Shown: positions 1-64,000 of the stretch, one piece after another | How positions within the stretch are numbered: the stretch's first letter is position 1 | Layout: each line of letters begins with the position of its first letter | From: Escherichia coli | GTDB lineage: Bacteria > Pseudomonadota > Gammaproteobacteria > Enterobacterales > Enterobacteriaceae | Length of the DNA stretch: 64,000 nt | Assembly (NCBI RefSeq): GCF_050320075.1 | Contig: NZ_CP190018.1 | Reading direction: 5' to 3' (one strand) | Translations under genes and position numbers: made by a program | Notes under the pieces: model-generated | The model's database searches: none | Seen by the model: only the letters and a program-made list of their open reading frames with translations | What the model was told of the DNA's origin: nothing

Positions 1-8
1 GACAGACG

Positions 9-284
9 CTATCGCACAGGATGGATAAGATAATTCGCCTTTGTCGGAAAAGGGGGCGGAATTTCTTCTGTGAGGTTTAATGGTGGCGCATCTTCTCTCA
101 TTTTTAACAAAATCGCCTGTGATGGCTGAAATTTTGTAGAGTGAGTTGTCGTCATCGCTGACGTTTTTTCCGTCTCTTTATAGCTCGCCTCACTACCACC
201 ACCAGAAATAGAAAATGCAAAAACATTGCACGCCATAATAGAGACCAATAAAAATAAGCTAAAAAGCATTAAGTTTACTTTCAT
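9..284 (-). CDS. ypdI: small putative lipoprotein YpdI (91 aa)
   Basis: Track ORF; hydrophobic N-terminal signal ending in lipobox-like IMAC; divergent from yfdX as in K-12 gene order. Confidence 0.6.
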   Translation of the reverse strand: MKVNLMLFSLFLLVSIMACNVFAFSISGGGSEASYKETEKTSAMTTTHSTKFQPSQAILLKMREDAPPLNLTEEIPPPFPTKANYLIHPVR

Positions 285-426
285 AGAAAGTTATCCTGAA
301 AATGGTTCACTGAAAACCTACGACGTTATTGCTGTATTTACATATAATTAATCAGTATTTACATCGATATAATAAATGACATCTCTTTTTGGTATATAAG
401 AATAGTTCTCTGTGACAGGAAGCATA

Positions 427-444
427 TTCCTACAATTGTAAGAC
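427..444. promoter_or_regulatory. candidate EvgA box upstream of yfdX
   Basis: TTCCTACA-AT-TGTAAGAC, an 8-2-8 near-palindrome matching the EvgA inverted-repeat consensus TTCYTACA-N2-TGTARGAA; a weaker second copy lies near 465-482. Confidence 0.5.
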
Positions 445-579
445 TAAAATACTTCTTGCGATAATAACTACAACTGTAAGATAACCCTTTCAAAATGACC
501 GTTGCTCTCTGATTTCTCATTTCATGCTCACCCAATATGATGGCGGCGTTTTCTAAAACTGTTAAAGAATGAGGTAAGT

Positions 580-1212
580 ATGAAACGTTTAATTATGGCT
601 ACGATGGTCACAGCAATTCTGGCATCTTCAACTGTATGGGCGGCTGATAATGCACCGGTAGCGGCACAACAGCAAACTCAGCAAGTTCAGCAAACCCAGA
701 AAACGGCAGCAGCAGAGCGTATCTCTGAACAAGGTTTATATGCGATGCGTGACGTGCAGGTAGCGCGCTTGGCTCTGTTTCATGGCGATCCGGAAAAGGC
801 AAAAGAACTGACCAATGAAGCTTCAGCTTTGTTGTCAGATGACAGTACCGAATGGGCAAAGTTCGCTAAGCCAGGTAAAAAGACCAATGTCAATGATGAC
901 CAATATATTGTCATTAATGCATCTGTCGGAATTTCTGAGAGTTATGTAGCGACACCCGAAAAAGAAGCCGCGATAAAAATTGCCAACGAAAAAATGGCGA
1001 AAGGGGATAAAAAGGGCGCAATGGAAGAGCTGCGCCTGGCCGGTGTTGGCGTAATGGAAAACCAATATCTGATGCCGCTCAAACAGACTCGTAATGCACT
1101 TGCTGATGCGCAGAAACTGCTTGATAAAAAGCAATACTACGAGGCAAACCTGGCGCTTAAAGGTGCGGAAGATGGAATCATCGTCGATAGCGAAGCACTG
1201 TTTGTGAACTAA
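580..1212 (+). CDS. yfdX: periplasmic protein YfdX (EvgA-regulated, function unclear)
   Basis: Track ORF 210 aa with signal peptide; sequence recognised as YfdX; upstream of frc. Confidence 0.9.
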
Positions 1213-1266
1213 CGCTGACAGGCAGTATATTGAGGTAAAGGATTTAACTCCCTCCAGCCGACAATT

Positions 1267-1303
1267 TTTTATGACCACAATACGACAGGTTGTGGTCATA
1301 AAA
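1267..1303. terminator. hairpin terminator downstream of yfdX
   Basis: Perfect 14-bp inverted repeat TTTTATGACCACAA / TTGTGGTCATAAAA with 9-nt loop, about 55 bp after the yfdX stop, with A/T-rich flanks. Confidence 0.5.
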
Positions 1304-1455
1304 TTATTTGGCGCTCGCGGTTCTATAAACTCGCATTTTATCTTCCTCAAAGTAAACCGCAATAATCCCGTGTCATCACAAATCATTTATTATGTTATGT
1401 TTTATGGTACGCTTTAAAAGGCGTAATCATACCCTTACTTGTAAATCACCGGCGC

Positions 1456-1473
1456 TTCTTACAGTTGTAAGAA
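1456..1473. promoter_or_regulatory. EvgA box upstream of frc
   Basis: TTCTTACA-GT-TGTAAGAA, a perfect 8-2-8 palindrome matching the EvgA consensus, about 250 bp upstream of the frc start. Confidence 0.6.
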
Positions 1474-1724
1474 TAACATCACAAATGTCGCGGCTCTCTC
1501 TGATTACCGCGAACCAATATTTATCATATTCTTCTTTTCGTCCTCACTACTTACCATGCAGAAAGGAATTGGAAGTGGCGATGAAATGATTTTCAGCACT
1601 TGATACAGGAATTTAAAAATATCGAGTGCAGCTACGACGATATTTTGCGGATTATTTATAGAGGGCGTTATGCCTTAAATAAACGCTAAATTAACATATA
1701 TTTAATTAACTAATAGGTATTGCT

Positions 1725-2975
1725 ATGTCAACTCCACTTCAAGGAATTAAAGTTCTCGATTTCACCGGTGTGCAATCTGGCCCATCTTGTACTCAAATGC
1801 TGGCCTGGTTTGGCGCTGACGTCATTAAAATTGAACGTCCCGGCGTTGGTGACGTAACGCGTCACCAGCTGCGAGATATTCCTGATATCGATGCGCTTTA
1901 CTTCACCATGCTTAACAGTAACAAACGTTCTATTGAATTAAATACCAAAACAGCGGAAGGCAAAGAGGTAATGGAAAAGCTGATCCGCGAAGCTGATATC
2001 TTAGTCGAGAACTTTCATCCAGGGGCCATTGATCACATGGGCTTCACCTGGGAGCATATTCAAGAAATCAATCCACGTCTGATTTTTGGTTCGATCAAAG
2101 GGTTTGATGAGTGTTCGCCTTATGTGAATGTAAAAGCCTATGAAAACGTTGCTCAGGCAGCGGGTGGTGCGGCATCCACTACGGGTTTTTGGGACGGTCC
2201 GCCGCTGGTAAGCGCTGCAGCGTTGGGTGACAGCAACACCGGAATGCATTTACTGATCGGTTTACTTGCTGCTTTGCTGCATCGCGAAAAAACGGGGCGT
2301 GGGCAACGAGTCACCATGTCAATGCAGGATGCCGTATTGAACCTTTGCCGCGTGAAATTACGCGACCAGCAGCGTCTCGATAAATTGGGTTATCTGGAAG
2401 AATACCCGCAGTATCCGAATGGCACATTTGGTGATGCAGTTCCCCGCGGAGGTAATGCGGGTGGTGGCGGTCAGCCTGGCTGGATCCTGAAATGTAAAGG
2501 CTGGGAAACCGATCCTAACGCCTATATTTATTTCACTATTCAGGAGCAAAACTGGGAAAACACCTGTAAAGCCATCGGCAAACCAGATTGGATTACCGAT
2601 CCGGCATACAGTACAGCCCATGCCCGACAGCCACATATTTTCGATATTTTTGCTGAAATCGAAAAATACACTGTCACTATTGATAAACATGAAGCGGTGG
2701 CCTATTTGACTCAGTTTGATATTCCTTGTGCACCGGTTTTAAGTATGAAAGAAATTTCACTTGATCCCTCTTTGCGCCAAAGTGGCAGTGTTGTTGAAGT
2801 GGAACAACCGTTGCGTGGAAAATATCTGACAGTTGGTTGTCCAATGAAATTCTCTGCCTTTACGCCGGATATTAAAGCTGCGCCGCTATTAGGTGAACAT
2901 ACCGCTGCTGTATTGCAGGAGCTGGGTTATAGCGACGATGAAATTGCTGCAATGAAGCAAAACCACGCCATCTGA
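1725..2975 (+). CDS. frc: formyl-CoA:oxalate CoA-transferase
   Basis: Track ORF 416 aa; family III CoA-transferase sequence recognised as Frc (YfdW); immediately upstream of oxc. Confidence 0.95.
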
Positions 2976-3028
2976 TATTAACGGGGGCTTCTGGCTCCCA
3001 ATTTATAAAAATTTCGAGGTTATTAATC

Positions 3029-4723
3029 ATGTCAGATCAACTTCAAATGACAGATGGTATGCATATCATCGTTGAAGCATTAAAACAGAATGATATTGAC
3101 ACTATTTATGGTGTTGTAGGTATTCCTGTGACGGATATGGCGCGCCATGCCCAGGCGGAAGGCATTCGTTATATTGGTTTTCGTCATGAGCAGTCGGCAG
3201 GCTATGCCGCTGCGGCAAGCGGTTTTCTTACCCAAAAACCAGGGATCTGCCTGACAGTGTCTGCGCCAGGATTCCTCAATGGTTTGACCGCATTGGCCAA
3301 CGCAACGGTAAATGGTTTTCCGATGATCATGATTAGCGGCTCCAGCGACCGCGCGATCGTCGACCTACAGCAAGGTGATTATGAAGAGCTGGACCAAATG
3401 AATGCGGCAAAACCGTATGCCAAAGCAGCATTTCGCGTTAATCAGCCGCAGGATCTTGGCATTGCATTGGCACGCGCTATCCGGGTCTCAGTATCGGGTC
3501 GCCCTGGCGGAGTTTATCTTGATTTACCAGCAAATGTCCTGGCCGCGACGATGGAAAAAGACGAAGCGTTAACCACGATTGTAAAAGTTGAAAATCCGTC
3601 GCCAGCATTATTGCCATGCCCGAAGTCAGTCACTAGCGCAATTTCGCTTTTAGCAAAAGCTGAACGACCATTAGTTATCCTTGGCAAAGGCGCGGCGTAT
3701 TCACAAGCGGATGAACAGCTTCGTGAATTTATTGAAAGTGCCCAGATTCCATTCCTGCCAATGTCTATGGCGAAAGGGATCCTCGAAGATACACATCCAC
3801 TTTCTGCGGCAACTGCGCGTTCGTTTGCCCTGGCAAATGCTGACGTTGTCATGCTTGTCGGTGCACGACTGAATTGGTTACTGGCACACGGTAAAAAAGG
3901 ATGGGCGGCAGATACACAGTTTATTCAACTGGATATTGAACCGCAGGAAATTGACAGCAACCGCCCCATTGCTGTGCCAGTCGTTGGCGATATTGCATCC
4001 AGTATGCAAGGTATGCTGGCAGAATTGAAACAAAACACATTTACGACTCCACTGGTATGGCGCGATATTTTAAATATCCACAAGCAGCAAAATGCACAAA
4101 AAATGCATGAAAAATTAAGTACAGATACTCAACCATTAAATTACTTTAATGCATTAAGTGCTGTGCGCGATGTATTGCGCGAGAACCAGGATATTTATTT
4201 AGTTAATGAAGGTGCAAATACCCTGGATAATGCACGAAATATTATTGATATGTATAAACCACGTCGCCGTCTGGATTGTGGTACCTGGGGTGTCATGGGC
4301 ATCGGTATGGGCTATGCCATCGGTGCTAGCGTGACCTCTGGTTCTCCGGTTGTCGCCATTGAAGGTGATAGTGCTTTTGGTTTCAGTGGGATGGAGATTG
4401 AAACGATTTGTCGATATAACCTGCCGGTGACGATCGTTATTTTTAATAATGGCGGCATCTACAGAGGAGACGGTGTTGATCTCAGTGGCGCTGGTGCACC
4501 ATCACCAACAGATCTATTGCACCATGCAAGGTATGACAAATTAATGGATGCGTTTCGTGGCGTTGGCTATAACGTCACTACGACAGATGAACTTCGTCAT
4601 GCTTTAACCACCGGTATTCAGTCGCGCAAACCGACCATTATTAATGTGGTCATCGACCCTGCAGCAGGAACTGAAAGTGGCCATATTACCAAACTTAACC
4701 CAAAACAAGTCGCTGGTAATTAA
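3029..4723 (+). CDS. oxc: oxalyl-CoA decarboxylase (ThDP-dependent)
   Basis: Track ORF 564 aa; thiamine-diphosphate enzyme family sequence recognised as Oxc (YfdU). Confidence 0.95.
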
Positions 4724-4791
4724 ATACTGACATCGTCTCCTCTTGCCAACTCATTATCGATGGTGAGGGGACCCTTATCGGAAATACTATT

Positions 4792-5736
4792 ATGCTAACA
4801 TTTTTTATTGGCGATTTATTGCCTATTATCGTAATCATGCTGTTGGGTTATTTTAGCGGCAGACGAGAAACTTTTTCAGAAGATCAAGCCCGGGCATTTA
4901 ATAAACTGGTATTAAACTACGCTCTTCCTGCGGCCCTATTTGTTTCTATTACCCGGGCAAACAGGGAAATGATTTTTGCGGACACTCGCCTGACCCTTGT
5001 ATCACTTGTGGTTATTGTCGGATGTTTCTTTTTCTCCTGGTTTGGTTGCTACAAATTTTTTAAACGTACTCATGCAGAAGCAGCAGTATGTGCATTAATT
5101 GCAGGTTCACCTACCATCGGATTCCTGGGATTTGCAGTTCTCGATCCTATTTATGGCGATTCCGTATCAACAGGTTTAGTTGTAGCAATTATTTCTATTA
5201 TTGTTAACGCAATTACTATTCCTATTGGTCTGTATTTGCTGAATCCTTCCTCAGGAGCGGATGGTAAGAAGAATAGTAATCTGAGCGCATTAATTTCTGC
5301 GGCAAAGGAGCCAGTAGTATGGGCACCTGTTCTGGCAACGATCCTGGTGTTGGTTGGGGTAAAAATTCCGGCAGCATGGGACCCAACCTTTAATCTGATT
5401 GCGAAGGCTAACTCAGGGGTAGCGGTATTCGCTGCGGGGTTGACTCTGGCTGCACATAAATTCGAATTCAGTGCCGAAATTGCTTATAACACCTTCCTGA
5501 AGCTGATTCTGATGCCACTGGCGCTGCTTCTCGTGGGTATGGCATGTCATTTGAACAGCGAACATTTGCAGATGATGGTACTGGCAGGTGCCTTACCGCC
5601 GGCATTCTCCGGAATCATTATTGCCAGCCGGTTTAATGTCTACACCCGCACTGGTACAGCGTCACTGGCTGTGAGCGTACTGGGCTTTGTCGTCACGGCT
5701 CCTTTGTGGATTTATGTCAGTCGACTGGTTTCATAA
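4792..5736 (+). CDS. yfdV: AEC-family membrane transporter YfdV
   Basis: Track ORF 314 aa, polytopic membrane protein; position between oxc and yfdE. Confidence 0.85.
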
Positions 5737-5764
5737 TTAATCATGTTATTGATTTTACATAAAT

Positions 5765-5795
5765 GCCGAAGTGTCTTTTCACCTTCGGCTTTTTT
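5765..5795 (+). terminator. intrinsic-terminator-like hairpin between yfdV and yfdE
   Basis: GCCGAAG-(11 nt loop)-CTTCGGC followed by TTTTTT; it overlaps the GTG that opens the track ORF at 5771. Confidence 0.45.
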
Positions 5796-5809
5796 CAAGG
5801 CATAAGCAA

Positions 5810-6955
5810 ATGACAAATAATGAATGCAAAGGGCCGTTTGAAGGCTTATTAGTTATCGATATGACACATGTCCTTAATGGACCTTTCGGAACTCAACTTC
5901 TTTGTAATATGGGCGCAAGGGTAATTAAAGTTGAGCCGCCGGGTCATGGTGATGATACCCGCACATTTGGTCCCTATGTGGATGGACAGTCACTCTATTA
6001 CAGTTTTATTAATCATGGCAAAGAGAGTGTGGTTCTTGATTTAAAGAATGATCACGATAAAAGTATATTTATAAATATGCTTAAACAAGCTGATGTATTA
6101 GCTGAGAATTTTCGCCCAGGTACAATGGAAAAACTGGGGTTTTCATGGGAAACGCTACAAGAAATCAACCCGCGTCTCATATATGCTTCATCGTCAGGTT
6201 TTGGGCATACCGGCCCGCTAAAAGATGCTCCAGCCTACGATACCATCATTCAGGCAATGAGCGGGATAATGATGGAAACAGGGTACCCTGATGCTCCGCC
6301 AGTGCGCGTGGGTACCTCTCTTGCGGATTTATGTGGCGGTGTCTATTTATTCAGCGGAATAGTGAGTGCACTTTATGGCCGCGAAAAGAGCCAGAGAGGG
6401 GCGCATGTCGATATAGCGATGTTTGATGCCACGCTGAGTTTTCTGGAGCATGGTCTGATGGCATATATTGCGACAGGGAAGTCACCACAACGCCTGGGAA
6501 ATCGCCATCCCTACATGGCACCTTTTGATGTTTTTGATACTCAGGATAAGCCGATTACGATTTGTTGTGGTAATGACAAGCTTTTTTCTGCGTTATGCCA
6601 GGCACTGGAGCTTACGGAACTGGTTAATGATCCCCGATTTAGCAGCAATATTTTACGCGTACAAAACCAGGCTATTCTTAAACAATATATTGAGCGAACG
6701 TTAAAAACGCAGGCAGCTGAAGTTTGGTTAGCCAAAATACATGAAGTTGGTGTGCCCGTCGCGCCGTTATTAAGTGTGGCTGAGGCCATTAATTTGCCAC
6801 AAACTCAGGCGAGAAATATGTTGATTGAAGCCGGGGGAATAATGATGCCAGGTAATCCGATAAAAATCAGCGGCTGCGCGGACCCGCATGTTATGCCGGG
6901 AGCGGCAACGCTCGACCAACATGGGGAACAAATTCGCCAGGAGTTTTCATCATAA
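5810..6955 (+). CDS. yfdE: family III CoA-transferase YfdE (acetyl-CoA:oxalate CoA-transferase)
   Basis: Track ORF 5771..6955; start moved to the in-frame ATG at 5810 (381 aa) because the upstream part lies inside the hairpin/T-run; paralogous to Frc. Confidence 0.85.
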   Translation: MTNNECKGPFEGLLVIDMTHVLNGPFGTQLLCNMGARVIKVEPPGHGDDTRTFGPYVDGQSLYYSFINHGKESVVLDLKNDHDKSIFINMLKQADVLAENFRPGTMEKLGFSWETLQEINPRLIYASSSGFGHTGPLKDAPAYDTIIQAMSGIMMETGYPDAPPVRVGTSLADLCGGVYLFSGIVSALYGREKSQRGAHVDIAMFDATLSFLEHGLMAYIATGKSPQRLGNRHPYMAPFDVFDTQDKPITICCGNDKLFSALCQALELTELVNDPRFSSNILRVQNQAILKQYIERTLKTQAAEVWLAKIHEVGVPVAPLLSVAEAINLPQTQARNMLIEAGGIMMPGNPIKISGCADPHVMPGAATLDQHGEQIRQEFSS

Positions 6956-6977
6956 ATGTAAGATGTGCTGGTAAATA

Positions 6978-7004
6978 GCTCCCACATTTGAATATTGTGG
7001 GAGC
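6978..7004. terminator. hairpin between convergent yfdE and evgS
   Basis: 9-bp stem GCTCCCACA / TGTGGGAGC with 9-nt loop located between the two convergent stop codons. Confidence 0.45.
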
Positions 7005-7010
7005 CGCTAT

Positions 7011-10000
7011 TTAGTCATTTTGTTGACAGAAAACAGCTATCTCCTGGTCCAGCTCTGCAATGTGTTCTTTAACAGAGTTCAGCAACTTAAGAATTTCAGG
7101 CTTACTGTCATCTGAAACAGGTGTTATTTCTAACTGATGGCTAATATTAATCAACTTTTGCAAATTGAGGATGTTAGCCGCACCGTGGATGCGATGAATA
7201 CACTGATGGAAAGTTCTGTTGTCGCCAGCTTCTAGTGCATGAAACGCAGCGGGTAGATCTTTATGCGTTTCATGCTGGAAAGTCATGAGAATCTCCTGCA
7301 TCAGTTGTAGATCGTTCGCCGTATTATTTTTCAGGGCCTCGATATCAAGGTGGCGATACTGAGGTGCAATAGGCGCAACCTGGTGTAACTGACTTAAATG
7401 TGTTTTCAGTACATCCAGGGTCAACGGTTTGAACAAACATAAGTTCATGCCGCAATTTAACCCTTTTTCACGTTCGTTAGCCTGTGCGTTGGCTGTAAGC
7501 CCCCAGATGGGTAAGGAAGAATTTTGCTCACGGAGTTTGCGAGTCAACTCAAAACCATCCATATTCGGCATATTAACGTCAGTAATAAGCAGATCATAAT
7601 GTTGCATACTGACTTTGTGTAGCGCTTGCACACCATCAGTTGCTTCATCAACATCATATCCTAATAGGTTTAGCTGGCGTTTGAGTAATAGCCTGTTGGT
7701 CGGATGATCATCCGCGATTAATATGCTCAACTTTTCAGGGAGTGTCATGGGTTGTTCTGCTTTTGCCTCGACAGCCGCCACTTGTTGGGTAATTTCTACC
7801 GGGATTGTGATCGTAAATGTCGTTCCTATGCCTGGATGACTTTCTAATGACAAATCGCCCTGCATGTTTTTAATTAATTCTTTGCAGATCATTAAGCCTA
7901 AACCAGAACCTGTTTGCTGACGACCTGCACTTGTTTGGCTATAGCGTTTAAACAGTTGTTGTTGTTCTTCCTGCGATAATCCACTTCCAGAATCCATAAT
8001 CGTCATTTTGATAACAGCGTGGTTGTCATCAATGTCACCCAGGGAGGTCGTAATTTTTACTGCCCCCTCGGTAGTAAATTTAAGAGCATTGCTCAGTAAA
8101 TTAGATAAGACCTGCTTAAACGCCTGAGGGTCGATCTTAACCTGGTAATGTTCTGGAAACGTACTGCTGCAACTTAATGCGATGGATTTGCTTGCAGCAA
8201 TCGCACCGAAAGAATGACAAGTGTTCTGGACTAAAGTAGGGATATCGACCCATTGTGGTTGAAGTTGATAGTTACCCGATTCAATTTTGTCGACATCAAG
8301 GATTTCACCAATTAAGCCGAGGAGTGATTGTCCGGTGGCGTAGGCAAGTGAAATCGCCTCCACCCGTTGCTCCTTGCTAAGACCAGAACCCGACAGAAGT
8401 TCCAGGAAGCCCATAATGGAGCTTATTGGTGTTCTTATTTCGTGACTCATTGTTGCCAGAAACTGGCTTTTTGCGACAGTTGCATTGATCGCTTTATTTC
8501 TCTCTACCTCGAGTGCATGAATTAAATCACGCGTCTCGGTAATATCTTGCCAACCACAAATATAAACAGCATGATCGCTGGCTGGCAGATTGCATAATGT
8601 ATGCCAGTGGTTAATGCATCTTTTCTCGATGCCATTATCAATTTCAAATACCTGTGTGTATATTGTTCGATTTTCTTTCGTTTCTGCTGTGACTTCATGC
8701 GCATTAGAAAAAACATCTTTAAAGGGTGAGTCACTGTTTTCTAATGGTAACATTGCATTTTTGTAGTAATCCGCAGTGAAATAATGTTCAAAAGCACTAT
8801 TATGACTAATGACATTACCTTGCCAGTTTACAACATAAGTTGGATTCGGTAAGGAATCCGAGAGTGCTTTTCGGAATGATATTTGGTTTTCTAAATCACC
8901 CTGAATGACTTTACGACGACGAACTGAGCGTAACAGGTAGAATCCCCATAAAAGGCTACTGCCAACTAATAAAACGGATAATGTCGTGACAATATAAAAT
9001 TGCTCGCTATAGAGGTCCCATGTGTCAATGGTCACATTGGGCATTTTAATCCATTTTTCCGTCAGGCGCAGAACTTCGCTTGGGGGAATTGCATTCAGTG
9101 CTTTATTAATAATATCCTTAAGTTCCGGTTCTCCGCGAGGAAAAGCGAACGAAAGCGATGCATTCGGAACGCCGGGAATAAGAAAATGATAAAGTTCATT
9201 AGGATAGTAATGGTCGATCATGTAACGTGAATTTAACTGTGTCGCGACCAGAGCATCAAGTTCGCCTTCCTTGACCTTGTGAAATGCAGCGCTGGCGTTA
9301 TCGACTTTTATCCACTCTACCTCCGGATACATCTCTTTTAATTGCGAATGAAGCTCATAATAATAGGGAATGGCAACTTTCATTCCTTTTTTTAATGTTT
9401 GTTCACTGTCAGGCGCTTTTTGCATGACAAAAACGTAAGGCGTTGTTATGAAGGCTTCAGCAAATAAAACATTATTTTCTCTATCTTCACTATAAATAGC
9501 GGCGGGCAATATATCCCATCCACCGGGGTTAAGCTGTGTCCCCGCATGAATATTGTGTGAAACGGTGATCGGAGAAAAATTTAAACCTGTTTGCAAGGTA
9601 ATAATATTAAGAATATCACCCATCACGCCCCGAACTGAGCCAGTTTCATCTGTCATAGAATAGGGTGGCGAGTAAGGATTTTCCAGCACCTTTAAATCGG
9701 GATGCTGCTTAATCCACTGTTTTTCATGTTCAGTGAGTTCTAATGGTTTGTTCAGAAAGGCCAGGTTTCCTGTATCAAGCCAATTTTGTGATACTTCATA
9801 GCGAACTTCATTTGTTAAAGCATCAACAAACCGATTGAGTACTTCATTAAGAACGACTGAATCTTTTCTGGTTAAGAAAAAGTTATATTGACGCGGCGAG
9901 TTATAATATTTCACTACATTTAAGGAGTGAGTGAAATAGCGGGAAATCATACTGCTGGTAATAATGTTACTACCAATAAAGTAATCATTCTGTCCGGCTG

Positions 10001-10604
10001 AGACGGATGCTAATGCCTGATATAAATTTGTAAAAGAGATAATTGTTGCTTTTGGAAATGATTGATGAATTACCTCATCTGGAGGGTAATTTGCTACCCG
10101 AGCAATATTTACTGGTTTTGATGAGGTAAGCGGTCTCATTGAATCGTGAAGGGTGGTGACCAGCGCCGGAAAGGTAATTATCAGCGGTTTGGTTGCAGCA
10201 ATGTCATCATTAAGAGGCGGCGAAGCAACTAAATGTGATAACACTATATCGACTTCCCCTTCTGTAAGCGCGTCCATTGCTTTTTGATGATCTGCGTATT
10301 CCCGGAGTGTTAATTTGATATTTAACGCTCTTTTTAAAAGATTTAAATAATCAGCATTAATACCACGAACCCGTTGCTGCGAATCGGTATGCAACAAAGT
10401 AGCCGTTTGGGACTTGTGTACTGCAATCACAAGATTTTTTTTGCTCGCTAACCAACGTAATTCCTTGTTGCTCAGACGTAGTGGATCAAGCGTGACACGG
10501 TTGTTACTACTGATGCCACGATATTCGATGTAATCTTCGTCTGCGAAACTTATGGTCGACCAAAGACCACAACAGAGAAGAATAATATAGGGTAAAAACT
10601 TCAT
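7011..10604 (-). CDS. evgS: hybrid sensor histidine kinase EvgS
   Basis: Track ORF 1197 aa with periplasmic domains, HisKA/HATPase, receiver and HPt regions; sequence recognised as EvgS. Confidence 0.95.
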   Translation of the reverse strand: MKFLPYIILLCCGLWSTISFADEDYIEYRGISSNNRVTLDPLRLSNKELRWLASKKNLVIAVHKSQTATLLHTDSQQRVRGINADYLNLLKRALNIKLTLREYADHQKAMDALTEGEVDIVLSHLVASPPLNDDIAATKPLIITFPALVTTLHDSMRPLTSSKPVNIARVANYPPDEVIHQSFPKATIISFTNLYQALASVSAGQNDYFIGSNIITSSMISRYFTHSLNVVKYYNSPRQYNFFLTRKDSVVLNEVLNRFVDALTNEVRYEVSQNWLDTGNLAFLNKPLELTEHEKQWIKQHPDLKVLENPYSPPYSMTDETGSVRGVMGDILNIITLQTGLNFSPITVSHNIHAGTQLNPGGWDILPAAIYSEDRENNVLFAEAFITTPYVFVMQKAPDSEQTLKKGMKVAIPYYYELHSQLKEMYPEVEWIKVDNASAAFHKVKEGELDALVATQLNSRYMIDHYYPNELYHFLIPGVPNASLSFAFPRGEPELKDIINKALNAIPPSEVLRLTEKWIKMPNVTIDTWDLYSEQFYIVTTLSVLLVGSSLLWGFYLLRSVRRRKVIQGDLENQISFRKALSDSLPNPTYVVNWQGNVISHNSAFEHYFTADYYKNAMLPLENSDSPFKDVFSNAHEVTAETKENRTIYTQVFEIDNGIEKRCINHWHTLCNLPASDHAVYICGWQDITETRDLIHALEVERNKAINATVAKSQFLATMSHEIRTPISSIMGFLELLSGSGLSKEQRVEAISLAYATGQSLLGLIGEILDVDKIESGNYQLQPQWVDIPTLVQNTCHSFGAIAASKSIALSCSSTFPEHYQVKIDPQAFKQVLSNLLSNALKFTTEGAVKITTSLGDIDDNHAVIKMTIMDSGSGLSQEEQQQLFKRYSQTSAGRQQTGSGLGLMICKELIKNMQGDLSLESHPGIGTTFTITIPVEITQQVAAVEAKAEQPMTLPEKLSILIADDHPTNRLLLKRQLNLLGYDVDEATDGVQALHKVSMQHYDLLITDVNMPNMDGFELTRKLREQNSSLPIWGLTANAQANEREKGLNCGMNLCLFKPLTLDVLKTHLSQLHQVAPIAPQYRHLDIEALKNNTANDLQLMQEILMTFQHETHKDLPAAFHALEAGDNRTFHQCIHRIHGAANILNLQKLINISHQLEITPVSDDSKPEILKLLNSVKEHIAELDQEIAVFCQQND

Positions 10605-10608
10605 GTGG

Positions 10609-11223
10609 TTAGCCGATTTTGTTACGTTGTGCGAATGTGTAAAGATCCATCAGTGATTTACATTCTAATTTTTCCATCAGGCGACTTTTATAAGTGCTGA
10701 CAGTTTTGTTGCTGATGAACATTTTTTCCGCAATGTCATTATTATCCTTGCCATCAAGAATATATCGCATGACACTAATTTCTTGTTTCGATAAGGAGTC
10801 GAGTTTTTGCTGGTCGGACGTTAAACTTCCAACAAACCGGTTGAGAGAGAAGGGGAAATAGCAGTAGCCATTTTTTGCAGCTTCAATAGCCGCAATGATA
10901 TTGTTCATGCCTTCTTTTTTACTCACGAATCCATTAGCGCCAGCATCAGCACAATGTTTCCCGTAAAAATGGTCATTTTTAGCGGAGACGATAATAATAA
11001 TTCCGCTATATTGGCGCTTCCTCAGCGTTTCTAACACCTGGATACCGTTAACTCCGGGGATATCGACATCAATGATGACGATATCAGGTTTAAGTGTTTC
11101 CACCCGCTGAACGGCACTTCCCCCTTCAGTCAACTCCGCTAAGATTTCAATATCGTTTTTGATCAATAAATTACGAATTGCTGCGATAGCAAGAGGATGG
11201 TCATCAATAATTATTGCGTTCAT
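10609..11223 (-). CDS. evgA: response regulator EvgA (LuxR/NarL family)
   Basis: Track ORF 204 aa, receiver domain plus C-terminal HTH; immediately upstream of evgS. Confidence 0.95.
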   Translation of the reverse strand: MNAIIIDDHPLAIAAIRNLLIKNDIEILAELTEGGSAVQRVETLKPDIVIIDVDIPGVNGIQVLETLRKRQYSGIIIIVSAKNDHFYGKHCADAGANGFVSKKEGMNNIIAAIEAAKNGYCYFPFSLNRFVGSLTSDQQKLDSLSKQEISVMRYILDGKDNNDIAEKMFISNKTVSTYKSRLMEKLECKSLMDLYTFAQRNKIG

Positions 11224-11447
11224 AGATTATTCCCTTTGCAATGAAGCATCTCCCTTCTCCCTGTAGTAATACAGACATAAGGCATCATCTCATTTTCTCA
11301 ATAAAAATAAGAAAATTAGAGCTTCCTTTAAGATAATTCGACAAGTATACCATATAAATAGTCGGCATAAATGAAATGTCAACAATAAAATCAGGGATTG
11401 TACCGATGATTTATAGTTTCACATTAGCACTATAAGTCTTCTCACTA

Positions 11448-11465
11448 ATCCTACATGCGTAAGAA
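11448..11465. promoter_or_regulatory. candidate EvgA box in evgA-emrK divergent region
   Basis: ATCCTACA-TG-CGTAAGAA, 14 of 16 half-site positions matching the EvgA consensus. Confidence 0.5.
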
Positions 11466-11638
11466 TTGTATTGCAAAAGCCACGGTTTAGTCCTCTGTTG
11501 TTTTTTTTGCACCTCATTTAAATTAGGCCTCCAACGTTCCTGGGACAATGTGCAACACATGCACTGTGTTTGATATGAAGAATGAATACTCTTTTCATTC
11601 AATTCATAAATTTCATCTATGCGAAATGAGAGATAATA

Positions 11639-12802
11639 GTGGAACAGATTAATTCAAATAAAAAACATTCTAACAGAAGAAAATACTTTTCTTTATTGGC
11701 GGTAGTTTTATTTATTGCGTTTTCAGGTGCCTATGCCTATTGGTCAATGGAATTAGAAGACATGATTAGTACAGATGATGCCTATGTCACGGGGAATGCA
11801 GATCCAATTTCTGCACAAGTTTCAGGCAGCGTCACTGTCGTTAATCATAAAGATACGAACTACGTTCGACAGGGTGACATTTTAGTCTCACTGGATAAGA
11901 CTGATGCCACTATCGCACTCAATAAAGCTAAAAATAATCTGGCAAATATTGTTCGGCAAACGAATAAACTGTACTTACAGGATAAACAATACAGTGCCGA
12001 AGTCGCTTCAGCACGTATTCAGTATCAACAATCTTTAGAAGATTATAACCGTCGTGTACCTTTAGCGAAGCAGGGGGTTATTTCAAAAGAAACGCTGGAG
12101 CATACCAAAGATACGTTAATAAGTAGCAAAGCGGCATTGAATGCTGCTATTCAGGCTTATAAAGCGAATAAAGCTTTAGTAATGAACACACCATTAAACC
12201 GTCAGCCACAAGTCGTTGAAGCTGCGGATGCAACCAAAGAAGCCTGGTTGGCGCTTAAACGTACGGATATTAAGAGTCCGGTTACCGGCTACATTGCCCA
12301 GCGAAGTGTTCAGGTCGGCGAAACAGTGAGTCCCGGACAATCGTTAATGGCTGTCGTACCGGCACGTCAAATGTGGGTTAATGCTAACTTTAAAGAAACA
12401 CAACTCACGGATGTACGGATTGGTCAATCGGTCAATATTATCAGCGATCTTTATGGTGAAAATGTTGTGTTTCATGGTCGGGTGACAGGGATCAATATGG
12501 GAACCGGCAATGCGTTCTCCTTATTACCTGCACAAAATGCGACAGGGAACTGGATCAAAATCGTTCAGCGTGTACCGGTTGAAGTTTCTCTTGATCCAAA
12601 AGAACTCATGGAACATCCCTTACGTATTGGTTTATCGATGACAGCAACTATTGATACGAAGAACGAAGACATTGCCGAGATGCCTGAGCTGGCTTCAACC
12701 GTGACGTCCATGCCTGCTTATACCAGTAAGGCTTTAGTTATCGATACCAGTCCGATAGAAAAAGAAATTAGCAACATTATTTCGCATAATGGACAACTTT
12801 AA
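11639..12802 (+). CDS. emrK: multidrug efflux periplasmic adaptor EmrK (EmrA paralog)
   Basis: Track ORF 387 aa, membrane-fusion protein family; stop overlaps emrY start (TAATG). Confidence 0.9.
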   Translation: MEQINSNKKHSNRRKYFSLLAVVLFIAFSGAYAYWSMELEDMISTDDAYVTGNADPISAQVSGSVTVVNHKDTNYVRQGDILVSLDKTDATIALNKAKNNLANIVRQTNKLYLQDKQYSAEVASARIQYQQSLEDYNRRVPLAKQGVISKETLEHTKDTLISSKAALNAAIQAYKANKALVMNTPLNRQPQVVEAADATKEAWLALKRTDIKSPVTGYIAQRSVQVGETVSPGQSLMAVVPARQMWVNANFKETQLTDVRIGQSVNIISDLYGENVVFHGRVTGINMGTGNAFSLLPAQNATGNWIKIVQRVPVEVSLDPKELMEHPLRIGLSMTATIDTKNEDIAEMPELASTVTSMPAYTSKALVIDTSPIEKEISNIISHNGQL

Positions 12803-14340
12803 TGGCAATCACTAAATCAACTCCGGCACCATTAACCGGTGGGACGTTATGGTGCGTCACTATTGCATTGTCATTAGCGACGTTTATGCAAATGTTGGAT
12901 TCCACTATTTCTAACGTCGCAATACCGACAATATCTGGCTTTCTGGGAGCATCAACAGACGAAGGCACCTGGGTTATCACTTCGTTTGGCGTAGCAAATG
13001 CCATTGCGATCCCTGTTACCGGCAGGCTGGCACAAAGAATAGGCGAATTAAGATTATTTTTACTTTCAGTCACTTTTTTTTCGCTGTCTTCCTTAATGTG
13101 TAGTTTATCGACCAATCTTGATGTGCTGATATTTTTTAGAGTCGTTCAGGGATTAATGGCGGGGCCGTTAATTCCACTGTCACAGAGTTTATTATTAAGG
13201 AATTATCCACCAGAAAAAAGAACATTTGCTCTGGCATTATGGTCTATGACCGTGATTATCGCGCCGATATGTGGGCCGATATTGGGCGGTTATATTTGTG
13301 ATAACTTTAGCTGGGGTTGGATATTTTTAATCAATGTCCCTATGGGGATTATCGTTCTGACATTATGCTTAACCTTACTTAAAGGAAGAGAAACTGAGAC
13401 TTCACCGGTCAAAATGAATCTACCAGGACTGACCCTGTTAGTGCTCGGTGTTGGTGGCTTGCAGATAATGCTTGATAAAGGGCGCGATCTGGATTGGTTC
13501 AACTCGAGTACAATAATAATACTAACAGTAATGTCAGTTATTTCTCTGATTTCTTTAGTCATTTGGGAGTCGACCTCAGAGAACCCGATTCTTGATCTCA
13601 GTTTGTTTAAGTCCCGTAATTTCACCATTGGTATTGTGAGTATCACATGCGCATATTTATTTTACTCTGGGGCGATAGTCCTTATGCCGCAGTTACTCCA
13701 GGAAACGATGGGGTATAATGCGATATGGGCCGGACTTGCCTATGCGCCCATCGGCATCATGCCGCTATTAATATCACCTTTGATAGGACGTTATGGCAAC
13801 AAAATTGATATGCGGTTGTTGGTGACATTTAGTTTTTTAATGTATGCGGTTTGCTATTACTGGCGTTCTGTGACATTTATGCCAACGATTGATTTTACAG
13901 GCATCATTTTGCCACAGTTTTTTCAGGGATTCGCCGTCGCCTGTTTCTTTTTACCCTTAACAACGATTTCGTTTTCAGGTTTGCCAGATAATAAATTTGC
14001 CAATGCCTCGAGTATGAGTAATTTTTTTCGTACCTTGTCAGGATCAGTTGGTACGTCGTTGACAATGACGCTGTGGGGACGACGCGAATCGTTACACCAT
14101 AGTCAGTTGACAGCAACCATCGATCAATTTAACCCCGTGTTTAATTCATCGTCACAAATTATGGATAAATACTATGGTTCGCTTTCAGGGGTTCTTAATG
14201 AAATTAATAATGAAATAACTCAGCAGTCACTTTCAATTTCTGCAAATGAGATTTTCCGTATGGCGGCTATTGCTTTTATCTTACTTACAGTTTTGGTTTG
14301 GTTTGCGAAACCGCCGTTTACAGCGAAAGGCGTTGGGTGA
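12802..14340 (+). CDS. emrY: MFS multidrug efflux pump EmrY (EmrB paralog)
   Basis: Track ORF 512 aa, 14-TMS-type MFS transporter. Confidence 0.9.
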   Translation: MAITKSTPAPLTGGTLWCVTIALSLATFMQMLDSTISNVAIPTISGFLGASTDEGTWVITSFGVANAIAIPVTGRLAQRIGELRLFLLSVTFFSLSSLMCSLSTNLDVLIFFRVVQGLMAGPLIPLSQSLLLRNYPPEKRTFALALWSMTVIIAPICGPILGGYICDNFSWGWIFLINVPMGIIVLTLCLTLLKGRETETSPVKMNLPGLTLLVLGVGGLQIMLDKGRDLDWFNSSTIIILTVMSVISLISLVIWESTSENPILDLSLFKSRNFTIGIVSITCAYLFYSGAIVLMPQLLQETMGYNAIWAGLAYAPIGIMPLLISPLIGRYGNKIDMRLLVTFSFLMYAVCYYWRSVTFMPTIDFTGIILPQFFQGFAVACFFLPLTTISFSGLPDNKFANASSMSNFFRTLSGSVGTSLTMTLWGRRESLHHSQLTATIDQFNPVFNSSSQIMDKYYGSLSGVLNEINNEITQQSLSISANEIFRMAAIAFILLTVLVWFAKPPFTAKGVG

Positions 14341-14447
14341 TGATAAAAGGAGGGGGTTATAGCAGGTAAGACCAGGGACCTTAAGTCTGCGCCATCGGCA
14401 GCATCGCTCACCCAGGGAAAGGATGGCGATGCTGAATTGAAAATTAA

Positions 14448-15776
14448 TTAGCGGCCTTTTGCCAGATATTGCTCCATCTCTTCTTCCGGCACCATTCCAC
14501 CTCCCGTCGCCCACACCAGATGAGTGGCATTACGCAGTTGTTCTGCGCTGAAACCGTGCATCTGTTGGTAACTTACTGATGCGCACACGCGCTGAGGCCC
14601 GGCCATACCCGCCAGTGCCGAAGGTTCAAGACGAATGCCTTCTTCCTGCGCCAGCCAGCCAAGCATGTCATACATGGTTTGATCGCTAAGGGTATAGAAG
14701 CCATCCAGTAGACGCTCCATTGCCCGCCCGACAAAGCCTGATGCGCGACCAACTGCAAGGCCATCCGCTGCGGTAAGGTTGTCGATACCAATATCCTGAA
14801 CAGAAATCTGATCGTGTAATCCTGTATGGACGCCTAACAGCATACAAGGGGAGTGCGTTGGTTCGGCAAAAAAGCAGTGAACATGATCGCCAAATGCCAG
14901 TTTAAGCCCGAATGCGACGCCACCAGGACCACCGCCAACACCACACGGCAGATAGACAAACAGAGGGTTATCAGCATCGACGATACGACCTTGCTCGGCA
15001 AATTGCGCTTTAAGACGCTGGCCTGCGACGGAATACCCAAGGAACAACGTGCGGGAATTCTCGTCATCAATAAAGAAACAGTTCGGGTCAGACTGCGCTG
15101 CGTTACGTCCTTCCTCGACTGCAACACCATAATCTTGCTCATATTCCACGACCGTAACGCCATGGCTGCGCAGTTTCGCTTTTTTCCATGCCCGGGCATC
15201 AGCAGACATATGTACTGTCACCTTAAAGCCAATGCGGGCGCTCATAATGCCGATTGATAACCCCAGATTTCCGGTTGAGCCCACAGCAATGCTGTATTGG
15301 CTAAAGAACTGTTTAAACTCCGGAGAAAGCAGTTTGCTGTAGTCATCTTCAAGCGTCAGCAACCCCGCTTCCAGAGCCAGTTTTTCTGCATGTGCCAGGA
15401 CTTCATAAATCCCGCCGCGTGCTTTTATGGAGCCGGAAATGGGCAAATGGCTATCTTTTTTCAGTAGCAGTTGCCCGCTGATCGGTTGTTGATATTCCTT
15501 TTCCAGCCGTTTTTGCATAGCCGGAATGGCAACCAGTTCTGATTCAATAATCCCCCCAGTAGCAGCAGTTTCAGGAAATGCTTTTGCCAGATAGGGTGCA
15601 AAACGGGATAAGCGCGCATGGGCGTCCTGAACATCCTGTTCGGTCAGGCCAACATAAGGTAAACCTTCAGCCAATGAGGTCGTGCCAGGATTAAACCAGG
15701 TGGTTTCTTTAAGAGCAACCAGATCCTTTACCAATGGATACTGGGCGATGAGCGAATTCATTTTAGCGTTTTCCAT
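14448..15776 (-). CDS. dsdA: D-serine ammonia-lyase (D-serine dehydratase)
   Basis: Track ORF 442 aa, PLP-dependent fold; recognised as DsdA; appears full length. Confidence 0.95.
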
Positions 15777-15793
15777 AGTACGTCTCTTTGCGC

Positions 15794-16012
15794 TTAGATG
15801 ATAAATGACAGCAGGAATGTGCCCGCCAGAGCGACGACTGAAGCGATAAATGTCGCTGTCGTATAGTATTTAAATGTTTCATTGAGCGTAGCGCCGCAAT
15901 ATTGCTTCGCCAGCCAGAAAAGCGAGTCCGTAACGATCGTGCAGCCAATCGCACCTGAACCGATAGCAATCGCAATAATTTCCGGGCTGATGTCGGGATA
16001 CAGCGGCAGCAC
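15794..16012 (-). pseudogene. dsdX: 3' remnant of dsdX (GntP-family D-serine permease), truncated by csc cluster
   Basis: About 72 codons encoding a GntP-family C-terminus directly upstream of dsdA; similarity ends at about 16012 where csc sequence begins; in-frame stop just upstream. Confidence 0.7.
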
Positions 16013-16254
16013 AATGATCCATATTTATATTTTCTTCTCCAGATTGGCGATGCCAGTTGGCATGTTTTACCTACTTGCCTACATGGTTACTCGTTGGCGA
16101 GAACAGAGGCGGAATTGGGTACAATTGTCCGGGAATTATTGTTATTTTTTATTGTATTGCCGTGTCGGGTGATAGGGCGTCGAGAATATCGTTGGATCTC
16201 GCCAGTGACGTCTGTTTCTGCTACAGTGCCCGTTTTACGGCAAACGGCTTGGGT

Positions 16255-17250
16255 ATGGCTTCATTAAAGGATGTCGCACGCCTGGCGGGAGTGTCGATGA
16301 TGACAGTCTCCCGGGTGATGCATAATGCAGAATCTGTGCGTCCTGCAACGCGTGATCGCGTATTGCAGGCAATCCAGACCCTGAATTATGTTCCTGATCT
16401 TTCCGCCCGTAAGATGCGCGCTCAAGGACGTAAGCCGTCGACTCTCGCCGTGCTGGCGCAGGACACTGCTACCACTCCTTTCTCTGTTGATATTCTGCTT
16501 GCCATTGAGCAAACCGCCAGCGAGTTCGGCTGGAATAGTTTTTTAATCAATATTTTTTCTGAAGATGACGCTGCCCGCGCGGCACGTCAGCTGCTTGCCC
16601 ACCGTCCGGATGGCATTATCTATACTACAATGGGGCTGCGACATATCACGCTGCCTGAGTCTCTGTATGGTGAAAATATTGTATTGGCGAACTGTGTGGC
16701 GGATGACCCAGCGTTACCCAGTTATATCCCTGATGATTACACTGCACAATATGAATCAACACAGCATTTGCTCGCGGCGGGCTATCGTCAACCGTTATGC
16801 TTCTGGCTACCGGAAAGTGCGTTGGCAACAGGGTATCGTCGGCAGGGATTTGAGCAGGCCTGGCGTGATGCTGGACGAGATCTGGCTGAGGTGAAACAAT
16901 TTCACATGGCAACAGGTGATGATCACTACACCGATCTCGCAAGTTTACTCAATGACCACTTCAAATCGGGCAAACCAGATTTTGATGTTCTGATATGTGG
17001 TAACGATCGCGCAGCCTTTGTGGCTTATCAGGTTCTTTTGGCGAAGGGGGTACGTATCCCGAAGGATGTCGCCGTAATGGGCTTTGATAATCTGGTTGGC
17101 GTCGGGCATCTGTTTTTACCGCCGCTGACCACAATTCAGCTTCCACATGACATTATCGGGCGGGAAGCTGCATTGCATATTATTGAAGGTCGTGAAGGGG
17201 GAAGAGTGACGCGGATCCCTTGCCCGCTGTTGATCCGTTGTTCCACCTGA
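16255..17250 (+). CDS. cscR: LacI-family sucrose operon repressor CscR
   Basis: Track ORF 16057..17250; start moved to in-frame ATG at 16255 (331 aa) where the LacI-type HTH begins (MASLKDVARLAGVSMMTVSRV). Confidence 0.9.
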   Translation: MASLKDVARLAGVSMMTVSRVMHNAESVRPATRDRVLQAIQTLNYVPDLSARKMRAQGRKPSTLAVLAQDTATTPFSVDILLAIEQTASEFGWNSFLINIFSEDDAARAARQLLAHRPDGIIYTTMGLRHITLPESLYGENIVLANCVADDPALPSYIPDDYTAQYESTQHLLAAGYRQPLCFWLPESALATGYRRQGFEQAWRDAGRDLAEVKQFHMATGDDHYTDLASLLNDHFKSGKPDFDVLICGNDRAAFVAYQVLLAKGVRIPKDVAVMGFDNLVGVGHLFLPPLTTIQLPHDIIGREAALHIIEGREGGRVTRIPCPLLIRCST

Positions 17251-17257
17251 TATTATG

Positions 17258-18691
17258 TTAACCCAGTTGCCAGAGTGCTCCATGTTGCAGCACAGCCACT
17301 CCGTGGGAGGCATAGAGCGACAGTTCCCGTTCTTCTGGCTGCGGATATATTCGGCTACTCATCACCGCCTCCCCGTCGTTAATAAATACTTCCACGGATG
17401 ATGTATCGATAAATATCCTTAGGGCGAGCATGTCACCCTGCGGGAGGGGAATACTACGGTAGCCATCTAAATTCTCGTGTGGGTAATACCGCCACAAAAC
17501 AAGTCGCTCAGATTGGTTATCAATATACAGCCGCATTCCAGTGCCGAGCTGTAATCCGTAATGTTCGGCATCACTGTTCTTCAGCGCCCACTGCAACTGA
17601 ATCTCAACTGCTTGCGCGTTTTCCTGCAAAACATATTTATTGCTGATTGTGCGGGGAGAGATAGATTGATGCTGCTGGCGTAACGACTCAGCTTCGTGTA
17701 CCGGGCGTTGTAGAAGTTTGCCATTGCTCTCTGATAGCTCGCGCGCCAGCGTCATGCAGCCTGCCCAGCCTTCACGTTTTGAGGGCATTGGCGATTCCCA
17801 CATATCCATCCAGCCGATAACAATACGCCGACCATCCTTCGCTACAAAGCTTTGTGGTGCATAAAAGTCATGCCCGTTATCAAGTTCAGTAAAATGCCCG
17901 GATTGTGCAAAAAGTCGTCCTGGCGACCACATTCCGGGTATTACGCCACTTTGAAAGCGATTTCGATAACTGTATCCCTCGGCATTCATTCCCTGCGGGG
18001 AAAACATCAGATAATGCTGATCGCCAAGGCTGAAAAAGTCCGGACATTCCCACATATAGCTTTCACCCGCATCAGCGTGGGCCAGTACGCGATCGAAGGT
18101 CCATTCACGCAATGAACTGCCGCGATAAAGCAGGATCTGCCCCGTGTTGCCTGGATCTTTCGCCCCGACAACCATCCACCATGTGTCGGCTTCACGCCAC
18201 ACTTTAGGATCGCGGAAGTGCATGATGCCTTCTGGTGGAGTGAGGATCACACCCTGTTTCTCGAAATGAATACCATCCCGACTGGTAGCCAGACATTGTA
18301 CTTCGCGAATTGCATCGTCATTACCTGCACCATCGAGCCAGACGTGTCCGGTGTAGATAAGTGAGAGGACACCATTGTCATCGACAGCACTACCTGAAAA
18401 ACACCCGTCTTTGTCATTCTCGTCTCCTGGCGCTAGCGCAATAGGCTCATGCTGCCAGTGGATCATATCGTCGCTGGTGGCATGTCCCCAGTGCATTGGC
18501 CCCCAGTGTTCGCTCATCGGGTGATGTTGATAAAACGCGTGATAACGATCGTTAAACCAGATCAGGCCGTTTGGATCGTTCATCCACCCGGCAGGAGGCG
18601 CGAGGTGAAAATGGGGATAGAAAGTGTTACCTCGGCGCTCGTGAAGTTTTGCTAGTGCGTTTTGCGCCGCATGTAATCGAGATTGCGTCAT
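17258..18691 (-). CDS. cscA: sucrose-6-phosphate hydrolase / invertase CscA (GH32)
   Basis: Track ORF 17258..18700; start at the in-frame ATG giving 477 aa; GH32 motifs WMNDPNG and EC present. Confidence 0.9.
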   Translation of the reverse strand: MTQSRLHAAQNALAKLHERRGNTFYPHFHLAPPAGWMNDPNGLIWFNDRYHAFYQHHPMSEHWGPMHWGHATSDDMIHWQHEPIALAPGDENDKDGCFSGSAVDDNGVLSLIYTGHVWLDGAGNDDAIREVQCLATSRDGIHFEKQGVILTPPEGIMHFRDPKVWREADTWWMVVGAKDPGNTGQILLYRGSSLREWTFDRVLAHADAGESYMWECPDFFSLGDQHYLMFSPQGMNAEGYSYRNRFQSGVIPGMWSPGRLFAQSGHFTELDNGHDFYAPQSFVAKDGRRIVIGWMDMWESPMPSKREGWAGCMTLARELSESNGKLLQRPVHEAESLRQQHQSISPRTISNKYVLQENAQAVEIQLQWALKNSDAEHYGLQLGTGMRLYIDNQSERLVLWRYYPHENLDGYRSIPLPQGDMLALRIFIDTSSVEVFINDGEAVMSSRIYPQPEERELSLYASHGVAVLQHGALWQLG

Positions 18692-18725
18692 TTTTATCAT
18701 CCTGGTTAAGCAAATTTGGTGAATT

Positions 18726-18737
18726 GTTAACGTTAAC
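18726..18737. promoter_or_regulatory. candidate CscR operator O1
   Basis: Perfect 12-bp palindrome GTTAACGTTAAC in the cscA/cscK divergent promoter region. Confidence 0.5.
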
Positions 18738-18789
18738 TTTTATAAAAATAAAGTCCCTTACTTTCATAAATGCGATGAATATCACAAAT

Positions 18790-18801
18790 GTTAACGTTAA
18801 C
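18790..18801. promoter_or_regulatory. candidate CscR operator O2
   Basis: Second identical copy of GTTAACGTTAAC (both preceded by TG), 64 bp from the first. Confidence 0.5.
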
Positions 18802-18906
18802 TATGACGTTTTGTGATCGAATATGCATGTTTTAGTAAATCCATGACGATTTTGCGAAAAAGAGGTTTATCACTATGCGTAAGTCAGATGAATTTAAGGG
18901 AAAAAA

Positions 18907-19830
18907 ATGTCAGCCAAAGTATGGGTTTTAGGGGATGCGGTCGTAGATCTCTTGCCAGAATCAGACGGGCGGCTACTGCCTTGTCCTGGCGGCGCGCCAG
19001 CTAACGTTGCGGTGGGAATCGCCAGATTAGGCGGAACAAGTGGGTTTATAGGTCGGGTCGGTGATGATCCTTTTGGTGCGTTAATGCAAAGAACGCTGCT
19101 AACTGAGGGTGTCGATATCACGTATCTGAAGCAAGATGAATGGCACCGGACATCCACGGTGCTTGTCGATCTGAACGATCAAGGAGAACGTTCATTTACG
19201 TTTATGGTCCGCCCCAGTGCCGATCTTTTTTTAGAGACGACAGACTTGCCCTGCTGGCGACATGCCGAATGGTTACATCTCTGTTCAATTGCGTTGTCTG
19301 CCGAGCCTTCGCGTACCAGCGCATTTACTGCGATGACGGCGATCCGGCATGCCGGAGGTTTTGTCAGCTTCGATCCCAATATTCGTGAAGATCTATGGCA
19401 AGACGAGCATTTGCTCCGCTTGTGTTTGCGGCAGGCGCTACAACTGGCGGATGTCGTCAAGCTCTCGGAAGAAGAATGGCGACTTATCAGTGGAAAAACA
19501 CAGAACGATCGGGATATATGCGCCCTGGCAAAAGAGTATGAGATCGCCATGCTGTTGGTGACTAAAGGTGCAGAAGGGGTGGTGGTCTGTTATCGAGGAC
19601 AAGTTCACCATTTTGCTGGAATGTCTGTGAATTGTGTCGATAGCACTGGGGCGGGAGATGCGTTCGTTGCCGGGTTACTCACAGGTCTGTCCTCTACGGG
19701 GTTATCTACAGATGAGAGAGAAATGCGACGAATTATCGATCTCGCTCAACGTTGCGGAGCGCTTGCAGTAACAGCGAAAGGGGCAATGACAGCGCTGCCA
19801 TGTCGACAAGAACTGGAAAGTGAGAAGTAA
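18907..19830 (+). CDS. cscK: fructokinase CscK (PfkB family)
   Basis: Track ORF 307 aa, ribokinase/pfkB fold with GAGD motif. Confidence 0.9.
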   Translation: MSAKVWVLGDAVVDLLPESDGRLLPCPGGAPANVAVGIARLGGTSGFIGRVGDDPFGALMQRTLLTEGVDITYLKQDEWHRTSTVLVDLNDQGERSFTFMVRPSADLFLETTDLPCWRHAEWLHLCSIALSAEPSRTSAFTAMTAIRHAGGFVSFDPNIREDLWQDEHLLRLCLRQALQLADVVKLSEEEWRLISGKTQNDRDICALAKEYEIAMLLVTKGAEGVVVCYRGQVHHFAGMSVNCVDSTGAGDAFVAGLLTGLSSTGLSTDEREMRRIIDLAQRCGALAVTAKGAMTALPCRQELESEK

Positions 19831-19891
19831 ACGGCGAGGCCGCTCTTATCTCTAAATAGGACATGAATTTTTTAACGACAGGCAGGTAATT

Positions 19892-39789: not shown

Positions 39790-40722
39790 GTGGATAAAAT
39801 TTTCGTTGATGAAGCAGTAAATGAGCTGCAAACCATTCAGGACATGTTGCGCTGGTCGGTGAGCCGCTTCAGCGCGGCAAATATCTGGTACGGTCACGGC
39901 ACTGACAACCCGTGGGATGAAGCCGTACAGCTGGTGTTGCCTTCGCTCTACCTGCCGCTGGATATCCCGGAAGATATGCGCACCGCGCGTCTGACCTCCA
40001 GCGAAAAACACCGTATTGTTGAACGCGTGATCCGCCGCGTCAACGAGCGCATTCCGGTGGCTTACCTGACCAACAAAGCCTGGTTCTGCGGTCATGAATT
40101 TTACGTCGATGAACGCGTGCTGGTGCCGCGCTCGCCGATTGGTGAACTGATCAACAATAAATTTGCCGGACTTATCAGCAAGCAACCGCAGCATATTTTA
40201 GATATGTGTACCGGTAGCGGCTGCATCGCCATTGCCTGTGCTTATGCCTTCCCGGATGCGGAAGTTGACGCGGTGGATATCTCTCCCGACGCGCTGGCGG
40301 TTGCTGAACAGAACATCGAAGAACACGGTCTGATCCACAACGTCATTCCGATTCGCTCCGATCTGTTCCGCGACTTGCCGAAAGTGCAGTACGACCTGAT
40401 TGTCACTAACCCGCCGTATGTCGATGCGGAAGATATGTCCGACCTGCCAAATGAGTACCGTCACGAGCCGGAACTGGGCCTGGCATCTGGCACTGACGGC
40501 CTGAAACTGACGCGTCGCATTCTCGGTAACGCGGCAGATTATCTTGCTGATGATGGCGTACTGATTTGTGAAGTCGGCAACAGCATGGTACATCTTATGG
40601 AACAATATCCGGATGTTCCGTTCACCTGGCTGGAGTTTGATAACGGCGGCGATGGTGTGTTTATGCTCACCAAAGAGCAGCTGCTGGCGGCCCGTGAACA
40701 TTTCGCGATTTATAAAGATTAA
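39790..40722 (+). CDS. prmB: ribosomal protein L3 glutamine N5-methyltransferase PrmB
   Basis: Track ORF 39457..40722; start placed at in-frame GTG ([15 protein letters not shown], 310 aa); NPPY motif present. Confidence 0.9.
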
Positions 40723-40756
40723 GTAAACACGCAAACACAACAATAACGGAGCCGTG

Positions 40757-41842
40757 ATGGCTGGAAACACAATTGGACAACTCTTTCGCGTAACCACCTT
40801 CGGCGAATCGCACGGGCTGGCGCTCGGCTGCATCGTCGATGGTGTTCCGCCAGGCATTCCGCTGACGGAAGCGGACCTGCAACATGACCTTGATCGTCGT
40901 CGCCCTGGGACATCGCGCTACACCACCCAGCGTCGTGAGCCGGATCAGGTCAAAATTCTCTCCGGTGTTTTTGAAGGCGTTACTACCGGCACCAGCATTG
41001 GCTTGTTGATCGAAAATACCGACCAGCGTTCTCAGGATTACAGCGCCATTAAAGACGTTTTCCGTCCAGGCCATGCCGATTACACCTACGAACAAAAATA
41101 CGGTCTGCGCGATTATCGCGGCGGTGGACGTTCTTCCGCCCGCGAAACCGCCATGCGCGTGGCGGCGGGGGCGATTGCCAAAAAATATCTCGCCGAGAAA
41201 TTTGGCATTGAGATTCGCGGCTGCCTGACCCAGATGGGCGACATTCCGCTGGAAATCAAAGACTGGTCGCAGGTCGAGCAAAATCCATTCTTCTGCCCGG
41301 ATCCGGACAAAATTGACGCGTTAGATGAACTGATGCGCGCGCTGAAAAAAGAGGGTGACTCTATTGGCGCGAAAGTCACCGTCGTTGCCAGTGGCGTACC
41401 CGCCGGACTTGGCGAGCCGGTCTTTGACCGCCTGGATGCCGACATCGCCCATGCGCTGATGAGCATCAACGCGGTGAAAGGCGTGGAAATTGGCGACGGT
41501 TTTGACGTGGTGGCGCTGCGTGGCAGCCAGAACCGCGACGAAATCACCAAAGACGGTTTCCAGAGCAACCATGCGGGCGGCATTCTTGGCGGTATCAGCA
41601 GCGGGCAGCAAATCATTGCCCATATGGCGCTGAAGCCGACCTCCAGCATTACCGTGCCAGGGCGCACCATTAACCGCTTTGGCGAAGAAGTTGAGATGAT
41701 CACCAAAGGCCGTCACGATCCTTGTGTCGGGATCCGTGCGGTGCCGATCGCAGAAGCGATGCTGGCGATCGTTTTGATGGATCACCTGTTACGGCAACGG
41801 GCGCAAAATGTCGATGTGAAGACTGATATTCCACGCTGGTAA
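40757..41842 (+). CDS. aroC: chorismate synthase
   Basis: Track ORF, start at second Met ([10 protein letters not shown], 361 aa). Confidence 0.95.
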
Positions 41843-41845
41843 AAA

Positions 41846-42670
41846 ATGAACAAAACCGCGATTGCGCTGCTGGCCCTGCTTGCCAGTAGCGCCAGCCTGG
41901 CAGCGACGCCGTGGCAAAAAATAACCCAACCTGTGCCGGGTAGCGCACAATCGATAGGCAGTTTTTCTAATGGTTGTATCGTCGGCGCTGACACGCTGCC
42001 GATACAGTCCGAACATTATCAGGTCATGCGTACCGATCAGCGTCGCTATTTCGGACATCCGGATCTGGTGATGTTTATCCAGCGTCTGAGTAGCCAGGTG
42101 AGCAATCTGGGCTTGGGCACGGTGCTGATTGGCGATATGGGGATGCCTGCTGGTGGTCGTTTCAACGGCGGTCACGCCAGCCACCAGACCGGACTGGATG
42201 TGGACATCTTCCTGCAACTGCCAAAAACACGCTGGACCTCCGCGCAGCTCTTGCGCCCGCAAGCGTTAGATTTAGTTTCCCGCGACGGTAAACACGTTGT
42301 TCCGACGCTGTGGAAGCCAGAAATTTTCAGCTTGATCAAACTCGCCGCCCAGGACAAAGACGTCACGCGCATTTTTGTTAATCCGGCGATTAAACAACAA
42401 CTTTGCCTTGATGCGGGCACCGATCGCGACTGGTTGCGCAAAGTGCGACCCTGGTTCCAGCATCGCGCGCATATGCATGTACGATTACGTTGTCCTGCCG
42501 ATAGTCTGGAGTGTGAAGATCAACCTTTACCGCCACCAGGCGATGGTTGCGGGGCAGAACTGCAAAGCTGGTTTGAACCTCCAAAACCGGGAACAACAAA
42601 GCCTGAGAAGAAGACACCGCCTCCGTTGCCGCCTTCCTGCCAGGCGCTACTGGATGAGCACGTGATCTAA
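41846..42670 (+). CDS. mepA: penicillin-insensitive murein DD-endopeptidase MepA
   Basis: Track ORF 274 aa with signal peptide. Confidence 0.9.
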
Positions 42671-43479
42671 TGGAAACGTTTAATAGCCTGTTTATGGTTT
42701 CCCCGCTGTTGCTGGGAGTTCTCTTTTTTGTCGCCATGCTGGCGGGATTTATCGACTCGATTGCCGGTGGCGGTGGGTTACTCACCATTCCGGCATTGAT
42801 GGCGGCGGGGATGTCTCCCGCTAACGCGCTGGCAACCAATAAACTGCAAGCCTGCGGTGGCTCTATTTCCGCCACTATCTACTTTATTCGCCGCAAAGTG
42901 GTTAGTTTAAGCGATCAGAAACTCAATATCGCCATGACCTTTGTCGGCTCAATGAGCGGCGCATTGCTGGTGCAGTATGTTCAGGCTGATGTCTTACGGC
43001 AGATTTTGCCCATTCTGGTGATTTGTATCGGCCTCTATTTCTTGCTGATGCCAAAGCTGGGTGAAGAAGATCGCCAGCGTCGGATGTACGGTTTACCCTT
43101 CGCGTTAATTGCCGGTGGCTGCGTCGGTTTTTATGACGGCTTCTTTGGTCCGGCAGCGGGATCGTTTTACGCGCTGGCCTTTGTTACGCTGTGCGGATTC
43201 AACCTCGCCAAAGCCACGGCTCACGCCAAATTACTCAACGCAACGTCAAATATCGGCGGTTTACTGCTGTTTATTCTCGGTGGCAAAGTGATTTGGGCGA
43301 CAGGATTCGTGATGCTGGTGGGGCAGTTCCTCGGCGCGCGCATGGGTTCACGACTGGTGTTGAGCAAAGGACAAAAGCTGATCCGCCCGATGATCGTTAT
43401 CGTCTCGGCGGTGATGAGTGCCAAATTACTTTACGATAGCCACGGACAGGAGATCCTCCACTGGTTGGGGATGAACTAA
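42670..43479 (+). CDS. yfcA: TauE/SafE-family membrane protein YfcA
   Basis: Track ORF 269 aa, polytopic membrane protein. Confidence 0.85.
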   Translation: METFNSLFMVSPLLLGVLFFVAMLAGFIDSIAGGGGLLTIPALMAAGMSPANALATNKLQACGGSISATIYFIRRKVVSLSDQKLNIAMTFVGSMSGALLVQYVQADVLRQILPILVICIGLYFLLMPKLGEEDRQRRMYGLPFALIAGGCVGFYDGFFGPAAGSFYALAFVTLCGFNLAKATAHAKLLNATSNIGGLLLFILGGKVIWATGFVMLVGQFLGARMGSRLVLSKGQKLIRPMIVIVSAVMSAKLLYDSHGQEILHWLGMN

Positions 43480-44027
43480 TGAACAGTACACACCACTATG
43501 AGCAGTTGATTGAAATTTTTAATAGCTGCTTTGCCGATGATTTTAATACCCGTCTGATTAAAGGCGACGACGAACCGATCTATCTTCCTGCTGATGCGGA
43601 AGTACCGTATAACCGAATCGTCTTTGCTCATGGCTTTTATGCCAGCGCAATTCATGAGATTTCGCACTGGTGTATTGCCGGGAAAGCGCGCCGTGAGCTG
43701 GTTGATTTCGGCTACTGGTATTGTCCCGACGGACGCGATGCCCAAACGCAAAGCCAGTTTGAAGATGTTGAAGTGAAGCCGCAGGCGCTGGACTGGTTGT
43801 TCTGTGTGGCGGCGGGATATCCGTTTAATGTCAGTTGCGACAATCTGGAAGGGGATTTCGAACCGGACCGCGTGGTATTTCAACGGCGGGTACATGCACA
43901 GGTGATGGATTATCTGGAAAACGGCATTCCTGAACGCCCGGCACGCTTCATTAAAGCATTACAAAATTATTATCACACGCCGGAACTTACGGCGGAACAG
44001 TTCCCGTGGCCGGAAGCGCTCAACTGA
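43479..44027 (+). CDS. epmC: elongation factor P hydroxylase EpmC (YfcM)
   Basis: Track ORF 182 aa recognised as YfcM/EpmC. Confidence 0.85.
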   Translation: MNSTHHYEQLIEIFNSCFADDFNTRLIKGDDEPIYLPADAEVPYNRIVFAHGFYASAIHEISHWCIAGKARRELVDFGYWYCPDGRDAQTQSQFEDVEVKPQALDWLFCVAAGYPFNVSCDNLEGDFEPDRVVFQRRVHAQVMDYLENGIPERPARFIKALQNYYHTPELTAEQFPWPEALN

Positions 44028-44060
44028 AGCCTGCGCCACGTTTTACAATGAGGAAAGAAG

Positions 44061-44339
44061 ATGATCGCGGAGTTTGAATCACGCATTCTGGCATTAATCG
44101 ACGGTATGGTTGACCATGCCAGTGATGATGAGTTGTTTGCCAGTGGGTATTTGCGTGGCCACCTGACATTAGCCATCGCAGAACTGGAAAGTGGTGATGA
44201 CCACTCCGCCCAGGCGGTACATACAACCGTTAGCCAGAGTCTGGAAAAAGCCATTGGTGCCGGTGAATTGTCGCCGCGTGACCAGGCACTGGTGACCGAT
44301 ATGTGGGAAAACCTGTTTCAGCAGGCGTCACAGCAGTAA
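44061..44339 (+). CDS. yfcL: small uncharacterised protein YfcL
   Basis: Track ORF 92 aa; position between epmC and mnmC. Confidence 0.8.
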
Positions 44340-44345
44340 GTAATG

Positions 44346-44377
44346 TGCCGGATAAGGCGTTCACGCCGCATCCGGCA
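44346..44377. repeat. REP element
   Basis: TGCCGGATAAGGCGTTCACGCCGCATCCGGCA between convergent yfcL and mnmC. Confidence 0.55.
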
Positions 44378-44394
44378 AACACTGCCAAAGTAGA

Positions 44395-46467
<2,073 letters not shown>

Positions 46468-46476
46468 CTATTAATC

Positions 46477-46511
46477 GTCTGATCGGACTTGTTCGGCGTA
46501 CAAGTGTACGC
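46477..46511. promoter_or_regulatory. fabB promoter FadR site and adjacent FabR palindrome
   Basis: GTCTGATCGGACTTGTTC (FadR-like) followed by GCGTACA-AG-TGTACGC, a 7-2-7 palindrome typical of the FabR operator. Confidence 0.55.
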
Positions 46512-46559
46512 TATTGTGCCATTCGAAACTTACTATAGTGCGACTTACAGAGGTATTGA

Positions 46560-47780
46560 ATGAAACGTGCAGTGATTACTGGCCTGGGCATCGTTTCCAG
46601 CATCGGTAATAACCAGCAGGAAGTCCTGGCATCTCTGCGTGAAGGACGCTCAGGGATCACTTTCTCTCAAGAGCTGAAGGACTCCGGCATGCGTAGCCAC
46701 GTATGGGGCAACGTAAAACTGGATACCACTGGCCTCATTGACCGCAAAGTTGTGCGCTTTATGAGCGACGCATCCATCTATGCATTCCTTTCCATGGAGC
46801 AGGCAATCGCAGATGCTGGCCTCTCCCCGCAAGCTTATCAGAACAACCCACGTGTGGGCCTGATTGCAGGTTCCGGTGGTGGTTCCCCGCGTTTCCAGGT
46901 GTTCGGCGCTGACGCAATGCGCGGCCCGCGCGGCCTGAAAGCGGTTGGCCCGTATGTGGTCACTAAAGCGATGGCATCTGGCGTTTCTGCCTGTCTCGCC
47001 ACGCCGTTTAAAATTCATGGCGTTAACTACTCCATCAGCTCCGCGTGTGCGACTTCCGCACACTGTATCGGTAACGCAGTAGAGCAGATCCAACTGGGCA
47101 AACAGGACATCGTGTTTGCTGGTGGCGGCGAAGAGCTGTGCTGGGAAATGGCTTGCGAATTCGACGCGATGGGTGCGCTGTCTACCAAATACAACGACAC
47201 CCCGGAAAAAGCCTCCCGTACTTACGACGCTCACCGTGACGGTTTCGTTATCGCAGGCGGCGGCGGTATGGTAGTGGTTGAAGAGCTGGAACACGCGCTG
47301 GCGCGTGGTGCTCACATCTATGCTGAAATCGTTGGCTACGGCGCAACGTCTGATGGCGCAGACATGGTTGCTCCGTCTGGCGAAGGCGCAGTGCGTTGCA
47401 TGAAGATGGCGATGCACGGTGTTGATACCCCAATCGACTACCTGAACTCCCACGGTACTTCGACTCCGGTTGGCGACGTGAAAGAGCTGGCGGCTATCCG
47501 TGAAGTGTTCGGCGATAAGAGCCCGGCGATTTCTGCAACCAAAGCAATGACCGGTCACTCTCTGGGCGCTGCTGGCGTACAGGAAGCTATCTACTCTCTG
47601 CTGATGCTGGAACACGGCTTTATCGCCCCGAGCATCAACATTGAAGAGCTGGACGAACAGGCTGCGGGTCTGAACATCGTGACCGAAACGACCGATCGCG
47701 AACTGACCACCGTTATGTCTAACAGCTTCGGCTTCGGCGGCACCAACGCCACGCTGGTAATGCGCAAGCTGAAAGATTAA
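46560..47780 (+). CDS. fabB: 3-oxoacyl-ACP synthase I (KAS I)
   Basis: Track ORF 406 aa; condensing-enzyme fold with active-site Cys (SSACATS). Confidence 0.95.
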
Positions 47781-47789
47781 TTTGGAGTA

Positions 47790-47822
47790 GGTCGGATAAG
47801 ACGCGTCAGCGTCGCATCCGAC
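47790..47822. repeat. REP element after fabB
   Basis: GGTCGGATAAGACGCGTCAGCGTCGCATCCGAC. Confidence 0.55.
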
Positions 47823-47856
47823 ATTACGCGCCAATGCGGCCTCCGGCACTAACGCC

Positions 47857-47882
47857 AAAGGGAACCCGATGGTTCCCTTTTT
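47857..47882 (+). terminator. intrinsic terminator after fabB
   Basis: AAAGGGAACC-CGAT-GGTTCCCTTT followed by TT. Confidence 0.65.
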
Positions 47883-48041
47883 CACATCATTGACAATCGC
47901 CGCCTGTTCCAGGCAAACTTCCCGCTTTGTCGATTTCCTTCTGAAAAGACGTGCGCGTTAAATCCTGCCAACGCACCGTAACCCTGAAACCAGAGAGATG
48001 AGACGGGGAAATTCCTCGCCTTGCGCTGCATTCTGGAGTAA

Positions 48042-50215
<2,174 letters not shown>

Positions 50216-50313
50216 TACGTATCCTTATACCTGAAATCTTCGCAAGTATGCCTGGCCGCGAGATTATGGCACACTTGTCCGGTTAACTCTCGTCTCATAC
50301 AGGTAACACAAAC

Positions 50314-51450
50314 GTGAAAATCCTTGTTGATGAAAATATGCCTTATGCCCGCGACTTATTTAGCCGTTTGGGCGAGGTGACCGCGATTCCCGGGCGTCCA
50401 ATCCCCGTGGCTCAACTGGCAGACGCGGATGCGCTGATGGTGCGTTCGGTCACGAAAGTGAATGAATCTTTGCTGGCAGGAAAACCCATTAAATTTGTTG
50501 GCACTGCCACCGCGGGGACCGACCATGTCGATGAAGCGTGGTTAAAGCAGGCGGGAATTGGTTTTTCCGCGGCACCAGGCTGTAATGCGATTGCGGTGGT
50601 GGAATATGTTTTCTCCTCACTGCTGATGCTTGCCGAACGCGATGGATTTTCACTGCACGACCGTACAGTGGGGATCGTGGGCGTTGGTAACGTTGGTCGC
50701 CGTTTACAGGCGCGACTGGAAGCGTTAGGGATTACAACCTTGCTTTGCGATCCGCCTCGCGCCGACCGTGGGGATGAGGGGGATTTCCGCTCGCTGGATG
50801 AATTAGTTCAGCATGCGGATATTCTGACTTTCCATACGCCACTCTTTAAAGATGGTCCGTACAAAACGCTGCATCTGGCGGATGAAAAACTGATCCGTAG
50901 CCTGAAACCAGGAGCGATTCTGATTAACGCCTGCCGTGGCGCAGTCGTCGATAATACTGCCCTATTGACCTGTCTGAACGAAGGCCAGAAGTTAAGCGTA
51001 GTGCTGGATGTCTGGGAAGGCGAACCGGAACTCAACGTGGAATTGCTGAAAAAAGTGGATATCGGCACGCCGCATATCGCAGGCTATACCCTGGAAGGTA
51101 AAGCACGCGGTACTACGCAAGTGTTTGAAGCCTATAGCAAGTTTATTGGGCATGAACAGCATGTTGCGCTGGATACGTTGCTGCCCGCGCCAGAGTTTGG
51201 CCGCATTACGCTGCATGGTCCGCTCGATCAACCGACGCTGAAAAGGCTGGTGCATTTGGTGTATGATGTGCGCCGCGATGACGCACCGCTGCGTAAAGTC
51301 GCCGGAATACCGGGTGAGTTCGATAAGCTGCGCAAAAACTATCTTGAGCGCCGTGAATGGTCATCTCTGTATGTGATTTGTGATGACGCCAGCGCGGCAT
51401 CATTGCTGTGTAAACTGGGTTTTAACGCCGTTCATCATCCGGCACGTTAA
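50314..51450 (+). CDS. pdxB: erythronate-4-phosphate dehydrogenase
   Basis: Track ORF 378 aa, D-2-hydroxyacid dehydrogenase family ([12 protein letters not shown]). Confidence 0.9.
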
Positions 51451-51515
51451 TCTCTTCTTCATGCTCTCTGCTGTAATATTGGCAGGGAGCTTTGCTATTT
51501 CTGGAGTAAACCACC

Positions 51516-52529
51516 ATGTCTGAAGGCTGGAACATTGCCGTCCTGGGCGCAACTGGCGCTGTGGGCGAAGCCCTGCTTGAAACGCTGGCTGAACGTCAGT
51601 TCCCGGTTGGGGAAATTTATGCACTGGCACGTAACGAAAGCGCAGGCGAACAACTGCGCTTTGGTGGTAAGACAATCACCGTGCAGGATGCCGCTGAATT
51701 CGACTGGACGCAGGCGCAGCTGGCGTTTTTTGTCGCAGGCAAAGAAGCTACCGCTGCCTGGGTTGAAGAAGCGACCAACTCAGGTTGCCTGGTGATCGAT
51801 AGCAGCGGATTGTTTGCTCTCGAACCTGACGTACCGCTGGTGGTGCCGGAAGTAAACCCGTTTGTACTGACCGATTACCGCAACCGGAATGTCATCGCCG
51901 TACCGGACAGTCTGACCAGCCAACTGCTGGCGGCACTGAAACCGTTAATCGATCAGGGCGGTTTGTCGCGTATCAGCGTTACCAGCCTGATTTCAGCCTC
52001 CGCCCAGGGCAAAAAAGCGGTCGATGCGTTAGCGGGGCAGAGTGCGAAATTGCTCAACGGCATTCCGATTGATGAAGAAGATTTCTTCGGGCGTCAGCTG
52101 GCGTTCAACATGCTGCCGTTACTGCCGGATAGCGAAGGTAGCGTGCGTGAAGAACGTCGTATCGTTGACGAAGTACGAAAAATCCTGCAGGACGAAGGGC
52201 TGATGATTTCGGCAAGCGTCGTCCAGGCACCGGTATTCTACGGTCATGCCCAGATGGTCAACTTTGAAGCACTGCGTCCGCTGGCAGCAGAAGAAGCGCG
52301 TGATGCGTTTGCTCAGGGCGAAGATATTGTGCTCTCTGAAGAGAACGAATTCCCGACTCAGGTGGGGGATGCTTCTGGTACGCCGCATCTTTCCGTTGGC
52401 TGCGTACGTAATGACTACGGTATGCCGGAGCAAGTTCAGTTCTGGTCGGTGGCCGATAACGTTCGCTTTGGCGGCGCGCTGATGGCAGTAAAAATCGCCG
52501 AGAAACTGGTGCAGGAGTATCTGTACTAA
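51516..52529 (+). CDS. usg: USG-1 protein (aspartate-semialdehyde dehydrogenase homolog)
   Basis: Track ORF 337 aa with N-terminal Rossmann motif GATGAVG. Confidence 0.85.
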
Positions 52530-53341
52530 TGTCCGACCAGCAACAACCGCCAGTTTATAAAATTGCGCTGGGCATTGAGTACGACGGCAGTAAGTATTAC
52601 GGCTGGCAACGGCAGAACGAAGTCCGCAGTGTGCAGGAGAAGCTGGAAAAGGCGCTCTCCCAGGTGGCGAACGAACCCATCACCGTCTTCTGCGCCGGGC
52701 GTACTGACGCAGGTGTACACGGCACCGGGCAGGTTGTGCATTTCGAAACGACCGCGCAGCGCAAAGACGCTGCGTGGACGTTGGGCGTAAATGCGAATTT
52801 ACCTGGTGACATCGCCGTGCGTTGGGTTAAAGCTGTACCTGATGATTTTCATGCCCGATTTAGCGCCACGGCTCGCCGTTATCGCTACATCATCTACAAT
52901 CATCGGCTGCGCCCGGCGGTACTGAGTAAAGGGGTAACCCATTTTTACGAACCGCTGGACGCTGAACGGATGCATCGGGCCGCGCAATGCTTGCTGGGCG
53001 AGAATGATTTCACCTCGTTCCGTGCGGTGCAGTGCCAGTCCCGAACCCCGTGGCGCAACGTTATGCATATTAATGTCACGCGTCACGGTCCTTATGTGGT
53101 GGTAGATATCAAAGCGAATGCCTTTGTACATCATATGGTCAGGAATATTGTCGGCAGCCTGATGGAAGTCGGTGCCCACAACCAGCCGGAGAGCTGGATA
53201 GCAGAGTTGCTGGCGGCAAAGGACAGAACGCTGGCGGCAGCAACGGCAAAAGCGGAAGGGCTGTATCTGGTCGCGGTGGATTACCCTGACCGGTATGATC
53301 TTCCAAAACCGCCAATGGGCCCGCTATTTCTGGCGGACTAA
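52529..53341 (+). CDS. truA: tRNA pseudouridine(38-40) synthase
   Basis: Track ORF 270 aa; start overlaps usg stop. Confidence 0.95.
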
Positions 53342-53423
53342 CAAGAATAATGCTCGGAACATTTCAGGCTGTAGCCAACGTAGTTACAGCCTGTAAGATG
53401 ACGAGTACAAGGCATAGGCTAAT

Positions 53424-54083
53424 ATGGACCTGATTTATTTCCTCATCGATTTTATCCTGCACATTGACGTGCATCTGGCAGAACTGGTCGCGGAGTATGG
53501 CGTCTGGGTTTATGCCATTTTGTTCTTAATTTTGTTCTGTGAAACCGGTCTGGTGGTAACGCCGTTTTTACCGGGTGATTCATTGCTGTTTGTTGCCGGT
53601 GCGTTGGCATCACTGGAAACCAACGATCTCAACGTCCATATGATGGTGGTGCTGATGCTGATCGCCGCGATTGTGGGTGACGCGGTGAACTACACCATTG
53701 GACGGTTATTTGGTGACAAACTGTTCAGTAATCCGGATTCGAAAATCTTTCGTCGCAGTTATCTTGATAAGACTCATCAGTTTTACGAGAAACATGGCGG
53801 CAAAACGATTATTCTCGCCCGTTTTGTGCCGATCGTCAGAACGTTCGCGCCGTTCGTTGCGGGAATGGGCCACATGTCGTATCGTCATTTCGCCGCTTTT
53901 AACGTCATCGGCGCGTTGCTATGGGTACTGATTTTTACCTACGCGGGTTATTTCTTCGGAACGCTCCCCTTCATTCAGAGCAACCTTAAACTGATGATTG
54001 TTGGCATTATTTTTGTTTCAATATTGCCAGGTGTTTTCGAATTTATTCGCCACAAACGCGCTGCGGCACGCGCCGCAAAATAA
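53424..54083 (+). CDS. dedA: DedA-family inner membrane protein
   Basis: Track ORF 219 aa. Confidence 0.85.
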
Positions 54084-54238
54084 AAAGTAACTCCGCGGTT
54101 CGACCACTTTTTTATCCAAAGTTTCGGGCTGTTATGTTTTAATGTGCAACATTCATGGTCTGTTGGGGGCAAAAATGGCATTATGCGTCCCCAAAGATAA
54201 AACTGGCATCGAACCAGGTTCAGACAGAAAGGTCCCTA

Positions 54239-55153
54239 ATGAGCTGGATTGAACGAATTAAAAGCAACATTACTCCCACCCGCAAGGCGAGCATTCCTGA
54301 AGGGGTGTGGACTAAGTGTGATAGCTGCGGTCAGGTTTTATACCGCGCTGAGCTGGAACGTAATCTTGAGGTCTGTCCGAAGTGTGACCATCACATGCGT
54401 ATGACAGCGCGTAATCGCCTGCATAGCCTGTTAGATGAAGGAAGCCTTGTGGAGCTGGGTAGCGAGCTTGAGCCGAAAGATGTGCTGAAGTTTCGTGACT
54501 CCAAGAAGTATAAAGAGCGTCTGGCATCTGCGCAGAAAGAAACCGGCGAAAAAGATGCGCTGGTGGTGATGAAAGGCACCCTGTATGGAATGCCAGTTGT
54601 CGCTGCGGCATTCGAGTTCGCCTTTATGGGCGGTTCCATGGGGTCTGTGGTAGGTGCACGTTTCGTGCGTGCCGTTGAGCAGGCGCTGGAAGATAACTGC
54701 CCACTGATCTGCTTCTCCGCCTCTGGTGGCGCACGTATGCAGGAAGCACTGATGTCGCTGATGCAGATGGCGAAAACCTCTGCGGCGCTGGCAAAAATGC
54801 AGGAGCGCGGCTTGCCGTACATCTCCGTGCTGACCGACCCGACCATGGGTGGTGTTTCTGCAAGTTTCGCCATGCTGGGCGATCTCAACATCGCTGAACC
54901 GAAAGCGTTAATCGGCTTTGCCGGTCCGCGTGTTATCGAACAGACCGTTCGCGAAAAACTGCCGCCAGGATTCCAGCGCAGTGAATTCCTGATCGAGAAG
55001 GGCGCGATCGACATGATCGTCCGTCGTCCGGAAATGCGCCTGAAACTGGCGAGTATTCTGGCGAAGTTGATGAATCTGCCAGCGCCGAATCCTGAAGCGC
55101 CGCGTGAAGGCGTAGTGGTGCCACCGGTACCAGATCAGGAACCTGAGGCCTGA
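54239..55153 (+). CDS. accD: acetyl-CoA carboxylase carboxyltransferase beta subunit
   Basis: Track ORF 54155..55153; start at in-frame ATG ([10 protein letters not shown], 304 aa); Zn-ribbon CDSCG...CPKCDHH. Confidence 0.95.
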
Positions 55154-55222
55154 TAACTGATAAGGGCAGGGCCACTGGCTCTGCCCTTTTGCTATTCTCA
55201 CCGTAACGAATCAGCGGATACC

Positions 55223-56491
55223 ATGATTATCAAACGCACTCCTCAAGCCGCGTCGCCTCTGGCTTCGTGGCTTTCTTATCTGGAAAACCTGCACAGTAAA
55301 ACTATCGATCTCGGCCTTGAGCGCGTGAGCCAGGTCGCGGCGCGTCTTGGCGTTCTGAAACCAGCGCCATTTGTGTTTACCGTTGCGGGTACGAATGGCA
55401 AAGGCACCACCTGCCGTACGCTGGAGTCGATTCTGATGGCGGCAGGGTACAAAGTGGGCGTCTACAGTTCACCGCATCTGGTGCGTTATACCGAGCGCGT
55501 ACGTGTGCAGGGTCAGGAATTGCCGGAATCGGCCCACACCGCCTCTTTTGCGGAGATTGAATCGGCACGCGGTGATATTTCCCTGACCTATTTCGAGTAC
55601 GGTACGCTGTCGGCGTTGTGGCTGTTCAAGCAGGCACAACTTGACGTGGTGATTCTGGAAGTAGGGCTGGGTGGTCGTCTGGACGCAACCAATATTGTCG
55701 ATGCCGATGTCGCGGTTGTAACCAGCATTGCGCTGGATCATACCGACTGGCTGGGGCCAGATCGCGAAAGCATTGGTCGCGAGAAAGCAGGCATCTTCCG
55801 CAGCGAAAAACCGGCAATTGTCGGTGAGCCGGAAATGCCTTCTACCATTGCTGATGTGGCGCAGGAAAAAAGTGCACTGTTACAACGTCGGGGCGTTGAG
55901 TGGAACTATTCCGTCACCGATCATGACTGGACGTTTAGCGATGCTCACGGCACGCTGGAAAATCTGCCGTTGCCGCTTGTCCCGCAACCGAATGCCGCAA
56001 CGGCGCTGGCGGCACTGCGTGCCAGCGGGCTGGAGGTCAGTGAAAATGCCATTCGCGACGGGATTGCCAGCGCAATTTTGCCGGGACGTTTCCAGATTGT
56101 GAGCGAGTCGCCACGTGTTATTTTTGATGTCGCGCATAATCCACATGCGGCGGAATATCTCACCGGGCGTATGAAAGCGCTACCGAAAAACGGGCGCGTG
56201 CTGGCGGTTATCGGTATGCTACATGATAAAGATATTGCCGGAACTCTGGCCTGGTTGAAAAGCGTGGTTGATGACTGGTATTGTGCGCCACTGGAAGGGC
56301 CGCGCGGTGCCACGGCAGAACAACTGCTTGAGCATTTGGGTAACGGCAAATCATTTGATAGCGTGGCGCAGGCATGGGATGCCGCAATGGCGGACGCTAA
56401 AGCGGAAGATACCGTGCTGGTGTGTGGTTCGTTCCACACGGTCGCACATGTCATGGAAGTGATTGACGCGAGGAGAAGCGGTGGCAAGTAA
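55223..56491 (+). CDS. folC: dihydrofolate synthase / folylpolyglutamate synthase
   Basis: Track ORF 422 aa; P-loop GTNGKGT. Confidence 0.9.
   Translation: MIIKRTPQAASPLASWLSYLENLHSKTIDLGLERVSQVAARLGVLKPAPFVFTVAGTNGKGTTCRTLESILMAAGYKVGVYSSPHLVRYTERVRVQGQELPESAHTASFAEIESARGDISLTYFEYGTLSALWLFKQAQLDVVILEVGLGGRLDATNIVDADVAVVTSIALDHTDWLGPDRESIGREKAGIFRSEKPAIVGEPEMPSTIADVAQEKSALLQRRGVEWNYSVTDHDWTFSDAHGTLENLPLPLVPQPNAATALAALRASGLEVSENAIRDGIASAILPGRFQIVSESPRVIFDVAHNPHAAEYLTGRMKALPKNGRVLAVIGMLHDKDIAGTLAWLKSVVDDWYCAPLEGPRGATAEQLLEHLGNGKSFDSVAQAWDAAMADAKAEDTVLVCGSFHTVAHVMEVIDARRSGGK

Positions 56492-64000: not shown

Follow-up and report, generated by a model that had tools for sequence, protein, structure and literature searches.

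Evidence that an AT-rich acid-resistance and efflux block of Escherichia coli is probably an ancient genomic island

Positions 1-14340 of the window, by which we mean the whole 64-kb stretch of E. coli DNA analyzed here, are probably an ancient genomic island (probability of about 0.8): a nine-gene module and the gene ypdI would have been inserted in an E. coli ancestor and would now belong to the core of the species. The module, composed of yfdX, frc-oxc-yfdV-yfdE, evgS-evgA and emrK-emrY, appears to be self-contained, and its insertion point would lie between yfdY and the dsd/argW region. The original prediction had described this block as horizontally acquired, and an atypical composition with sharp borders, an empty site in relatives and the recurrence of the module in unrelated contexts speak in its favor; the lack of mobility scars at the borders, an ordinary dinucleotide signature, the above-median codon adaptation of two genes and the absence of a low-GC donor lineage among those found speak against it. 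The low GC, predicted foreign origin, EvgA control and H-NS binding of the locus are already known from the literature; the prediction, made by eye, is quantitatively right and carries little weight as a discovery.

Composition and codon usage of the block

The GC content of positions 1-14340 is 0.4266, against 0.5281 for positions 46000-64000, the housekeeping half than which the block had been said to be AT-richer, and 0.4864 for the whole 64-kb window. As background we took seven segments of 50 kb each (350 kb in total, GC 0.5058) from NZ_CP123240.1, a sequence with 100% identity to the window across the window's first 21.6 kb. None of 1001 sliding background windows of 14,340 bp was as low in GC as the block (mean 0.504, sd 0.0225, minimum 0.4335, the minimum being the waa/rfa LPS cluster). 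Each of the block's 14 one-kb tiles is under the 25th percentile of background GC, and seven are under the 5th. Likewise, GC3 is 0.36-0.43 in 10 of 10 block genes, that is, between the 3.7th and 8th percentiles of 299 background ORFs, versus 0.52-0.62 for the 17 genes at 46-64 kb (Mann-Whitney p = 2e-5).

The composition changes sharply at both ends. On the left, GC3 falls from 0.605 in yfdY (window positions -310 to -68) to 0.38 in ypdI (9-284); on the right, emrY has 0.415 and dsdA 0.479, the border lying in the emrY/dsdA spacer (14341-14447, GC 0.495), where 500-bp tiles pass from 0.438 to 0.546. The predicted limits 1-14340 are thus essentially those of the true block. Its intergenic regions proved as long and AT-rich as had been claimed: 295 bp between ypdI and yfdX (285-579), 512 bp between yfdX and frc (1213-1724) and 415 bp in the divergent control region of evgA and emrK (11224-11638), with GC contents of 0.325, 0.369 and 0.337, respectively. 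Elsewhere in the window, AT-rich spots were also seen in a gene at 23894-25165 (GC 0.324) and in an intergenic region at 31851-32512 (GC 0.292).

Once normalized for composition, the dinucleotide signature of the block is not exceptional (delta* 43.5 versus 26.9 +/- 12.3 for the background, with 11% of background windows as deviant), which fits a donor from within the Enterobacterales. In pooled codon usage the block deviates more than any of 97 background sets, each made of ten consecutive ORFs: its Karlin codon-bias distance from the genome is 0.328, these sets do not exceed 0.289, and 46-64 kb gives 0.084. The mean codon adaptation index (CAI) of the block is also lower than that of 46-64 kb, at 0.258 versus 0.353 (p = 0.007), or 0.340 versus 0.429 (p = 0.022) with a custom reference of 29 ribosomal-protein and elongation-factor genes. 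A low CAI is, however, no uniform property of the block: yfdE (5th percentile), evgS (10th) and emrY (1st) score low, whereas yfdX (74th) and frc (65th) are above the median.

Gene content, EvgA boxes and H-NS

The block opens with ypdI (9-284, minus strand), annotated as a small lipoprotein gene, whose GC3 is at the 4th percentile. Its composition places it in the AT-rich block, yet it stands outside the module shared with other hosts, and no gene of its size was called beside the module in loci L091 (Yersinia), L092 (Rahnella/Ewingella-like) and L094. Then comes yfdX (580-1212, plus strand; GC3 0.427), encoding a periplasmic YfdX-family protein and followed by a perfect, terminator-like 14-nt hairpin at 1267-1303. 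The oxalate/CoA-transferase group, whose acid-tolerance functions are described in PMC3720670, comprises frc (yfdW, 1725-2975), oxc (yfdU, 3029-4723), yfdV (4792-5736) and yfdE (5810-6955), all on the plus strand and with a GC3 of 0.40-0.43 over 1725-6955. On the minus strand are evgS (7011-10604, GC3 0.382), a hybrid sensor kinase gene according to annotation, Pfam domains and homologues, and evgA (10609-11223, GC 0.40), annotated as a response regulator. Finally, emrK (11639-12802, GC3 0.363) and emrY (12802-14340), both on the plus strand, encode the adaptor and the permease of an MFS efflux pump.

EvgA boxes were searched with the consensus attributed to Masuda and Church 2003. This 18-bp inverted repeat, with at most 3 mismatches, has 4 matches in the 64 kb versus 0.67 expected by chance; all four are in the three long intergenic regions of the block and none elsewhere in the 64 kb, and the 350-kb background holds only 3. 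Two lie in the ypdI-yfdX spacer (427-444 with 1 mismatch and 465-482 with 3), the former being covered by a palindrome at 425-446 that was also picked up independently; a perfect match is found between yfdX and frc (1456-1473), and the evgA/emrK region contains one with 2 mismatches (11448-11465). The boxes are retained in the Yersinia and Rahnella-like copies of the module, and in both of these hosts the same evgA-emrK spacer carries a box with 1 mismatch. The prediction that these regions contain EvgA boxes and that the block is under EvgA control therefore agrees with the number of matches, with their position upstream of transcription units and with their conservation. The boxes also agree with PMC3720670, on other strains, according to which EvgA binds inverted repeats that lie upstream of both yfdX and yfdW (= frc) and activates yfdX, yfdWUVE and emrKY; that paper cites Masuda and Church 2002/2003 for EvgA-dependent transcription. 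Such transcription is reportedly also described by Kato 2000.

Control by H-NS had been thought probable. Tiles of 100 bp with a GC below 0.35 make up 9.1% of the block, 3.5% of the background and 0% of 46-64 kb, and a weak test with an H-NS motif gave 0.63 matches per kb in the block versus 0.35 per kb. According to Nishino and Yamaguchi 2004, emrKY is reportedly derepressed in hns mutants. Published occupancy data, which come from other strains, agree with the prediction: H-NS binds the evgA promoter preferentially in gel shift (PMC2984483), and in the ChAP-seq supplement of Higashi et al. 2016 (PMC4720273, S2/S3 Tables) evgA, frc and the emrK-evgA spacer are bound while no binding is listed for lpxP (ddg), alaC (yfdZ) or ypdA, whose code is 'x'. 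In the same study evgA is coded 'H/L/N' in the HTG column, which compiles the predictions of Lawrence-Ochman 1998, Nakamura 2004 and HGT-DB (its refs 40-42); the meaning given here to the upper and lower case of this code is our reading. An ancient transfer is proposed there for such H-NS-bound genes (section 10), in a genome-wide analysis that does not handle the block as a unit.

Syntenic site and copies of the module in other hosts

We compared the site, anchored on alaC, in 80 species-representative genomes, a set that includes neither Salmonella nor E. fergusonii nor any usable E. albertii contig. Among these 80 loci the block is present only in E. coli, and it is missing downstream of alaC-lpxP in all of the other 79 species loci that were long enough to judge. 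Five Enterobacter/Lelliottia genomes display the order alaC-lpxP-argW-yfdC-mlaA-fadL, and Citrobacter has different genes after yfdY. The conserved anchor of this variable slot is argW, a tRNA-Arg(CCT) gene (21581-21655, minus strand): lpxP and argW are separated by about 1-2.5 kb in Lelliottia/Enterobacter versus 22 kb in this strain. Other strains carry integrase islands and prophages at the 3' side of argW, the newer islands being nearer the tRNA. Like tRNA-associated genomic islands, the block sits on this 3' side, in a variable slot; unlike them, it is separated from the tRNA by 7.2 kb of dsd/csc genes and carries no annotated integrase, IS or other mobility gene, no tRNA-derived att remnant beyond chance 8-13-mers and no flanking direct repeats at its borders.

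The E. coli K-12 locus ypdI-yfdXWUVE-evgSA-emrKY (b2367-b2376) has the same genes, order and regulatory spacers as the block, whose DNA is 97.6% identical to that of a K-12-like strain carrying KpLE1/CPS-53-type yfd prophage genes. Only the neighbourhood differs from the K-12 locus, the present strain having csc sucrose genes in the place of dsdC/dsdX and no prophage at argW.

Outside E. coli, complete copies with the gene order emrYK-evgAS-yfdE-yfdV-oxc-frc-yfdX were found in Yersinia and a Rahnella-like lineage and partial ones in two further hosts, with chromosomal surroundings that differ from one host to the next. The Yersinia copy (L091) is flanked by ars and lysS, the Rahnella/Ewingella-like copies (L092, L093) lie between smpB-primase-slp and hdeD-hdeA, and locus L094 has hdeDA-copA flanks; L095 is a partial copy. 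EvgS identity to E. coli ranges across these hosts from 81%, in Yersinia, down to 53%. The nearest copy, in the Yersinia frederiksenii/canariae/alsatica/vastinensis group, is 81-97% identical in amino-acid sequence and is AT-rich too, while related modules in other Enterobacterales have a host-like GC3 of 0.53-0.62. We found no donor lineage of about 40-43% GC. These data indicate that the transferable unit is the whole module, common to a Yersinia subclade and other Enterobacterales, and not evgAS alone.

Age, substitution regime and alternative origins

Of 5426 complete E. coli genomes, 5384 have at least 80% of the block, at a single place; because of this wide occurrence its acquisition is old, as had been predicted. 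A core status is also supported by PMC5706723 and by a core-like divergence between phylogroups (0.6-2.65%), and the lack of integrase, IS, att site or flanking repeat fits the same age. On the other hand, the block does not behave as the Lawrence-Ochman view of amelioration would have it, with a net AT->GC flux toward host composition. In five genomes, polarized synonymous changes numbered 98 AT->GC versus 147 GC->AT in the block and 139 versus 277 in the flank. The implied equilibrium GC3 is 0.285 (0.235-0.339) for the block versus 0.403 (0.354-0.451) for the flank, and the share of AT->GC changes in the block is 40%, instead of the 53% expected at the per-site rates of the flank, so that equal rates are rejected (p = 0.0016). 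Since these polymorphism-level changes reveal no net drift of the block toward host GC within E. coli, its AT-richness would not simply be the slowly waning imprint of a donor. Under such an AT-biased regime part of the low GC could also have developed on site, so that composition by itself is a weaker argument for transfer. The block thus offers an example of an old island without amelioration and a caution against dating transfers by GC content alone.

One alternative is a native origin. The block would then descend vertically and have become AT-rich in place, through weak selection for GC-ending codons in its poorly expressed, H-NS-bound genes and the universal GC->AT mutation bias, and would have been lost by the other genera. 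A synonymous spectrum more AT-biased than that of the flank, the ordinary dinucleotide signature and the host-like GC3 of the related modules, which means that the module is not intrinsically AT-rich, are in line with this. We nevertheless hold it to be unlikely, given the sharp composition steps at both borders, the absence of the block from every judgeable locus among the other 79, the different context in every other host and the patchy distribution of EvgS relatives. Moreover, the E. coli and Yersinia copies of the module (81-97%) are closer to each other than are the flanking two-component proteins YpdA/YpdB when E. coli is compared with other families (76-80%; 87-94% within the family).

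The yfdX-yfdE operons, evgAS and emrKY could also have been acquired independently and lie side by side by chance. Indeed, locus L096 has an evgAS-like pair beside conjugation genes and the Klebsiella locus L097 one near hdeA, both without the rest of the module, IS1-flanked segments with evgAS alone occur on about 24 plasmids, and GC1 and GC2 are unequal between the sub-blocks. Such a mosaic is nonetheless highly improbable in view of the same order and orientation in at least two named hosts (Yersinia and the Rahnella-like one), and partly in two more, over EvgS identities of 81% to 53%, of a uniform sub-block GC3 (0.41, 0.388 and 0.393) and of the EvgA boxes that link all three transcription units. 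The variable slot beside argW, where other strains harbor integrase islands and prophages, and the plasmid-borne evgAS segments might still evoke a recent, mobile island. This idea is effectively refuted by the occurrence of the block at one chromosomal position in about 99% of the complete genomes of the species, and the core-like divergence and the lack of mobility genes and att sites leave it next to no credit.

Coming back to an ancient island, its mode of operation could be as follows. H-NS would coat the AT-rich DNA of the block and damp its expression; EvgS would sense mild acid, leading to phosphorylation of EvgA, which, on its boxes, would work against H-NS silencing and activate yfdX and emrKY as well as the frc operon and the operon to which evgA itself belongs. 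The AT-richness may be kept by the more AT-biased substitution regime of the block itself, plausibly rooted in weak codon-usage selection in poorly expressed, H-NS-bound genes. A bolder proposal, to which we would give slightly less than an even chance, is that the nine-gene unit could be a self-regulating 'plug-in' cassette for acid, oxalate and efflux functions that moved intact, with its EvgA boxes, between Enterobacterales families. The E. coli and Yersinia copies would derive from a common low-GC version, and the AT-richness, instead of being an unameliorated donor fossil, would be kept up actively through a separate substitution regime tied to silencing by H-NS.

A parallel can be drawn with the acid fitness island (slp to gadA, including hdeABD and gadE), which is likewise AT-rich, H-NS-repressed and controlled by the EvgA-YdeO-GadE cascade (PMC2984483), although it contains other genes at another location of the E. 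coli chromosome. The evgAS module adjoins hdeD-hdeA in the Rahnella-like host and in L094, as well as slp in the former. BvgAS of Bordetella and KvgAS/KvhAS of Klebsiella also pair a homologous hybrid kinase with a NarL-type regulator, but their regulons differ from that of EvgAS. The Klebsiella relatives of EvgS are 43-54% identical, one of them being on a plasmid, and those at 54% and 43% are unlinked to frc-oxc or emrKY in the loci read. The kvhAS genes of K. pneumoniae lie in a cluster with yfdX and hdeDB (PMC6394985).

Base composition and codon usage

The block at 1-14340 carries ypdI on the minus strand, yfdX, frc, oxc, yfdV and yfdE on the plus strand, evgS and evgA on the minus strand, and emrK and emrY on the plus strand. 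The original prediction described it as richer in A/T than the housekeeping half, and this is confirmed: its GC content is 0.4266, versus 0.5281 at 46000-64000 and 0.4864 for the entire window. As a genome null we took seven 50-kb segments spaced around NZ_CP123240.1 (combined GC 0.5058), to which the first 21.6 kb of the window are 100% identical; the window strain is not K-12. Sliding 14,340-bp windows over this background (n=1001) had a mean GC of 0.504 (sd 0.0225) and a minimum of 0.4335, reached in the waa/rfa LPS-core cluster, and the block falls below all 1001. GC3 was 0.36-0.43 in all ten block genes (3.7th to 8th percentile of 299 background ORFs), as against 0.52-0.62 for the 17 genes at 46-64 kb (p = 2e-5), and the three long block spacers (295, 512 and 415 bp) have a GC content of 0.325, 0.369 and 0.337, respectively.

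GC3 changes abruptly at both borders. It is 0.54-0.65 across ptsP to yfdY, in the 10 kb left of the window, and 0.38 in ypdI; on the right, it goes from 0.415 in emrY to 0.479 in dsdA. The block therefore extends from about position 1-9 to 14340, the limits originally proposed, and GC3 is uniform over its three sub-blocks (0.41, 0.388 and 0.393).

The distance of pooled codon usage from the genome is 0.328 in the block, compared with 0.084 at 46-64 kb; the former exceeds the maximum (0.289) of 97 pooled background sets of ten consecutive ORFs each. Codon adaptation indices were computed with Sharp-Li weights and with our own weights from 29 K-12 ribosomal-protein and elongation-factor genes, the two sets correlating at r = 0.97. 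Lower adaptation held for the block mean (0.258 versus 0.353 with Sharp-Li weights, p = 0.007; p = 0.022 with our own weights) and not for each gene, since yfdX and frc score higher than the genomic median and yfdE, evgS and emrY fall in the lowest decile. In composition and codon usage, the block is clearly distinguishable from 46000-64000.

The composition-normalised dinucleotide signature is ordinary (delta* 43.5; 11% of background windows are equally deviant), and we rejected it as evidence of transfer. This unremarkable value suggests a donor with an Enterobacterales-like signature and disfavours a distant phylum. Lawrence-Ochman codon-position regressions gave a roughly coherent donor GC content of 40.0 (GC1), 45.7 (GC2) and 42.6% (GC3); this estimate was set aside, the noise per sub-block being too great.

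Control by EvgA and, probably, H-NS

The EvgA box, for which Masuda and Church reportedly gave the pattern TTCYTACANNTGTARGAA in 2003, was sought across the 64 kb with this consensus and up to 3 mismatches. Four matches were obtained for 0.67 expected by chance (at least four in 0 of 100 shuffles), at 427-444, 465-482, 1456-1473 (perfect) and 11448-11465. All four predicted boxes lie within the long AT-rich spacers of the block, as anticipated; the 350-kb background contained 3 matches. The corresponding emrK/evgA and frc/yfdX spacers of Yersinia also hold boxes, with 1 mismatch each, as does the corresponding emrK/evgA spacer of a Rahnella-like host, again with 1 mismatch. Published work likewise favours EvgA control: yfdXWUVE is activated by EvgA, and inverted repeats upstream of yfdX and yfdW (frc) are bound (PMC3720670). 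We also noted a perfect 14-nt inverted repeat, TTTTATGACCACAA ... TTGTGGTCATAAAA, at 1267-1303, 55 bp past the yfdX stop codon. This repeat is terminator-like, and would fit separate EvgA-dependent promoters for yfdX and frc.

The proposal that H-NS probably controls the block finds support in published binding data. In competitive gel shifts H-NS prefers the evgA promoter fragment (PMC2984483). The S2 Table of PMC4720273 gives evgA (HTG code 'H/L/N') and frc ('H/l/n') as H-NS-bound, and ddg (lpxP), yfdZ (alaC), ypdA and ypdC as unbound and coded 'x'; according to its S3 Table, the emrK-evgA spacer is H-NS-bound. Judged by sequence, from AT-rich tiles and an H-NS motif, agreement with H-NS binding of the block is only weak. 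When 1-22000 was scanned against Rfam for RNA elements that the long spacers might hold, the tRNA was the only match.

Origin and age of the block

To the right of the block stand, in order, dsdA, a truncated dsdX, the csc sucrose genes and the tRNA-Arg gene argW (21581-21655). We compared 80 loci of species-representative genomes, each anchored on the conserved left-flank gene alaC and extending 10 kb to either side, by tblastn with all block and flank proteins. Within this set, which is without Salmonella and E. fergusonii and in which the E. albertii contig stops just after alaC, the block was found only in E. coli. Five Enterobacter/Lelliottia genomes have the order alaC-lpxP-argW-yfdC-mlaA-fadL with an lpxP-argW gap of about 1-2.5 kb, a distance of 22 kb in the window; Citrobacter has alaC-lpxP-yfdY followed by other genes, and in Klebsiella and others argW-yfdC is preceded by unrelated sequence of 4-5 kb. 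Other E. coli strains carry extra integrase islands or prophages directly at argW. The comparison therefore places the block in a variable tRNA-adjacent slot, and the block is farther from argW than younger insertions.

Serial integration at argW was considered as an origin of the block. A search for argW remnants in the 31.5 kb left of argW returned only chance 8-9-mers and one 13-mer, which lies inside yfdV on the wrong strand. With no tRNA remnant beyond chance, this origin is unproven, although the slot is still clearly variable. Flanking direct or inverted repeats were sought as scars of transposition, and none was convincing.

An older acquisition, as originally suggested, is supported. 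In 5384 of 5426 complete E. coli genomes, a single place holds at least 80% of the block, in agreement with PMC5706723. Lineages differ from one another by 0.6-2.65% in the block, compared with 1.3-3.1% in the left flank, and a search of the block for an att remnant, a border repeat or a mobility gene gave none. Near-universal presence, core-like divergence and the lack of scars therefore imply that the block was acquired before E. coli diversified.

About 24 genuine E. coli plasmids (58-122 kb; 4-5 Mb plasmid-collection records, judged to be mislabelled chromosomes, are omitted) carry only 6951-11556 (evgS-evgA), at about 97.4% identity. In the one plasmid inspected, NZ_AP027874.1, IS1 copies flank the segment (5248-11344 of the extracted locus), as if chromosomal evgAS had been captured by an IS1 composite. 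Four PLSDB 'plasmid' records (H13-H16; three of 4.8-4.9 Mb, one of 1.4 Mb) contain the entire block; these are evidently misfiled chromosomes or fragments of chromosomes.

Horizontal acquisition, already indicated by the sharp borders and the restriction to E. coli among the 80 loci, is further supported by the nine genes other than ypdI. The order emrY-emrK / evgA-evgS / yfdE-yfdV-oxc-frc-yfdX recurs identically at unrelated chromosomal sites in other hosts. The EvgS family is sparse, with an E. coli cluster (98% identity, 33,752 members), then 81%, 64%, and 58% or less. Hosts were named by exact-match look-ups of flanking proteins and EvgS clusters: Yersinia frederiksenii, Y. canariae, Y. 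alsatica and Y. vastinensis at 81%, Winslowiella toletana and Klebsiella sp. RIT-PI-d at 57%, and Enterobacter cancerogenus at 55%. The Yersinia copy lies between a GGDEF/DUF3302 region and arsRBC-lysS. A Rahnella/Ewingella-like copy (EvgS 58%) is bordered by smpB, a D5-type primase and slp on one flank and by hdeD-hdeA on the opposite one (1289-5485 and 19361-20308 of that locus). The gene smpB usually adjoins the tmRNA gene, which islands commonly target, and the locus as a whole amounts to an acid-resistance island of composite make-up at a classic hotspot for integration. The copy with EvgS at 53% adjoins hdeD-hdeA-copA and has decayed frc, oxc and yfdE, which are fragments (13761-15792 of its locus, L094) beside intact evgAS, emrKY and yfdX; in E. 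coli O157:H7 ATCC 43890, yfdE is frameshifted (L099, 20814-21955). The oxalate genes thus seem the most dispensable part. A short contig with EvgS at 64% holds only part of the module, and more distant evgAS-like pairs stand alone, beside conjugation genes or near hdeA.

Module proteins of E. coli and Yersinia share 81-97% identity. For the flanking two-component system YpdA/YpdB, identity is 87-94% within Enterobacteriaceae and 76-80% when E. coli is compared with other families. This rough identity comparison points to a transfer that would postdate the split of the families. Four-fold-site identity, tried as an inter-genus clock, was 40-60% in every comparison and therefore saturated and uninformative. 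The Yersinia copy is AT-rich too (GC3 0.361 versus 0.464 in its own flanks), and copies with EvgS at 53-64% have a host-like GC3 of 0.53-0.62. The module is therefore not intrinsically AT-rich, and low GC is a trait common to the branch of E. coli and Yersinia; no composition-matched donor turned up.

Block and 22 left-flank genes were aligned in five genomes from three lineages, and synonymous third-position changes were polarised by parsimony, derived changes being singletons and those of one shallow clade; the stem probably holding the root was left out. The block has 98 AT->GC versus 147 GC->AT changes, despite a GC3 of only about 0.4, and the flank 139 versus 277. From the per-site rates, GC3 would reach equilibrium at 0.285 (95% interval 0.235-0.339) in the block and at 0.403 (0.354-0.451) in the flank. 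The hypothesis of equal rates is rejected (z = -3.15, p = 0.0016; four-fold sites, p = 0.0055), AT->GC changes making up 40% in the block versus 53% expected at flank rates. Among young polymorphisms, slightly deleterious GC->AT changes are over-represented, an effect for which the flank is the control, and recombination blurs parsimony polarisation. In these five genomes, the block is under a more AT-biased regime than the flank. The block is thus not moving toward host composition within the E. coli population; its low GC is consequently unusable as a clock, and in-place maintenance may account for part of it.

Altogether, the observation is confirmed and its interpretation supported. The idea of older acquired H-NS-linked genes is in print (PMC4720273), and nearly all of the above was known before: that EvgA controls the locus, that H-NS binds it, that its origin is predicted to be foreign and that it is nearly universal in E. 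coli. Our literature search returned no report of the nine-gene unit with EvgA boxes common to a Yersinia subclade and other Enterobacterales, or of absent amelioration in the block. These two additions, the module with its boxes in differing contexts and the lack of amelioration, are modest and need broader sampling.

Other variable sites

At the left island edge, YpdI of another E. coli genome (L011, 13326 onward) shows 71% protein identity versus 96-99% for its neighbours, so that either the allele is divergent or the gene has been replaced locally. At 14448-21139, cscR, cscA, cscK and cscB take the place of dsdC and most of dsdX, of which a remnant persists at 15794-16012; strains with intact dsdCXA are without csc. 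The codon adaptation index of cscK is very low (1st percentile). In the stretch 21140-21730, NZ_CP123240.1 and the window part ways at 21604, within argW, where the former has an integrase island of about 9 kb and the window none. A small DUF4942 gene fragment near 21219-21371 is present in both, likely the remnant of an earlier island.

Beyond argW come yfdC, mlaA, fadL, fadIJ and a fimbrial operon, then the housekeeping genes smrB to hisM. A hypothetical 423-aa gene at 23894-25165 (minus strand) is the most AT-rich of the window (GC 0.324, GC3 0.267). In other E. coli strains the same mlaA-fadL slot holds yfdF (1059 bp), and this slot is therefore a second small variable site. The spacer between sixA and the first fimbrial gene (31851-32512, 662 bp) has the lowest GC content of all window spacers, 0.292, and is probably the control region of a yfc-type chaperone-usher operon.

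Follow-up and report, generated by a model that had tools for sequence, protein, structure and literature searches.

The DNA analysed here, a stretch of 64,000 nucleotides from Escherichia coli that we refer to as the window, carries near its beginning the divergent genes ypdI and yfdX, separated by a short intergenic region of 295 bp, and further downstream frc and the genes of the EvgA regulator and its sensor EvgS. Bases 1-1800 of the window are 100% identical to E. coli strain YZLc1-3, from whose annotation the gene coordinates below were taken, and K-12 MG1655 is identical to the window over 414-582 (window position p corresponds to NC_000913.3 coordinate 2494982-p), so that the K-12 literature is directly applicable to the locus.

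9-284, minus strand: ypdI coding sequence, divergent from yfdX (annotation)
580-1212, plus strand: yfdX coding sequence (annotation)
1725-2975: frc, with oxc, yfdV and yfdE downstream (annotation)
7011-10604, minus strand: evgS (annotation)
10609-11223, minus strand: evgA (annotation)
11639-12802, plus strand: emrK (annotation)

Just 3' of the yfdX stop codon lies a terminator-like hairpin of 15 pairs followed by a T-rich tail (1267-1303), which would fit a transcription unit for yfdX separate from that of frc-oxc-yfdVE, with an EvgA box for each. A 13-nt inverted repeat with arms at 520-532 and 573-585 (85% complementary, 40 nt apart) has a right arm that spans the yfdX start codon together with the bases immediately before it, and would be relevant only with a transcription start upstream of 520.

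Two EvgA boxes between ypdI and yfdX

EvgA is a response regulator of the NarL/FixJ family that, once phosphorylated by EvgS at mildly acidic pH, binds as a dimer to inverted repeats of 18 bp, TTCYTACA-NN-TGTARGAA, known as EvgA boxes. Using the consensus TTCYTACANNTGTARGAA, which specifies 16 positions, we found four matches with up to three mismatches in the 64-kb window against 0.67 expected (0 of 100 shuffles gave four), and all four lie in promoters of the EvgA regulon. They are given here with the segment that separates the first two.

427-444: site 1, TTCCTACAATTGTAAGAC, a strong EvgA-box-like palindrome, 15/16 consensus positions, one mismatch
445-464: inter-box segment, hypervariable at 449-455, then invariant TTGCGATAA (456-464)
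465-482: site 2, TAACTACAACTGTAAGAT, a weaker EvgA-box-like palindrome, 13/16 consensus positions, three mismatches
1456-1473, plus strand: frc box, a perfect consensus match upstream of frc
11448-11465, plus strand: evgA-emrK box, two mismatches, in the evgA-emrK intergenic region

Weaker matches in the window, seven with four mismatches and 24 with five, are scattered through coding sequence. The earlier note had described a site at 427-444 matching 15 of 16 consensus positions and a weaker second copy at 465-482 about 40 bp downstream, and both descriptions hold, the distance being 38 bp from start to start. The two sites have a 14-nt core in common, CTACAAYTGTAAGA, with 13/14 identity. Known EvgA boxes match the consensus at 14/16 to 16/16 positions, a range that includes site 1 and that ends just above site 2. 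In six reference boxes, among them those of safA (TGCCTACAGCTGTAAGAA), ydeP (AGCCTACACCTGTAAGAA) and yegR (TTCCTACTTATGTAGGAA) taken from K-12, the C at half-site position 3 is invariant in 12/12 half-sites; in site 2 the right half-site, ATCTTACA, is good, and the left one retains CTACA, begins with TAA instead of TTC and lacks the invariant C. Site 2 is thus one and a half sites in sequence, and given the missing C at position 3 it may bind EvgA poorly by itself.

The region between ypdI and yfdX is the only intergenic region with two boxes among those we examined: no second box lies near frc or emrK at up to five mismatches, or near ydeP, safA or yegR at up to four, and the gadE upstream region, tried as an extra test promoter, holds no box at up to four. 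A partial box-like sequence, CCCTTACTTGTAAAT (1431-1451), precedes the perfect frc box by about 23 bp; its 2-bp spacer is missing, and we did not count it as a site.

Site 2 could be a nonfunctional look-alike or the relic of an old local duplication, with only site 1 binding EvgA and serving yfdX from about -112. Its three mismatches, one of them at an otherwise invariant position, are what such a sequence might show, and a chance match with three mismatches does exist inside the ydeO coding sequence, so that site 2 must rest on context and conservation besides the match itself. Curated databases are not known to have listed more than one site for yfdX. Site 2 was called novel in a 2019 paper (PMC6892915). 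The same paper nonetheless gives site 2 a very low motif p-value of 6.25e-15 (PMC6892915), and when the 295-bp intergenic region is shuffled by mononucleotide, a site with up to three mismatches arises in only about 1% of cases. Together with the variation among alleles and the spacing toward yfdX, both described below, these figures make the look-alike reading very improbable.

We aligned the intergenic region across 11 alleles (10 of them distinct) that comprise K-12, ST131 and other B2-type strains, several further haplotypes and a divergent Escherichia allele less than 89% identical here to every complete E. coli genome. None of the 28 consensus-matching positions in the two boxes varies, against five of the eight spacer or mismatching positions (436, 466, 473, 474 and 482; Fisher p=1.5e-4) and 54 of the 259 non-box intergenic columns (p=0.004); the spacers account for three variable positions out of four. 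Site 1 is invariant at 15/15 matching positions and varies only at spacer base 436, and site 2 is invariant at 13/13 and varies only at 466, 473, 474 and 482, although the comparison for site 2 by itself (0/13 against 54/259, p=0.078) has little power. The central dinucleotide is free, being AC, GT or AT in site 2 and AT or AC in site 1. Local mutation is not scarce, since the stretch 449-455 between the boxes is hypervariable, with at least five haplotypes. This pattern is the signature of a constrained palindromic binding site in both boxes, and invariance of the matching positions around a free centre in site 2 argues against a look-alike.

A common register downstream of EvgA boxes

We aligned the sequence downstream of each box toward its regulated gene, counting offsets from the box end. 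A -10-like hexamer, TAnnnT, lies at +54 in yfdX (read from site 2), frc, emrK and yegR and at +53 in safA and ydeP, and hence in 6/6 promoter-box pairs, when all offsets were scanned and the next best reached 2/6; TAnnnT occurs in these intergenic regions at a background frequency of 0.035 per position. Random rotations reached 6/6 in 0 of 5000 trials, and when only the four non-paralogous promoters were used, 4/4 was reached in 1 of 5000. The register was derived post hoc, the rotation test scanning all offsets, and with frc/yfdX and ydeP/safA being paralogous promoter pairs it rests on fewer than six independent promoters.

Further elements recur between the box and the -10-like hexamer. The alignment has CA at +9/+10 and TCYTAT or TCTGAT at +26 to +31; TCYKAT stands at +26 in 5/6 EvgA promoters, the exception being emrK with TCCTCT, and TC at +26/+27 and T at +31 are common to seven aligned promoters. 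The element at yfdX 508-513 has TCYKAT counterparts at the same offset in frc, safA, ydeP, yegR and Buttiauxella yfdX. TCYKAT resembles the EvgA half-site TTCYTA, and when matches to the left half-site TTCYTACA are scored along the alignment, the maxima fall at +25 and +3, at distances of 42 and 20 bp from the left half-site of the box itself. A composite scan of 95 kb on both strands, combining a box of up to five mismatches with TCYKAT at +25 to +27 and TAnnnT at +52 to +55, returned exactly six matches: yfdX from site 2, frc, ypdI from site 1, ydeP, safA and yegR.

The site-2 part of the yfdX promoter has a paralogue in the frc promoter, which carries CTCTGATT at +25 to +32 and TATTCT at +54. 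A MAFFT alignment that matched the frc box to the inter-box segment was rejected, the register alignment putting CTCTGATT and the -10 at identical offsets. The frc (1456-1535) and yfdX site-2 (465-545) stretches also share CAAAATG...CTCTCTGATT at identical offsets, and the ydeP and safA promoters are alike beyond the box, with CCTACAnCTGTAAGAAAnTCCGCnCA...TGAAGC...AGTCYTATTT (L013:3990-4090 and L013:6650-6750). The box between evgA and emrK has TAAATT at +54 toward emrK and so stands in the canonical register with emrK and not with evgA; on its evgA side, in the minus-strand direction from 11448-11465, the nearest -10-like hexamers are at +14 and +46. With no canonical register toward evgA, any autoregulation of this gene would have to rely on another geometry.

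Between ypdI and yfdX, the register is found from site 2 toward yfdX and from site 1 toward ypdI, and it is found neither from site 2 toward ypdI nor from site 1 toward yfdX, where no register features occur and +54 falls on ACCGTT. The elements concerned are these.

508-513, plus strand: TCTGAT proximal element, +26 to +31 after site 2, invariant in 11 alleles
514-541, plus strand: predicted yfdX core promoter, TTCTCA-16-TATGAT, placed by the register and also reported by a consensus promoter scan
536-541, plus strand: predicted yfdX -10, TATGAT, at +54 after site 2
402->395, minus strand: TTCTTATA, proximal half-site-like element of the predicted ypdI promoter, +25 to +32 after site 1, 7/8 to TTCYTACA
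374->369, minus strand: predicted ypdI -10, TATTAT, at +53 after site 1

On the yfdX side, transcription is predicted to start near 548, which would place the centre of site 2 at about -74.5. The block 504-544, which includes TATGAT at +54, is nearly invariant, with one variable site at 526, and Yersinia keeps both TATGAT and CTGATTTCTC of this block. That site 2 stands in the exact register common to frc, Buttiauxella and the other EvgA promoters again argues against its being a look-alike. On the ypdI side, no variation occurs at 396-401 or 369-374 among the 11 alleles, and transcription is predicted to start near 362 on the minus strand.

Expression data place ypdI alongside yfdX. Under glutathione-induced acid stress its expression rose 5.5-fold along with that of yegR, yfdX and ydeO (PMC5811628), both ypdI and yfdX belong to the EvgA i-modulon (PMC6892915), and in an evgS-constitutive mutant ypdI reached log2 2.75 (PMC4283999 Table S4), a modest induction in a table that also holds many indirectly regulated genes (PMC4283999). 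The gene thus behaves as a member of the EvgA regulon and is a probable direct target of EvgA.

A different promoter for yfdX has also to be weighed. The invariant TTGCGATAA of the inter-box segment forms, with T465, the first base of site 2, the block TTGCGATAAT (456-465), which reads as an extended -10, TGcGATAAT (457-465), and a promoter scan does report TTGTAA-18-GATAAT preceded by TG. Transcription of yfdX might accordingly start near 472, with site 1 over the -35 as an activator site of class-II type and site 2 covering +1 as a brake or without any role. The block is invariant in the 11 alleles and kept in Yersinia despite the hypervariable stretch that adjoins it, and we keep this alternative because that conservation is otherwise unexplained. 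We consider it quite unlikely all the same: the block is without counterpart at other EvgA promoters, none of which has a -10 at +16 after its box, and the almost invariant 504-544 block, with the TATGAT and CTGATTTCTC that Yersinia retains, points to the predicted yfdX promoter further downstream.

Box copy number and the pairing of boxes with genes

The number of boxes between ypdI and yfdX varies in nature.

427-502 of the window; L015:445-540; L019:301-363: 38-bp unit and its copy-number variants

A three-box allele, recognised by its tandem-duplication junction, occurs in 414 of 5426 complete E. coli genomes (7.6%, with at most three junctions per genome) and its middle box is the hybrid TAACTACAATTGTAAGAC, NZ_CP054282.1 being one example; in a single genome, that of strain A10 from river water in Panama (NZ_CP195143.1), the two boxes are replaced by one fused box, TTCCTACAACTGTAAGAC. 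Every copy-number variant keeps the ypdI-side register of its leftmost box and the yfdX-side register of its rightmost box, because the crossovers fall within the shared core. This retention fits two outward-facing promoters, and it is also compatible with only the promoter-proximal box mattering for yfdX. We also considered whether the two boxes are themselves halves of a 38-bp tandem duplication and rejected the idea, as outside the box core the units have nothing in common; the duplication carried by 7.6% of genomes therefore arose later, by unequal crossover between cores. For the extended -10 at 457-465, the three-box alleles are a further difficulty, since they would put a different box over its -35.

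The same variants bear on the proposal of the earlier note that tandem sites allow cooperative EvgA binding and fit the strong induction reported for yfdX. That constrained palindromes stand upstream of a strongly induced gene is correct, yfdX reaching log2 6.97 in the evgS-constitutive mutant (PMC4283999 Table S4), but a cooperative pair as the cause of this induction is not supported by comparison with other EvgA promoters. With a single box, frc reaches log2 8.37 in the same mutant (PMC4283999 Table S4), more than yfdX, and no second box recurs in the other strongly induced EvgA promoters. The distance of 38 bp from centre to centre corresponds to about 3.6 helical turns, which would leave two dimers on nearly opposite faces of the helix and is unlike the half-site repeats at 20 and 42 bp, with their 20/22-bp periodicity, downstream of the boxes.

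In its fullest form, this alternative has both boxes acting on yfdX, with phosphorylated EvgA on the strong site 1 cooperatively loading the weak site 2 and with the induction of ypdI incidental or indirect. The conservation of both boxes would be accounted for, as would a poor site 2 that might need help next to one of the most strongly induced genes, and the half-site-like sequences that recur at +3 and +25 do suggest that EvgA can form multi-dimer arrays, as its homologue BvgA does. Besides the spacing and the single-box promoters, however, the register toward yfdX belongs to site 2 only, site 1 is displaced by another 38 bp in the 7.6% of genomes that have a three-box allele, and the full canonical architecture of site 1 toward ypdI is left unexplained. 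We regard joint action of the two boxes on yfdX as unlikely, if less so than either of the alternatives above.

We lean instead, with modest assurance, toward the two boxes standing back to back, each the primary activator site of one divergent EvgA-dependent promoter, site 2 serving yfdX and site 1 serving ypdI. A phosphorylated EvgA dimer on site 2 would activate the yfdX promoter with its -10 at +54 and its start near 548, and EvgA on site 1 would activate the ypdI promoter on the opposite strand with its start near 362. At each promoter the primary box may be accompanied by weaker EvgA contacts downstream, up to the -35 region, and site 1 may in addition raise the local occupancy of EvgA, adding to the activation of yfdX or to the filling of the weak site 2. 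What the analysis establishes is the two sequences, their non-random occurrence, their pattern of conservation, the common register and, from published data, the co-expression of ypdI with the EvgA regulon; the occupancy of site 2 by EvgA, both transcription starts and the pairing of boxes with genes are inferred.

A broader proposal, which we offer tentatively and hold to be somewhat more doubtful than not, is that EvgA promoters have in common a fixed array like that of BvgA, with the box at about -74.5, half-site-like elements 20 and 42 bp further on that extend to the -35 region, and the -10 at +54. The textbook yfdX box would then serve ypdI, a direct target previously unrecognised, the weaker box would drive yfdX, and the two would lie in a recombination-prone 38-bp unit that can vary from one to at least three boxes with neither promoter disturbed.

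EvgA boxes in relatives and in the literature

Deep phylogenetic footprinting covered the one divergent Escherichia allele, Yersinia vastinensis and Buttiauxella; a scan for YfdX relatives gave nine loci, with no other Escherichia species among them. A 241-bp scaffold filed as Limosilactobacillus vaginalis DSM 5837 (L012) encodes the C-terminal 54 residues of YfdX at 100% amino acid identity to E. coli and is probably a contamination of that assembly. Y. vastinensis IP38594 (L025, CACVAF010000001.1 554396-575010) carries the whole yfdX-frc-oxc-yfdV-yfdE-evgS-evgA block, promoters included and without ypdI, next to arsRBC, a toxin-like gene and type I-F cas genes, and this arrangement looks like horizontal transfer of a regulator together with its target operons. 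In this genome the frc box is nearly perfect, site 2 has a single core change (TGTCAGAT) that is also the variant found in Buttiauxella boxes, and site 1 has lost core bases (TTCTTACCGGTATAAGAC). The decay of site 1 where ypdI is missing supports the divergent pairing of boxes with genes, suggestively, as it comes from one genome.

The Buttiauxella yfdX promoters (L006-L011, at about 2860-2900) have the variant palindrome TCTGACA-NN-TGTCAGA, in which G replaces T at half-site position 5. This palindrome is preceded, at a distance of about 20 bp, by one or two additional TCTGAC half-sites. The register of site 2 is that of the single strong box in Buttiauxella yfdX and of the Y. vastinensis yfdX and frc promoters.

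The boxes themselves have a published history. Masuda and Church (2003, Mol Microbiol 48:699) reportedly derived the 18-bp motif with AlignACE and placed boxes upstream of ydeP, safA-ydeO, yegR, yfdX, frc and emrK/evgA; their gel shifts are said to have included the yfdX upstream region, and only the ydeP and b1500(-ydeO) sites are said to have been mutated. Site 1 is almost certainly the published yfdX instance of the EvgA box. In a later paper, EvgA-bound inverted repeats are placed upstream of yfdX and of yfdWUVE, citing Masuda and Church 2003 (PMC3720670). Both of our sites resemble the known boxes in palindrome, regulon and genomic neighbourhood; site 2 shares with them the core and the spacing to a -10-like hexamer, and differs in its degenerate left half-site (TAA instead of TTC), whereas site 1, the published yfdX box, differs in being assigned here to ypdI instead of yfdX.

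Site 2 appears in print as a computed novel EvgA site "upstream of ypdI" (Sastry et al. 2019; PMC6892915 Suppl. Table 4). The 29-mer given there, at K-12 2494486, corresponds approximately to window 467-495 and so comprises site 2 with its flank on the yfdX side. This entry is the same DNA as our site 2, by computation only, and site 1 is not discussed there; site 2 was listed under ypdI because yfdX was already a known target and was therefore not reported there. Site 2 had thus not yet been curated by then. The yfdX-proximal flank within the 29-mer fits a site oriented toward yfdX. Full-text literature searches for an EvgA footprint that resolves the two sites, or for the literal site sequences, found nothing, and literature searches for a mapped transcription start of yfdX or ypdI likewise found none.

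The arrangement that we propose has parallels in known systems. Among the characterised homologues of EvgAS, the closest is BvgAS. At the fha promoter of Bordetella, according to the work of Boucher, Stibitz and colleagues, BvgA is said to bind a primary high-affinity inverted repeat and secondary low-affinity sites that extend to the -35 region. The EvgA promoters are similar in having a strong inverted repeat well upstream of the -35, followed by weaker half-site-like repeats about 20 and 42 bp downstream, and they differ in the position of the primary site (about -74.5 here against a reported -88.5 for Pfha) and in that EvgA is only presumed to occupy the secondary elements. The back-to-back layout in a short intergenic region, as between ypdI and yfdX, is also that of divergent promoter pairs with separate activator sites. 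Within the window, evgA-emrK has a single box with the register only toward emrK, whereas ypdI-yfdX normally has two boxes, and in the rare one-box allele of ypdI-yfdX one fused box retains the register on either side.

EvgA, its regulon and this kind of element are all well known, and each of the two sequences has been published before in one form or another. What is new is modest: the assignment of boxes to genes, the spacing rule and the variation in copy number, whose main value lies in curation and experimental design rather than in discovery. The spacing rule provides a testable criterion for true EvgA promoters, having separated real targets from background in 95 kb, and the natural one-, two- and three-box alleles constitute ready-made promoter variants. 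If the pairing that we propose is true, it corrects the assignment of boxes to genes in the EvgA regulon and adds ypdI as a probable direct target of EvgA.

What the first reader, a model, noticed from the sequence alone, without database searches (positions are those of the whole stretch)
1267..1303. Perfect 14-bp stem hairpin downstream of yfdX
TTTTATGACCACAA-(9 nt)-TTGTGGTCATAAAA is a perfect inverted repeat with A/T-rich flanks, about 55 bp after the yfdX stop. It probably separates the yfdX transcript from the EvgA-driven frc promoter downstream and may act in both directions.
Basis: seen in the sequence. Interest (0 to 1): 0.25.

Follow-up and report, generated by a model that had tools for sequence, protein, structure and literature searches.

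The report
Conserved hairpin ending the yfdX message
The perfect 14-bp hairpin 54 nt after the E. coli yfdX gene is real and conserved, and is most likely an ordinary one-way stem-loop that marks and protects the 3' end of the yfdX mRNA, at best a weak terminator and not a two-way one.

Summary
Arms 1267-1280 and 1290-1303 are 14/14 complementary with a 9-nt loop, 54 nt after the yfdX stop. This is the only such repeat in the 64-kb window; shuffled sequence gives 0.01.

The hairpin is single-copy, present in about 5,400 E. coli genomes, and under selection. The same stem survives in Yersinia and in an unnamed enterobacterium, where the rest of the yfdX-frc spacer has largely diverged. Pair 1274/1296 is A-U in most E. 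coli. It is G-C in 257 phylogroup-F-like genomes and in the unnamed species, and G·U in one Yersinia-like contig. Both one-sided changes seen give wobble pairs only in + strand RNA.

The T-rich tail (TTATTTGG) is specific to E. coli, interrupted, and scores below threshold. The relatives have no T tract. The - strand copy has no tail and no convergent gene.

Best reading: a 3'-end stem-loop of the yfdX mRNA that acts as an exonuclease barrier, with at most leaky intrinsic termination in E. coli. Rho probably does the rest. It sits upstream of the frc promoters. "Acts in both directions" is not supported.

No 3'-end data exist for inducing conditions. This is an ordinary, unannotated member of a known class.

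The parts
580..1212 (+). yfdX coding sequence (YfdX family periplasmic protein); stop codon TAA at 1210-1212
   Evidence: ORF list; RefSeq annotation of the identical E. coli stretch
1267..1280 (+). Left arm of the hairpin, TTTTATGACCACAA
   Evidence: Identical in 9 aligned E. coli strains and in Yersinia.
1281..1289 (+). Loop TACGACAGG. U1281·G1289 can close it to 7 nt on the + strand. The loop varies between lineages (TATGATTGT, CATGATTGT, CCACGGAACGG).
1290..1303 (+). Right arm of the hairpin, TTGTGGTCATAAAA
1274..1274 (+). A1274, which pairs with T1296; the covarying pair. It is A-U here and in Yersinia. It is G-C in 257 E. coli genomes (IAI39, SMS-3-5, CE10, ST648 and others) and in locus L026. 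It is G·U in locus L024.
1296..1296 (+). T1296, partner of A1274
1304..1311 (+). Tail TTATTTGG, a weak and interrupted T tract. It is present only in Escherichia. The relatives have CTCTCTGT or CTGTCACT.
1337..1366 (+). Putative sigma-70 promoter TTTATC-18-AATAAT (TTTATA in K-12). It is reported as an RpoD genomic-SELEX 'constitutive promoter' with H-NS in the frc/yfdX spacer. It starts 34 nt after the hairpin.
   Evidence: PMC3946193; sequence
1456..1473 (+). EvgA-box-like perfect palindrome TTCTTACA-GT-TGTAAGAA upstream of frc. Kept in Yersinia as TTCTTACACGCGTAAGAA.
   Evidence: PMC3720670 citing Masuda & Church 2003
1725..2975 (+). frc (formyl-CoA transferase), first gene of the downstream unit frc-oxc-yfdV-yfdE

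Best explanation
The inverted repeat encodes an RNA stem-loop in the 3' untranslated region of the yfdX mRNA (+ strand).

Proposed mechanism. RNA polymerase coming from the EvgA-activated yfdX promoter transcribes the repeat, and the 14-15 bp hairpin forms. In E. coli the following UUAUUUGG lets a fraction of polymerases terminate there, which is weak, leaky intrinsic termination. The remainder read on. They are stopped by Rho in the untranslated, C-over-G spacer, or they continue towards frc. 3'-to-5' exonucleases trim those longer transcripts back to the hairpin. The hairpin therefore sets a defined and protected 3' end for a monocistronic yfdX message. It also reduces read-through into the frc promoters that start 34 nt further on.

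The element works in one direction only.

What is shown: the hairpin exists, is single-copy, is conserved with a compensatory change, fits + strand RNA, and has a lineage-specific and sub-threshold T tract.

What is inferred: the actual 3' end, the split between intrinsic and Rho-dependent termination, and the stabilising effect.
For: 1. The structure is real and far beyond chance.

2. It lies 54 nt after the yfdX stop, in the same orientation, and upstream of the frc promoter elements.

3. Phylogenetic footprint. In the E. coli versus Yersinia spacer the hairpin is one of the three best-conserved 37-nt blocks. The other two are the EvgA-box/promoter block and the frc ribosome-binding region. 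The arms are 28/28 identical, while frc third codon positions are only 60% identical.

4. Pair 1274/1296 is A-U, G·U or G-C in different lineages.

5. Within E. coli the exact standard 70-mer is in 4,124 genomes and the double G-C variant is in 257. No full-length exact match to either single-change intermediate was found.

6. The two one-sided stem changes seen are wobble pairs in + strand RNA and A·C mismatches in - strand RNA or in a symmetric DNA site. They are L024 A1274->G and strain N3 C1275->T.

7. Loop sequence and length change (9 nt against 11 nt between the conserved cores, with two new pairs in L026). This fits an RNA stem and not a fixed-spacing DNA site.

8. The tail is T-rich only in Escherichia. 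The score is -14 for E. coli, -50 for Yersinia and -45 for L026, against +20/+29 for a canonical terminator at 23722-23753 in the same window.

9. This matches the class described by Dar & Sorek 2018 (PMC6061677). [quoted passage not shown] They protect against PNPase and RNase II and have C-over-G sequence downstream. The authors note that such elements can switch between Rho-dependent and intrinsic by changing uridine content.

10. C/G over the 60-100 nt downstream is 1.7 in E. coli and 3-5.7 in Yersinia.

11. Other yfdX genes (Klebsiella, L032) are also followed by stable but unrelated hairpins without T tracts.
Against: 1. No measured RNA 3' end exists. The curated Term-seq list of Adams 2021 has none near K-12 2,493,668-2,493,712. 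The gene is probably silent in LB/M63 medium. The TERMITe and SMRT-Cappable-seq supplements held here have no entry.

2. The literature often calls yfdXWUVE one operon, so read-through may be substantial.

3. Covariation rests on one pair and few independent events. The shuffle controls on six sequences are not significant.

4. Compensatory changes in perfect palindromes can also arise by template-switch mutation, without selection on RNA.

5. L026 shows no C-over-G bias downstream.

6. The terminator score uses a formula recalled from memory with modern energy parameters, so it is only a relative measure.
Confidence: 0.6

Rival explanations
1. It is a classical, efficient Rho-independent terminator of yfdX, acting on the + strand only. 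The hairpin plus UUAUUUGG releases most polymerases. This is essentially the first reader's view without the bidirectional part.
For: The pattern scan calls it a terminator-like site with 15 pairs, 4 G-C pairs and tail TTATTTGGCG. The stem is very stable at -18 kcal/mol. The position and orientation are right. The two flanking units have separate EvgA boxes.
Against: The stem is A/U-rich at its base and has only 4-5 G-C pairs in 14. The tail is interrupted, and the score is sub-threshold (-14) where a canonical terminator in the window scores +20 to +29. The T tract is absent in Yersinia and L026 although the hairpin is kept. There is no upstream A tract. No 3'-end data exist.
Confidence: 0.2
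2. It is a bidirectional terminator that also stops antisense transcription coming from the frc side.
For: The arms are perfectly symmetric, so a hairpin also forms in - strand RNA at -15.7 kcal/mol. A weak promoter-like match exists on the - strand at 1418->1389.
Against: On the - strand the stem is followed by AATTGTCGG, with nT 0.79 and score -59. The scan finds no - strand site. No gene converges here. The T run lies upstream and the A run downstream, the opposite of bidirectional terminators such as 23722-23753. Both one-sided variants (L024, N3) would be A·C mismatches in - strand RNA. The number of promoter-like matches is no more than chance, 8 against 7.2.
Confidence: 0.03
3. It is a double-stranded DNA operator. 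A dimeric regulator binds the palindrome ATGACCACAA-N9-TTGTGGTCAT and controls frc or yfdX.
For: The dyad is perfect, and both arms are conserved base for base between E. coli and Yersinia. The region is reported as H-NS-bound and regulatory. A purely structural RNA constraint would tolerate more wobble changes than are seen.
Against: It lies 54 nt after a stop codon, about 175 bp upstream of the EvgA box, and outside any known promoter. The core spacing changes from 9 to 11 nt in L026, with the extra bases themselves paired. Asymmetric half-sites are tolerated in L024 and N3, and in exactly the way that keeps RNA wobble pairs. A symmetric A:T->G:C change in both half-sites happened twice, in phylogroup F and in L026. 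For a protein site that would need the same recognition change each time. No similar site exists elsewhere in the window or in the plasmid set. I know of no matching transcription-factor consensus; this rests on memory and is not a test.
Confidence: 0.07
4. It is an intercistronic processing site, for example for RNase III, in a long yfdX-frc-oxc-yfdVE transcript. Cleavage would uncouple the stability of the yfdX and frc segments.
For: The genes are often described as one operon, yfdXWUVE. Folding of the wider region adds a 5-bp outer helix, GCCGA/UUGGC, around the main stem, giving about 20 paired positions. Analogous outer pairings can be drawn in Yersinia and L026.
Against: The continuous helix is only 14-15 bp, which is short for RNase III by general knowledge. 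The outer helix is not constrained: E. coli strains carry C->A, C->T and G->A changes in it, and its sequence is not conserved across species. No cleavage data exist.
Confidence: 0.05
5. It is a functionless palindrome. It would be a chance or relic inverted repeat kept perfect by template-switch (quasi-palindrome correction) mutation and not by selection.
For: Template switching can copy a change from one arm to the other and so mimic compensatory evolution (general knowledge). Only one pair covaries, and the shuffle controls are not significant.
Against: The arms are 28/28 conserved between E. coli and Yersinia, where frc third codon positions are 40% diverged and the adjacent spacer is largely unalignable. 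The hairpin is retained at the same position in a lineage whose YfdX is only 68% identical. Other yfdX genes carry different hairpins at the equivalent place.
Confidence: 0.05

Closest known systems
[quoted passage not shown]
   Same: It is a stable stem-loop shortly after the stop codon with no upstream A tract. The downstream uridine content is poor or absent, entirely absent in the Yersinia and L026 orthologues. Sequence just downstream has C over G in E. coli and Yersinia. The hairpin is conserved while uridine content varies, which that paper predicted for switching between termination modes.
   Different: The E. coli copy has a partial T tract (5 T in 8), so it may be a mixed or leaky intrinsic case. 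Rho dependence and exonuclease trimming were not measured for this gene. L026 lacks the C-over-G bias.
Canonical Rho-independent (intrinsic) terminators
   Same: It is a hairpin followed by a T-containing tail, downstream of a gene on the coding strand. A consensus scan detects it.
   Different: The stem has low G+C and four A-U pairs at its base. The tail UUAUUUGG is interrupted and the score is sub-threshold. The tail is not conserved in relatives. A T run, not an A run, lies upstream.
Bidirectional intrinsic terminators (A tract, stem-loop, T tract between convergent genes), for example window 23722-23753
   Same: The stem is perfectly symmetric.
   Different: The flank polarity is reversed, there is no T tract on the - strand, and there is no convergent gene.
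REP / BIME extragenic palindromes acting as mRNA stabilisers
   Same: It is an extragenic palindrome after a stop codon that could block 3' exonucleases. Buttiauxella yfdX is in fact followed by REP-like repeats.
   Different: It is single-copy, A/T-rich, and has no REP consensus. There is one place per genome and no other copy in the window or the plasmid set.

Membership tests
Rho-independent (intrinsic) terminator | Stable stem-loop in the nascent RNA, directly downstream of a gene on the same strand | tested here: met
   The stem is 14-15 bp at -18 kcal/mol with z = -7.4. It starts 54 nt after the yfdX stop on the + strand.
Rho-independent (intrinsic) terminator | G+C-rich stem, especially at its base | tested here: not met
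   There are 5 G-C pairs in 14 (36%). The four basal pairs are all U-A.
Rho-independent (intrinsic) terminator | Uridine tract of 7-8 nt immediately after the stem | tested here: inconclusive
   E. coli has TTATTTGG, 5 T in 8 and interrupted, with nT 2.9 and score -14, just below threshold. Canonical sites in the same window score +9 to +29. Yersinia (CTCTCTGT) and L026 (CTGTCACT) have no tract.
Rho-independent (intrinsic) terminator | Measured RNA 3' end or termination at the site | not testable with these tools
   No entry in the held Term-seq, TERMITe or SMRT-Cappable-seq supplements. yfdX is EvgA-dependent and those cultures were not induced.
Bidirectional terminator | A tract upstream and T tract downstream, so that both strands read hairpin plus U tract | tested here: not met
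   The upstream flank is TTTTTT and the downstream flank is AAAA. The - strand tail is AATTGTCGG with score -59, and there is no - strand call.
Bidirectional terminator | Convergent transcription units meeting at the site | tested here: not met
   yfdX and frc are both on the + strand.
Protective 3' stem-loop of Rho-dependent transcripts (Dar & Sorek class) | Stable stem-loop after the coding region, without a U-rich tail and without an upstream A tract | tested here: met
   Fully met in Yersinia and L026. Partly met in E. coli, which has a weak tail. No lineage has an upstream A tract.
Protective 3' stem-loop of Rho-dependent transcripts (Dar & Sorek class) | C-over-G (rut-like) sequence just downstream | tested here: inconclusive
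   C/G over 60-100 nt is 1.7 in E. coli, 3.0-5.7 in Yersinia and L024, and about 1.0 in L026.
Protective 3' stem-loop of Rho-dependent transcripts (Dar & Sorek class) | Bicyclomycin-sensitive read-through and PNPase/RNase II trimming back to the stem | not testable with these tools
   The only related datum is a Rho termination region inside yfdX at K-12 2,494,302 (-) in Adams 2021, supplementary file 2.
REP / BIME elements | Member of a dispersed multi-copy family of G+C-rich imperfect palindromes | tested here: not met
   There is one place per genome at the median. There is no second copy in the window. The plasmid set holds only mislabelled E. coli chromosomal copies.
Rfam RNA families | Match to a curated covariance model | tested here: not met
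   Only two chance-level microRNA hits, with E = 1.6 and 4.7 and scores far below gathering.
Palindromic DNA operator | Symmetric half-sites at fixed spacing, in or next to a promoter | tested here: not met
   Core spacing is 9 nt against 11 nt. Asymmetric variants exist in L024 and N3. The site is about 175 bp from the EvgA box and follows a stop codon.
Small protein gene (ORF 1271-1417 +, 48 aa; ORF 835-1386 -, 183 aa) | Reading frame conserved in relatives | tested here: not met
   In Yersinia the + strand frame stops after 4 codons. The - strand frame is broken to 31-46 codons.

The most novel reading that the evidence does not exclude
The base-for-base conservation of both arms across Escherichia and Yersinia is stricter than a purely structural role requires. 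It could mean the stem is a sequence-specific RNA recognition element in the yfdX 3' UTR. Examples would be a docking site for an RNA-binding protein, or the body of a 3'-UTR-derived regulatory RNA. Such an element would tie yfdX mRNA fate to the EvgA acid-resistance circuit.
Probability: 0.05. Interest if true: 0.5.

Novelty: new member of a known kind. Interest (0 to 1): 0.18.

Why it matters
The practical gain is modest. The hairpin gives the yfdX gene a defined 3' boundary and supports treating yfdX and frc-oxc-yfdVE as two EvgA-driven units, although they are often drawn as one 'yfdXWUVE' operon.

The comparative picture is a neat natural example of an idea raised from Term-seq data. The stem is kept, one pair is compensated, and the T tract is present only in Escherichia. 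This fits the proposal that 3' stem-loops persist while lineages move between Rho-dependent and intrinsic termination by changing downstream uridines.

The natural G-C variant, present in about 5% of complete E. coli genomes, and the two wobble variants are ready-made alleles for testing this.

Tried and rejected
1. Rfam scan at E <= 10 gave only chance microRNA hits.

2. Small ORF 1271-1417 (+), starting at the ATG in the left arm: not conserved, with a stop after 4 codons in Yersinia. Antisense ORF 835-1386 (-), 183 aa: broken in Yersinia.

3. Repeat family or REP hypothesis: the hairpin is single-copy.

4. An outer 5-bp helix, GCCGA/UUGGC, was suggested by folding. It is polymorphic in E. 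coli with pair-breaking changes, so it is not counted as part of the element.

5. Search for measured 3' ends. The Adams 2021 supplements show only an internal Rho region in yfdX. TERMITe had nothing. SMRT-Cappable-seq had nothing. The supplements of Dar & Sorek 2018, the 3'-UTR valves paper and the Nanopore paper are not held. PMC9262186 had nothing. Masuda & Church 2002 is not held.

6. The metagenome pattern scan for G-variant hairpins returned 120 stretches. Nearly all were chance matches in unrelated contigs. Only L120 and L126 were informative.

7. The genome-contig scan with YfdX gave only 9 loci. The Buttiauxella yfdX genes are not next to frc and have REP-like repeats instead.

8. MAFFT misaligned L026 in the wider alignment A2. 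The hairpin-only alignment A3 was used instead.

9. The promoter-like match at 1202-1231, which could start a short RNA ending at the hairpin, is not above chance: 8 matches found against 7.2 expected. It is not conserved in Yersinia.

Full report
**Context.** The window is E. coli chromosome. The stretch 1150-1760 is 100% identical to strain CFSAN061763 and is present in 5,410 of 5,426 complete E. coli genomes. The local gene order is ypdI (-), yfdX (580-1212, +), a 512-bp spacer, then frc (1725-2975, +) and oxc (3029-4723, +). In K-12 MG1655 the hairpin corresponds to NC_000913.3 2,493,676-2,493,712 on the minus strand. This follows from the alignment and the coordinates.

The sequence is TTTTATGACCACAA (1267-1280), TACGACAGG, TTGTGGTCATAAAA (1290-1303), with 14/14 complementarity and 9 nt between the arms.
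- As + strand RNA it folds at -18.0 kcal/mol (z = -7.4). A U1281·G1289 pair extends the stem to 15 bp.
- As - strand RNA it folds at -15.7 kcal/mol.
- It is the only perfect inverted repeat of at least 14 bp with a 3-20 nt loop in the 64 kb. Markov shuffles give 0.01 per window.
- It begins 54 nt after the yfdX stop.
- It is single-copy. There is no other copy of an arm in the window. The median is one place per E. coli genome. The plasmid collection holds only E. coli chromosomal records.
- Rfam has nothing for it.

**Surroundings.**
- A perfect EvgA-box-like palindrome, TTCTTACAGTTGTAAGAA, lies at 1456-1473. A similar one, TTCCTACAATTGTAAGAC, lies at 428-445 in front of yfdX.
- PMC3720670, citing Masuda & Church 2003, states that EvgA binds inverted repeats that induce yfdX and yfdWUVE separately. 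The same paper also uses the name 'yfdXWUVE operon'.
- Shimada et al. 2014 list an RpoD genomic-SELEX promoter TTTATA-18-AATAAT, together with H-NS, in the frc/yfdX spacer. This maps to window 1337-1366, 34 nt after the hairpin.
- The hairpin therefore sits exactly between the yfdX coding region and the promoters that serve frc.
- yfdX and frc are induced to similar extents by acid, log2 4.9 and 4.8 (PMC10746267). This says nothing about read-through.

**Conservation within E. coli.** In nine diverse strains the spacer has about 40 variable columns. The stem is invariant, and one strain has a loop change, G1289->A, which turns the closing U·G into U-A. Queries with 70-mers gave these counts.

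| 70-mer query | Result |
|---|---|
| Standard sequence, exact | 4,124 genomes |
| Standard sequence, 1-3 differences | about 1,000 further genomes |
| Double variant G1274 + C1296, exact | 257 genomes (IAI39, SMS-3-5, CE10, ST648; I recognise these as phylogroup F-type strains) |
| Either single-change intermediate | no full-length exact match; the best rows are 98.6% |

Every 1-2-nt variant that I inspected lay outside the stem, in the upstream GCCGA. An intermediate combined with a flank change would not have been distinguished.

One genome in the G-C background, strain N3, has C1275->T, which gives a U·G wobble.

**Conservation beyond E. coli.** A scan of species-representative genomes with YfdX found the yfdX->frc arrangement in Yersinia vastinensis. 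Cluster look-ups added three more sources:
- Y. alsatica;
- a Yersinia-like Logan contig (L024);
- a G+C-richer unnamed enterobacterium (L026), whose YfdX is 68% identical and which has hdeA and hdeD upstream.

Their spacers are largely unalignable with E. coli except for three islands: the hairpin, the EvgA-box/promoter block, and the region just before the frc start. The hairpins compare as follows.

| Lineage | Left arm | Loop | Right arm | Tail |
|---|---|---|---|---|
| E. coli | TTTTATGACCACAA | TACGACAGG | TTGTGGTCATAAAA | TTATTTGG |
| Yersinia | TTTTATGACCACAA | TATGATTGT | TTGTGGTCATAAAA | CTCTCTGT |
| L024 | TTTTATGGCCACAA | CATGATTGT | TTGTGGTCATAAAA | CTCTCTGC |
| L026 | GACGGCCACAACC | ACGGAAC | GGTTGTGGCCATGTC | CTGTCACT |

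- The arms are 28/28 identical between E. coli and Yersinia, while frc third codon positions are 60% identical.
- Pair 1274/1296 is A-U, G·U or G-C. In L026 two extra inner pairs compensate for a longer spacer.
- With six distinct sequences the formal covariation controls are not significant. One pair has changes on both sides and 92% of cells are paired. I therefore treat covariation as supportive and not as proof.
- Both one-sided changes (L024, N3) are wobble pairs only in + strand RNA. Two of two has a chance probability of about 0.25.
- Other yfdX genes have different stable hairpins at the equivalent place, none with a T tract. These are Klebsiella, where yfdX converges on an evgS-like kinase gene, and L032.
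- Buttiauxella has REP-like repeats there.

**Is it a terminator?** The consensus scan reports it on the + strand only. Four points make it an atypical intrinsic terminator.
- The stem is 36% G+C, and four U-A pairs form its base.
- The flanks are T6 upstream and A4 downstream, the reverse of the usual A-tract/T-tract arrangement.
- The tail is interrupted.
- The relatives that keep the hairpin have no T tract.

I also used a d'Aubenton-Carafa-type score. The formula was recalled from memory and combined with ViennaRNA energies, so it is only a relative yardstick.

| Site | Score |
|---|---|
| E. coli hairpin, + strand | -14 |
| Phylogroup-F G-C variant | -8 |
| Yersinia hairpin | -50 |
| L026 hairpin | -45 |
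| E. coli hairpin, - strand | -59 |
| Canonical bidirectional terminator, window 23722-23753 | +20 / +29 |
| Window 47857-47880 | +9 |

The conserved, selected feature is therefore the stem-loop, not hairpin plus U tract. This is the signature that Dar & Sorek (PMC6061677) described for Rho-dependent transcripts. They found stable stem-loops without U tracts or upstream A tracts at steady-state 3' ends. These protect against PNPase and RNase II and have C-over-G sequence just downstream. They also noted that such elements could switch between Rho-dependent and intrinsic modes by changing uridine content. C/G in the 60-100 nt downstream is 1.7 in E. coli, 3-5.7 in Yersinia and L024, and about 1 in L026.

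**Most likely mechanism (confidence about 0.6).** This is a 3'-UTR stem-loop of the yfdX mRNA that defines and protects its 3' end. In E. coli a fraction of polymerases may terminate intrinsically at UUAUUUGG. The rest are probably stopped by Rho in the untranslated spacer or read on. Exonucleases trim back to the stem. It works on the + strand only.

**Rivals.**
- Efficient classical terminator, 0.2.
- DNA operator, 0.07. Arguments against are variable spacing, tolerated asymmetric variants, and a position away from promoters.
- RNase III or other processing site, 0.05. The helix is too short and the outer helix is polymorphic.
- Functionless palindrome maintained by template switching, 0.05. 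The argument against is conservation far above neutral expectation.
- Bidirectional terminator, 0.03.

**Experimental evidence is lacking.** The curated Term-seq 3' ends of Adams et al. 2021 (LB and M63 medium) contain none here. Their Rho table lists a termination region inside yfdX at 2,494,302 (-). Other held supplements have nothing. This absence is uninformative, because I expect yfdX to be poorly expressed without EvgA activation.

**Verdict.** The structure is real and conserved, and it is an ordinary member of a known class: a gene-end stem-loop, at best a weak one-way terminator. It is not annotated in RefSeq. The bidirectional suggestion is not supported. The mild interest lies in two things: the natural compensatory allele carried by about 5% of complete E. 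coli genomes, and the lineage-specific T tract.

Noticed in passing
window 1456-1473 and 428-445: There are two EvgA-box-like palindromes. TTCTTACAGTTGTAAGAA is perfect and lies upstream of frc. TTCCTACAATTGTAAGAC lies upstream of yfdX. The first is conserved in Yersinia as TTCTTACACGCGTAAGAA, together with the next ~35 nt (AATAACATCACAAAT.TCGCG..TCTCTCTGATTAC).
   Followed up: partly
window 1337-1366: The sequence TTTATC-18-AATAAT (TTTATA in K-12) matches the RpoD genomic-SELEX 'constitutive promoter' with H-NS that Shimada 2014 listed for the frc/yfdX spacer (PMC3946193). It lies 34 nt after the hairpin. The -35 element differs by one base between this strain and K-12.
   Followed up: partly
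window ~677 (K-12 2,494,302, minus strand), inside yfdX: Adams et al. 2021, supplementary file 2, lists a bicyclomycin-sensitive Rho termination region about 100 nt into the yfdX ORF. This suggests that transcription entering yfdX is stopped by Rho under non-inducing conditions.
   Followed up: no
L157 (E. coli strain N3, NZ_CP031609.1 2440098-2440286): This strain carries the G-C hairpin variant plus C->T at the neighbouring left-arm position, giving a U·G wobble. It also has one T fewer in the upstream T run. It is the only stem-wobble allele seen in E. coli. Three other genomes in the 95-99% band were not inspected.
   Followed up: partly
L019 (NZ_GG693475.1, Limosilactobacillus vaginalis DSM 5837 scaffold of 241 nt): This scaffold encodes the last 54 residues of E. 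coli YfdX at 100% identity. It is almost certainly E. coli contamination in that draft assembly.
   Followed up: no
L020-L023 (Yersinia alsatica), L010 (E. coli 1218KP): IS1 genes or remnants lie immediately upstream of yfdX in the Y. alsatica loci. This suggests that the yfdX-frc-oxc block arrived there by horizontal transfer. In E. coli 1218KP an IS1 and foreign genes replace yfdX and most of the spacer, up to 57 nt before frc.
   Followed up: no
window 640-700 (YfdX residues ~25-40, [13 protein letters not shown]): YfdX clusters at 91-98% identity range from 192 to 222 aa (P0002-P0025). This points to length polymorphism in the glutamine-rich stretch after the signal peptide.
   Followed up: no
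L028, L030 (Klebsiella) versus window and L026: In Klebsiella the order is hdeA-hdeD-yfdX, converging directly on an evgS-like hybrid kinase gene, with no frc-oxc-yfdVE between them. L026 has hdeA-hdeD-yfdX-frc. The oxalate block therefore appears to be inserted between yfdX and evgS in some lineages, and the hairpin sits at its left edge.
   Followed up: no
window 23722-23753, 25485-25513, 31299-31335, 7237-7275: These are other perfect hairpins of 12-13 bp. 23722-23753 (AAAAAAGGTGAGT..ACTCACCTTTTTT) is a textbook bidirectional terminator. 25485-25513 is a 13-bp stem with a 3-nt loop and no T tract.
   Followed up: no

Follow-up and report, generated by a model that had tools for sequence, protein, structure and literature searches.

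Response regulators of the NarL/FixJ family bring about class-I-type activation from operators made of palindromic pairs of heptamers or octamers. For EvgA, a regulator of this type, the binding site is an 18-bp inverted repeat with a consensus that we take to be TTCYTACA-N2-TGTARGAA; this consensus was compared with the copies upstream of safA, ydeP, yegR, yfdX, and emrK.

A site of this kind in front of frc appears in several published accounts. The legend of Fig. 2 in Mullins et al. 2013 (PMC3720670) describes EvgA-bound inverted repeats, attributed to Masuda and Church 2003, through which yfdX and yfdWUVE are induced separately, and one review (PMC8147483) lists frc among the promoter regions that EvgA "strongly binds". 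In an evgS-constitutive mutant, frc shows the highest fold increase, and the same study reports EvgA sites only at targets that were already known (PMC4283999). Overproduction of EvgA raises yfdX by orders of magnitude more than yfdWUVE (PMC4759549), which implies that the two are uncoupled units. A 2026 bioRxiv proteome shows Frc rising alongside other EvgA targets, and EvgA binding at the emrKY promoter is stated, by citation, in PMC9496106 and PMC8174306. In the secondary literature that our search covered, no useful EvgA ChIP or SELEX data came up.

The locus lies in a 64-kb stretch of Escherichia coli DNA (here, the window), whose genes were identified from an identical E. coli record as annotated in RefSeq. 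With a 3-kb query, 5,422 of 5,426 complete genomes gave a match, and the identity was 100% for several RefSeq E. coli chromosomes. The window opens with ypdI (9-284, minus strand) and yfdX (580-1212), followed on the plus strand by frc (= yfdW; 1725-2975), oxc (3029-4723), yfdV (4792-5736), and yfdE (5810-6955). These last four genes (1725-6955) are separated by short intergenic gaps and are the ones that the promoter discussed here would drive; every terminator-like match found on the plus strand between 2900 and 7100 falls within coding sequence. The minus strand then encodes the sensor kinase EvgS (7011-10604) and the response regulator EvgA (10609-11223), the predicted reader of the box, and emrK begins at 11639.

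The earlier note had placed a flawless 8-2-8 inverted repeat matching the EvgA consensus at 1456-1473, after the yfdX terminator hairpin and about 250 bp before frc, and our measurements agree with it on each of these points. The 18-bp sequence TTCTTACAGTTGTAAGAA (window 1456-1473; not assigned to a strand; 2,493,506-2,493,523 in K-12, NC_000913.3) is a perfect inverted repeat, its arms TTCTTACA and TGTAAGAA being exact 8-nt reverse complements with a GT spacer between them. The repeat matches TTCYTACA-N2-TGTARGAA with 0 mismatches. It starts 153 bp beyond the terminator-like hairpin of yfdX (1267-1303), and the frc ATG (1725) lies 251 bp past its end.

Could the palindrome be a chance repeat, or an RNA or DNA hairpin to which no protein binds? 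In favor of chance, perfect 8-2-8 palindromes of any sequence number 2 in the 64 kb against 0.97 +/- 0.93 expected from composition-preserving block shuffles, so that a bare palindrome of this form is at chance level in the window. The significance of the site comes instead from the match of TTCTTACAGTTGTAAGAA to the predefined EvgA pattern: a match at all 16 specified positions is expected about 6e-5 times per 64 kb (4^-14 x 2^-2 x 64,000), and the exact 18-mer occurs once in the window and in 0 of 100 shuffles. Scanning the window for TTCYTACANNTGTARGAA with up to three mismatches returns 4 matches against 0.67 expected, and all four lie upstream of yfdX (two), frc, or emrK/evgA. An RNA hairpin is further opposed by its geometry, as a 2-nt loop cannot close, and no Rfam family matches the site. 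The window's other perfect 8-2-8 palindrome, TAAAAATGGTCATTTTTA, lies within the evgA coding sequence (10964-10981) and is consistent with chance.

The placement of the site and its conservation are further support beyond the motif match. The box is identical in K-12 MG1655, where the yfdX-frc spacer as a whole carries 15 scattered differences from the window, none of them within the box. Over a 37-nt query made up of the box and the 19 nt that follow it, 5,123 of 5,404 matching E. coli records show full identity; for a 71-nt query that takes in flanking sequence, 26 nt of it on the upstream side, the number is only 553 records. In an alignment of phylogroup-divergent strains, the changes appear just upstream of the box. 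In more than 5,000 E. coli genomes, the box thus shows almost no variation while its flanks vary. Conservation and consensus specificity together effectively refute the chance or hairpin explanation, to which we assign next to no probability.

One natural variant touches this region. In E. coli Z503 (L087, NZ_CP090305.1, 361 onward), an IS1 element is inserted right after a sequence ending in ACAAATGTCG, equivalent to window position ~1490/1491, with the EvgA box, itself intact, on one side of it and the predicted core promoter of frc on the other. From this position, frc should be uncoupled from EvgA in this strain.

The remaining boxes in the window, found by the pattern scan and likewise not assigned to a strand, are imperfect. 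Two belong to the yfdX promoter (427-444, TTCCTACAATTGTAAGAC; 465-482, TAACTACAACTGTAAGAT), and one lies in the divergent evgA/emrK intergenic region (11448-11465, ATCCTACATGCGTAAGAA). In K-12, single pattern matches precede the known EvgA targets safA (1 mismatch), ydeP (2 mismatches), and yegR (1 mismatch). Among the copies examined in the window and at these K-12 targets, only the frc box matches TTCYTACANNTGTARGAA with zero mismatches, and this probably places it among the EvgA targets with the highest affinity. We also looked for a second box 38 bp upstream of the frc box, as in yfdX; the sole candidate, TTACTTGTAA at 1435-1444, was rejected because its spacing is wrong and it is variable in K-12.

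Beyond E. coli, a species-level scan with Frc, in which close Escherichia relatives are represented by two loci, returned at least 80 frc loci. Among the matches listed, yfdX, evgS, evgA, and emrK stand beside frc at only two: an E. coli locus (L006) and contig NZ_CACVAF010000001.1 (L005), labelled Yersinia vastinensis IP38594. Of the loci listed, these two alone have a box of EvgA type before frc, spaced from it as in the window (TTCTTACAGCTGTAAGAA in the E. coli locus, TTCTTACACGCGTAAGAA in the Yersinia-labelled one). At the 78 listed loci without adjacent evgSA, which come from Providencia, Moellerella, Burkholderiales, actinobacteria, and others, no box occurs upstream of frc within 2 mismatches. 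Box and evgSA therefore co-occur at 2 of 2 loci against 0 of 78 listed, a weak comparison, with effectively two positive lineages, one of which is E. coli itself.

The Yersinia-labelled contig carries a complete yfdX-frc-oxc-yfdV-yfdE-evgS-evgA-emrK island (8816-21086), with amino acid identities of 94% for EvgA, 81% for EvgS, and 96% for Frc, and with EvgA-type boxes both before frc and in the evgA/emrK spacer. The ORFs upstream of its yfdX differ in size from those of E. coli. The island could reflect horizontal transfer or a mislabelled assembly; according to PMC8174306, the EvgS/EvgA pair is restricted to E. coli and Shigella if the Bvg and Kvg systems are set aside. The EvgA box thus travels with evgSA in a diverged island of a Yersinia assembly. 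Its whole yfdX-frc spacer is 56% identical to that of the window, against 87% for positions 1456-1508, and conservation is concentrated in islands: the hairpin, 1456-1508, 1533-1552, 1673-1692, and the ribosome-binding region. In both this locus and the listed E. coli locus, the half-sites are kept and the central GT becomes GC or CG, the pattern expected of an operator that binds a dimer; relative to the flanks and to the spacer, the half-sites are under purifying selection. We also considered a 65-aa ORF that crosses the box (1392-1589) and rejected it as coding, because the alignment with the Yersinia-labelled locus has 7-nt indels and the conservation is patchy rather than codon-like.

Directly past the box, a block of high conservation (1474-1508, plus strand, TAACATCACAAATGTCGCGGCTCTCTCTGATTACC) is predicted to form the upstream and -35 part of an activator-dependent core promoter. 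It is followed by an AT-rich run, AATATTTATCATATTCT (1516-1532, plus strand), with three overlapping -10 candidates that cannot be told apart: AATATT (1516-1521), TATCAT (1522-1527), and TATTCT (1527-1532), at offsets of 43, 49, and 53-54 nt after the box, respectively, with TATCAT scoring better than TATTCT. The predicted frc start site would fall at ~1528-1541, placing the box center at about -64 to -76. A scan for the sigma-70 consensus between the box and frc found no 9-of-12 match, as expected for an activator-dependent promoter. A -10-like hexamer occurs 53-54 nt past the box in five of six EvgA-box promoters (frc, TATTCT; yfdX, TATGAT, starting 54 nt after the box; emrK, TAAATT; safA, TATATT; yegR, TATTAT), and the summed score was reached in 0 of 1000 shuffles, a post hoc statistic that includes two possibly paralogous promoters (frc and yfdX) and one, ydeP, that deviates. 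Folding of the predicted frc leader (1534-1740) is unremarkable (z = -1.8). Two of the conserved islands, 1533-1552 and 1673-1692 (the latter with TAAATAAACGC), lie inside this predicted ~190-nt leader; neither gave an Rfam match or an unusual fold.

The best conserved stretch of the yfdX-frc spacer is not the box but positions 1473-1492 (ATAACATCACAAATGTCGCG), which are 95% conserved in the Yersinia-labelled locus and 100% in the listed E. coli locus; judged by alignment, this is more than an 18-bp operator alone would explain. In addition, frc (1498-1505) and the proximal yfdX site (507-514) both have CTCTGATT 25-32 nt past the box, and the frc copy is conserved in the listed E. coli locus and nearly so in the Yersinia-labelled one. 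The two promoters may be paralogous or may have a common extra determinant. It is conceivable, though in our estimation unlikely, that 1473-1492 and CTCTGATT make up a second, undescribed determinant of both yfd promoters, which could be an extra protein contact, the site of a co-regulator, or an anti-H-NS element. In that case, the perfect box before frc would represent a specialized output of EvgSA with the highest sensitivity and not just another member of the regulon.

The strength of this conservation could also mean that the site, or the next 20 bp, is read mainly by another regulator, either one of LuxR/NarL type, such as RcsB or GadE, or H-NS acting through nucleation or anti-silencing, with EvgA in a secondary role. 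Genomic SELEX (PMC3946193) flags H-NS and shows a peak of RpoD holoenzyme in the yfdX-frc spacer, which is AT-rich (35-40% GC). Within this region, Shimada et al. 2014 (PMC3946193) guessed a constitutive RpoD promoter for frc, TTTATA-18-AATAAT in K-12, the window equivalent of which (1337-1366) lies ~90 bp upstream of the box. The motif is present in K-12 and absent from the window because of a SNP, the first hexamer of the window strain reading TTTATC. Because it was guessed from sequence within a SELEX peak of low resolution, this promoter was not adopted here as the frc promoter. Together with the H-NS flag, it suggests that inputs other than EvgA exist at the spacer. Against another main reader, the half-sites fit the EvgA pattern without a mismatch and, among the matches listed, occur only where evgSA adjoins, and induction tracks the activity of EvgS and EvgA. 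We consider a primary reader other than EvgA very improbable.

Between yfdX and the frc promoter lies a predicted intrinsic terminator (1267-1303, plus strand), identified by a terminator scan and by folding. It has a 15-bp stem followed by TTATTTGG, with a folding energy of -25.4 kcal/mol (z = -7.2); none of 200 shuffles reaches this stability, and it is 89% identical in the Yersinia-labelled locus. With a stable GC-containing stem, a U-tract, and a position downstream of a stop codon, it has the predicted features of a rho-independent terminator. A scan of 1150-1800 for Rfam families by E-value returned only a spurious miRNA match, on this hairpin, and no riboswitch or sRNA. The hairpin plausibly insulates frc from yfdX transcription.

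A single yfdXWUVE operon is still named in several papers, and most frc transcription might come from read-through that begins at the EvgA-dependent yfdX promoter, leaving the frc box redundant or auxiliary, for instance cooperating or looping with the yfdX boxes. The U-tract TTATTTGG is interrupted and imperfect, so that termination may be incomplete. However, the hairpin is strong and conserved, the promoter-like block past the box is conserved and appears to have the geometry of other EvgA promoters, and the magnitudes of response of yfdX and yfdWUVE are very different. Moreover, the Fig. 2 legend of PMC3720670 explicitly separates yfdX and yfdWUVE. Weighing these points, we regard read-through as the main source of frc transcripts as improbable.

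We conclude that 1456-1473 is very probably the operator of an EvgA-dependent sigma-70 promoter dedicated to frc-oxc-yfdV-yfdE. The separate EvgA-dependent promoter proposed for these genes in the earlier note is supported by our comparative tests and by PMC3720670, PMC8147483, and PMC4283999. A comparison with the published EvgA regulon, which that note had called for, points the same way, with frc given as EvgA-bound in PMC8147483 and as top-induced in the evgS-constitutive mutant of PMC4283999. For this reading, sequence, specificity, conservation, and co-occurrence with evgSA were computed here, and EvgA binding and induction are taken from citations in the secondary literature; where transcription starts, the class-I-like arrangement, and the high affinity are deduced.

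In the mechanism that we propose, the neighboring kinase EvgS would phosphorylate EvgA at mildly acidic pH, and a dimer of phosphorylated EvgA would occupy the half-sites TTCTTACA and TGTAAGAA. Positioned ~65-75 bp upstream of the predicted start, the dimer would bring RNA polymerase to a core promoter whose -35 element is poor, activating frc-oxc-yfdV-yfdE from a weak sigma-70 promoter. The yfdX hairpin would make the frc unit largely independent of the yfdX promoter, with its own two imperfect boxes. Through this site, the oxalate/formyl-CoA module, which consumes protons, is coupled directly to EvgSA, the acid-sensing system next to it, and this link helps account for the acid tolerance associated with oxalate in E. 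coli. The link, also drawn in the earlier note, was published some twenty years ago, and reviews make use of it.

Compared with other NarL/FixJ-family operators, the frc site likewise pairs a dimeric helix-turn-helix regulator with an inverted repeat that precedes a weak -35 element; it differs in that the placement of its box center at about -64 to -76 depends on a predicted start site. The yfdX promoter resembles that of frc in its dependence on EvgA, in the offset of CTCTGATT, and in the offset of a candidate -10-like hexamer. The two promoters differ in their boxes, two imperfect ones 38 bp apart for yfdX and a single perfect one for frc, and in the -35 region, which is better in yfdX (TTCTCA-16-TATGAT). 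The closest counterpart is the published EvgA site of frc itself, which, as cited in PMC3720670, PMC4283999, and PMC8147483, is the same element with the same pattern, gene, K-12 sequence, and evgAS neighbor, and from which nothing essential differs here. The EvgA box before frc is thus an already published element, and the finding is correct and not new. To it our analysis makes modest additions: the near-invariance of the box in more than 5,000 E. coli genomes, its standing as the sole perfect copy among those examined, and its presence in the island of the Yersinia assembly.

Follow-up and report, generated by a model that had tools for sequence, protein, structure and literature searches.

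The spacer between yfdV and yfdE in Escherichia coli contains a stem-loop directly followed by six T residues, which probably acts as a leaky intrinsic (Rho-independent) terminator, an attenuator internal to the EvgA-activated frc-oxc-yfdV-yfdE unit. The window that we analysed is a 64-kb stretch of DNA, the first 11 kb of which carry, in this order, ypdI (minus strand), yfdX, frc, oxc, yfdV, yfdE, evgS (minus strand) and evgA (minus strand). The open reading frames of this region agree with the RefSeq annotation of K-12 MG1655 and of near-identical strains. The yfdV-yfdE spacer is 73 nt long. As described in the initial annotation, a GC-rich hairpin and a TTTTTT tract are found in it just past the yfdV stop codon, the hairpin beginning 28 nt downstream of the TAA on the sense strand. 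Its overlap with the GTG that opens the mechanical reading frame of yfdE was likewise confirmed, as this triplet makes up the apical end of the 5' arm. The features of the locus are listed in Table 1.

Table 1. Features of the yfdX-evgS region discussed in the text (window coordinates)
Feature	Position	Strand	Basis or remark
ORFs in the first 11 kb	580-1212, 1725-2975, 3029-4723, 4792-5736, 5771/5810-6955; 7011-10604	minus for 7011-10604	ORF list
Stem-loop (7 bp) in the frc-oxc spacer, then A/U-rich tail	2983..2999	+	folding
Stem-loop in the oxc-yfdV spacer, without U-tract	4735..4772	+	folding versus shuffles
yfdV CDS, 314 aa	4792..5736	+	stop TAA 5734-5736; ORF list, RefSeq of near-identical strains
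AU-rich spacer, 28 nt, from yfdV stop to hairpin	5737..5764	+	sequence
Stem-loop	5765..5789	+	5' arm 5765-5773, loop 5774-5779, 3' arm 5780-5789, C5782 bulged
GTG opening the mechanical 394-codon ORF, rejected as start	5771..5773	+	inside the stem, top of the 5' arm
T6 tract, predicted transcript release site	5790..5795	+	directly 3' of the stem
Weak Shine-Dalgarno-like AAGG, 9 nt before ATG 5810	5797..5800	+	duplex with 16S 3' end, -3.0 kcal/mol
yfdE CDS, 381 aa + stop, acetyl-CoA:oxalate CoA-transferase	5810..6955	+	annotation, homologues, published protein
Stem-loop (9 bp) between the convergent yfdE and evgS stops, operon end	6978..7004	.	folding

The hairpin consists of 5'-GCCGAAGUG (5765-5773), the loop UCUUUU (5774-5779) and CAC-C-UUCGGC (5780-5789). 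Its stem has 9 bp with a single bulge (C5782), the loop is 6 nt long and the three basal pairs are G-C or C-G. The T6 tract, which corresponds to K-12 NC_000913.3 2489183-2489188 on the minus strand, abuts C5789 directly, and its weighted T-score of 4.23 is among the highest of the window. The 36-nt segment 5762-5797 folds at -12.4 kcal/mol, compared with -2.8 +/- 1.7 kcal/mol for its dinucleotide shuffles (z = -5.74; 0/200 as stable), and when the 94-nt spacer is folded the centroid structure is the 5765-5789 hairpin alone. The 28-nt gap upstream should be long enough for a terminating ribosome to leave the hairpin uncovered. The site thus combines, at the sequence level, what defines an intrinsic terminator, namely a GC-rich stem-loop, an adjoining U-tract and a location on the sense strand after a stop codon. 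As for conditional leaders or riboswitch-type attenuators, none of their features was found, with no alternative structure in the 94-nt fold and an AU-rich, unstructured 28-nt segment upstream. No Rfam family reached threshold in a permissive scan of positions 4700-7100. The sub-threshold matches to rseX (24.3 bits, E 4.5) and Qrr (17.5 bits, E 6.1), for both of which the gathering score is 50, arise because of the generic shape of a hairpin followed by U's.

How unusual such a site is was estimated by scanning both strands of the window (128 kb) for single hairpins that have a T-rich tail on their 3' side, with a d-score of the d'Aubenton-Carafa type. The formula was combined with modern energy parameters, and the scores serve only as relative ranks, calibrated by shuffles. 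The 64-kb window contains eleven hairpin and T-tract sites with d > 0, where 12 dinucleotide shuffles gave 2.3 on average, and nine sites reached d >= 3.2, the score of the yfdV-yfdE site, against 1.4 in the shuffles. In relative terms the yfdV-yfdE site ranks 9 of 11, and ~0.001 sites of this kind would be expected by chance on this strand of the 73-nt spacer. It looks terminator-like, real but not strong. A simple terminator scanner made no call there because the bulge makes the 7-bp version of the stem resemble an 11-nt loop. A terminator on the minus strand at 5765-5795 was rejected, as the tail on that side reads AUUUAUGUAAAA and the d-score falls far below zero.

Among 5405 E. coli records, 5193 carry the 101-nt junction with an identity of 99% or more, and the median number of places per genome is one (5404 genomes). 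Substitutions in the sampled E. coli variants all fall outside the hairpin and the T-tract. Because the hairpin is invariant within E. coli, the species says little about covariation, and we compared 16 orthologous oxc-yfdV-yfdE loci from other lineages and nine Yersinia loci. The Escherichia and Yersinia hairpins are homologous, with an invariant CCGAAG/CUUCGG core. In Yersinia, both the basal G5765-C5789 pair and the top G5773-C5780 pair are replaced by A-U, which amounts to two compensatory double changes, and the bulge is missing. This bulge causes MAFFT to mis-register the 3' arm of the hairpin. The T-run is T6 in E. coli and T7 in L011, a member of the nearest Escherichia lineage outside E. 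coli; in Yersinia it ranges from A+T7 to A+T9, and the nine loci differ solely in its length. The 28-nt segment upstream of the hairpin is also partly shared by Escherichia and Yersinia (TAAT-ATGTTATT-A). A single metagenome scan added one further locus of the Escherichia/Yersinia type, identical to L011.

Beyond these two genera the picture is different. A significant spacer hairpin is present in 14 of the 16 orthologous junctions (z from -2.6 to -7.2; 0 of 15-40 shuffles as stable), L048 and L050 being the two lineages in which none was found. These hairpins end 13-25 nt before the yfdE start, except in L053, where the strongest ends 186 nt upstream and a second hairpin followed by AUUUUU lies near the yfdE start. 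Their sequences are mostly unrelated among lineages, with about ten sequence types. Outside Escherichia and Yersinia, none of the 16 junctions has a usable U-tract, and 10 other enterobacterial lineages have a hairpin at the same position with no such tract.

Stem-loops are found at every gene boundary of the operon, and in E. coli a perfect U-tract accompanies only the one between yfdV and yfdE. The oxc-yfdV spacer, which was meant as a control, forms a hairpin more stable than its shuffles in all 15 loci with a measurable spacer (z from -2.0 to -7.9). The sequences of these hairpins differ between most lineages, often with CCUC/GAGG arms, and they carry no U-tract. As for the 81-nt convergent region between yfdE and evgS, it folds at -23.8 kcal/mol (z = -4.06), and its stem-loop has no strong U-tract on either strand. 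Since hairpins without U-tract occur in other lineages and at the oxc-yfdV and frc-oxc boundaries, the conserved property is the hairpin rather than the terminator shape. That stem-loops at operon boundaries are conserved in position and not in sequence across Enterobacterales is a mildly interesting by-product of this comparison.

Published expression data show a step at the yfdV-yfdE junction. In a microarray comparison of evgSc S600I with the wild type, log2 inductions were 8.37 for frc, 6.97 for yfdX, 6.59 for oxc, 6.16 for yfdV and 3.57 for yfdE, which places yfdE at ~12-fold co-induction and ~6-fold below yfdV (PMC4283999 Table S4). As yfdE is still co-induced to that extent, the block must be leaky. 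In ribosome footprints at pH 5.8 versus 7.6, yfdX (log2 4.89), frc (4.78), yfdV (4.40) and oxc (4.28) were all among the top 20, and yfdE was outside of it, below the 3.33 cut-off (PMC10746267 Table 1). In these data the distal gene is thus co-regulated with the upstream genes at a lower level, as is the case downstream of an attenuator. The microarray values for yfdV and yfdE agree with the proposal of the initial annotation that yfdE dosage is set apart from that of frc-oxc-yfdV. Its other proposal, partial termination, is consistent with both the anatomy of the site and the published polarity. The attribution of the expression step to termination at the U-tract is inferred, and so is the efficiency of this termination, which would be roughly 50-85% if nothing else contributed to the microarray step.

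The yfdE gene has been described as a member of the yfdXWUVE operon (PMC3720670). Genomic SELEX with the RpoD holoenzyme yielded sites in the yfdX-frc and oxc-yfdV spacers and none for the yfdV-yfdE spacer (PMC3946193), therefore yfdE has no evident promoter of its own. The sole consensus-like match, TTTTCA-18-AATAAT (5792-5821), was rejected, given that it overlaps the start codon and that shuffled sequence yields matches of this level at least as often. Among the matches listed for Adams et al. 2021 and TERMITe 2025 there was no 3' end on the sense strand at the junction (K-12 24891xx), a negative that carries no weight, since the operon is silent in the Term-seq media. A GSH/ciprofloxacin microarray was set aside as internally inconsistent (frc down, oxc up). 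Full-text literature searches on yfdE, and on yfdE or yfdV with terminator, returned no paper describing this terminator.

The initial annotation had also taken ATG 5810 (381 aa) as the likelier start of yfdE, and annotation, published protein, homologues and Shine-Dalgarno pairing all bear this out. This start is certain and already the accepted one, hence no correction is called for. The 381 codons span positions 5810-6952, and K-12 b2371/NP_416872.4 and PGAP both give yfdE 1146 nt, i.e. 381 aa. The protein of this length, with Ser381 as its last residue, has been purified and crystallised and is active as an acetyl-CoA:oxalate CoA-transferase; the five or six residues at its N-terminus are disordered in the structure (PMC3720670). 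In 120 homologues the conserved core starts at a GPF motif, with 2-13 residues before it, and exactly 7 in the enterobacterial ones, as in the 381-aa form. Pairing with the 16S 3' end is absent at GTG 5771 (+0.6 kcal/mol) versus -3.0 kcal/mol at ATG 5810. A purine-rich motif occupies the position of AAGG in most of the 16 orthologous junctions, with pairing energies of -0.7 to -6.8 kcal/mol, several of which are weak. We rejected a 394-aa YfdE initiated at GTG 5771, with MSFHLRLFSRHKQ as its extra N-terminus: besides having no Shine-Dalgarno pairing and carrying an extension that homologues lack, it would start at a codon that is GAG in L011/L057, where a 1-nt insertion in the loop also breaks the frame upstream of yfdE. 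A 16-codon upstream ORF (ATG 5763 to TGA 5811-5813, in ATGA overlap with yfdE) has no Shine-Dalgarno motif and an unconserved frame, and we regard it as fortuitous. ORF-based gene predictions reaching across the hairpin, of 394 aa for E. coli and of 398 or 405 aa for Yersinia, are thus over-extended.

The arguments for termination can now be set against those that weaken it. The anatomy is the canonical one, with 9 bp closed by G-C/C-G pairs at the base, a loop of 6 nt and an uninterrupted U6, and in Escherichia and Yersinia the stem is kept by compensatory changes together with a T-run of at least 6. Doubt comes from the weak d-score (3.2, rank 9 of 11, as a relative measure), from the other possible origins of the expression step, i.e. 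a shorter life of the distal part of the mRNA, transcription of the convergent evgS in antisense, or array and baseline effects, and from the U-run lying beside the Shine-Dalgarno motif, where it could be an S1-binding translation enhancer. Taken broadly, the element is an ordinary intra-operon attenuator or an RNA-stability hairpin, and partial termination is plausible.

The hairpin could instead be mainly an element of RNA stability or processing, an intercistronic decay barrier through which transcription proceeds, an explanation that we hold to be possible but on the whole unlikely. RNase E would cut the AU-rich spacers and the hairpin would block 3'-to-5' exonucleases, so that frc-oxc-yfdV would be stabilised while the yfdE segment would decay faster. 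The U-run of E. coli would then be incidental, or would enhance the use of the weak ribosome-binding site of yfdE by binding S1. Such a role is suggested by the stable hairpins in 14/16 junctions, mostly unrelated in sequence and poor in U-tracts outside Escherichia and Yersinia, by the oxc-yfdV hairpin that beats its shuffles in 15/15 loci, and by the hairpins in the frc-oxc spacer and at the 3' end of yfdE, and the expression step that it would produce is the one expected of termination. It accounts poorly, however, for the U6 to U9 that abuts a GC-closed stem in E. coli and Yersinia, an arrangement that is rare by chance, and for a T-run of at least 6 in three diverged lineages. Moreover, RNA polymerase responds to a stem followed by a U-run regardless of any other role of the hairpin. 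Termination and a decay barrier can coexist.

Another way to explain the low induction of yfdE is that the convergent evgS, which is auto-induced when EvgA is active, is read antisense into yfdE, leading to transcriptional interference or to duplex-dependent degradation of yfdE mRNA and making the hairpin a bystander. The two genes are indeed convergent, with 55 nt between their stop codons and an intervening hairpin without strong U-tract on either strand, and EvgS/EvgA is active in both expression data sets. In addition, a plus-strand 3' end antisense to yfdE was mapped at K-12 2488340, 373 nt past the evgS stop (Adams et al. 2021, supplementary file 2). That end lies in the distal third of yfdE, and sense RNA from the first two thirds should consequently be less affected. 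Antisense transcription would also leave unexplained why a conserved terminator-shaped structure with compensatory changes is located at the yfdV-yfdE junction, and we find it improbable. An even smaller place is left for translation through the hairpin, from GTG 5771 or from ATG 5763, to which we give next to no credence. The frame of the GTG does run open into yfdE, an ATG is found 2-5 nt before the hairpin in E. coli, L011 and Yersinia with a frame open to the yfdE start region, some gene callers produce the 398- and 405-aa Yersinia versions, and in one Yersinia-type contig (L054) the annotated GTG start reads GTT. If the upstream ORF were used, the hairpin would be opened by ribosomes, and read-through and translation would become coupled to yfdE. 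Yet neither upstream start has Shine-Dalgarno pairing (+0.6 kcal/mol), the GTG lies within the stem and L011 has GAG in its place, and because the 1-nt loop indel puts E. coli and L011 in different frames, no peptide is conserved. The homologues of the whole family begin 2-13 residues before GPF, most Yersinia database entries, NCBI's included, are 380 aa long, and the 381-aa enzyme, whose first residues are disordered, is fully active (PMC3720670).

It is also conceivable, if highly improbable, that the yfdV 3' UTR gives rise to a discrete regulatory RNA, whose 3' end would consist of the AU-rich spacer, the hairpin and the U-tail. Such an RNA would be made solely under acid conditions with EvgS/EvgA active and would be bound by Hfq or ProQ, and the terminator would then serve to make it as much as to limit yfdE. 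The succession of an AU-rich stretch, a hairpin and a U-tail at an mRNA 3' end is reminiscent of the terminators of Hfq-binding sRNAs such as rseX and Qrr; unlike those, the yfdV-yfdE tail has only 6 U's and its Rfam matches are far below threshold. In a related variant of this idea, the boundary hairpins, conserved in position and unrelated in sequence, would constitute a modular system that grades enzyme stoichiometry across Enterobacterales.

Two well-known classes of elements also offer parallels. Tuned intrinsic terminators inside operons are represented by the partial terminators that end-enriched RNA-seq has revealed in E. coli and in B. subtilis, as well as by the classical rpsU-dnaG-rpoD operon. 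Like them, the yfdV-yfdE site has a GC-based stem and a contiguous U-tract in a short spacer, and the downstream gene is co-regulated yet expressed at a lower level. It differs in that its termination is deduced from sequence and microarray polarity, that its score is at the weak end, and that the orthologous junctions of other genera have a hairpin and no U-tract. Intercistronic stem-loops that stabilise mRNA, such as the REP elements of malE-malF and the puf operon hairpins of Rhodobacter, resemble the present case by the stem-loop at the 3' end of yfdV, the higher expression of the upstream genes and the hairpins at all operon boundaries. In contrast with REP elements, the yfdV-yfdE hairpin is single-copy in E. 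coli genomes and carries a U-tract. Membership in the REP/BIME family was rejected on the basis of a median of one place per genome in 5404 genomes and of the sequence GCCGAAG...CTTCGGC, which differs from the REP consensus. The hairpin is an element of a routine type and of a well-known class, and its description alters no accepted annotation.

If the yfdV-yfdE site is the leaky terminator that we favour, the following sequence of events can be proposed. As RNA polymerase transcribes positions 5765-5795, the GC-based stem would fold behind it and the six U's would weaken the RNA-DNA hybrid, so that the majority of transcripts would end at about 5790-5795. The ended frc-oxc-yfdV mRNA would be capped by a 3' hairpin and thereby guarded from 3' exonucleases. 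Polymerases that read through would make the yfdE mRNA, which would be translated from ATG 5810 by means of the weak AAGG placed right after the U-tract. As an outcome, yfdE would follow the regulation of the upstream genes, its own level being several-fold below theirs. YfdE only primes the oxalyl-CoA pool from acetyl-CoA, and Frc and Oxc turn the cycle, which consumes protons (PMC3720670). A lower dose of YfdE would fit this priming role, as opposed to the catalytic cycle carried out by Frc and Oxc.

A leaky terminator at this junction would explain why yfdE responds several-fold more weakly to EvgS/EvgA than frc, oxc and yfdV. Regulon models and reporter designs should accordingly not assume that the yfdXWUVE operon is expressed evenly throughout.

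The hairpin in the yfdV-yfdE spacer is followed in Yersinia genomes by a T-run whose length differs (T7, T8 or T9). In one Yersinia-type contig (L054), the annotated GTG start of yfdE reads GTT, and the sole in-frame yfdE start left is an ATG upstream of the hairpin. In another locus, L050 (~1424-1500), the 3' arm of the L046-type hairpin (TTGTATTCTG) is retained and the 5' arm is replaced, relative to L046 (~1423-1500); the L050 lineage seems to have lost the stem-loop. In the window, the hairpin is covered by a short upstream ORF devoid of a Shine-Dalgarno motif, whose TGA shares bases with the yfdE ATG (ATGA). The ATG equivalent to that at 5763 is in the yfdE frame in Yersinia and in L011, the nearest non-coli Escherichia lineage, unlike in the E. 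coli window.

Over positions 5500-6100, identity to the window reaches 99% in just 349 of 5405 E. coli records and is ~98.3% in most, which places the window in a minority lineage at this locus. The adjoining gene, evgS, is known to be hypervariable. The sole 100%-identical match is strain FFFEB2 (L062, NZ_OZ001728.1), in which IS1B interrupts yfdE near its 5' end, at a position equivalent to ~5900-5930 of the window.

Stem-loops are also found in the other spacers of the operon. That between frc and oxc has an A/U-rich tail on its 3' side, and microarray data on the evgS-constitutive mutant (S600I) place the induction of oxc 1.8 log2 below that of frc (PMC4283999 Table S4). As for the oxc-yfdV spacer, 15 of 15 orthologous loci have a stable stem-loop (z -2.0 to -7.9) whose 3' end lies ~15-21 nt upstream of the yfdV start. 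The stem-loop sequence varies among most lineages, with 5' arms often CCUC-rich and 3' arms often GAGG-rich, and a U-tract is lacking. Genomic SELEX reported an RpoD 'constitutive promoter' in this spacer (PMC3946193).

Features of the operon and strongest terminator-like sites (hairpin + T-tract) ranked by our own scan of the window
Feature	Coordinates	Strand	Remarks
frc-oxc spacer stem-loop	2983-2999		7-bp, GC-rich, GGGGGCU/GGCUCCC
oxc-yfdV spacer stem-loop	4735-4772		counterparts in L003, L004, L011, L014, L040-L052
Upstream ORF	5763-5813		16 codons, MPKCLFTFGFFQGISK*
yfdE-evgS stem-loop	6978-7004		9-bp, GCUCCCACA/UGUGGGAGC, between convergent stops
Terminator-like site	23728-23747	both	
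Terminator-like site	27545-27571	+	
Terminator-like site	31864-31889	+	
Terminator-like site	55164-55186	+	
Terminator-like site	57183-57208	+	
Yersinia-type junctions with variation	L054 1501-1575; L063-L071 ~1220-1300		

The site at 23728-23747 was picked up by the scan on both strands and could thus be a terminator that acts in either direction. At the stem-loop between yfdE and evgS, a strong U-tract is absent from both strands. An antisense 3' end has been mapped inside yfdE, at K-12 position 2488340(+) (Adams et al. 2021, supplementary file 2), which suggests that evgS transcripts extend ~370 nt into yfdE.

Follow-up and report, generated by a model that had tools for sequence, protein, structure and literature searches.

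The window, 64,000 nucleotides of an Escherichia coli chromosome, carries the divergent evgAS and emrKY operons, the first genes of which, evgA and emrK, are separated by an intergenic region of 415 bp (positions 11224-11638). Genes were assigned from the open reading frames (ORFs) listed for the window and from the RefSeq annotation of the K-12-derived equivalent:

evgS, 7011 to 10604, minus strand: hybrid sensor kinase phosphorylating EvgA; full-length ORF, with 29 residues different from K-12
evgA, 10609 to 11223, minus strand: NarL/FixJ-type response regulator of 204 amino acids, identical to K-12 EvgA
emrK, 11639 to 12802, plus strand: GTG start; EmrK identical to that of K-12
emrY, 12802 to 14340, plus strand: EmrY 1 residue off K-12; with emrK, the efflux-pump operon (11639 to 14340)

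Downstream of emrKY lies dsdA, and the left end of the window is occupied by yfdX-frc-oxc-yfdV-yfdE. Within the intergenic region, 183 bp upstream of emrK, we find ATCCTACATGCGTAAGAA, an 18-bp inverted repeat with the following layout:

EvgA-type box, 11448 to 11465: ATCCTACA-TG-CGTAAGAA, with half-sites at 11448-11455 and 11458-11465 and a 2-bp spacer at 11456-11457

EvgS, activated by mild acid and alkali metals, phosphorylates EvgA via a His-Asp-His relay, and the dimer of phosphorylated EvgA binds two half-sites, which here would be ATCCTACA and its near-mirror CGTAAGAA. Masuda and Church reportedly defined, in 2002/2003, an 18-bp EvgA inverted repeat, and are said to have found the motif in 2002 ahead of seven EvgA-induced operons in six regions, a count that would be compatible with emrKY and evgAS having one region in common. 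The cognate regulator of the box is intact in the same genome, both in EvgA, which is that of K-12, and in the full-length evgS. Natural EvgS variants differ in acid responsiveness (PMC5706723), and because the EvgS of the window departs from K-12 at 29 residues, with an identical EvgA, the box of this strain may see a different signal-response curve.

The inverted repeat and related operators

The preliminary description had placed a degenerate EvgA box with 14 matches at this site between the two divergent genes. Measured against the palindrome TTCYTACA-N2-TGTARGAA, which we used as the EvgA consensus (TTCYTACANNTGTARGAA), the repeat indeed matches at 14 of the 16 specified positions, the 2 mismatches being an A for T at 11448, the outermost base, and a C for T at 11458, the innermost base of the right half; location, sequence, and count were thus all accurate. 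The word "degenerate" is true of the two mismatches, but the validated ydeP box also has two, so that a match of 14/16 is normal for the EvgA regulon. When up to two mismatches were allowed, the 64-kb window contained three matches to the consensus compared with 0.06 expected from shuffles (three matches were reached in 0 of 100 shuffles), and the number of chance matches expected in the 415-bp intergenic region alone is approximately 0.0004. The other two matches lie at 427-444, upstream of yfdX (one mismatch), and at 1456-1473, between yfdX and frc (perfect). EvgA binding to inverted repeats upstream of yfdX and at yfdWUVE/frc has been published (PMC3720670), and these two matches therefore serve as internal positive controls. 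The consensus scan of 11224-11638 revealed no second full EvgA box; apart from the box itself, only an isolated TGTAGTAA in the evgA leader comes within one mismatch of a half-site. On sequence evidence, the identification of the box as a correctly placed EvgA-type inverted repeat is supported.

For comparison, we scanned the K-12 ydeO-safA-ydeP region and considered the resulting boxes together with those of yfdX and frc in the window. The K-12 ydeP box, AGCCTACACCTGTAAGAA, has two mismatches (14/16), and the K-12 safA box, TGCCTACAGCTGTAAGAA, has one, as does that of yfdX (both 15/16). The boxes of the regulon (ydeP, safA-ydeO, yfdX, and frc/yfdWUVE) are likewise 8-2-8 inverted repeats with the core CCTACA..GTAAGAA, and share the polarity of the emrK box, the weaker half being distal and the TAAGAA half gene-proximal. 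Read toward the gene, the safA, ydeP, and yfdX boxes have the form nnCCTACA-NN-TGTAAGAn, and the emrK box has such a form toward emrK. Unlike the yfdX, frc, safA, and ydeP boxes, however, the emrK box carries a mismatch at the innermost position of a half-site, reading CGTAAGAA instead of TGTAAGAA; the inner C at 11458 is seen in 0 of the 8 half-sites of these four boxes and might weaken EvgA binding. The emrK box is further set apart from the other boxes of the regulon by its position in a divergent region shared with the gene of its regulator and by an invariant flank of its own, TTGTATT. At the left end of the window, the perfect EvgA box at 1456-1473 reads TTCTTACAGTTGTAAGAA, and the one-mismatch box upstream of yfdX, TTCCTACAATTGTAAGAC (427-444), is followed 38 bp later by TAACTACAACTGTAAGAT (465-482), with three mismatches when scored against the right half TGTRAGAA; this tandem suggests a two-dimer promoter, unlike those of emrK, ydeP, and safA.

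The repeat could instead be the target of another LuxR/NarL-type regulator, namely RcsB, GadE, or NarL. The RcsAB box includes the words TAAGAA and TCCTA, which it shares with the EvgA box, and TAAGAATTGTATTG matches it by eye at 9 of 14 positions; the T-rich stretch following the repeat agrees with the GAD box at 13 positions out of 20. Both matches are weak, however, and the RcsAB half-sites are everted relative to the box, an arrangement that does not correspond to the one seen here. These look-alikes, together with one of the PhoP box (GGTTTA...) noticed near the repeat, were judged by eye and set aside as too weak. The 7-2-7 sites of NarL have dimeric symmetry and a 2-bp spacer like the EvgA box but differ in half-site sequence or orientation. 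By contrast, the 8-2-8 arrangement and the sequence of the repeat are those of the EvgA consensus and of four further EvgA boxes, EvgA is encoded beside the repeat, and loss of evgA alone abolishes emrK induction. Recognition primarily by one of these other regulators is very improbable, and we retain EvgA as the regulator of the box.

BvgAS of Bordetella is the closest characterised relative of EvgAS. Like EvgA, BvgA is a NarL/FixJ-type regulator acting in an unorthodox phosphorelay and has half-sites that contain TTCCTA, its sites at fhaB and bvgA being inverted heptads TTTCCTA upstream of the genes; also shared are a primary inverted repeat placed far ahead of the core promoter and the adjacency of the regulator's own operon to a target gene. 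The two systems differ in organism and in exact consensus.

Predicted promoter geometry and regulation of emrKY

When the promoters were aligned on their boxes, emrK (in all four lineages), safA, and ydeP were found to share an element (A/T)(G/A)TCYT at 24-29 nt downstream of the box. The features on the emrK side of the box are the following:

Invariant flank, 11466 to 11472: TTGTATT, adjoining the right half-site; absent beside the ydeP and safA boxes
AGTCCT element, 11489 to 11494, plus strand: 24-29 nt past the box, at approximately -41 to -36 of the predicted emrK promoter
Predicted emrK -10, 11518 to 11523, plus strand: TTAAAT, at the same offset as in safA and ydeP; predicted start at approximately 11530, giving a leader of approximately 108 nt

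The counterparts of AGTCCT at the same offset are AGTCCT in safA, AGTCTT in ydeP, AATCTT in L002, and TGTCTT in L003, the last two being the related loci described below. A -10-like hexamer stands 53-58 nt past the box: TTAAAT for emrK, TAGAAT for L003, TGtTATATT for safA, and TGtTAATTT for ydeP, so that the ydeP and safA promoters have both AGTCYT and the hexamer at the same distances from the box as emrK. The ydeP leader is 178 nt long (PMC11210196), from which the ydeP start falls 66 nt past the box and the centre of the box at -74.5, at most 1 nt from the prediction based on the -10-like hexamer. By analogy, transcription of emrK is predicted to begin near 11530, which would place the centre of the box near -74.

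The sequence at the predicted emrK -35 position (CTGTTG) is poor, which fits dependence on an activator and accounts for the failure of a generic sigma-70 scan to find a canonical emrK promoter. A plus-strand sigma-70 match at 11362-11391 was rejected as the emrK promoter: it lies upstream of the box and scores below the shuffle expectation. A reading of AGTCYT as a true third half-site, in phase with a further box, was kept only at low probability, as the second yfdX box (465-482) begins 4 bp out of register and a partner half was not seen after AGTCYT in safA, ydeP, or emrK. BvgA spreads cooperatively over low-affinity sites to the -35 region; AGTCYT at the EvgA promoters is at most a hint of such behaviour. 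The predicted emrK leader contains a hairpin, GTGCA-ACACA-TGCAC, followed by a T-rich run (11550-11574, plus strand), which was flagged as terminator-like by the scan; its stem has only 5 pairs, and it could be a leader structure or an attenuator. An Rfam scan of 11000-11900 found no RNA family.

The dependence of emrKY on EvgA is documented. Direct regulation through EvgA binding to the emrKY promoter region is attributed to Kato 2000 in PMC9496106, PMC8350985, and PMC5706723; the emrK promoter is described as directly regulated by EvgA and has been used, as PemrK, as an EvgA-dependent reporter (PMC5706723); and deletion of evgA in Shigella abolishes the induction of emrK-gfp (PMC6393483). 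The box thus lies upstream of an operon with established EvgA dependence, as befits a member of the regulon (PMC6393483, PMC5706723). A full-text literature search with the sequence of the box and with the consensus strings gave no match, and the assignment of EvgA binding to exactly 11448-11465 would follow from motif, conservation, and analogy. We consider it very likely, on sequence and on analogy with ydeP and safA, that the box serves the emrKY promoter as its EvgA operator. A dimer of phosphorylated EvgA would sit on the box approximately 74 bp upstream of the predicted emrK start, at a promoter that has a -10-like TTAAAT and essentially no -35 and would hence depend on an activator; from this upstream position, EvgA would probably recruit RNA polymerase, as at ydeP and safA. 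The activation of emrKY proposed in the preliminary description is accordingly well grounded in the motif, its conservation footprint, the layout shared with ydeP and safA, and the literature on EvgA and emrKY. Regulation of emrKY by EvgA is already documented, and the finding amounts to a correct rediscovery.

Conservation across lineages and E. coli genomes

To compare lineages, one genome per species was scanned with EvgA, which yielded two close loci with a divergent emrK-evgA arrangement. In L002, which is labelled E. coli, EvgA is 98% and the intergenic region 85% identical to those of the window, and the box (2760-2777) reads TTCCTACAGGTGTAAGAA, a perfect palindrome. In L003, located on a 590-kb contig of Yersinia vastinensis, the corresponding identities are 94% and 65%, and the box (2788-2805) reads TGCCTACACGTGTAAGAA. 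The box is thus a perfect or near-perfect palindrome in these two divergent lineages, and it is conserved in all four lineages compared. The longest invariant run of the intergenic region, 14 nt at 11459-11472 (GTAAGAATTGTATT), comprises bases 11459-11465 of the right half-site and the adjoining flank, and 18-nt windows over the box tie for top conservation with the part of the evgA leader that holds evgL and the Shine-Dalgarno sequence. The L002 lineage is represented by strain SCPM-O-B-8794, the box allele of which is missing from 5,426 complete E. coli genomes. In L003, the ORFs flanking emrK-evgA run off the ends of the locus, and 27 bp covering the evgA sigma-S -10 are missing; the 94% identity of EvgA suggests that emrK-evgA reached Yersinia vastinensis by horizontal transfer.

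Among complete E. coli genomes, the 415-bp intergenic region is present in 5,398 of 5,426, at 90-100% identity. Searches with 30-mers representing individual alleles showed that, apart from spacer base 11456, the box is unchanged in at least 5,258 of 5,397 genomes: the K-12 allele ATCCTACAGGCGTAAGAA, with G in the spacer, occurs in 4,888-4,889 genomes, and the allele of the window, with T instead of G at 11456, in 369, whereas approximately 139 genomes match neither 30-mer. Every E. coli genome matching the allele queries has the inner C at 11458, and the same searches found the E. coli allele with T at 11458, as well as the L002 allele, in 0 genomes. The half-sites, including both deviating bases, are thus fixed, and the common polymorphism (T or G) is at a spacer base that the consensus leaves unspecified, as constraint would predict.

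These data bear on the notion that the match is a chance one, or a decayed relic without present function, with EvgA acting elsewhere or indirectly. The two mismatches could be read in this way, given that the inner C at 11458 is a T in L002, L003, and the four comparison boxes and that L002 keeps a perfect palindrome. However, the low chance expectation for the intergenic region, the fixation of both deviations with common polymorphism confined to the spacer, and the overlap of the box with the longest invariant run of the region all speak against decay; moreover, the validated ydeP box also has two mismatches, and in K-12, where the half-sites are degenerate in the same way, emrK serves as a standard EvgA-dependent reporter. 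We attach almost no probability to the absence of function and keep to a functional EvgA box. A related but distinct proposition is that the E. coli box is a weakened derivative of an ancestral perfect palindrome and that AGTCYT is a second, low-affinity EvgA contact; as a combined claim, we regard it as unlikely (its consequences are given below).

Inspection of six further loci showed the box intact in five and lost in one. The exception is NCTC10444 (L085, 2501-3388), in which homology stops at the equivalent of 11402 and is followed by IS1 and then by a fimbrial operon; the box and emrKY are gone, whereas evgAS and its core promoters are kept, so that this strain is a natural example of evgAS without the box. 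Plasmids contain 20 matches to the intergenic region. One such plasmid, pCFSAN061763 (NZ_CP042900.1; 117 kb), carries at 7145-12851 of the corresponding locus (L083) a copy of evgAS bounded by IS1 elements, which keeps the box, ends at the equivalent of 11545 beside IS1, and is without emrKY; the chromosome of its host strain is 100% identical to the intergenic region of the window.

More distant sequences were recovered as well. Klebsiella pneumoniae (L005, 203-220) and Buttiauxella (L008, 2696-2713) have the same 18-mer, TTCCTACAGCTGTCATCC, ahead of their evgA homologues, in surroundings that are otherwise unalignable. In Hafnia (L004, 2565-2582), GTCCTACGTATGTAGGCG stands between an evgA homologue and a divergent gene, the 460-amino-acid product of which has, by eye, the look of an amino-acid permease or antiporter, and a box-like repeat precedes the evgA homologue of an Enterobacter metagenome-assembled genome (L006, 2913-2930). 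These sequences point to a family-wide box upstream of evgA-like genes. A 398-bp contig labelled Rhizobium cauense (L007) codes for residues 1-114 of EvgA with 100% identity; it almost certainly entered that assembly as a contaminant from E. coli.

The evgA side and the role of the box

The preliminary description had further suggested that the box could serve both operons. On the evgA side, the intergenic region contains the following features:

evgA core promoters, 11337 to 11382, minus strand: sigma-S start at 11337 and a second 5' end at 11347
Extended -10 of evgA, 11344 to 11352, minus strand: TGGTATACT, upstream of the 11337 start
-35 of evgA, 11377 to 11382, minus strand: TTGACA (perfect), for the second 5' end at 11347
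evgL, 11220 to 11249, minus strand: 9-codon leader ORF (MLHCKGNNL), the stop of which overlaps the evgA ATG; described in PMC11210196

The two 5' ends are derived from PMC11210196, where the evgA leader is given as beginning at -114 (the sigma-S start, taken from Tanabe 1998) or at -124. From -114, the leader contains four GGA motifs of the kind bound by CsrA, a count that agrees with PMC11210196, and it also includes a hairpin, CUGUA-GUAA-UACAG, at 11261-11274.

An operator acting equally on both divergent operons, with strong autoregulation of evgAS, would be in line with PMC3219618, in which positive autoregulation of EvgA is listed with a single binding site (after Tanabe 1998 and Eguchi 2003). 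The EvgA site already on record for emrKY and evgAS (Kato 2000; Tanabe 1998; the one autoregulatory site in Table 1 of PMC3219618) agrees with the box in genes, regulator, and single occurrence, and the box is the only full one in the intergenic region. The evgA homologues of Klebsiella, Buttiauxella, Enterobacter, and Hafnia are likewise preceded by box-like repeats, that of Buttiauxella in a setting with no divergent gene, and the plasmid-borne evgAS copy retains its box. Against an equal role stands the distance, the box centre being at -119.5 relative to the 11337 start and at -109.5 relative to 11347. With its perfect -35 TTGACA and extended -10, evgA needs no activator and has constitutive promoters of its own. 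Furthermore, evgA fusions are unresponsive to mild acid (PMC11210196), and in macrophages evgA mRNA is unchanged while emrK is strongly induced (PMC6393483). Finally, the polarity of the box fits emrK rather than evgA, and NCTC10444 retained evgAS after an IS1 event took the box away. An equally shared operator is therefore possible but, in our estimate, doubtful: with the box 110-120 bp from the evgA 5' ends, a consensus -35, and a lack of evgA induction, the site does not look like an autoregulatory operator. Of the two roles suggested in the preliminary description, activation of emrKY stands well, whereas autoregulation of evgAS is weakened by the distance and by the uninduced evgA. The box is very likely first and foremost the emrKY operator, and a weak positive feedback on evgAS, the lesser role, may run through it as well.

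The position of the operator and the predicted promoter geometry add no new biology but confirm that a real regulatory site was read without annotation. Small new points are the fixation of a slightly degenerate box in E. coli, as opposed to a perfect palindrome in a sister lineage, and the single spacing plan of three EvgA-dependent promoters, those of emrK, safA, and ydeP. The analysis also defines precise targets for mutagenesis, namely the two deviating bases, C11458 and A11448, together with AGTCCT. Were the box indeed a weakened derivative, the T-to-C change at 11458 could raise the threshold of phosphorylated EvgA for emrKY compared with ydeP and safA, and the raised threshold would extend to any feedback on evgAS; were AGTCYT a second contact, its position at -41 to -36 of emrK, safA, and ydeP would give these promoters a BvgA-like cooperative architecture. 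PemrK is a standard reporter of EvgS activity, and induction of EmrKY driven by EvgAS connects the sensing of acid with the export of drugs and, in Shigella, with survival inside macrophages.

What the first reader, a model, noticed from the sequence alone, without database searches (positions are those of the whole stretch)
14341..14447. Overlapping alternative hairpins between convergent emrY and dsdA
The 107-bp gap contains GCGCCATC...GATGGCG and CAGCATCGC...GCGATGCTG inverted repeats that share sequence, so only one can form at a time. This is likely a bidirectional terminator serving both convergent genes.
Basis: seen in the sequence. Interest (0 to 1): 0.15.

Follow-up and report, generated by a model that had tools for sequence, protein, structure and literature searches.

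The report
Fossil yidF hairpin ending dsdA mRNA
The hairpin between emrY and dsdA in E. coli is real, but it is a leftover of the last ~15 codons of a lost neighbouring gene (yidF); it most likely marks and protects the 3' end of the dsdA transcript, and it is neither a switch between two hairpins nor a classical terminator.

Summary
Both inverted repeats exist at the stated coordinates, but only one matters. The 9-bp repeat CAGCATCGC/GCGATGCTG (14399-14407/14426-14434) is rarer than chance (0.8% of shuffles). It has pair probability 0.97-1.0 on both strands and is nearly invariant among E. coli alleles whose flanks vary. The 7-bp repeat (14390-96/14422-28) is at chance level (11%), has probability ~0 and is broken in the common K-12-type allele. 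There is no bistable pair.

No U-tract follows the stem on either strand, so it is not a canonical intrinsic terminator.

Comparison of 80 dsdA loci shows that window ~14386-14440 is a fossil of the 3' coding end of yidF (…QHRSP.E.MAML.*, stop codon retained). yidF lies convergent to dsdA in Citrobacter, Klebsiella and Salmonella. The hairpin sits inside those last codons and is kept by compensatory changes, including coupled amino-acid changes (QHR…AML to QQR…PLL). It survives as a stem where yidF is lost (Escherichia, Kluyvera, one Raoultella).

Published K-12 Term-seq has a low-count 'orphan' 3' end 5-6 nt after the stem on the dsdA strand, and a bicyclomycin-sensitive Rho region ~190 nt further on.

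Best reading: a 3'-end-protecting stem-loop for Rho-terminated dsdA transcripts. A role for emrY is untested. Modest interest.

The parts
12802..14340 (+). emrY coding sequence (stop TGA 14338-14340), convergent with dsdA
   Evidence: ORF list; RefSeq annotation of the 100%-identical locus
14341..14385 (.). Left spacer of unknown origin. It is G-rich on the + strand and therefore C-rich and G-poor on the dsdA-sense (-) strand. It is the most variable part among E. coli alleles.
   Evidence: 16 of 46 alignment columns are variable. C/G ratio is 2.2-2.7 over the first ~100 nt of dsdA-sense RNA after the hairpin, against a 97.5th percentile of 1.93 for the window.
14367..14383 (-). Small second hairpin on the dsdA-sense strand: 7 bp including two G-U pairs, 3-nt loop. 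Only about 4-5 bp can form on the + strand. The outer UAAGA/UCUUA stem is kept while the interior and loop vary between alleles.
   Evidence: - strand fold; alleles in alignment A1; my reading of the sequence
14386..14440 (+). Fossil of the 3' coding end of yidF. It reads ...LSLRHRQHRSPRERMAMLN* and the original stop codon TGA is retained at 14438-14440. Homology is secure from about 14393 and arguable for 14386-14392.
   Evidence: Translation; alignment to intact yidF ends in Citrobacter, Klebsiella, Salmonella and native E. coli yidF; blastn of the Citrobacter yidF end hits the E. coli dsdA-side spacer (H95)
14399..14434 (.). Main hairpin I1. Arms are 14399-14407 and 14426-14434 (9 bp; 10 bp in K-12-type alleles). 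On the dsdA-sense strand an inner stem (14409-14413 with 14421-14425, one G-U pair, bulge at 14408) shrinks the loop to 7 nt (14414-14420).
   Evidence: pair probability 0.97-0.999; 42-nt MFE is -23.4 kcal/mol dsdA-sense against -19.5 for the other strand; 2 of 36 columns variable among E. coli alleles against 23 of 72 in the rest of the spacer, Fisher p=0.0016
14390..14396 (.). It pairs on paper with 14422-14428 (GATGGCG). I judge it incidental.
   Evidence: 7-bp repeats occur in 11% of shuffles and its pair probability is 0.0; it is broken in K-12-type alleles (GATTGCG)
14393..14393 (-). Position equivalent to the K-12 Term-seq 3' end at 2480585 (+): the dsdA-sense RNA ends ...GCGAUGCUGCCGAUG-3', 5-6 nt after the stem.
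   Evidence: Adams et al. 2021 Supp. file 1, sheet LB 0.4, average count 1242.78, class 'orphan'; coordinates mapped through alignment A1 and locus L002
14441..14447 (.). Short spacer (AAATTAA) between the retained yidF stop codon and the dsdA stop codon. This is the ancestral dsdA-yidF intergenic spacer.
   Evidence: Alignment A2. Intact dsdA-yidF pairs are mostly about 5-17 nt apart, overlapping in Lelliottia and about 50-60 nt where an insert is present.
14448..15776 (-). dsdA coding sequence (442 aa, intact in the window)
14435..14555 (+). C-rich, G-poor tract on the emrY-sense strand immediately after the hairpin, mostly antisense to the dsdA 3' end. It is a candidate rut region for emrY read-through transcripts.
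   Evidence: C/G ratio 2.0-2.55 over +1 to +120. The function is inferred, not shown.

Best explanation
The spacer is built from a variable G-rich piece (14341-14385), a ~50-nt fossil of the 3' coding end of yidF (~14386-14440, stop codon retained) and the original 7-nt dsdA-yidF spacer.

In relatives such as Citrobacter the gene order is emrD-...-dsdC-dsdX-dsdA followed by a convergent yidF-yidG-yidH. There the last 14 codons of yidF contain a hairpin that begins roughly 10-20 nt after the dsdA stop codon. E. coli's dsdCXA, now at the argW/emrY locus, brought that hairpin along while the rest of yidF was lost.

Proposed mechanism in E. coli. RNA polymerase coming from dsdA transcribes the hairpin and does not stop there, because no U-tract follows. 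Rho loads on the C-rich, G-poor RNA just downstream and terminates within the next few hundred nucleotides, inside antisense emrY. 3'-5' exonucleases then trim back to the stable stem-loop, leaving a defined 3' end 5-6 nt after the stem.

The same palindrome, with a C-rich tract on its other side, could do the same for emrY transcripts, but that is inferred only.

Shown here: the repeat, its dominance in the folding ensemble, its conservation and covariation, the yidF homology, the mapped 3' end and the Rho-sensitive region in K-12.

Inferred: trimming, rut function, a benefit to dsdA mRNA stability, and any role for emrY.
For: Identity as a yidF relic:
- 35 of 80 dsdA loci have an intact yidF homologue convergent just after dsdA.
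- The partner gene is yidF by E. coli annotation and by its DUF202 neighbours yidG and yidH.
- Synteny: ilvB-ivbL-tisB-emrD-...-dsdCXA-yidF-yidGH in Citrobacter against emrD, a 7-bp gap, then yidF in K-12.
- The window reads QHRSPRERMAMLN* against KQHRSPMELMAMLR*, in the same position and orientation relative to the dsdA stop codon. Intermediates exist in Escherichia sp. E1V33 (EIIRQHRSPLELMAMLR*) and a divergent E. coli clade (DIIEQHRSARERMAMLY*).

The hairpin appears to be selected:
- Compensatory double changes U-A to G-C and C-G to G-C or U-A. 82% of cells are paired against 77.5% in shuffles (0 of 500 reach the observed value).
- RNAalifold independently predicts the same 10-bp helix.
- In Citrobacter, Klebsiella and native E. 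coli yidF the observed fold is more stable than about 95-99.9% of synonymous recodings on at least one strand (Salmonella: yidF-sense strand only).
- The stem survives with a shortened loop where yidF is gone: E. albertii has an 11-bp stem with a 5-nt loop, and Kluyvera has 12 bp.
- K. oxytoca and K. spallanzanii carry their own canonical terminator after dsdA and keep only 5 of 9 pairs.
- Within E. coli the hairpin has 2 of 36 variable columns against 23 of 72 in the rest of the spacer.

Function:
- Term-seq 3' end at K-12 2480585 (+), 5-6 nt after the stem.
- Rho termination region at 2480768 (+): reads upstream/downstream 86/26 without bicyclomycin and 216/253 with it, score 3.87, p=3.9e-9.
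- C/G ratio 2.2-2.7 downstream on both strands.
Against: - The Term-seq peak is weak (count 1243, near the bottom of the range in the rows I read), is listed in only one of three conditions, and is labelled 'orphan'.
- The Rho score is computed over 800-nt windows, so the termination point is imprecise.
- No experiment links the hairpin to dsdA mRNA stability.
- The native emrD/yidF hairpin has no listed 3' end in the same dataset.
- G-U against C-A asymmetry does not clearly favour one strand: 14 against 12 wobble cells.
- The covariation rests on a few lineages, and the -3 slide control also pairs in 66% of cells because of the CAGCAG/CTGCTG repetition.
- The 10 E. coli alleles are not independent samples.
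- In this window's strain dsdC and most of dsdX are replaced by csc genes, so dsdA expression here is uncertain.
Confidence: 0.6

Rival explanations
1. Neutral fossil. The sequence is just a leftover of yidF with no selected role in E. coli. Any stable hairpin stalls 3' exonucleases, so the mapped 3' end is an incidental by-product.
For: The relic origin itself. The Term-seq signal is weak and seen in one condition only. Other Raoultella species lost yidF and the hairpin completely. In strains where csc replaces dsdCX the locus may be barely transcribed.
Against: The hairpin, including its loop, is far less variable than the surrounding spacer across E. coli alleles (2/36 against 23/72). Independent relics in E. 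albertii and Kluyvera lost the reading frame but kept or tightened the stem. The intact genes show compensatory changes and codon choice that favours pairing.
Confidence: 0.22
2. One reading: a bidirectional intrinsic (Rho-independent) terminator for emrY and dsdA, with two mutually exclusive hairpins that can alternate.
For: The stem is palindromic and G+C-rich, lies between convergent genes and folds on both strands. A 3' end maps next to it on one strand. In the ancestral context the stem is followed on the dsdA or emrD strand by a short U-run (UUUAAU or CUUUAU).
Against: In E. coli no U-tract follows on either strand (CCGAUGG... and AAUUGAAAA.../CGUUGAAAC...), and the consensus scan finds 0 terminators. 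Read-through is bicyclomycin-sensitive on the dsdA strand. The alternative hairpin has probability 0.0, is at chance level, and is broken in most alleles.
Confidence: 0.1
3. A DNA-level palindrome, such as a binding site for a dimeric protein or a recombination or cruciform site, rather than an RNA structure.
For: The repeat is perfect and symmetric. Wobble tolerance is similar on both strands, so no single RNA strand is clearly favoured.
Against: Several lineages carry G-U/C-A states that break the DNA palindrome yet keep RNA pairing on one strand. The arm sequences change completely (CAGCAGCGG/CCGCTGCTG) and the register shifts in Leclercia and Pseudocitrobacter, while a stem persists. That pattern fits structure rather than a sequence-specific site. 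The element is single-copy per genome.
Confidence: 0.03

Closest known systems
[quoted passage not shown]
   Same: A stable stem-loop with no U-rich tail; a steady-state 3' end a few nucleotides after the stem; a C-rich, G-poor candidate rut region immediately downstream; bicyclomycin-sensitive read-through.
   Different: This stem-loop derives from the coding end of a lost convergent gene. Exonuclease trimming and rut function were not tested for this locus.
Bidirectional intrinsic terminators between convergent genes (described from SEnd-seq in E. coli; my knowledge of Ju et al. 2019, which the library does not hold; related preprint 10.1101/2022.10.23.513370 listed)
   Same: One palindromic hairpin sits between convergent genes and could act on both strands. 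In the ancestral arrangement it lies within about 20 nt of both stop codons (E. coli emrD/yidF are 7 bp apart).
   Different: There is no A-tract/U-tract pair flanking the stem in the E. coli dsdA-emrY copy. A 3' end is documented on one strand only.
REP elements as 3'-UTR hairpins (for example preprint 10.64898/2026.03.23.713779, title and abstract seen)
   Same: An extragenic palindrome after a stop codon that could stabilise upstream mRNA.
   Different: It is single-copy (median one place per genome) and has no REP consensus. Salmonella diarizonae has a separate REP-like insert beside it.
Gene remnants at the borders of relocated gene clusters or islands (the argW-dsdCXA island of E. coli; papers listed)
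   Same: A short piece of a neighbouring gene travels with the cluster and records its former context.
   Different: The retained piece coincides almost exactly with a structured element, and the same piece is retained in several separate yidF losses.

Membership tests
Intrinsic (Rho-independent) terminator | G+C-rich stem with a short loop | tested here: met
   9-10 bp stem. With the inner stem on the dsdA-sense strand the loop is 7 nt and the 42-nt MFE is -23.4 kcal/mol.
Intrinsic (Rho-independent) terminator | U-tract immediately after the stem (at least ~5 U in 8 nt) | tested here: not met
   The tail is CCGAUGGCGC on the dsdA-sense strand and AAUUGAAAAU (window) or CGUUGAAACG (K-12) on the emrY-sense strand. 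The scan finds 0 sites in 13800-15000.
Bidirectional intrinsic terminator | Transcript 3' ends on both strands at one hairpin | tested here: inconclusive
   A 3' end is listed at 2480585 (+) only. No other coordinate between 2480400 and 2480799 is listed on either strand. emrKY is probably not expressed in those media (my knowledge).
Rho-dependent terminator with protective 3' stem-loop | Stable stem-loop without a U-tail, with the steady-state 3' end just after it | tested here: met
   The K-12 3' end lies 5-6 nt after the stem. No U-tail is present.
Rho-dependent terminator with protective 3' stem-loop | Bicyclomycin-sensitive read-through downstream | tested here: met
   Adams 2021 Supp. 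file 2: region peaking at 2480768 (+), Rho score 3.87, p=3.9e-9. The 800-nt windows make the resolution coarse. These are published data, not generated here.
Rho-dependent terminator with protective 3' stem-loop | C-rich, G-poor rut region downstream of the stem | tested here: met
   C/G ratio 2.2-2.7 over about 100 nt on both strands, above the window's 97.5th percentile of 1.93. This shows composition only; Rho binding was not tested.
Rho-dependent terminator with protective 3' stem-loop | 3' end generated by exonuclease trimming (shifts in pnp/rnb mutants) | not testable with these tools
   Needs Term-seq in exonuclease mutants.
yidF gene relic (pseudogene fragment) | Sequence homology to the yidF 3' end, in frame, with the stop codon retained | tested here: met
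   35 of 42 nt are identical to Citrobacter from the left arm to the stop (37 of 42 for the K-12 allele), counted by eye. Translation is QHRSPRERMAMLN*. blastn hit H95.
yidF gene relic (pseudogene fragment) | Same position and orientation relative to dsdA as intact yidF in relatives | tested here: met
   35 of 80 loci have yidF convergent just after dsdA. Graded intermediates occur in Escherichia. Synteny.
Alternative-hairpin switch (attenuator-like) | Two mutually exclusive structures of comparable stability, both conserved | tested here: not met
   I5 has pair probability 0.0 against 0.97-0.999 for I1. I5 is broken in K-12-type alleles. 7-bp repeats occur in 11% of shuffles.
REP / other dispersed repeat | Many copies per genome with a family consensus | tested here: not met
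   Median one place per genome in 5398 genomes.
Any Rfam RNA family | Covariance-model match | tested here: not met
   Only noise hits (E above 2, far below gathering scores), and none overlaps the hairpin.

The most novel reading that the evidence does not exclude
A hairpin embedded in the last 14 codons of yidF is a shared 3'-end or termination module for whichever gene converges on it (dsdA in Citrobacter, Klebsiella and Salmonella; emrD in E. coli). Selection on it is strong enough to force coupled amino-acid replacements in YidF (QHR...AML to QQR...PLL or ...TML). It is retained as a portable 'terminator fossil' when yidF is deleted or when dsdCXA moves. The fossil next to emrY then records that E. 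coli's argW-linked dsdCXA came from an emrD-dsdCXA-yidF type locus.
Probability: 0.45. Interest if true: 0.45.

Novelty: new member of a known kind. Interest (0 to 1): 0.3.

Why it matters
- It explains an unassigned ('orphan') Term-seq 3' end in E. coli K-12.
- It gives dsdXA a defined 3' end and corrects the idea of a two-state hairpin switch.
- It provides a clean natural example of an RNA structure that lives inside a coding end, constrains that protein's C-terminus, and outlives the gene.
- It is a small historical marker for how the D-serine utilisation locus, a niche and virulence-associated trait, reached its present site in E. coli.
- None of this changes general understanding of termination. 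It is a well-documented instance, not a new principle.

Tried and rejected
- Rfam scan of 14000-14800 at E up to 10: only noise.
- Consensus promoter/terminator scan: no terminator, and promoter-like hits at the level expected from shuffles.
- Whole-spacer folding: + strand z=-0.45, - strand z=-2.3. This was uninformative on its own.
- Small ORFs: only 3-7 codon ORFs (MAMLN*, MLPMAQT*) that are not conserved between alleles. The 63- and 77-aa antisense ORFs overlap the real genes. The SD-like AAGGAGG at 14347-14353 has no start codon after it. All rejected.
- REP or other dispersed repeat: single-copy.
- Strand assignment from G-U against C-A asymmetry: inconclusive, 14 against 12.
- Literature:
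  - The TRS dataset (PMC10687069) has no entry for dsdA or emrY.
  - No supplements are held for Dar and Sorek 2018, the nanopore paper or Herzel 2022.
  - Ju et al. 2019 is not held.
  - The sigma-factor SELEX paper mentions the genes only in unrelated rows.
  - No searched paper contains both dsdA and yidF.
- A search of the Term-seq tables by gene name missed the relevant 3' end, because it is labelled 'orphan'. A search by coordinate prefix found it.
- Second dsdCXA copies in some strains (up to 3 places per genome) could not be located with one row per record and were not examined.

Full report
**1. What is in the sequence**

The window is E. coli. A 507-bp query around the finding matches 5400 of 5426 complete genomes. 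The features under the match are emrY (+ in the window, 12802-14340) and dsdA (-, 14448-15776), which converge on a 107-bp gap. K-12 has the same 107-bp gap at 2480531-2480637.

- I1 is CAGCATCGC 14399-14407 / GCGATGCTG 14426-14434: 9 bp, perfect, with an 18-nt loop.
- I5 is CGCCATC 14390-14396 / GATGGCG 14422-14428: 7 bp, not 8.

They share three bases and cross, so they cannot coexist.

In 2000 dinucleotide-preserving shuffles of the gap, a perfect repeat of at least 9 bp appears in 0.8% and one of at least 7 bp in 11%. In the Boltzmann ensemble the mean pair probability is 0.97-0.999 for I1 and 0.0 for I5. This holds on both strands and for both the window allele and the K-12 allele.

**2. 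It is not a canonical terminator or a known RNA**

No U-tract follows the stem on either strand. The consensus scan finds no terminator-like site in 13800-15000, and Rfam gives only noise.

An inner stem (CAUCC/GGGUG, one G-U pair) reduces the loop to 7 nt. The 42-nt MFE is -23.4 kcal/mol on this strand against -19.5 on the other.

**3. Variation within E. coli**

The spacer is unusually diverse for E. coli. Only 305 genomes are at least 99% identical to the window over 150 bp. 3726 fall at 90-95% and 1293 at 80-90%.

I aligned ten alleles spread over that range.
- The variation sits in the left spacer (16 of 46 columns) and the right spacer (5 of 13).
- The hairpin, including its loop, has 2 variable columns of 36, against 23 of 72 for the rest of the gap. 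Fisher p=0.0016, which is indicative only because the alleles are related.
- One hairpin change is a G-C to G-U change (the NQ3 allele). The other is G to T at the position that I5 needs.
- K-12-type alleles, the majority class, therefore carry GATTGCG and cannot form the middle pair of I5.

**4. What the sequence is: a fossil of yidF**

I fetched 80 dsdA loci from species representatives and read the DNA after each dsdA stop codon. This showed that in Citrobacter, Klebsiella, Salmonella, Pseudocitrobacter, Leclercia and others a convergent gene ends there. Its last codons read ...MRVMRDLIKQHRSPMELMAMLR*.

- 35 of the 80 loci have this gene intact.
- It is yidF. E. coli annotation calls the homologue 'yidF: radical SAM protein', and its neighbours are the DUF202 genes yidG and yidH.
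- The arms of I1 are the codons Q-H-R (CAG CAT CGC) and A-M-L (GCG ATG CTG).
- The window's + strand reads ...LSLRHRQHRSPRERMAMLN*, in frame and with the yidF stop codon TGA retained at 14438-14440. K-12 reads ...QHRSPRERIAMLR*.
- Intermediates link the relic to the gene. Escherichia sp. E1V33 has EIIRQHRSPLELMAMLR* and a divergent E. coli clade has DIIEQHRSARERMAMLY*.

Synteny supports this reading.
- Citrobacter sp. wls619 has ilvB-ivbL-tisB-(EamA)-emrD-(cellulase)-dsdC-dsdX-dsdA, then convergent yidF-yidG-yidH-yidE-ibpBA.
- K-12 has ilvB-ivbL-tisB-ysdE-emrD, a 7-bp gap, then yidF-yidG-yidH.
- That is the same site without dsdCXA.

E. coli's dsdCXA sits elsewhere, in what the literature calls the argW-dsdCXA island, and carries about 50 nt of a yidF end with it. 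The relic follows dsdA, not emrY. E1V33 and E. albertii have dsdA, the relic and then lpxP with no emrKY-evgAS.

**5. The hairpin is a conserved structure inside the yidF coding end**

The evidence comes from a gap-free 54-column alignment of 37 sequences (A3).
- The 9-pair helix is paired in 82% of cells against 77.5% in shuffles (0 of 500 reach the observed value).
- Two pairs show changes on both sides: U-A to G-C in four sequences, and C-G to G-C in three and to U-A in one.
- The U-A case is E. coli's own yidF (CAGCATCGT/ACGATGCTG). There the right-arm change costs an Ala-to-Thr replacement.
- The Klebsiella/Enterobacter type is CAGCAGCGG/CCGCTGCTG, that is QQR...PLL instead of QHR...AML. 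The amino acids co-vary to keep the pairing.
- RNAalifold on 19 dsdA-sense sequences independently predicts the same 10-bp helix.
- I resampled synonymous codons for the 14 codons. In Citrobacter, Klebsiella and native E. coli yidF the observed fold is more stable than about 95-99.9% of recodings on at least one strand; for Salmonella this holds on the yidF-sense strand only. It is not more stable in K. oxytoca, Lelliottia or Leclercia.
- Pseudocitrobacter, Buttiauxella and Leclercia keep a stem in a shifted register.

Three further observations tie the stem to dsdA.
- Relics that lost the reading frame kept or tightened it. E. albertii has an 11-bp stem with a 5-nt loop. Three Kluyvera species have 12 bp with a 9-nt loop, followed by CUUUAUCAC in one and similar tails in the others. 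One Raoultella keeps only the last 22 yidF codons next to intact yidG and yidH.
- K. oxytoca and K. spallanzanii have a separate canonical terminator (stem plus T7) between dsdA and yidF. They keep only 5 of the 9 pairs.
- This second point comes from one lineage, so it is suggestive only.

Caveats:
- Wobble asymmetry does not pick a strand (14 against 12 G-U cells).
- The -3 slide control still pairs in 66% of cells because of the triplet repetition.
- The events are few.

**6. What it does: experimental data from K-12**

In Adams et al. 2021 (eLife, PMC7815308), a search of the supplementary tables by gene name found no 3' end for dsdA or emrY. A search by coordinate found a curated Term-seq 3' end at 2480585 (+) in the LB OD 0.4 sheet.
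- Its average count is 1242.78 and its class is 'orphan'.
- Its sequence context is GTTTCAACGCAGCATCGCAATCCTTTCCCTGGGTGAGCGATGCTGCCGATG|GCGCAGACTT.
- The 3' end is nucleotide 51 of the printed string. I checked this on the SgrS entry, which ends in its U-tract.
- That places the end 5-6 nt after the stem on the dsdA-sense strand, equivalent to window ~14393 on the - strand.

The same paper's Rho table lists a termination region on that strand peaking at 2480768, inside antisense emrY. Reads upstream/downstream are 86/26 without bicyclomycin and 216/253 with it. The Rho score is 3.87 and p=3.9e-9.

Composition fits this picture. The first ~100 nt of RNA after the hairpin has a C/G ratio of 2.2-2.7 on the dsdA-sense strand and 2.0-2.55 on the emrY-sense strand. 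The window's 97.5th percentile is 1.93.

This is the pattern described by Dar and Sorek 2018. In it, Rho-dependent transcripts end just after stable stem-loops that lack U-tails, the stem-loops protect against PNPase and RNase II, and rut sites lie immediately downstream.

Weak points:
- The peak has a low count and appears in one condition only.
- The Rho score uses 800-nt windows.
- No 3' end is listed at the native emrD/yidF hairpin, although a Rho region lies beyond it on the yidF strand at 3854772.
- Nothing is known for the emrY strand. I expect emrKY to be silent in these media, but that rests on my knowledge and was not tested.

**7. Verdict**

That guess is half right.
- The 'alternative hairpin' idea fails.
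- The 'intrinsic bidirectional terminator' label fails on the U-tract criterion.
- The best-supported reading is a 3'-end-defining and protecting stem-loop for Rho-terminated dsdA transcripts. It was inherited from the coding end of yidF and retained after that gene was left behind.
- A neutral-fossil reading remains possible, at about one chance in five.

I found no paper in the searchable library that mentions dsdA and yidF together, so the relic appears to be undescribed there. The mechanism class is known, and interest is modest.

Noticed in passing
window 15794-17250 (and beyond): Upstream of dsdA the D-serine locus is disrupted. Only a C-terminal fragment of dsdX remains. dsdC is replaced by a LacI-family regulator (window ~16254-17249) and cscA, the sucrose (csc) genes, in the 100%-matching strain's annotation. 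dsdA may therefore lack its normal promoter and activator in this strain.
   Followed up: partly
window 14448-15776: dsdA is an intact 1329-nt ORF in the window. In strain CFSAN061763, which is 100% identical over the 507-bp query, dsdA is annotated as frameshifted (1328 nt). The window therefore differs from that record by an indel somewhere in dsdA, or the record has a sequencing error.
   Followed up: no
window 14321-14470; 5398 E. coli genomes: The emrY-dsdA spacer is unusually polymorphic for E. coli. Most genomes are only 80-95% identical to the window over 150 bp. The window's allele looks recombinant: its left flank is K-12-like, while its G at 14425 and its right spacer resemble the B2-type allele (TUM14759).
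   Followed up: partly
window 14346-14356: A strong Shine-Dalgarno-like run, AAAGGAGGGGG, lies right after the emrY stop codon with no start codon or conserved ORF behind it. It varies between alleles (AAAAGAGAGAG in B2-type). It probably just forms part of the G-rich tract (C-rich on the other strand).
   Followed up: partly
L091 3010-3062 (E. coli K-12 emrD/yidF junction; NC_000913.3 ~3855104-3855156): emrD and yidF converge with only 7 bp between their stop codons, so the only hairpin available to emrD transcripts lies inside the yidF coding end, followed by CUUUAUCAG on the emrD strand. Adams 2021 lists a Rho termination region on the yidF strand at 3854772 (antisense emrD) but no 3' end at the hairpin.
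   Followed up: partly
L027 and L028, ~3850-3885 (Klebsiella oxytoca, K. spallanzanii): A canonical intrinsic terminator (ATGGCGACGAA...TTCGTCGCCAT followed by T7) lies between dsdA and yidF. In these two species the yidF-embedded hairpin is reduced to 5 of 9 pairs.
   Followed up: partly
L046, L047, L057, L065, L067, L070-L072, just after dsdA: In Buttiauxella, Cedecea and some Enterobacter, dsdA is followed by long CCCTCTCCC...GGGAGAGGG-type palindromic repeats or by REP-like GCCGGATG/CCGGCCTAC elements instead of yidF. Different lineages have placed different hairpins after dsdA.
   Followed up: no
L033, L035, L036 (Raoultella), just after dsdA: yidF is completely absent, with yidG following directly. 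A new short hairpin (CAACGGC...GCCGTTG) sits after the dsdA stop codon. Raoultella sp. BIGb0138 (L040), by contrast, keeps the last 22 yidF codons with the old hairpin.
   Followed up: no
E. coli genomes with 2-3 dsdA matches (for example IAI39 NC_011750.1): About 285 extra dsdA 3'-end matches indicate second copies of dsdA in some strains. Only 5 genomes have a second match to the 150-bp spacer query, so the second copies probably have a different downstream context. I did not check whether they carry the yidF-derived hairpin.
   Followed up: no

Follow-up and report, generated by a model that had tools for sequence, protein, structure and literature searches.

The csc sucrose regulon of Escherichia coli is reportedly known from strains EC3132, W and O157:H7 through work by Bockmann in 1992 and by Jahreis in 2002. 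The locus described here is this published chromosomal regulon of the argW/dsd island. Its four genes keep their order, orientation and position by argW, and nothing structural differs. A literature search found no study of the transcript ends of cscR and cscA, of their 3' overlap or of interference between them.

Three kinds of described systems resemble the convergent junction of cscR and cscA. The excludon concept is said to go back to Sesto in 2013 and to Toledo-Arana and Lasa in 2020. Like the convergent excludons of E. coli (PMC12288877), cscR and cscA are neighbors that have opposing roles and converge across a very short intergenic distance, 7 bp in this case. In MG1655, 165 convergent pairs have overlapping transcripts, and their intergenic distances are shorter than those of non-overlapping pairs (PMC12288877). 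Any terminator in such a pair is expected inside the transcription unit of the neighbor. It was predicted there in 146 of the 165 K-12 cases, whereas none was found at cscR/cscA. The mapping was done in K-12, which lacks csc; at cscR/cscA both the overlap and the mutually exclusive expression would be predictions.

Collision-driven bidirectional terminators between convergent E. coli genes, reportedly from Ju in 2019, are the second kind. As in those pairs, the two csc genes are convergent, and head-on encounters could set the transcript ends (bioRxiv 10.1101/2022.10.23.513370). The described terminators need an RNA hairpin in the overlap between the genes to fix the site of collision, whereas the 7-bp spacer has none.

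The third kind is represented by prgQ/prgX of Enterococcus pCF10 and by pR/pL of coliphage 186, convergent-promoter switches that combine interference with antisense RNA (Shearwin 2005, Callen 2004). As at csc, a regulator gene there faces the unit that it controls, and suppression in cis is possible. The promoters of those switches lie a few hundred base pairs apart and the overlap is an evolved and tested part of the switch. In contrast, the csc promoters are ~2.6 kb apart and the overlap would lie at the far 3' ends.

Organization of the csc Locus

The window is a stretch of 64,000 nucleotides from E. coli (assembly GCF_050320075.1, contig NZ_CP190018.1). The order of genes is emrKY, dsdA (-), the dsdX remnant (-), cscR (+), cscA (-), cscK and cscB (+) and the tRNA. 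Thus, cscA is divergent from cscKB and convergent with cscR. The features of the locus are as follows.

14448-15776, - strand: dsdA, intact here and on the strand of cscA, for a D-serine ammonia-lyase of 442 aa (ORF, family scan)
15794-16012, - strand: dsdX remnant with the N-terminus missing, downstream of cscA on the same strand (PGAP annotation)
16255-17250, + strand: cscR, LacI-family repressor of the csc regulon, 331 aa (ORF, PGAP annotation, LacI-family matches)
17248-17250, + strand: stop codon TGA of cscR
17251-17257, no strand: 7-bp spacer TATTATG between both stop codons (read directly)
17258-17260, - strand: stop codon TAA of cscA (TTA as reverse complement)
17258-18691, - strand: cscA, sucrose hydrolase/invertase, 477 aa (ORF, annotation, TIGR01322 with E 4e-143)
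18692-18906, no strand: divergent control region of cscA and cscKB (position from annotation; promoters and CscR operators according to PMC3938415 and PMC11251922)
18907-19830, + strand: cscK, fructokinase (ORF, family scan, annotation)
19892-21139, + strand: cscB, sucrose permease (ORF, family scan, annotation)
21584-21655: tRNA (Rfam match; tRNA-Arg in the collinear record)

The family scans returned a LacI-type regulator, the sucrose-6-phosphate hydrolase family (E 4e-143), a fructokinase, an oligosaccharide MFS transporter and a D-serine ammonia-lyase. Together with the annotation, they identify cscR as a LacI-type regulator, cscA as a GH32 invertase, cscK as a fructokinase and cscB as a LacY-like permease. 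The site is that of argW and dsd, with dsdA and the dsdX remnant at 14448-16012 on one side and the tRNA at 21584-21655 on the other. The dsdC gene and the 5' part of dsdX are replaced, and PMC11251922 likewise describes cscBKAR in the place of dsdC and part of dsdX. An Rfam search over the whole window returned the tRNA alone and no family at the junction.

Positions 17240-17269 read gttccaccTGAtattatgTTAacccag, i.e., gttccaccTGA-tattatg-TTAacccag. The open reading frame of cscA on the - strand spans 17258-18700, and the PGAP start gives 17258-18691. In a genome that is identical over 16000-19000, PGAP annotated a LacI-family regulator at 16255-17250 and cscA at 17258-18691, with a gap of 7 bp. 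A second record labels the genes cscR and cscA, and its gap is likewise 7 bp. The original prediction had named the two genes from the sequence and placed their stop codons 7 bp apart around TATTATG; the names agree with the family scans and the named record, and the positions with the sequence and the annotation.

The 121-bp junction was found in 2663 of 5426 complete E. coli genomes, with one copy per genome, and at 99% identity or more in 2247. The arrangement TGA-TATTATG-TTA is identical in four divergent E. coli lineages, including O157:H7 and the most divergent match. A 48-codon open reading frame starts with an ATG at 17255, four bases past the stop codon of cscR. It was rejected as a coupled frame, as the start is lost in relatives, whose spacers CACAGTA, CGCGTTA and GCAACGA lack that ATG.

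Terminators and RNA Structure at the Junction

Near the junction, the consensus terminator scan over 15700-19000 detected nothing terminator-like on the two strands. A relaxed scan for hairpins followed by T residues (4 or more T in 8, dG no higher than -6), run along both read-through paths, gave just irregular hairpins without U tracts. A hidden intrinsic terminator is rejected on these two scans; at or near the junction, neither strand has a GC-rich hairpin followed by a U tract past its stop codon. Nor is there a palindrome between the stop codons of the kind on which hairpin-dependent bidirectional terminators rely, the 7-bp spacer being too short. The claim that the spacer has no room for a terminator hairpin is thus borne out, and the scans of both strands add that none is hidden nearby.

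The region 17150-17350 (201 nt) folds no better than its shuffled versions, with z-scores of +0.85 and +0.56 on the two strands. A special RNA structure across the junction is rejected on these values. Synonymous sites were compared among five csc-clade sequences. For the last 15 and 30 codons, conservation gave p = 0.26 and 0.36 in cscR and p = 0.49 and 0.034 in cscA, where the value of 0.034 is uncorrected and is equaled by internal windows. Selection on an overlapping RNA was rejected, as neither 3' end shows excess synonymous constraint.

It is conceivable that transcription ends near the stop codons at weak hairpins within the coding ends, so that the overlap is minimal. The candidates are the last 46 nt of cscA followed by UUAACAUAAUAU, and the palindromes CGGATC...GATCCG and CAGCTTCC...GGAAGCTG at the 3' end of cscR. 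The strongest local hairpin is formed by those last 46 nt of cscA (-16.4 kcal/mol) and lies directly upstream of the cscA stop codon. A palindrome with an 8-bp stem at 17139-17172 reaches -12.6 and -12.9 kcal/mol on the two strands. Collision-type bidirectional terminators of E. coli are also unlike classical intrinsic ones (bioRxiv 10.1101/2022.10.23.513370). However, none of the candidate hairpins has a proper U tract, and the region as a whole folds like shuffled sequence. As a conserved element the cscA-end hairpin was rejected: in the csc-clade alignment, two-sided changes occur at 0 of its pairs, and the inner helix is just 75% paired and is broken in relatives. Transcription from the cscA promoter of enterohemorrhagic E. 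coli (EHEC) also demonstrably goes past the end of cscA. Termination close to the stop codons is thus considered very unlikely.

With no terminator, no unusual fold, no covarying structure and no extra synonymous constraint found at the junction, each transcript should run on into the partner gene as antisense RNA.

Transcription Past the End of cscA

The genetics of EHEC bears on the cscA side. The EHEC junction is identical to that in the window. O'Boyle et al. 2020 (PMC7486766) described a spontaneous 1,120-bp deletion that took cscR and the last 149 bp of cscA; cscA was up 58-fold and dsdA 33-fold. A clean deletion of cscR alone conferred D-serine tolerance and catabolism, and this was reversed by cscR in trans. 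For that deletion, arms of 50 bp directly adjoining cscR were used, and excision of the cassette left an FRT scar. Because the arms flank cscR, the cscA stop codon and the spacer are kept in that strain. The wild-type reporter of the same study was self-repressed, because its fragment carried cscR. The authors ascribe the expression of dsdA to read-through from the cscA promoter, and they hold the altered chromosomal context to be the main driver of dsdA activity.

These data show that the end of cscA and the spacer fail to stop transcription efficiently, and that CscR-repressible transcription gets to dsdA when cscR is absent (PMC7486766). The result pertains to strains that lack the body of cscR, and not to the distance traveled through an intact cscR. 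From the lack of a terminator and from the read-through in EHEC, the transcripts of cscR and cscA very probably overlap at their 3' ends. The original prediction was that they must overlap; the overlap has gained support from both lines of evidence, while its necessity is still a matter of inference.

It has to be considered whether the cscA terminator is missing because read-through ties sucrose induction to dsdA, a gene that lost its activator DsdC. The dsdA gene is intact here and on the strand of cscA, cscA-promoter read-through activates it in cscR deletion strains (PMC7486766), and the - strand between cscA and dsdA is free of terminator-like sites that have a good U tract. Against this, the wild type has ~1.5 kb of untranslated antisense and remnant RNA in between, with several stretches of C>G, and the EHEC authors give the leading role to chromosomal context. 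In a strain with an identical csc junction dsdA is frameshifted, which speaks against selection. The use of sucrose and D-serine is also reported to be mutually exclusive (PMC11251922). It is most improbable that the junction has been kept for this coupling.

Composition of the Read-Through RNAs

Untranslated antisense RNA past a stop codon is the usual substrate of Rho (Peters et al. 2012). The C/G ratio was used here as a crude proxy for Rho sites. Two candidate regions were marked by this heuristic.

17141-17257, - strand: candidate Rho loading region in the cscA read-through RNA, antisense to the 3' end of cscR, C-rich and G-poor
17485-17874, + strand: candidate Rho loading regions in the cscR read-through RNA, antisense to cscA, the first that are strongly C>G

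Right after the cscA stop codon, the first ~117 nt of RNA have a C/G of 1.47-1.80 in 78-nt windows. This corresponds to the 89th-97th percentile of the window and to the 84th-95th percentile of the antisense-of-ORF background. Similar ratios recur in the cscA read-through RNA at +156 to +272 and at +351 to +467. Past the cscR stop codon, the RNA turns C>G from about +234 nt; C/G is 1.47-1.71 at 17485-17640 and 1.75-2.08 at 17758-17874 (+507 to +623). The high values of both paths fall at the 84th-98th percentile of the antisense-of-ORF background, and antisense RNA is in general C>G (median 1.10). To judge from base composition, the C-rich stretches are suggestive of Rho entry regions, and only suggestive.

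We consider it probable, at roughly 60%, that the junction is a compact one lacking a terminator, where read-through is ended by Rho or by collisions within the partner gene, and that it has no selected regulatory role. RNA polymerase that passes the end of cscR would continue into cscA, and polymerase that passes the end of cscA would continue into cscR, in both cases antisense. The ribosome would leave at the stop codon and expose untranslated C-rich antisense RNA to Rho. When both genes are active, head-on collisions of polymerases, another known means of stopping convergent transcription, would also halt it and, as there is no hairpin at the junction, the sites of collision would be scattered. 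The 3' ends of the mRNAs would be ragged, with an overlap of tens to several hundred nucleotides. We infer the end positions in the wild type as well as the roles of Rho and of collisions. If cscR is damped when cscA transcription is induced, this would be a by-product of the layout and not a tuned device.

Junctions in Related Bacteria

A scan for CscA with one genome per species gave 80 loci, in which homologs of CscR, CscK and CscB were located and the exact stop-to-stop distances were taken. The arrangements are as follows.

52 of 80 loci (Enterobacterales): invertase and LacI-type repressor genes convergent
18 of 80 loci: both genes present, not convergent
10 of 80 loci: no CscR homolog in the fetched DNA

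The gap at the 52 convergent loci has a median of 7 bp and extremes of -82 and +208 bp, and it is distributed as follows.

13 of 52: stop-to-stop overlap
14 of 52: gap of 0-10 bp
10 of 52: gap of 11-35 bp
15 of 52: gap of 36 bp or more

The gaps are 1, 2, 13, 21, 22 and 55 among species of Yersinia and -4, 2, 13 and 29 among those of Rahnella. All members of the csc clade proper (Escherichia and Citrobacter amalonaticus) have a 7-bp gap, and the spacers differ in sequence (CATAATA, CACAGTA, CGCGTTA and GCAACGA). Spacers were folded for the 17 loci with gaps of at least 29 bp. GC-rich hairpins of -13 to -26 kcal/mol were found in 13, and all of these belong to the group of 15 loci whose gap is 36 bp or more. 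Most of these hairpins lack U tracts, and they are like the hairpin-type bidirectional elements of E. coli. Judged from these alignments and distances, the junction is free to drift among overlap, abutment and an insulated spacer.

The convergent pairing of invertase and repressor persists through several operon layouts, and this might hint at selection for convergence. A tight junction also offers no neutral breakpoint at which the two genes could be parted, which explains the persistence equally well.

Such persistence would fit a functional convergent excludon. Transcription from the strong cscA promoter, derepressed by sucrose, would then lower cscR mRNA and create positive feedback. Collision, occlusion or cleavage of the RNA duplex by RNase III would cut full-length cscR mRNA, so that induction is sharpened or locked in. 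In the uninduced state, read-through from cscR would damp leaky expression of cscA. The two genes are opposed in function with no terminator between them, and their convergence is kept in 52 of the 70 loci that have both. In E. coli, mutually exclusive expression has been documented for convergent excludons (PMC12288877). The csc induction reportedly needs unusually high sucrose (>1%; PMC3938415), leaving room for extra control. On the other hand, the length of the overlap is not conserved across that range of gaps, an insulating hairpin would separate the genes in many relatives, and the repressor gene is placed divergently in 18 loci. In C. freundii, cscA and cscR are reportedly each inverted (PMC11251922). 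The drift in gap and spacer and the lack of synonymous-site constraint at the 3' ends are contrary to a tuned antisense device. An excludon selected for its function is thus unlikely.

As for expression, a literature search that included E. coli W and engineered strains found no report of cscR mRNA under induction of cscA or by sucrose. A study of an O104:H4 rpoS mutant observed lower cscR mRNA and higher cscK and cscB mRNA, where cause and effect are not separated.

The excludon and the coupling to dsdA can also be combined. The cscR gene would then be both the repressor gene and a cis-acting insulator; read-through upon sucrose induction would lower cscR and produce a switch-like, high threshold, and part of it would reach dsdA. 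In that case, D-serine deaminase and tolerance of D-serine would go up with sucrose in EHEC and other csc+ pathogens, which are considered to be kept out of niches rich in D-serine. This combination is distinctly doubtful. Overall, a regulatory reading of the junction, such as the interference or antisense pairing between repressor gene and target suggested in the original prediction, is a reasonable hypothesis, to which the comparison with relatives lends no support.

Frequency of Tight Convergent Pairs

A sample of 200 kb from an annotated E. coli genome contains 18 convergent pairs of coding sequences, and the gap is 10 bp or less in 4 of them.

cscR/cscA: gap 7
acrS/yhdU: gap 2
yfcJ/flk: gap -4
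ydeM/hypothetical: gap -35

The 7-bp convergent spacing is real and statistically ordinary. The pair yfcJ (48045-49223, + strand) and flk (49220-50215, - strand) lies in the same window as csc, and the two genes share 4 nt at 49220-49223.

Implications

The arrangement is that of the published locus and one of many tight convergent pairs in E. coli, and it matters little as such. Moving or deleting cscR in E. coli W or EHEC alters what lies past an unterminated, inducible cscA transcript. The practical case is the deletion of cscR in EHEC, which already turns on dsdA. If induced cscA transcription measurably lowers cscR, this could help to explain the unusually high sucrose threshold, and the pair would be a natural example of a convergent excludon formed by a repressor and its target.

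Flanking regions of the csc genes

Downstream of cscA, on the same strand, the interval 14448-16012 holds an intact dsdA (442 aa), despite the absence of its activator gene dsdC, together with what is left of a shortened dsdX. The annotation of strain CFSAN061763, which is otherwise identical, gives dsdA as a frameshifted gene. On the other side, the interval 21140-21730 holds two features, a DUF4942 fragment lying between cscB and a tRNA gene.

21219-21371, minus strand, DUF4942 fragment of 50 aa
21584-21655, minus strand, tRNA gene (tRNA-Arg in the collinear record)

The DUF4942 fragment is apparently a prophage remnant. CFSAN061763 carries a P22-like prophage of ~40 kb at the cscB-tRNA site, which is absent from the window.

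Tight convergent gene pairs

A second such junction in the window is tighter than that of cscR and cscA: yfcJ and flk overlap by 4 nt (48045-50215).

48045-49223, plus strand, yfcJ, converging on flk
49220-50215, minus strand, flk, converging on yfcJ

In NZ_CP042899.1, the stops of the convergent genes acrS and yhdU are separated by 2 bp. acrS encodes a TetR-type repressor; like cscR, it is a regulator gene without space for a terminator at its convergent end.

ORF and palindromes around the cscR/cscA junction

An ORF of 48 codons (17255-17401, plus strand) lies antisense to cscA, with its ATG four bases past the cscR stop. This ATG is not kept in the Escherichia sp. or C. amalonaticus relatives, and thus the ORF is probably a chance occurrence, as judged from sequence comparison.

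The 3' region of cscR contains a palindrome, CAGCTTCC...GGAAGCTG, with an 8-bp stem at 17139-17172. Folding of each of the two strands gives roughly -12.6 to -12.9 kcal/mol. The palindrome lacks a U tract, and its loop takes most of the changes within the csc clade.

The E. coli junction lacks the GC-rich spacer palindromes of the Serratia and Providencia loci. There, near-perfect palindromes without U tracts are observed in the invertase-repressor spacers (L057, L074 and L059 from Serratia; L067, L078 and L082 from Providencia), and these are candidates for hairpin-type bidirectional terminators.

Follow-up and report, generated by a model that had tools for sequence, protein, structure and literature searches.

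Twin palindromes between cscA and cscK of Escherichia coli: putative CscR operators in a conserved CRP cassette

The spacer that separates the divergently transcribed sucrose genes cscA and cscK of Escherichia coli contains two identical 12-bp perfect palindromes, which we regard with high confidence as putative operators of the LacI-family repressor CscR. The explanation that best accounts for the evidence as a whole, and one that we consider very likely, is that both would be CscR operators embedded in a rigid cassette of CRP sites, from which the repressor would silence cscA and cscKB as long as inducer is absent. The pair itself is already known: it is the same element as the csc operators published for the E. 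coli strains EC3132 and W. What was obtained here is its sequence, geometry, conservation and co-occurrence with cscR, and these comparative data reproduce and extend the known putative-operator assignment. The addition is a modest one and consists of the conservation of the cassette in about 60 species of Enterobacterales, its exact internal distances and its presence in unidirectional operons.

CscR-dependent repression, cAMP dependence and the existence of a derepressing operator mutation are taken from the literature. Two 12-bp inverted repeats between cscA and cscK were described as putative operators by Jahreis et al. 2002 (J Bacteriol 184:5307), as recounted in the csc-related parts of PMC11251922 and also of PMC3938415. 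According to the same parts of PMC11251922, one of the putative operators is the site of an up-regulating, i.e. derepressing, mutation. The inverted repeats are conserved in five species and lie on both sides of the cscA −35/−10 elements, the downstream repeat being placed over the start site (PMC11251922). A CRP site is adjacent to the repeats and the promoter is cAMP-dependent (PMC11251922, PMC3938415); the csc promoter has further been described as bidirectional with ‘two cAMP-CrpA binding sites’, while the inducer of CscR is not established according to the same source (PMC3938415). An operator mutation of cscK is on record for EC3132, and the same cscKB operator mutation was re-isolated in E. 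coli W (csc-related parts of PMC11251922 and PMC3938415); this ‘cscKB operator’ mutation leads to growth on low sucrose (PMC3938415). In an evolved EHEC isolate, a deletion across cscR and the 3′ end of cscA derepressed cscA, cscK and cscB 28- to 156-fold, and a reporter of the cscA promoter was under CscR-dependent control (PMC7486766). Papers from 2014 and 2024 still word the csc operators as ‘putative’ or ‘thought to’ (PMC3938415, PMC11251922), and the later papers summarising csc regulation yielded no EMSA, footprint or ChIP on CscR. The csc system of EC3132 and W shares with the 64-kb stretch of E. coli DNA analysed here (hereafter the window) the same two 12-bp repeats, a LacI-type CscR, dependence on cAMP-CRP and two CRP sites, and shows no sequence difference from it. 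The features to which the following refers are, in the coordinates of the window:

16255–17250, plus strand: cscR, encoding a 331-aa repressor of the LacI family and running towards cscA (LacI-family models; full-length match to LacI-family proteins in the PDB; annotation; conserved helix-turn-helix)
17258–18691, minus strand: cscA, sucrose hydrolase (invertase) (TIGR01322, 477 bits, above cutoff; RefSeq start)
18726–18737, no strand: O1, the cscA-proximal putative operator, GTTAACGTTAAC (exact palindrome; conservation; putative CscR operator in PMC11251922)
18739–18750, minus strand: candidate cscA −10 region, TATTTT then TATAAA, immediately upstream of O1 (placed by alignment and class II CRP geometry)
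18771–18786, minus strand: inner CRP-like site (‘CRPmid’), TGTGATATTCATCGCA (9/10 consensus; 1.46 bits/column; presumed to function as such here)
18790–18801, no strand: O2, the cscA-distal putative operator on the cscK side, GTTAACGTTAAC (exact palindrome; conservation; invariant gaps to the CRP sites)
18812–18827, plus strand: outer CRP-like site (‘CRPup’), TGTGATCGAATATGCA (7/10 consensus; 1.04 bits/column)
18864–18874, plus strand: conserved block GGTTTATCACT, candidate cscKB −10 (TATCAC, 18868–18873; suggested by conservation)
18907–19830, plus strand: cscK, fructokinase (NCBIfam NF006957, 506 bits, above cutoff; annotation)
19892–21139, plus strand: cscB, sucrose:H+ symporter, a LacY-type oligosaccharide MFS transporter (TIGR00882, 595 bits; annotation)

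The repressor gene adjoins the cscA/cscK locus and is annotated as ‘sucrose operon repressor CscR’; the closest PDB relative of its product, a full-length LacI-family match, is 6NDI. Over 5.2 kb the csc region is 100% identical to that of several E. coli strains, and the locus is present in about 2650–2660 of 5426 complete genomes. At the left edge of the csc island, a dsdX remnant without its N-terminus (15794–16012) lies beside an intact dsdA, and at the right edge a fragment of a DUF4942 gene (21219–21401) is followed by tRNA-Arg (argW, 21581–21655), bounds in keeping with the hot spot of recombination described in the literature (PMC11251922). Gene names vary between records: in most RefSeq records cscK appears as ‘aminoimidazole riboside kinase’, cscA as ‘sucrose-6-phosphate hydrolase’ and cscR just as ‘LacI family regulator’, while a newer RefSeq record uses the names fructokinase, sucrose hydrolase and CscR.

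A pattern search finds GTTAACGTTAAC, which equals its own reverse complement, exactly twice in the window, at 18726–18737 and 18790–18801. This bears out the two identical 12-bp perfect palindromes reported in the earlier note, whose 64-bp separation between divergent cscA and cscK likewise agrees with the coordinates and the RefSeq annotation. The copies are 64 bp apart both start-to-start and centre-to-centre, with 52 bp between them. The remark that each is ‘preceded by TG’ is correct if the first G of the palindrome itself is counted and incorrect otherwise, the preceding base being T. With T on either side of each copy (5′ contexts TT/G and AT/G), the common direct repeat becomes the 14-mer TGTTAACGTTAACT. 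For O1, which stops 34 nt short of the start codon of cscA, this repeat spans 18725–18738; for O2, which sits between the two CRP-like sites, it spans 18789–18802. Both copies fall within the 215-bp spacer between cscA on the minus and cscK on the plus strand (18692–18906), which is AT-rich (30% GC versus 49% for the window). Measured from the start codons, O1 lies 35–46 bp before the ATG of cscA, and O2 lies 99–110 bp before the ATG of cscA and 106–117 bp before that of cscK.

A single palindrome of this length would be unremarkable, given that the window contains 16 palindromes of 12 bp compared to 18.8 ± 4.4 in first-order Markov simulations. The expected count of GTTAACGTTAAC in 64 kb is 0.004, and a second copy within the spacer is expected about 1e-5 to 2e-5 times when the composition of the spacer is used. 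If up to two mismatches are allowed, for which about 2.3 matches of any kind are expected, the window holds six further matches with two mismatches (11041, 12377, 26704, 37824, 38764 and 58100), the first five of which are located inside evgA, emrK, fadL and two fimbrial genes; chance probably accounts for these five. As to a tandem duplication of the 64-bp unit, inspection of the sequence by eye revealed no likeness beyond the shared 14-mer. Searching the full-text literature for GTTAACGTTAAC as a word returned unrelated primer sequences only.

Operators of the LacI family are usually even palindromes of 14–22 bp with a central CG, located within −140 to −30, and 1173 of 1303 LacI-family motifs are even palindromes with a central CG (PMC4052901). 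The csc element, in which GTTAAC is followed by a second GTTAAC, forms an even palindrome centred on a CG step, extended to TGTTAACGTTAACA in most species, and both O1 and O2 lie inside the usual zone 30–140 bp upstream. A cognate LacI-family gene, cscR (16255–17250), is found in the same locus, the sites are conserved while their flanks diverge, as in a phylogenetic footprint, and the motif co-occurs with a regulator whose DNA-reading residues are conserved. Taken together, the literature, the central CG, the co-occurrence with cscR and the near-invariance of the sites versus their drifting flanks support the earlier suggestion that the palindromes serve as operators for a LacI-family CscR; comparison with the published csc operator mapping is in agreement, as it leads to the two putative CscR operators of the csc-related parts of PMC11251922 and PMC3938415. 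No palindrome was seen in front of cscR in the E. coli window, so autoregulation is not supported in E. coli.

Within the species, the spacer is 97.7–100% identical among about 2660 E. coli genomes (coverage of the region is incomplete in about 4–5 of 2662), and the sampled SNPs (18695, 18714, 18717, 18808 and 18883) all lie outside the palindromes. Exact-word searches recovered an intact O1 in at least 2510 genomes and an intact O2 in at least 1994, both counts being lower bounds because the exact 28-base word is also broken by flanking SNPs; the lower count for O2 is in line with a common SNP in its flank, at 18808. A natural 64-bp deletion, corresponding to 18726–18789 of the window, is carried by CT265 (L083, NZ_CP095795.1) and O78 strain 3 (L086, NZ_CP084096.1). 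It reduces the two palindromes to one, removes the inner CRP site together with the presumed cscA core promoter and leaves a spacer of 151 bp versus 215 bp. Its probable origin is a recombination or slippage event involving the two 14-bp direct repeats.

For comparison across species, we used one genome per species with a CscA relative, i.e. 80 loci with CscA 53–98% identical, located the relatives of CscR, CscK and CscB in them and scanned for the palindrome at up to one mismatch. The twin site is present beside the cscA-like gene in 64 of the 80 loci (CscA 55–98%, CscR 48–96% identical), with a spacing of 64 bp in 43 loci, 63 bp in 11, 62 bp in three and 68–69 bp in seven, all of the latter from Proteus. 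One rigid cassette with a spacing of 62–64 bp is found in 58 of the 64 twin-site loci. Nearly all matches at up to one mismatch in the 997 kb of fetched loci fall in the cassette (136 of 137), and every one of the 67 loci that have a cscR orthologue and a complete upstream region carries at least one site. Among the eight loci without cscR, four (three from Lonsdalea and one from Serratia marcescens) lack the site as well, and the other four have one or two sites with no cscR within 6 kb. Two of these, Tatumella sp. JGM118 (L006) and Serratia sp. Ag1 (L072), carry twin sites without cscR within 6 kb on either side, so that their regulator is either encoded elsewhere or lost; P. rustigianii (L011) and Symbiopectobacterium (L052) carry a single site.

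In 38 non-redundant species, the information content amounts to 1.99 bits/column for O2 and 1.93 for O1 versus 0.15–0.44 for the spacers, the operator values being somewhat inflated by the alignment of the loci on the motif itself. On the protein side, 71 orthologues, some of them as little as 48% identical, all share the CscR recognition helix VS(M/L)MTVSR, and the half-site is likewise invariant.

Several lineages carry variants of the element. Three Providencia loci, with sites at approximate positions 1651/1715 (L009), 4631/4695 (L010) and 4592/4656 (L014), have the central CG changed mirror-wise, the distal operator GTTAATGTTAAC and the proximal operator GTTAACATTAAC being reverse complements of one another. 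Variant operators of the same kind occur in Morganella (L013 and L015, site at 4637), CscR being merely 48–49% identical in these Providencia and Morganella loci, and the proximal copy is decayed in Morganella and P. rustigianii. The Proteus loci (L045–L047, L049, L051, L054 and L057; sites near 5819/5888) have the half-site variants GATAACGTTAAC and GTTATCGTTAAC at 68–69 bp, no recognisable CRP sites between or beside the operators, a divergent fructokinase-like gene and no CscB relative. In yet other loci (L059, L061, L062, L065, L067, L068, L070, L071, L074, L076 and L078–L080), from Kosakonia, Erwinia aphidicola, Phytobacter, Citrobacter werkmanii, Lelliottia, Enterobacter mori, Klebsiella and Raoultella, cscR is divergent from the cassette and the proximal operator is consistently GTTAACGTTACC. 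Such a divergent cscR next to the cassette, as in Klebsiella-type loci, would allow autoregulation, unlike the arrangement in E. coli. The PDB entry 6NDI (‘Transcriptional regulator’, 334 aa) closely matches the N-terminus of Klebsiella-type CscR.

Read towards the start codon, the cassette comprises a CRP site, 10 nt, the distal operator, 3 nt, a second CRP site, 31–33 nt, the proximal operator and about 40 nt; in the E. coli window, 33 nt separate the inner CRP site from O1 and 34 nt separate O1 from the cscA start. The gaps of 10 nt and 3 nt around the distal operator are invariant in 58 of 58 loci with a spacing of 62–64 bp, and the one stretch that varies in length is that separating the proximal operator from the inner CRP site. 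The inner CRP site is near-consensus and reads TGTGATTAACATCACA in most species, a conserved AAT follows the proximal operator, and the outer CRP site, centred at 18819.5 and 10 nt past O2 on the cscK side, has a near-invariant TCACA-equivalent half. From its centre at 18778.5, the inner CRP site is 41.5 bp away from the first base of O1, which is a class II distance if transcription starts there, as we presume, and which fits the literature's placement of the downstream repeat over the cscA start (PMC11251922).

On the cscK side, the loci of E. coli gene order share a further block, in which GGTTTATCA is invariant and whose full length fits GGTTTATCAMT in all seven of them; it stands 33–43 bp before the cscK start codon (Escherichia, Citrobacter amalonaticus, Tatumella and Pluralibacter) and, to judge from its conservation, may be the −10 element of the cscKB promoter. 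Counted from this candidate, the outer CRP site would be near −61 and O2, which we infer to be the ‘cscKB operator’ of the literature, near −85, which is not a classical repressing position. A scan of 18600–19000 for sigma-70 promoter and terminator consensus sequences found none. That no strong sigma-70 consensus promoter appears is as expected for a CRP-dependent promoter, and with the scan empty, the promoter positions given here derive from CRP geometry and conservation. RNA structure was also considered and rejected, as the folding of the cscA and cscK leaders shows no advantage over that of shuffled sequences (z = 0.44 and 0.18, respectively).

In the mechanism that we favour, one CscR dimer would occupy each operator when inducer is absent. 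O1 would probably cover the cscA transcription start and block RNA polymerase, a placement suggested by the 41.5 bp that separate its first base from the centre of the inner CRP site. O2 lies between both CRP sites, right beside the inner one, where the bound repressor would probably prevent or neutralise CRP-dependent activation, and in E. coli it would also govern the divergent cscKB promoter, which would use the outer CRP site. On this scheme, transcription is predicted to start at about 18737 for cscA and at about 18880 for cscK. CscR would be released by sucrose or one of its products, after which cAMP-CRP would activate both operons. Physical binding of CscR, the transcription starts and the interplay with CRP are the parts of this scheme that we infer. 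A related layout is known from scr of pUR400 and Klebsiella, where ScrR operators flank the scrY promoter and a CRP site lies upstream (Cowan 1991; Jahreis and Lengeler 1993, cited in the portions of PMC11251922 on scr). ScrR differs from CscR in that it belongs to another repressor lineage with another motif, binds 14-bp repeats, responds to fructose and serves a PTS pathway. Conservation of the scr CRP site is poor, in contrast to that of both csc CRP sites in the loci compared here.

The working model of the literature is a simpler one, in which O1 is private to the cscA promoter and O2 to that of cscKB, each blocking its own RNA polymerase. We regard this as possible yet somewhat doubtful. 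Two divergent operons do exist in E. coli, and the ‘cscKB operator’ mutation permits growth on low sucrose (PMC3938415). E. coli shares the order cscBK-cassette-cscA with Citrobacter amalonaticus, Tatumella and Pluralibacter; the loci of Yersinia, Rahnella, Serratia, Erwinia, Pantoea and others have the cassette followed by a gene for a LacY-type transporter and then by cscA. Five loci, from Rahnella, Ewingella, Enterobacter sp. Ag1 and two Serratia species, have a co-oriented upstream neighbour that ends within 250 bp of the two operators, a distance that falls below 100 bp in four of them. In Enterobacter sp. Ag1 and the two Serratia loci the neighbour is of unrelated family (a metI-like permease in the former, a metabolite/H+ symporter in the latter), and in Rahnella and Ewingella it has no family match. 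The twin site, its spacing and both CRP sites are nevertheless retained in these one-direction loci. A cassette that is kept with a single promoter direction cannot serve solely to provide one operator per divergent promoter, which weakens the earlier note's proposal to that effect. The position of O2 near −85 relative to the conserved candidate cscK −10 speaks against a private cscKB operator as well, as does the account of PMC11251922 itself, in which both repeats flank the −35/−10 elements of cscA.

The same comparison permits a more far-reaching reading, which we offer tentatively and with considerable doubt. The arrangement CRP–10 nt–O–3 nt–CRP–31–33 nt–O would be an ancient, order-wide module serving a single promoter, at which the distal operator excludes or captures CRP and the proximal one blocks the start; the divergent cscKB operon would be a later passenger on its distal half.

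Looping of the kind known from LacI would require a CscR oligomer, or two interacting dimers, to bridge O1 and O2 with the 52-bp promoter segment looped out. The distance of 64 bp between centres corresponds to about 6.1 helical turns and puts the operators on the same face of the helix, and a spacing of 62–64 bp is kept in 58 of 65 loci. The order operator–CRP–promoter–operator also resembles the well-established O3–CAP–promoter–O1 of lac, which shares with csc the order of elements, a repressor of the LacI family and the location of the operators on one helical face. In csc, however, the control region is more compact (64 bp versus 92 bp), the operators are identical perfect palindromes and the repressor is without the tetramerisation helix of LacI: CscR (331 aa) aligns to residues 5–313 of the 360 of LacI, with 13 residues left. 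Without this C-terminal extension a LacI-type loop is not expected, and the cooperative looping envisaged in the earlier note is disfavoured. Moreover, a loop of 64 bp would be very tight, the 68–69 bp of Proteus amount to about 6.5 turns and thus to opposite faces, and the constant spacing is explained equally well by a fixed promoter geometry from CRP site to start. On this comparison, LacI-style looping appears unlikely.

A CytR-like anti-activation, in which CscR at O2 would do more than occupy DNA and would switch off activation by CRP, either through a CRP-CscR-CRP complex or through strict competition, appears improbable on the whole. The repressor site does lie between two tandem CRP sites, with gaps of 10 and 3 nt in 58 of 58 loci, and O2 and the 22-bp CRP footprint would abut or overlap, to judge from the sequence. 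In this respect csc is like the CytR-CRP promoters deoP2, cdd and udp, in which a LacI-family site is likewise placed between two tandem CRP sites, one of them class II-like. It differs in that its CRP centres are 41 bp apart, its palindrome is strong and perfect and a second operator lies at the presumed start. At deoP2, the CRP centres are about 52–53 bp apart. CytR operators are weak and flexible, whereas O2, as a perfect palindrome, should be bound unaided, and CscR scores 136 bits against the NCBIfam model of CytR, far below the cutoff of 436. The tight fit of O2 between the CRP sites suggests, speculatively, that CscR may compete or cooperate with CRP there.

Finally, it is highly improbable that the palindromes are not CscR operators and represent chance, binding sites of a different regulator (Cra/FruR, for example) or hairpins in RNA or DNA: the central AACGTT is indeed shared with the Cra/FruR consensus and GTTAACGTTAAC amounts to two tandem HpaI sites, but only about 1e-5 occurrences would be expected by chance, the sites go with cscR orthologues rather than with the genome at large, the outer half-site positions are unlike those of Cra and a loop-less AT-rich 12-mer is unable to form a stable hairpin.

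With both palindromes as putative CscR operators, a call made from sequence alone is confirmed, which is of practical value. Engineering of csc genes for growth on sucrose routinely takes these operators out or works around them. The operator pair and both CRP sites stay at exact distances in Escherichia, Citrobacter, Yersinia, Rahnella, Serratia, Erwinia, Klebsiella and others, also where only one operon is present. Such a fixed cassette gives a sharper and testable view of the link between sucrose induction and catabolite control, and it could guide the design of sucrose-responsive promoters and biosensors.

Follow-up and report, generated by a model that had tools for sequence, protein, structure and literature searches.

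The GTG codons of prmB, mnmC and dedD are very probably ordinary bacterial GUG initiation sites, with the longer open reading frames (ORFs) of these genes arising from the opening of each frame at the first ATG, GTG or TTG after a stop. These GTG starts are already known as curated, largely experimentally confirmed annotation. The window, a 64,000-nt stretch of the E. coli chromosome, extends from ypdI to hisP in the orientation opposite to that of K-12. We compared the NCBI PGAP annotations of two strains (both identical to the window across the queried stretch 39000-47000) and the curated annotation of K-12 MG1655. An earlier note had assigned GTG starts to the three genes and named alignment to curated K-12 proteins as a check; PGAP and K-12 MG1655 both start them at these same codons. 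In K-12 MG1655, prmB (b2330), mnmC (b2324), dedD (b2314) and pdxB (b2320) have identical start positions, codons and upstream contexts, and their products have the same lengths as in the window (310, 668, 220 and 378 aa, respectively). The differences from K-12 in these genes are strain-level substitutions only, such as MnmC residue 5, which is Ala in the window strain and Ser in K-12. The version numbers of the K-12 protein records (.4,.4 and.2) suggest revision by curators, probably of the starts.

The ORF list was generated mechanically by this first-start rule and, judged by the annotated starts, overshoots in 12/55 genes across the whole window. The over-extension that the earlier note had described for prmB, mnmC and dedD amounts to 111, 20 and 6 codons, and accD, cscR, yfcZ and yfdE do begin at downstream ATGs as it had proposed, the annotated ATG lying 3' of the listed start in all four. 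The cases named in the note held, but the note was incomplete: it missed the GTG starts of pdxB, emrK and hisM and five more over-extended ORFs (cscA by 3 codons, fadL by 2, a fimbrial usher by 4, a fimbrial subunit at 36546 by 22 and aroC by 1). An upstream in-frame start codon occurs before the first stop in 12/55 genes, compared with 23/55 and 25/55 for control frames (Fisher P = 0.006). Such codons are thus rarer upstream of genes than in control frames, and over-extension is an expected by-product of the first-start rule. Over-prediction of starts by longest-ORF calling is a known gene-finding artefact, from which the behavior of this list does not differ. The importance is purely practical, the biology being textbook GUG initiation, often with a good Shine-Dalgarno motif or coupled to the preceding gene. 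Use of the list coordinates would give wrong N-termini for the 12 genes, including an additional 111 residues for PrmB, 66 for CscR and 28 for AccD, and the errors would carry over into alignments of the proteins, prediction of signal peptides and analyses of upstream regions. Feature coordinates are collected in Table 1.

Table 1 Coordinates, strand and supporting evidence of the start sites and associated features in the window.
Feature	Position	Strand	Basis
prmB CDS, 310 aa, start GTG 39790-39792	39790..40722	+	PGAP, K-12, aligned codon, codon periodicity
GGAGG Shine-Dalgarno motif, 5 nt 5' of prmB GTG	39780..39784	+	sequence
Spurious prmB extension, 111 codons, ORF list start ATG 39457	39457..39789	+	stops, no periodicity, no profile
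mnmC CDS, 668 aa, start GTG 46401-46399	44395..46401	-	PGAP, K-12, species alignment, peptide, PDB
Spurious mnmC extension, 20 codons, opens TTG 46461	46402..46461	-	no codon periodicity; stops
Candidate mnmC promoter, TTGCGC, 17-nt spacer, TAAGAT	46433..46461	-	inferred; conserved TTG as -35 element
dedD CDS, 220 aa, start GTG 56481-56483	56481..57143	+	PGAP, K-12, species alignment, peptides, profile
GAGGAG Shine-Dalgarno motif of dedD, within folC CDS, 5 nt 5' of GTG	56470..56475	+	sequence
Spurious dedD extension, 6 codons, TTG 56463	56463..56480	+	species comparison
pdxB CDS, start GTG 50314, fourth GTG start in span	50314..51450	+	PGAP, K-12, species alignment, peptide
emrK CDS, start GTG 11639, outside span	11639..12802	+	PGAP, K-12
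hisM CDS, start GTG 62841	62841..63557	+	annotation, sequence
accD CDS, start ATG 54239; ORF list 54155 (28 codons early)	54239..55153	+	species alignment, profile, PDB
cscR CDS, start ATG 16255; ORF list TTG 16057 (+66 aa)	16255..17250	+	PGAP, profiles
yfcZ CDS, start ATG 27243; ORF list GTG 27219	27243..27527	+	PGAP, K-12, peptide
yfdE CDS, start ATG 5810; ORF list GTG 5771	5810..6955	+	annotation, profile
aroC tandem GTG-ATG; annotated ATG 40757, ORF list GTG 40754	40754..40759	+	species alignment, peptides

Aligned start codons were compared across 26 to 77 other Enterobacterales species, depending on the gene. The codon at residue 1 was of start type (ATG, GTG or TTG) in 58/59 species for prmB (GTG 36, TTG 18, ATG 4), 75/77 for mnmC (GTG 72, TTG 2, ATG 1), 26/26 for dedD (GTG 22, TTG 1, ATG 3) and 58/58 for pdxB (GTG 50, TTG 0, ATG 8). 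In the species that deviate, the sequence is divergent and the extrapolated position falls 1-2 codons off the start. Because interchange is restricted to GTG, TTG and ATG, this position behaves as an initiation codon and not as a sense codon. Downstream of all four GTGs the frame is open, with a single terminal stop in each CDS. Entropy by codon position revealed that third-position variability sets in directly after the annotated start and is missing upstream, a contrast that says less for dedD, where the upstream sequence is folC coding sequence in a different frame. Full-length NCBIfam profiles start at or downstream of the annotated starts, no family profile in this comparison covers the upstream extensions, and the crystallised constructs of MnmC and AccD in the PDB begin at the annotated residue, although profiles and constructs derive from annotated sequences and are not fully independent of annotation.

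Experimental support comes from published K-12 data. Table S1 of the TRAINSPOTTER study (PMC13245402), which searched a six-frame database, lists Met-initiated N-terminal peptides at the GTGs of dedD, pdxB and mnmC and at the ATGs of yfcZ and aroC, with Ribo-RET and INRI-seq support given for dedD, pdxB and yfcZ. The peptides are MASKFQNR and ASKFQNR for dedD, a 13-residue peptide for pdxB, a 22-residue peptide covering residues 1-22 for mnmC and MSKCSADETPV... for yfcZ; at the annotated mnmC site the Ribo-RET/INRI-seq field is blank. The earlier note had named N-terminal peptides of the longer ORFs as the evidence that would count against it; among the rows of Table S1 considered here there are none, and the only upstream site is a one-residue extension of aroC.

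In the established mechanism of GUG initiation, the 30S subunit would be placed by the Shine-Dalgarno motif, which precedes the GTG by 5 nt in both prmB (GGAGG) and dedD (GAGGAG). The initiator fMet-tRNA would then read GUG through first-base wobble, giving the protein an N-terminal Met and not Val. The motif is strong in these two genes and weak in mnmC (GAG) and pdxB (AGG); none of the alternative starts further upstream is preceded by a good one.

The 111-codon extension of prmB consists of 168 nt antisense to smrB and a 165-nt divergent intergenic region, and is interrupted by an in-frame stop in 57/58 species, E. albertii and a second E. coli among them. Entropies at the three codon positions are 0.15, 0.12 and 0.84 downstream of the GTG, compared with 1.59, 1.65 and 1.63 upstream, where GGAGG is the sole conserved island in an otherwise saturated region. 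No N-terminal peptide or initiation-profiling entry for PrmB was found in those parts of the published datasets that were searched, and its GTG start is supported by comparative evidence only.

The mnmC extension is the mnmC-fabB control region and is conserved blockwise, not codonwise, with in-frame stops in 23/75 species. The TTG at its 5' end, 20 codons upstream of the start, is retained in 45/75 species; its likeliest role is that of -35 hexamer in a candidate promoter of mnmC itself. Across 44 distinct sequences both hexamers of this candidate are kept and the spacer varies, although the hexamers agree with the consensus at only 3/6 and 4/6 positions, and a promoter scan at its threshold detected no promoter for mnmC. 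The constructs of MnmC in the PDB begin at the GTG-encoded residue.

For dedD, the family profile begins at exactly the GTG residue, and GGGGAG or GAGGAG is maintained before the start across species. The extension corresponds to the final codons of folC; its TTG is present in only 3/26 species, and 19/26 have no upstream alternative start whatever. From its GTG onward, dedD overlaps the last 11 nt of folC (stop 56489-56491), and the stop of hisQ and the start of hisM overlap as GTGA (62841-62844). Both overlaps have a layout typical of translational coupling, as judged from gene arrangement.

The ATG-initiated genes present a similar picture. For accD, the aligned start codon is ATG in 40/40 species, 30/40 have an in-frame stop within the extension, and both the profile and the PDB chain 2F9Y_B begin at the residue of the annotated ATG. 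Full-length LacI-family profiles start at residue 67 of the extended cscR ORF, and the yfdE equivalog profile at residue 14 of its extended ORF, in each case the annotated ATG.

We considered whether the longer ORFs could be real, in which case PrmB, MnmC and DedD would be longer at the N-terminus by 111, 20 and 6 residues, and the GTGs would be internal Val codons. The extended frames are open in both the window and K-12, and the mnmC TTG is retained as described above. This reading is nevertheless extremely unlikely: the Met-initial peptides listed for dedD and mnmC are incompatible with an internal Val codon, the prmB extension is broken by stops in nearly all species, and upstream of the GTGs there is neither codon periodicity nor profile coverage nor a good Shine-Dalgarno motif. 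The opposite reading places the true start at a downstream ATG and makes the GTG region an untranslated leader; its probability is close to nil, and no support for it was found. Residues 2-10 are nearly invariant, coding-type third-position variation begins with the first codon past the GTG, and the first downstream Met lies at least 18 residues into PrmB and past the membrane segment of DedD. A downstream-ATG start for dedD, pdxB and mnmC is refuted by the listed peptides, which span residues 1-8, 1-13 and 1-22, respectively.

Dual initiation, with the annotated start as the main site and a minor longer proteoform made from the mnmC TTG 46461, the dedD TTG 56463 or the aroC GTG 40754, is unlikely, though with some evidence in its favor. 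The aroC ATG is present in 61/61 species and is immediately preceded by GTG in 39 of them; Table S1 lists both the normal 11-residue peptide and a 12-residue peptide longer by one residue in K-12, the longer form being reported as a minor proteoform, and the study gives 17 upstream alternative sites genome-wide (PMC13245402). Against this, the rows of Table S1 considered here contain no upstream site for mnmC, dedD, prmB or accD, the dedD TTG is confined to few species, and a promoter -35 element is a better fit for the mnmC TTG. The listed aroC extension is without ribosome-profiling support, its GTG lies just 2 nt from the GGAG motif, and elsewhere in the table extensions of this kind, likewise by one residue, are assigned to codons that are not starts (AAC and ATC, for example), which calls for caution on aroC.

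GTG starts account for about 14% of K-12 genes, or roughly one in seven. In the span from prmB to dedD they account for 4/17 genes (24%), which does not differ significantly from this rate (binomial P = 0.21, the rate being the genome-wide K-12 figure). The 55 annotated CDS of the whole window start with 48 ATG, 6 GTG and 1 TTG, an average proportion of non-ATG starts (7/55). There is no GTG enrichment in the span, and the usual genome-wide frequency applies. A regional peculiarity with a common cause, for example co-regulation via initiation factor 3, is very unlikely. The fraction in the span does exceed the 9% share of GTG among detected annotated sites in the N-terminomics data (P = 0.06; PMC13245402), but apart from the two comparisons above, the four genes belong to different transcription units on both strands.

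Textbook non-AUG starts include lacI (GUG) and infC (AUU). The infC start codon is autoregulatory; nothing of that kind is shown or suggested for the genes in the window. Others are rpsT (UUG) and cra (GUG), listed in the same N-terminomics table. The genes in the window have in common with such starts a near-cognate codon read as Met by the initiator tRNA, placement by a Shine-Dalgarno motif and, in the listed peptides, an initial Met.

Initiation at GUG is less efficient than at AUG, and we considered whether the weak starts of the low-abundance housekeeping genes prmB, mnmC, dedD and pdxB are held by selection for sub-maximal initiation and not merely tolerated. GTG is retained in 86-95% of species for mnmC, dedD and pdxB, whereas average retention of the E. 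coli base at the 4-fold degenerate sites of these genes is 40-71%. The case for selection is not made, because site by site 10/61 of the 4-fold sites are retained at least as well as the start codon of their own gene, and we regard it as a doubtful, tentative proposal. A stronger Shine-Dalgarno motif is reported to offset, as a tendency, evolutionary changes to the sub-optimal GUG or UUG (Belinky, Rogozin and Koonin 2017, PMC5622118), a pattern that prmB and dedD fit with GGAGG and GAGGAG, and from which mnmC and pdxB differ in their weak motifs. A further point in favor of selection is that prmB alternates between GTG (36 species) and TTG (18), with ATG in just 4, in spite of its strong, conserved GGAGG.

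Of 5,426 complete E. coli genomes, 5,425 were matched by megablast of window positions 39000-47000; strains YZLc1-3 and Ec-U3 were identical over the query. PGAP annotation (NCBI's pipeline) was taken from these two strains and curated annotation from K-12 MG1655; the window, bounded by ypdI and the start of hisP, lies in the orientation opposite to K-12, where it corresponds to ~2.42-2.50 Mb. The earlier note had proposed that prmB, mnmC and dedD begin at GTG, and that the mechanical ORF list, in which each ORF is opened at the first ATG, GTG or TTG after a stop, over-extends these three genes as well as accD, cscR, yfcZ and yfdE, whose true starts would be downstream ATGs. Both annotations place the prmB, mnmC and dedD starts at the GTG codons, with the same codons and contexts in K-12, and the annotated starts of the other four genes are all ATG. 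The prmB GTG at window 39790 lies at K-12 position 2448440 (minus strand). The ORF list is too long in each case, and the coordinates proposed for the starts were all correct. The observation is confirmed and its interpretation supported. GTG starts at these genes are already known annotation of a model organism, occurring at their usual frequency; useful additions are a GTG start for pdxB, a fuller list of over-extended ORFs, a reported two-form AroC N-terminus, and the finding that the PrmB start rests on comparison.

Annotated starts, ORF-list starts and codons aligned to residue 1 across Enterobacterales species (GTG/TTG/ATG/other; number of species).
Feature	Annotated start or extent	Strand	Protein (aa)	ORF-list start	ORF list early by (codons)	Residue-1 codon
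prmB	GTG 39790-39792	+	310	ATG 39457	111	36/18/4/1; 59
mnmC	GTG 46401-46399	-	668	TTG 46461	20	72/2/1/2; 77
dedD	GTG 56481-56483	+	220	TTG 56463	6	22/1/3/0; 26
pdxB	GTG 50314					50/0/8/0; 58
emrK	GTG 11639
hisM	GTG 62841
accD	ATG 54239			54155		ATG in 40/40
cscR	ATG 16255			16057
yfcZ	ATG 27243			27219
yfdE	ATG 5810			5771
cscA	18691			18700	3 (vs PGAP)
fadL	26871			26877	2 (vs PGAP; K-12 also checked)
fimbrial usher	33163			33151	4 (vs PGAP)
fimbrial subunit	36546			36480	22 (vs PGAP)
aroC	ATG				1	ATG in 61/61
tRNA-Arg (adjoining the island site)	21584-21655

The 55 annotated coding sequences in the window begin with 48 ATG, 6 GTG and 1 TTG codons. Besides the three GTG starts first proposed, these include pdxB, inside the span from prmB to dedD, and emrK and hisM elsewhere in the window; the ORF list opens all three at the correct codon, which is probably why the earlier note left them unmentioned. 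Five further ORFs, those of cscA, fadL, the fimbrial usher, the fimbrial subunit and aroC, are also over-extended. Roughly 14% of annotated K-12 genes begin with GTG, and the four GTG starts among the 17 genes of the span (binomial P = 0.21 against this rate) gave no support for local enrichment, which was rejected. Against the 9% share of near-cognate codons among experimentally detected annotated sites in TRAINSPOTTER (PMC13245402), an E. coli K-12 N-terminomics study with searches of UniProt and a six-frame database, the same count gives P = 0.06. An in-frame start-type codon lies upstream, before the first stop, in 12/55 genes, compared with 23/55 and 25/55 for the out-of-frame controls (Fisher P = 0.006). 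A first-start rule must over-extend some genes, and real genes are affected less often than background sequence.

The sole TTG start is the PGAP choice for a yfcO-like fimbrial adhesin (38069-38932). In the curated K-12 annotation, the yfcO start is an ATG located five codons past the equivalent TTG. The window has an ATG (MKKWTL...) at the same distance, at 38084; the TTG chosen by PGAP may accordingly over-extend this gene.

For comparison across species, a FabB scan of species-representative genomes yielded 80 Enterobacterales loci with 10-kb flanks, which take in prmB through dedD wherever gene order is conserved. E. coli proteins were mapped to these loci by tblastn, and the codon aligned to residue 1 was scored (table); the three codons scored as other come from divergent sequences in which the extrapolated position is off by one or two codons. 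Exchange among Val, Leu and Met codons at a single column, limited to the three start codons, is characteristic of an initiation codon. Entropy, measured per position, takes on a coding pattern (highest at third positions) immediately downstream of the annotated start. For prmB, values at the three codon positions were 0.15/0.12/0.84 downstream versus 1.59/1.65/1.63 upstream, and the same contrast was seen for mnmC, dedD and pdxB.

Across species, the extensions, meaning the codons between the ORF-list start and the annotated start, were scored for in-frame stops. One interrupts that of prmB in 57/58 species (49 codons upstream in another E. coli, and 9 in E. albertii, Salmonella and Citrobacter), that of accD in 30/40 and that of mnmC in 23/75; dedD has no upstream alternative start whatever in 19/26. 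The prmB extension comprises 168 nt antisense to smrB and a 165-nt divergent intergenic region; that of dedD consists of the final codons of folC.

Full-length NCBIfam profiles searched against the extended ORFs covered none of the extensions tested. For dedD, accD, cscR and yfdE, the first profile-aligned residue was the annotated start itself, and for yfcZ the offset was at most one residue; the prmB and mnmC profiles began 12 and 6 residues into the annotated proteins, respectively. The first residue of the MnmC constructs 3AWI, 3PS9 and 2QY6 is the GTG-encoded residue, and that of the AccD chain 2F9Y_B (304 residues) corresponds to the annotated ATG. The 688 residues of 3AWI equal the length of the extended mnmC ORF, as if the long form had been crystallised; alignment instead revealed MKHYSIQ preceded by a tag of 20 residues whose last five are PRGSH (20 + 668), and this reading was rejected. 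The YfdE chain of 4HL6 has 401 residues, 20 above the annotated 381, a surplus whose length is compatible with an expression tag. PrmB had no close PDB match at E ≤ 1e-30. As profiles and constructs derive from annotation, these results show consistency and are not independent proof of the starts.

Direct evidence comes from N-terminal peptides in TRAINSPOTTER Table S1 (PMC13245402). At annotated GTG starts, dedD (b2314) is represented by MASKFQNR and ASKFQNR and pdxB (b2320) by a 13-letter peptide, both with Ribo-RET/INRI-seq support, and mnmC (b2324) by a 22-letter peptide, for which the Ribo-RET/INRI-seq field is blank and only an elongation-based REPARATION call is given. Since methionine at a GTG arises only through initiation, these peptides settle the dedD, pdxB and mnmC starts. 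At annotated ATGs, the same source lists MSKCSADETPV... for yfcZ (b2343), with Ribo-RET/INRI-seq support, and a 21-letter peptide for aroC (b2329), with Ribo-RET (BL21 strain) and INRI-seq support. Peptides matching the longer ORFs were what the earlier note gave as its refutation; rows b2287-b2342 of the table show no upstream site in the region except at aroC, an outcome that favours the note. For yfcZ, a second, downstream start is reported beside the annotated one, at an ATG 14 codons in (window 27285, codon 15; MDVGTIMDNSDCTASYSR) (PMC13245402). Table S1 (PMC13245402) has no entry for prmB, accD, yfdE, emrK or hisM, and cscR is absent from K-12. For prmB (yfcB), no experimental support was found in Table S1, in the INRI-seq, tetracycline-profiling or Salmonella riboproteogenomics data, or in literature searches; the PrmB start still rests on comparative evidence.

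The initiator tRNA reads GUG via first-base wobble, inserting formyl-Met. Discrimination by initiation factor 3 against codons other than AUG makes GUG a somewhat weaker start. The dedD GTG lies 11 nt inside folC, with GAGGAG upstream, and that of hisM overlaps the hisQ TGA stop as GTGA (62841-62844); both appear typical of a coupled arrangement. A strong Shine-Dalgarno motif may offset the weak GUG at prmB and dedD, and coupling to the upstream gene may do so at dedD and hisM. Compensation of weak start codons by strong Shine-Dalgarno motifs was reported by Belinky et al. (PMC5622118), with which prmB and dedD agree. At mnmC and pdxB, the combination of GTG and a weak Shine-Dalgarno motif would be suited to low-level enzyme expression. 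For mnmC, dedD and pdxB, 86-95% of species keep GTG, and prmB is non-ATG in 54/58; at pooled fourfold degenerate sites of the same genes, the E. coli base is kept in 40-71%. Selection for a weak start codon at these genes is possible on these alignments; because retention at 10/61 individual fourfold sites equals or exceeds that of their own gene's start codon, placing the start codons within the range of single sites, we do not claim it.

Around the accD start (54213-54260), 31-40 Enterobacterales species show almost no variation in the ~26 nt preceding the ATG and in the first 18-21 coding nucleotides. Synonymous positions share this conservation, as does codon 6, a CGA (Arg) triplet that is rare in E. 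coli. RNAalifold returned only a weak stem, GUUCA/UGAAC, enclosing the Shine-Dalgarno motif and AUG; with essentially no covariation and no Rfam match, a conserved RNA structure was rejected. At aroC (40754-40759), GTG and ATG stand in tandem, the GTG directly preceding the ATG in 39/61 species. A minor N-terminal form (12-letter peptide) is listed beside an 11-letter one and coincides with the one-codon extension of the ORF list (PMC13245402). The GTG lies 2 nt from a GGAG motif and lacks ribosome-profiling support in that source, which calls for caution over the longer peptide.

The TTG 20 codons upstream of mnmC is retained in 45/75 species. Conservation there runs by blocks rather than codons: AAATTTGC, a variable 17 nt, TAAGAT, GAG and GTG. 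This pattern, on which the proposal is based, looks like a candidate mnmC promoter, with TTGCGC and TAAGAT separated by a 17-nt spacer; if so, the TTG belongs to the -35 element and is probably outside the mRNA. The hexamers match consensus at 3/6 and 4/6 positions, and scanning the region between mnmC and fabB for promoter consensus sequences gave no site at threshold. Conserved blocks between the divergent genes span 46433-46512, the promoter-like block facing mnmC. Within them, CTGATCGGACTTGTTCG at 46479-46495 resembles the FadR operator. On the fabB side, ACAAGTGTACGCT (46500-46512) agrees fully with the FabR core motif ACAnnTGTnnnnT as published (PMC4804515).

From ~21,700 onward, a fixed offset separates the window from the YZLc1-3 and Ec-U3 loci. 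Both strains carry an ~8.8-kb island between cscB and tRNA-Arg, encoding an integrase, a recombinase, a P-loop ATPase and a rolling-circle replication protein, and the window is without it (21140-21730). In K-12, this tRNA-Arg is the site of the CPS-53 prophage. The sucrose genes cscR, cscA, cscK and cscB (15777-21139) occupy the position of K-12 dsdC and dsdX, and the near-identical strains have dsdX only as a 219-nt pseudogene fragment adjoining dsdA.
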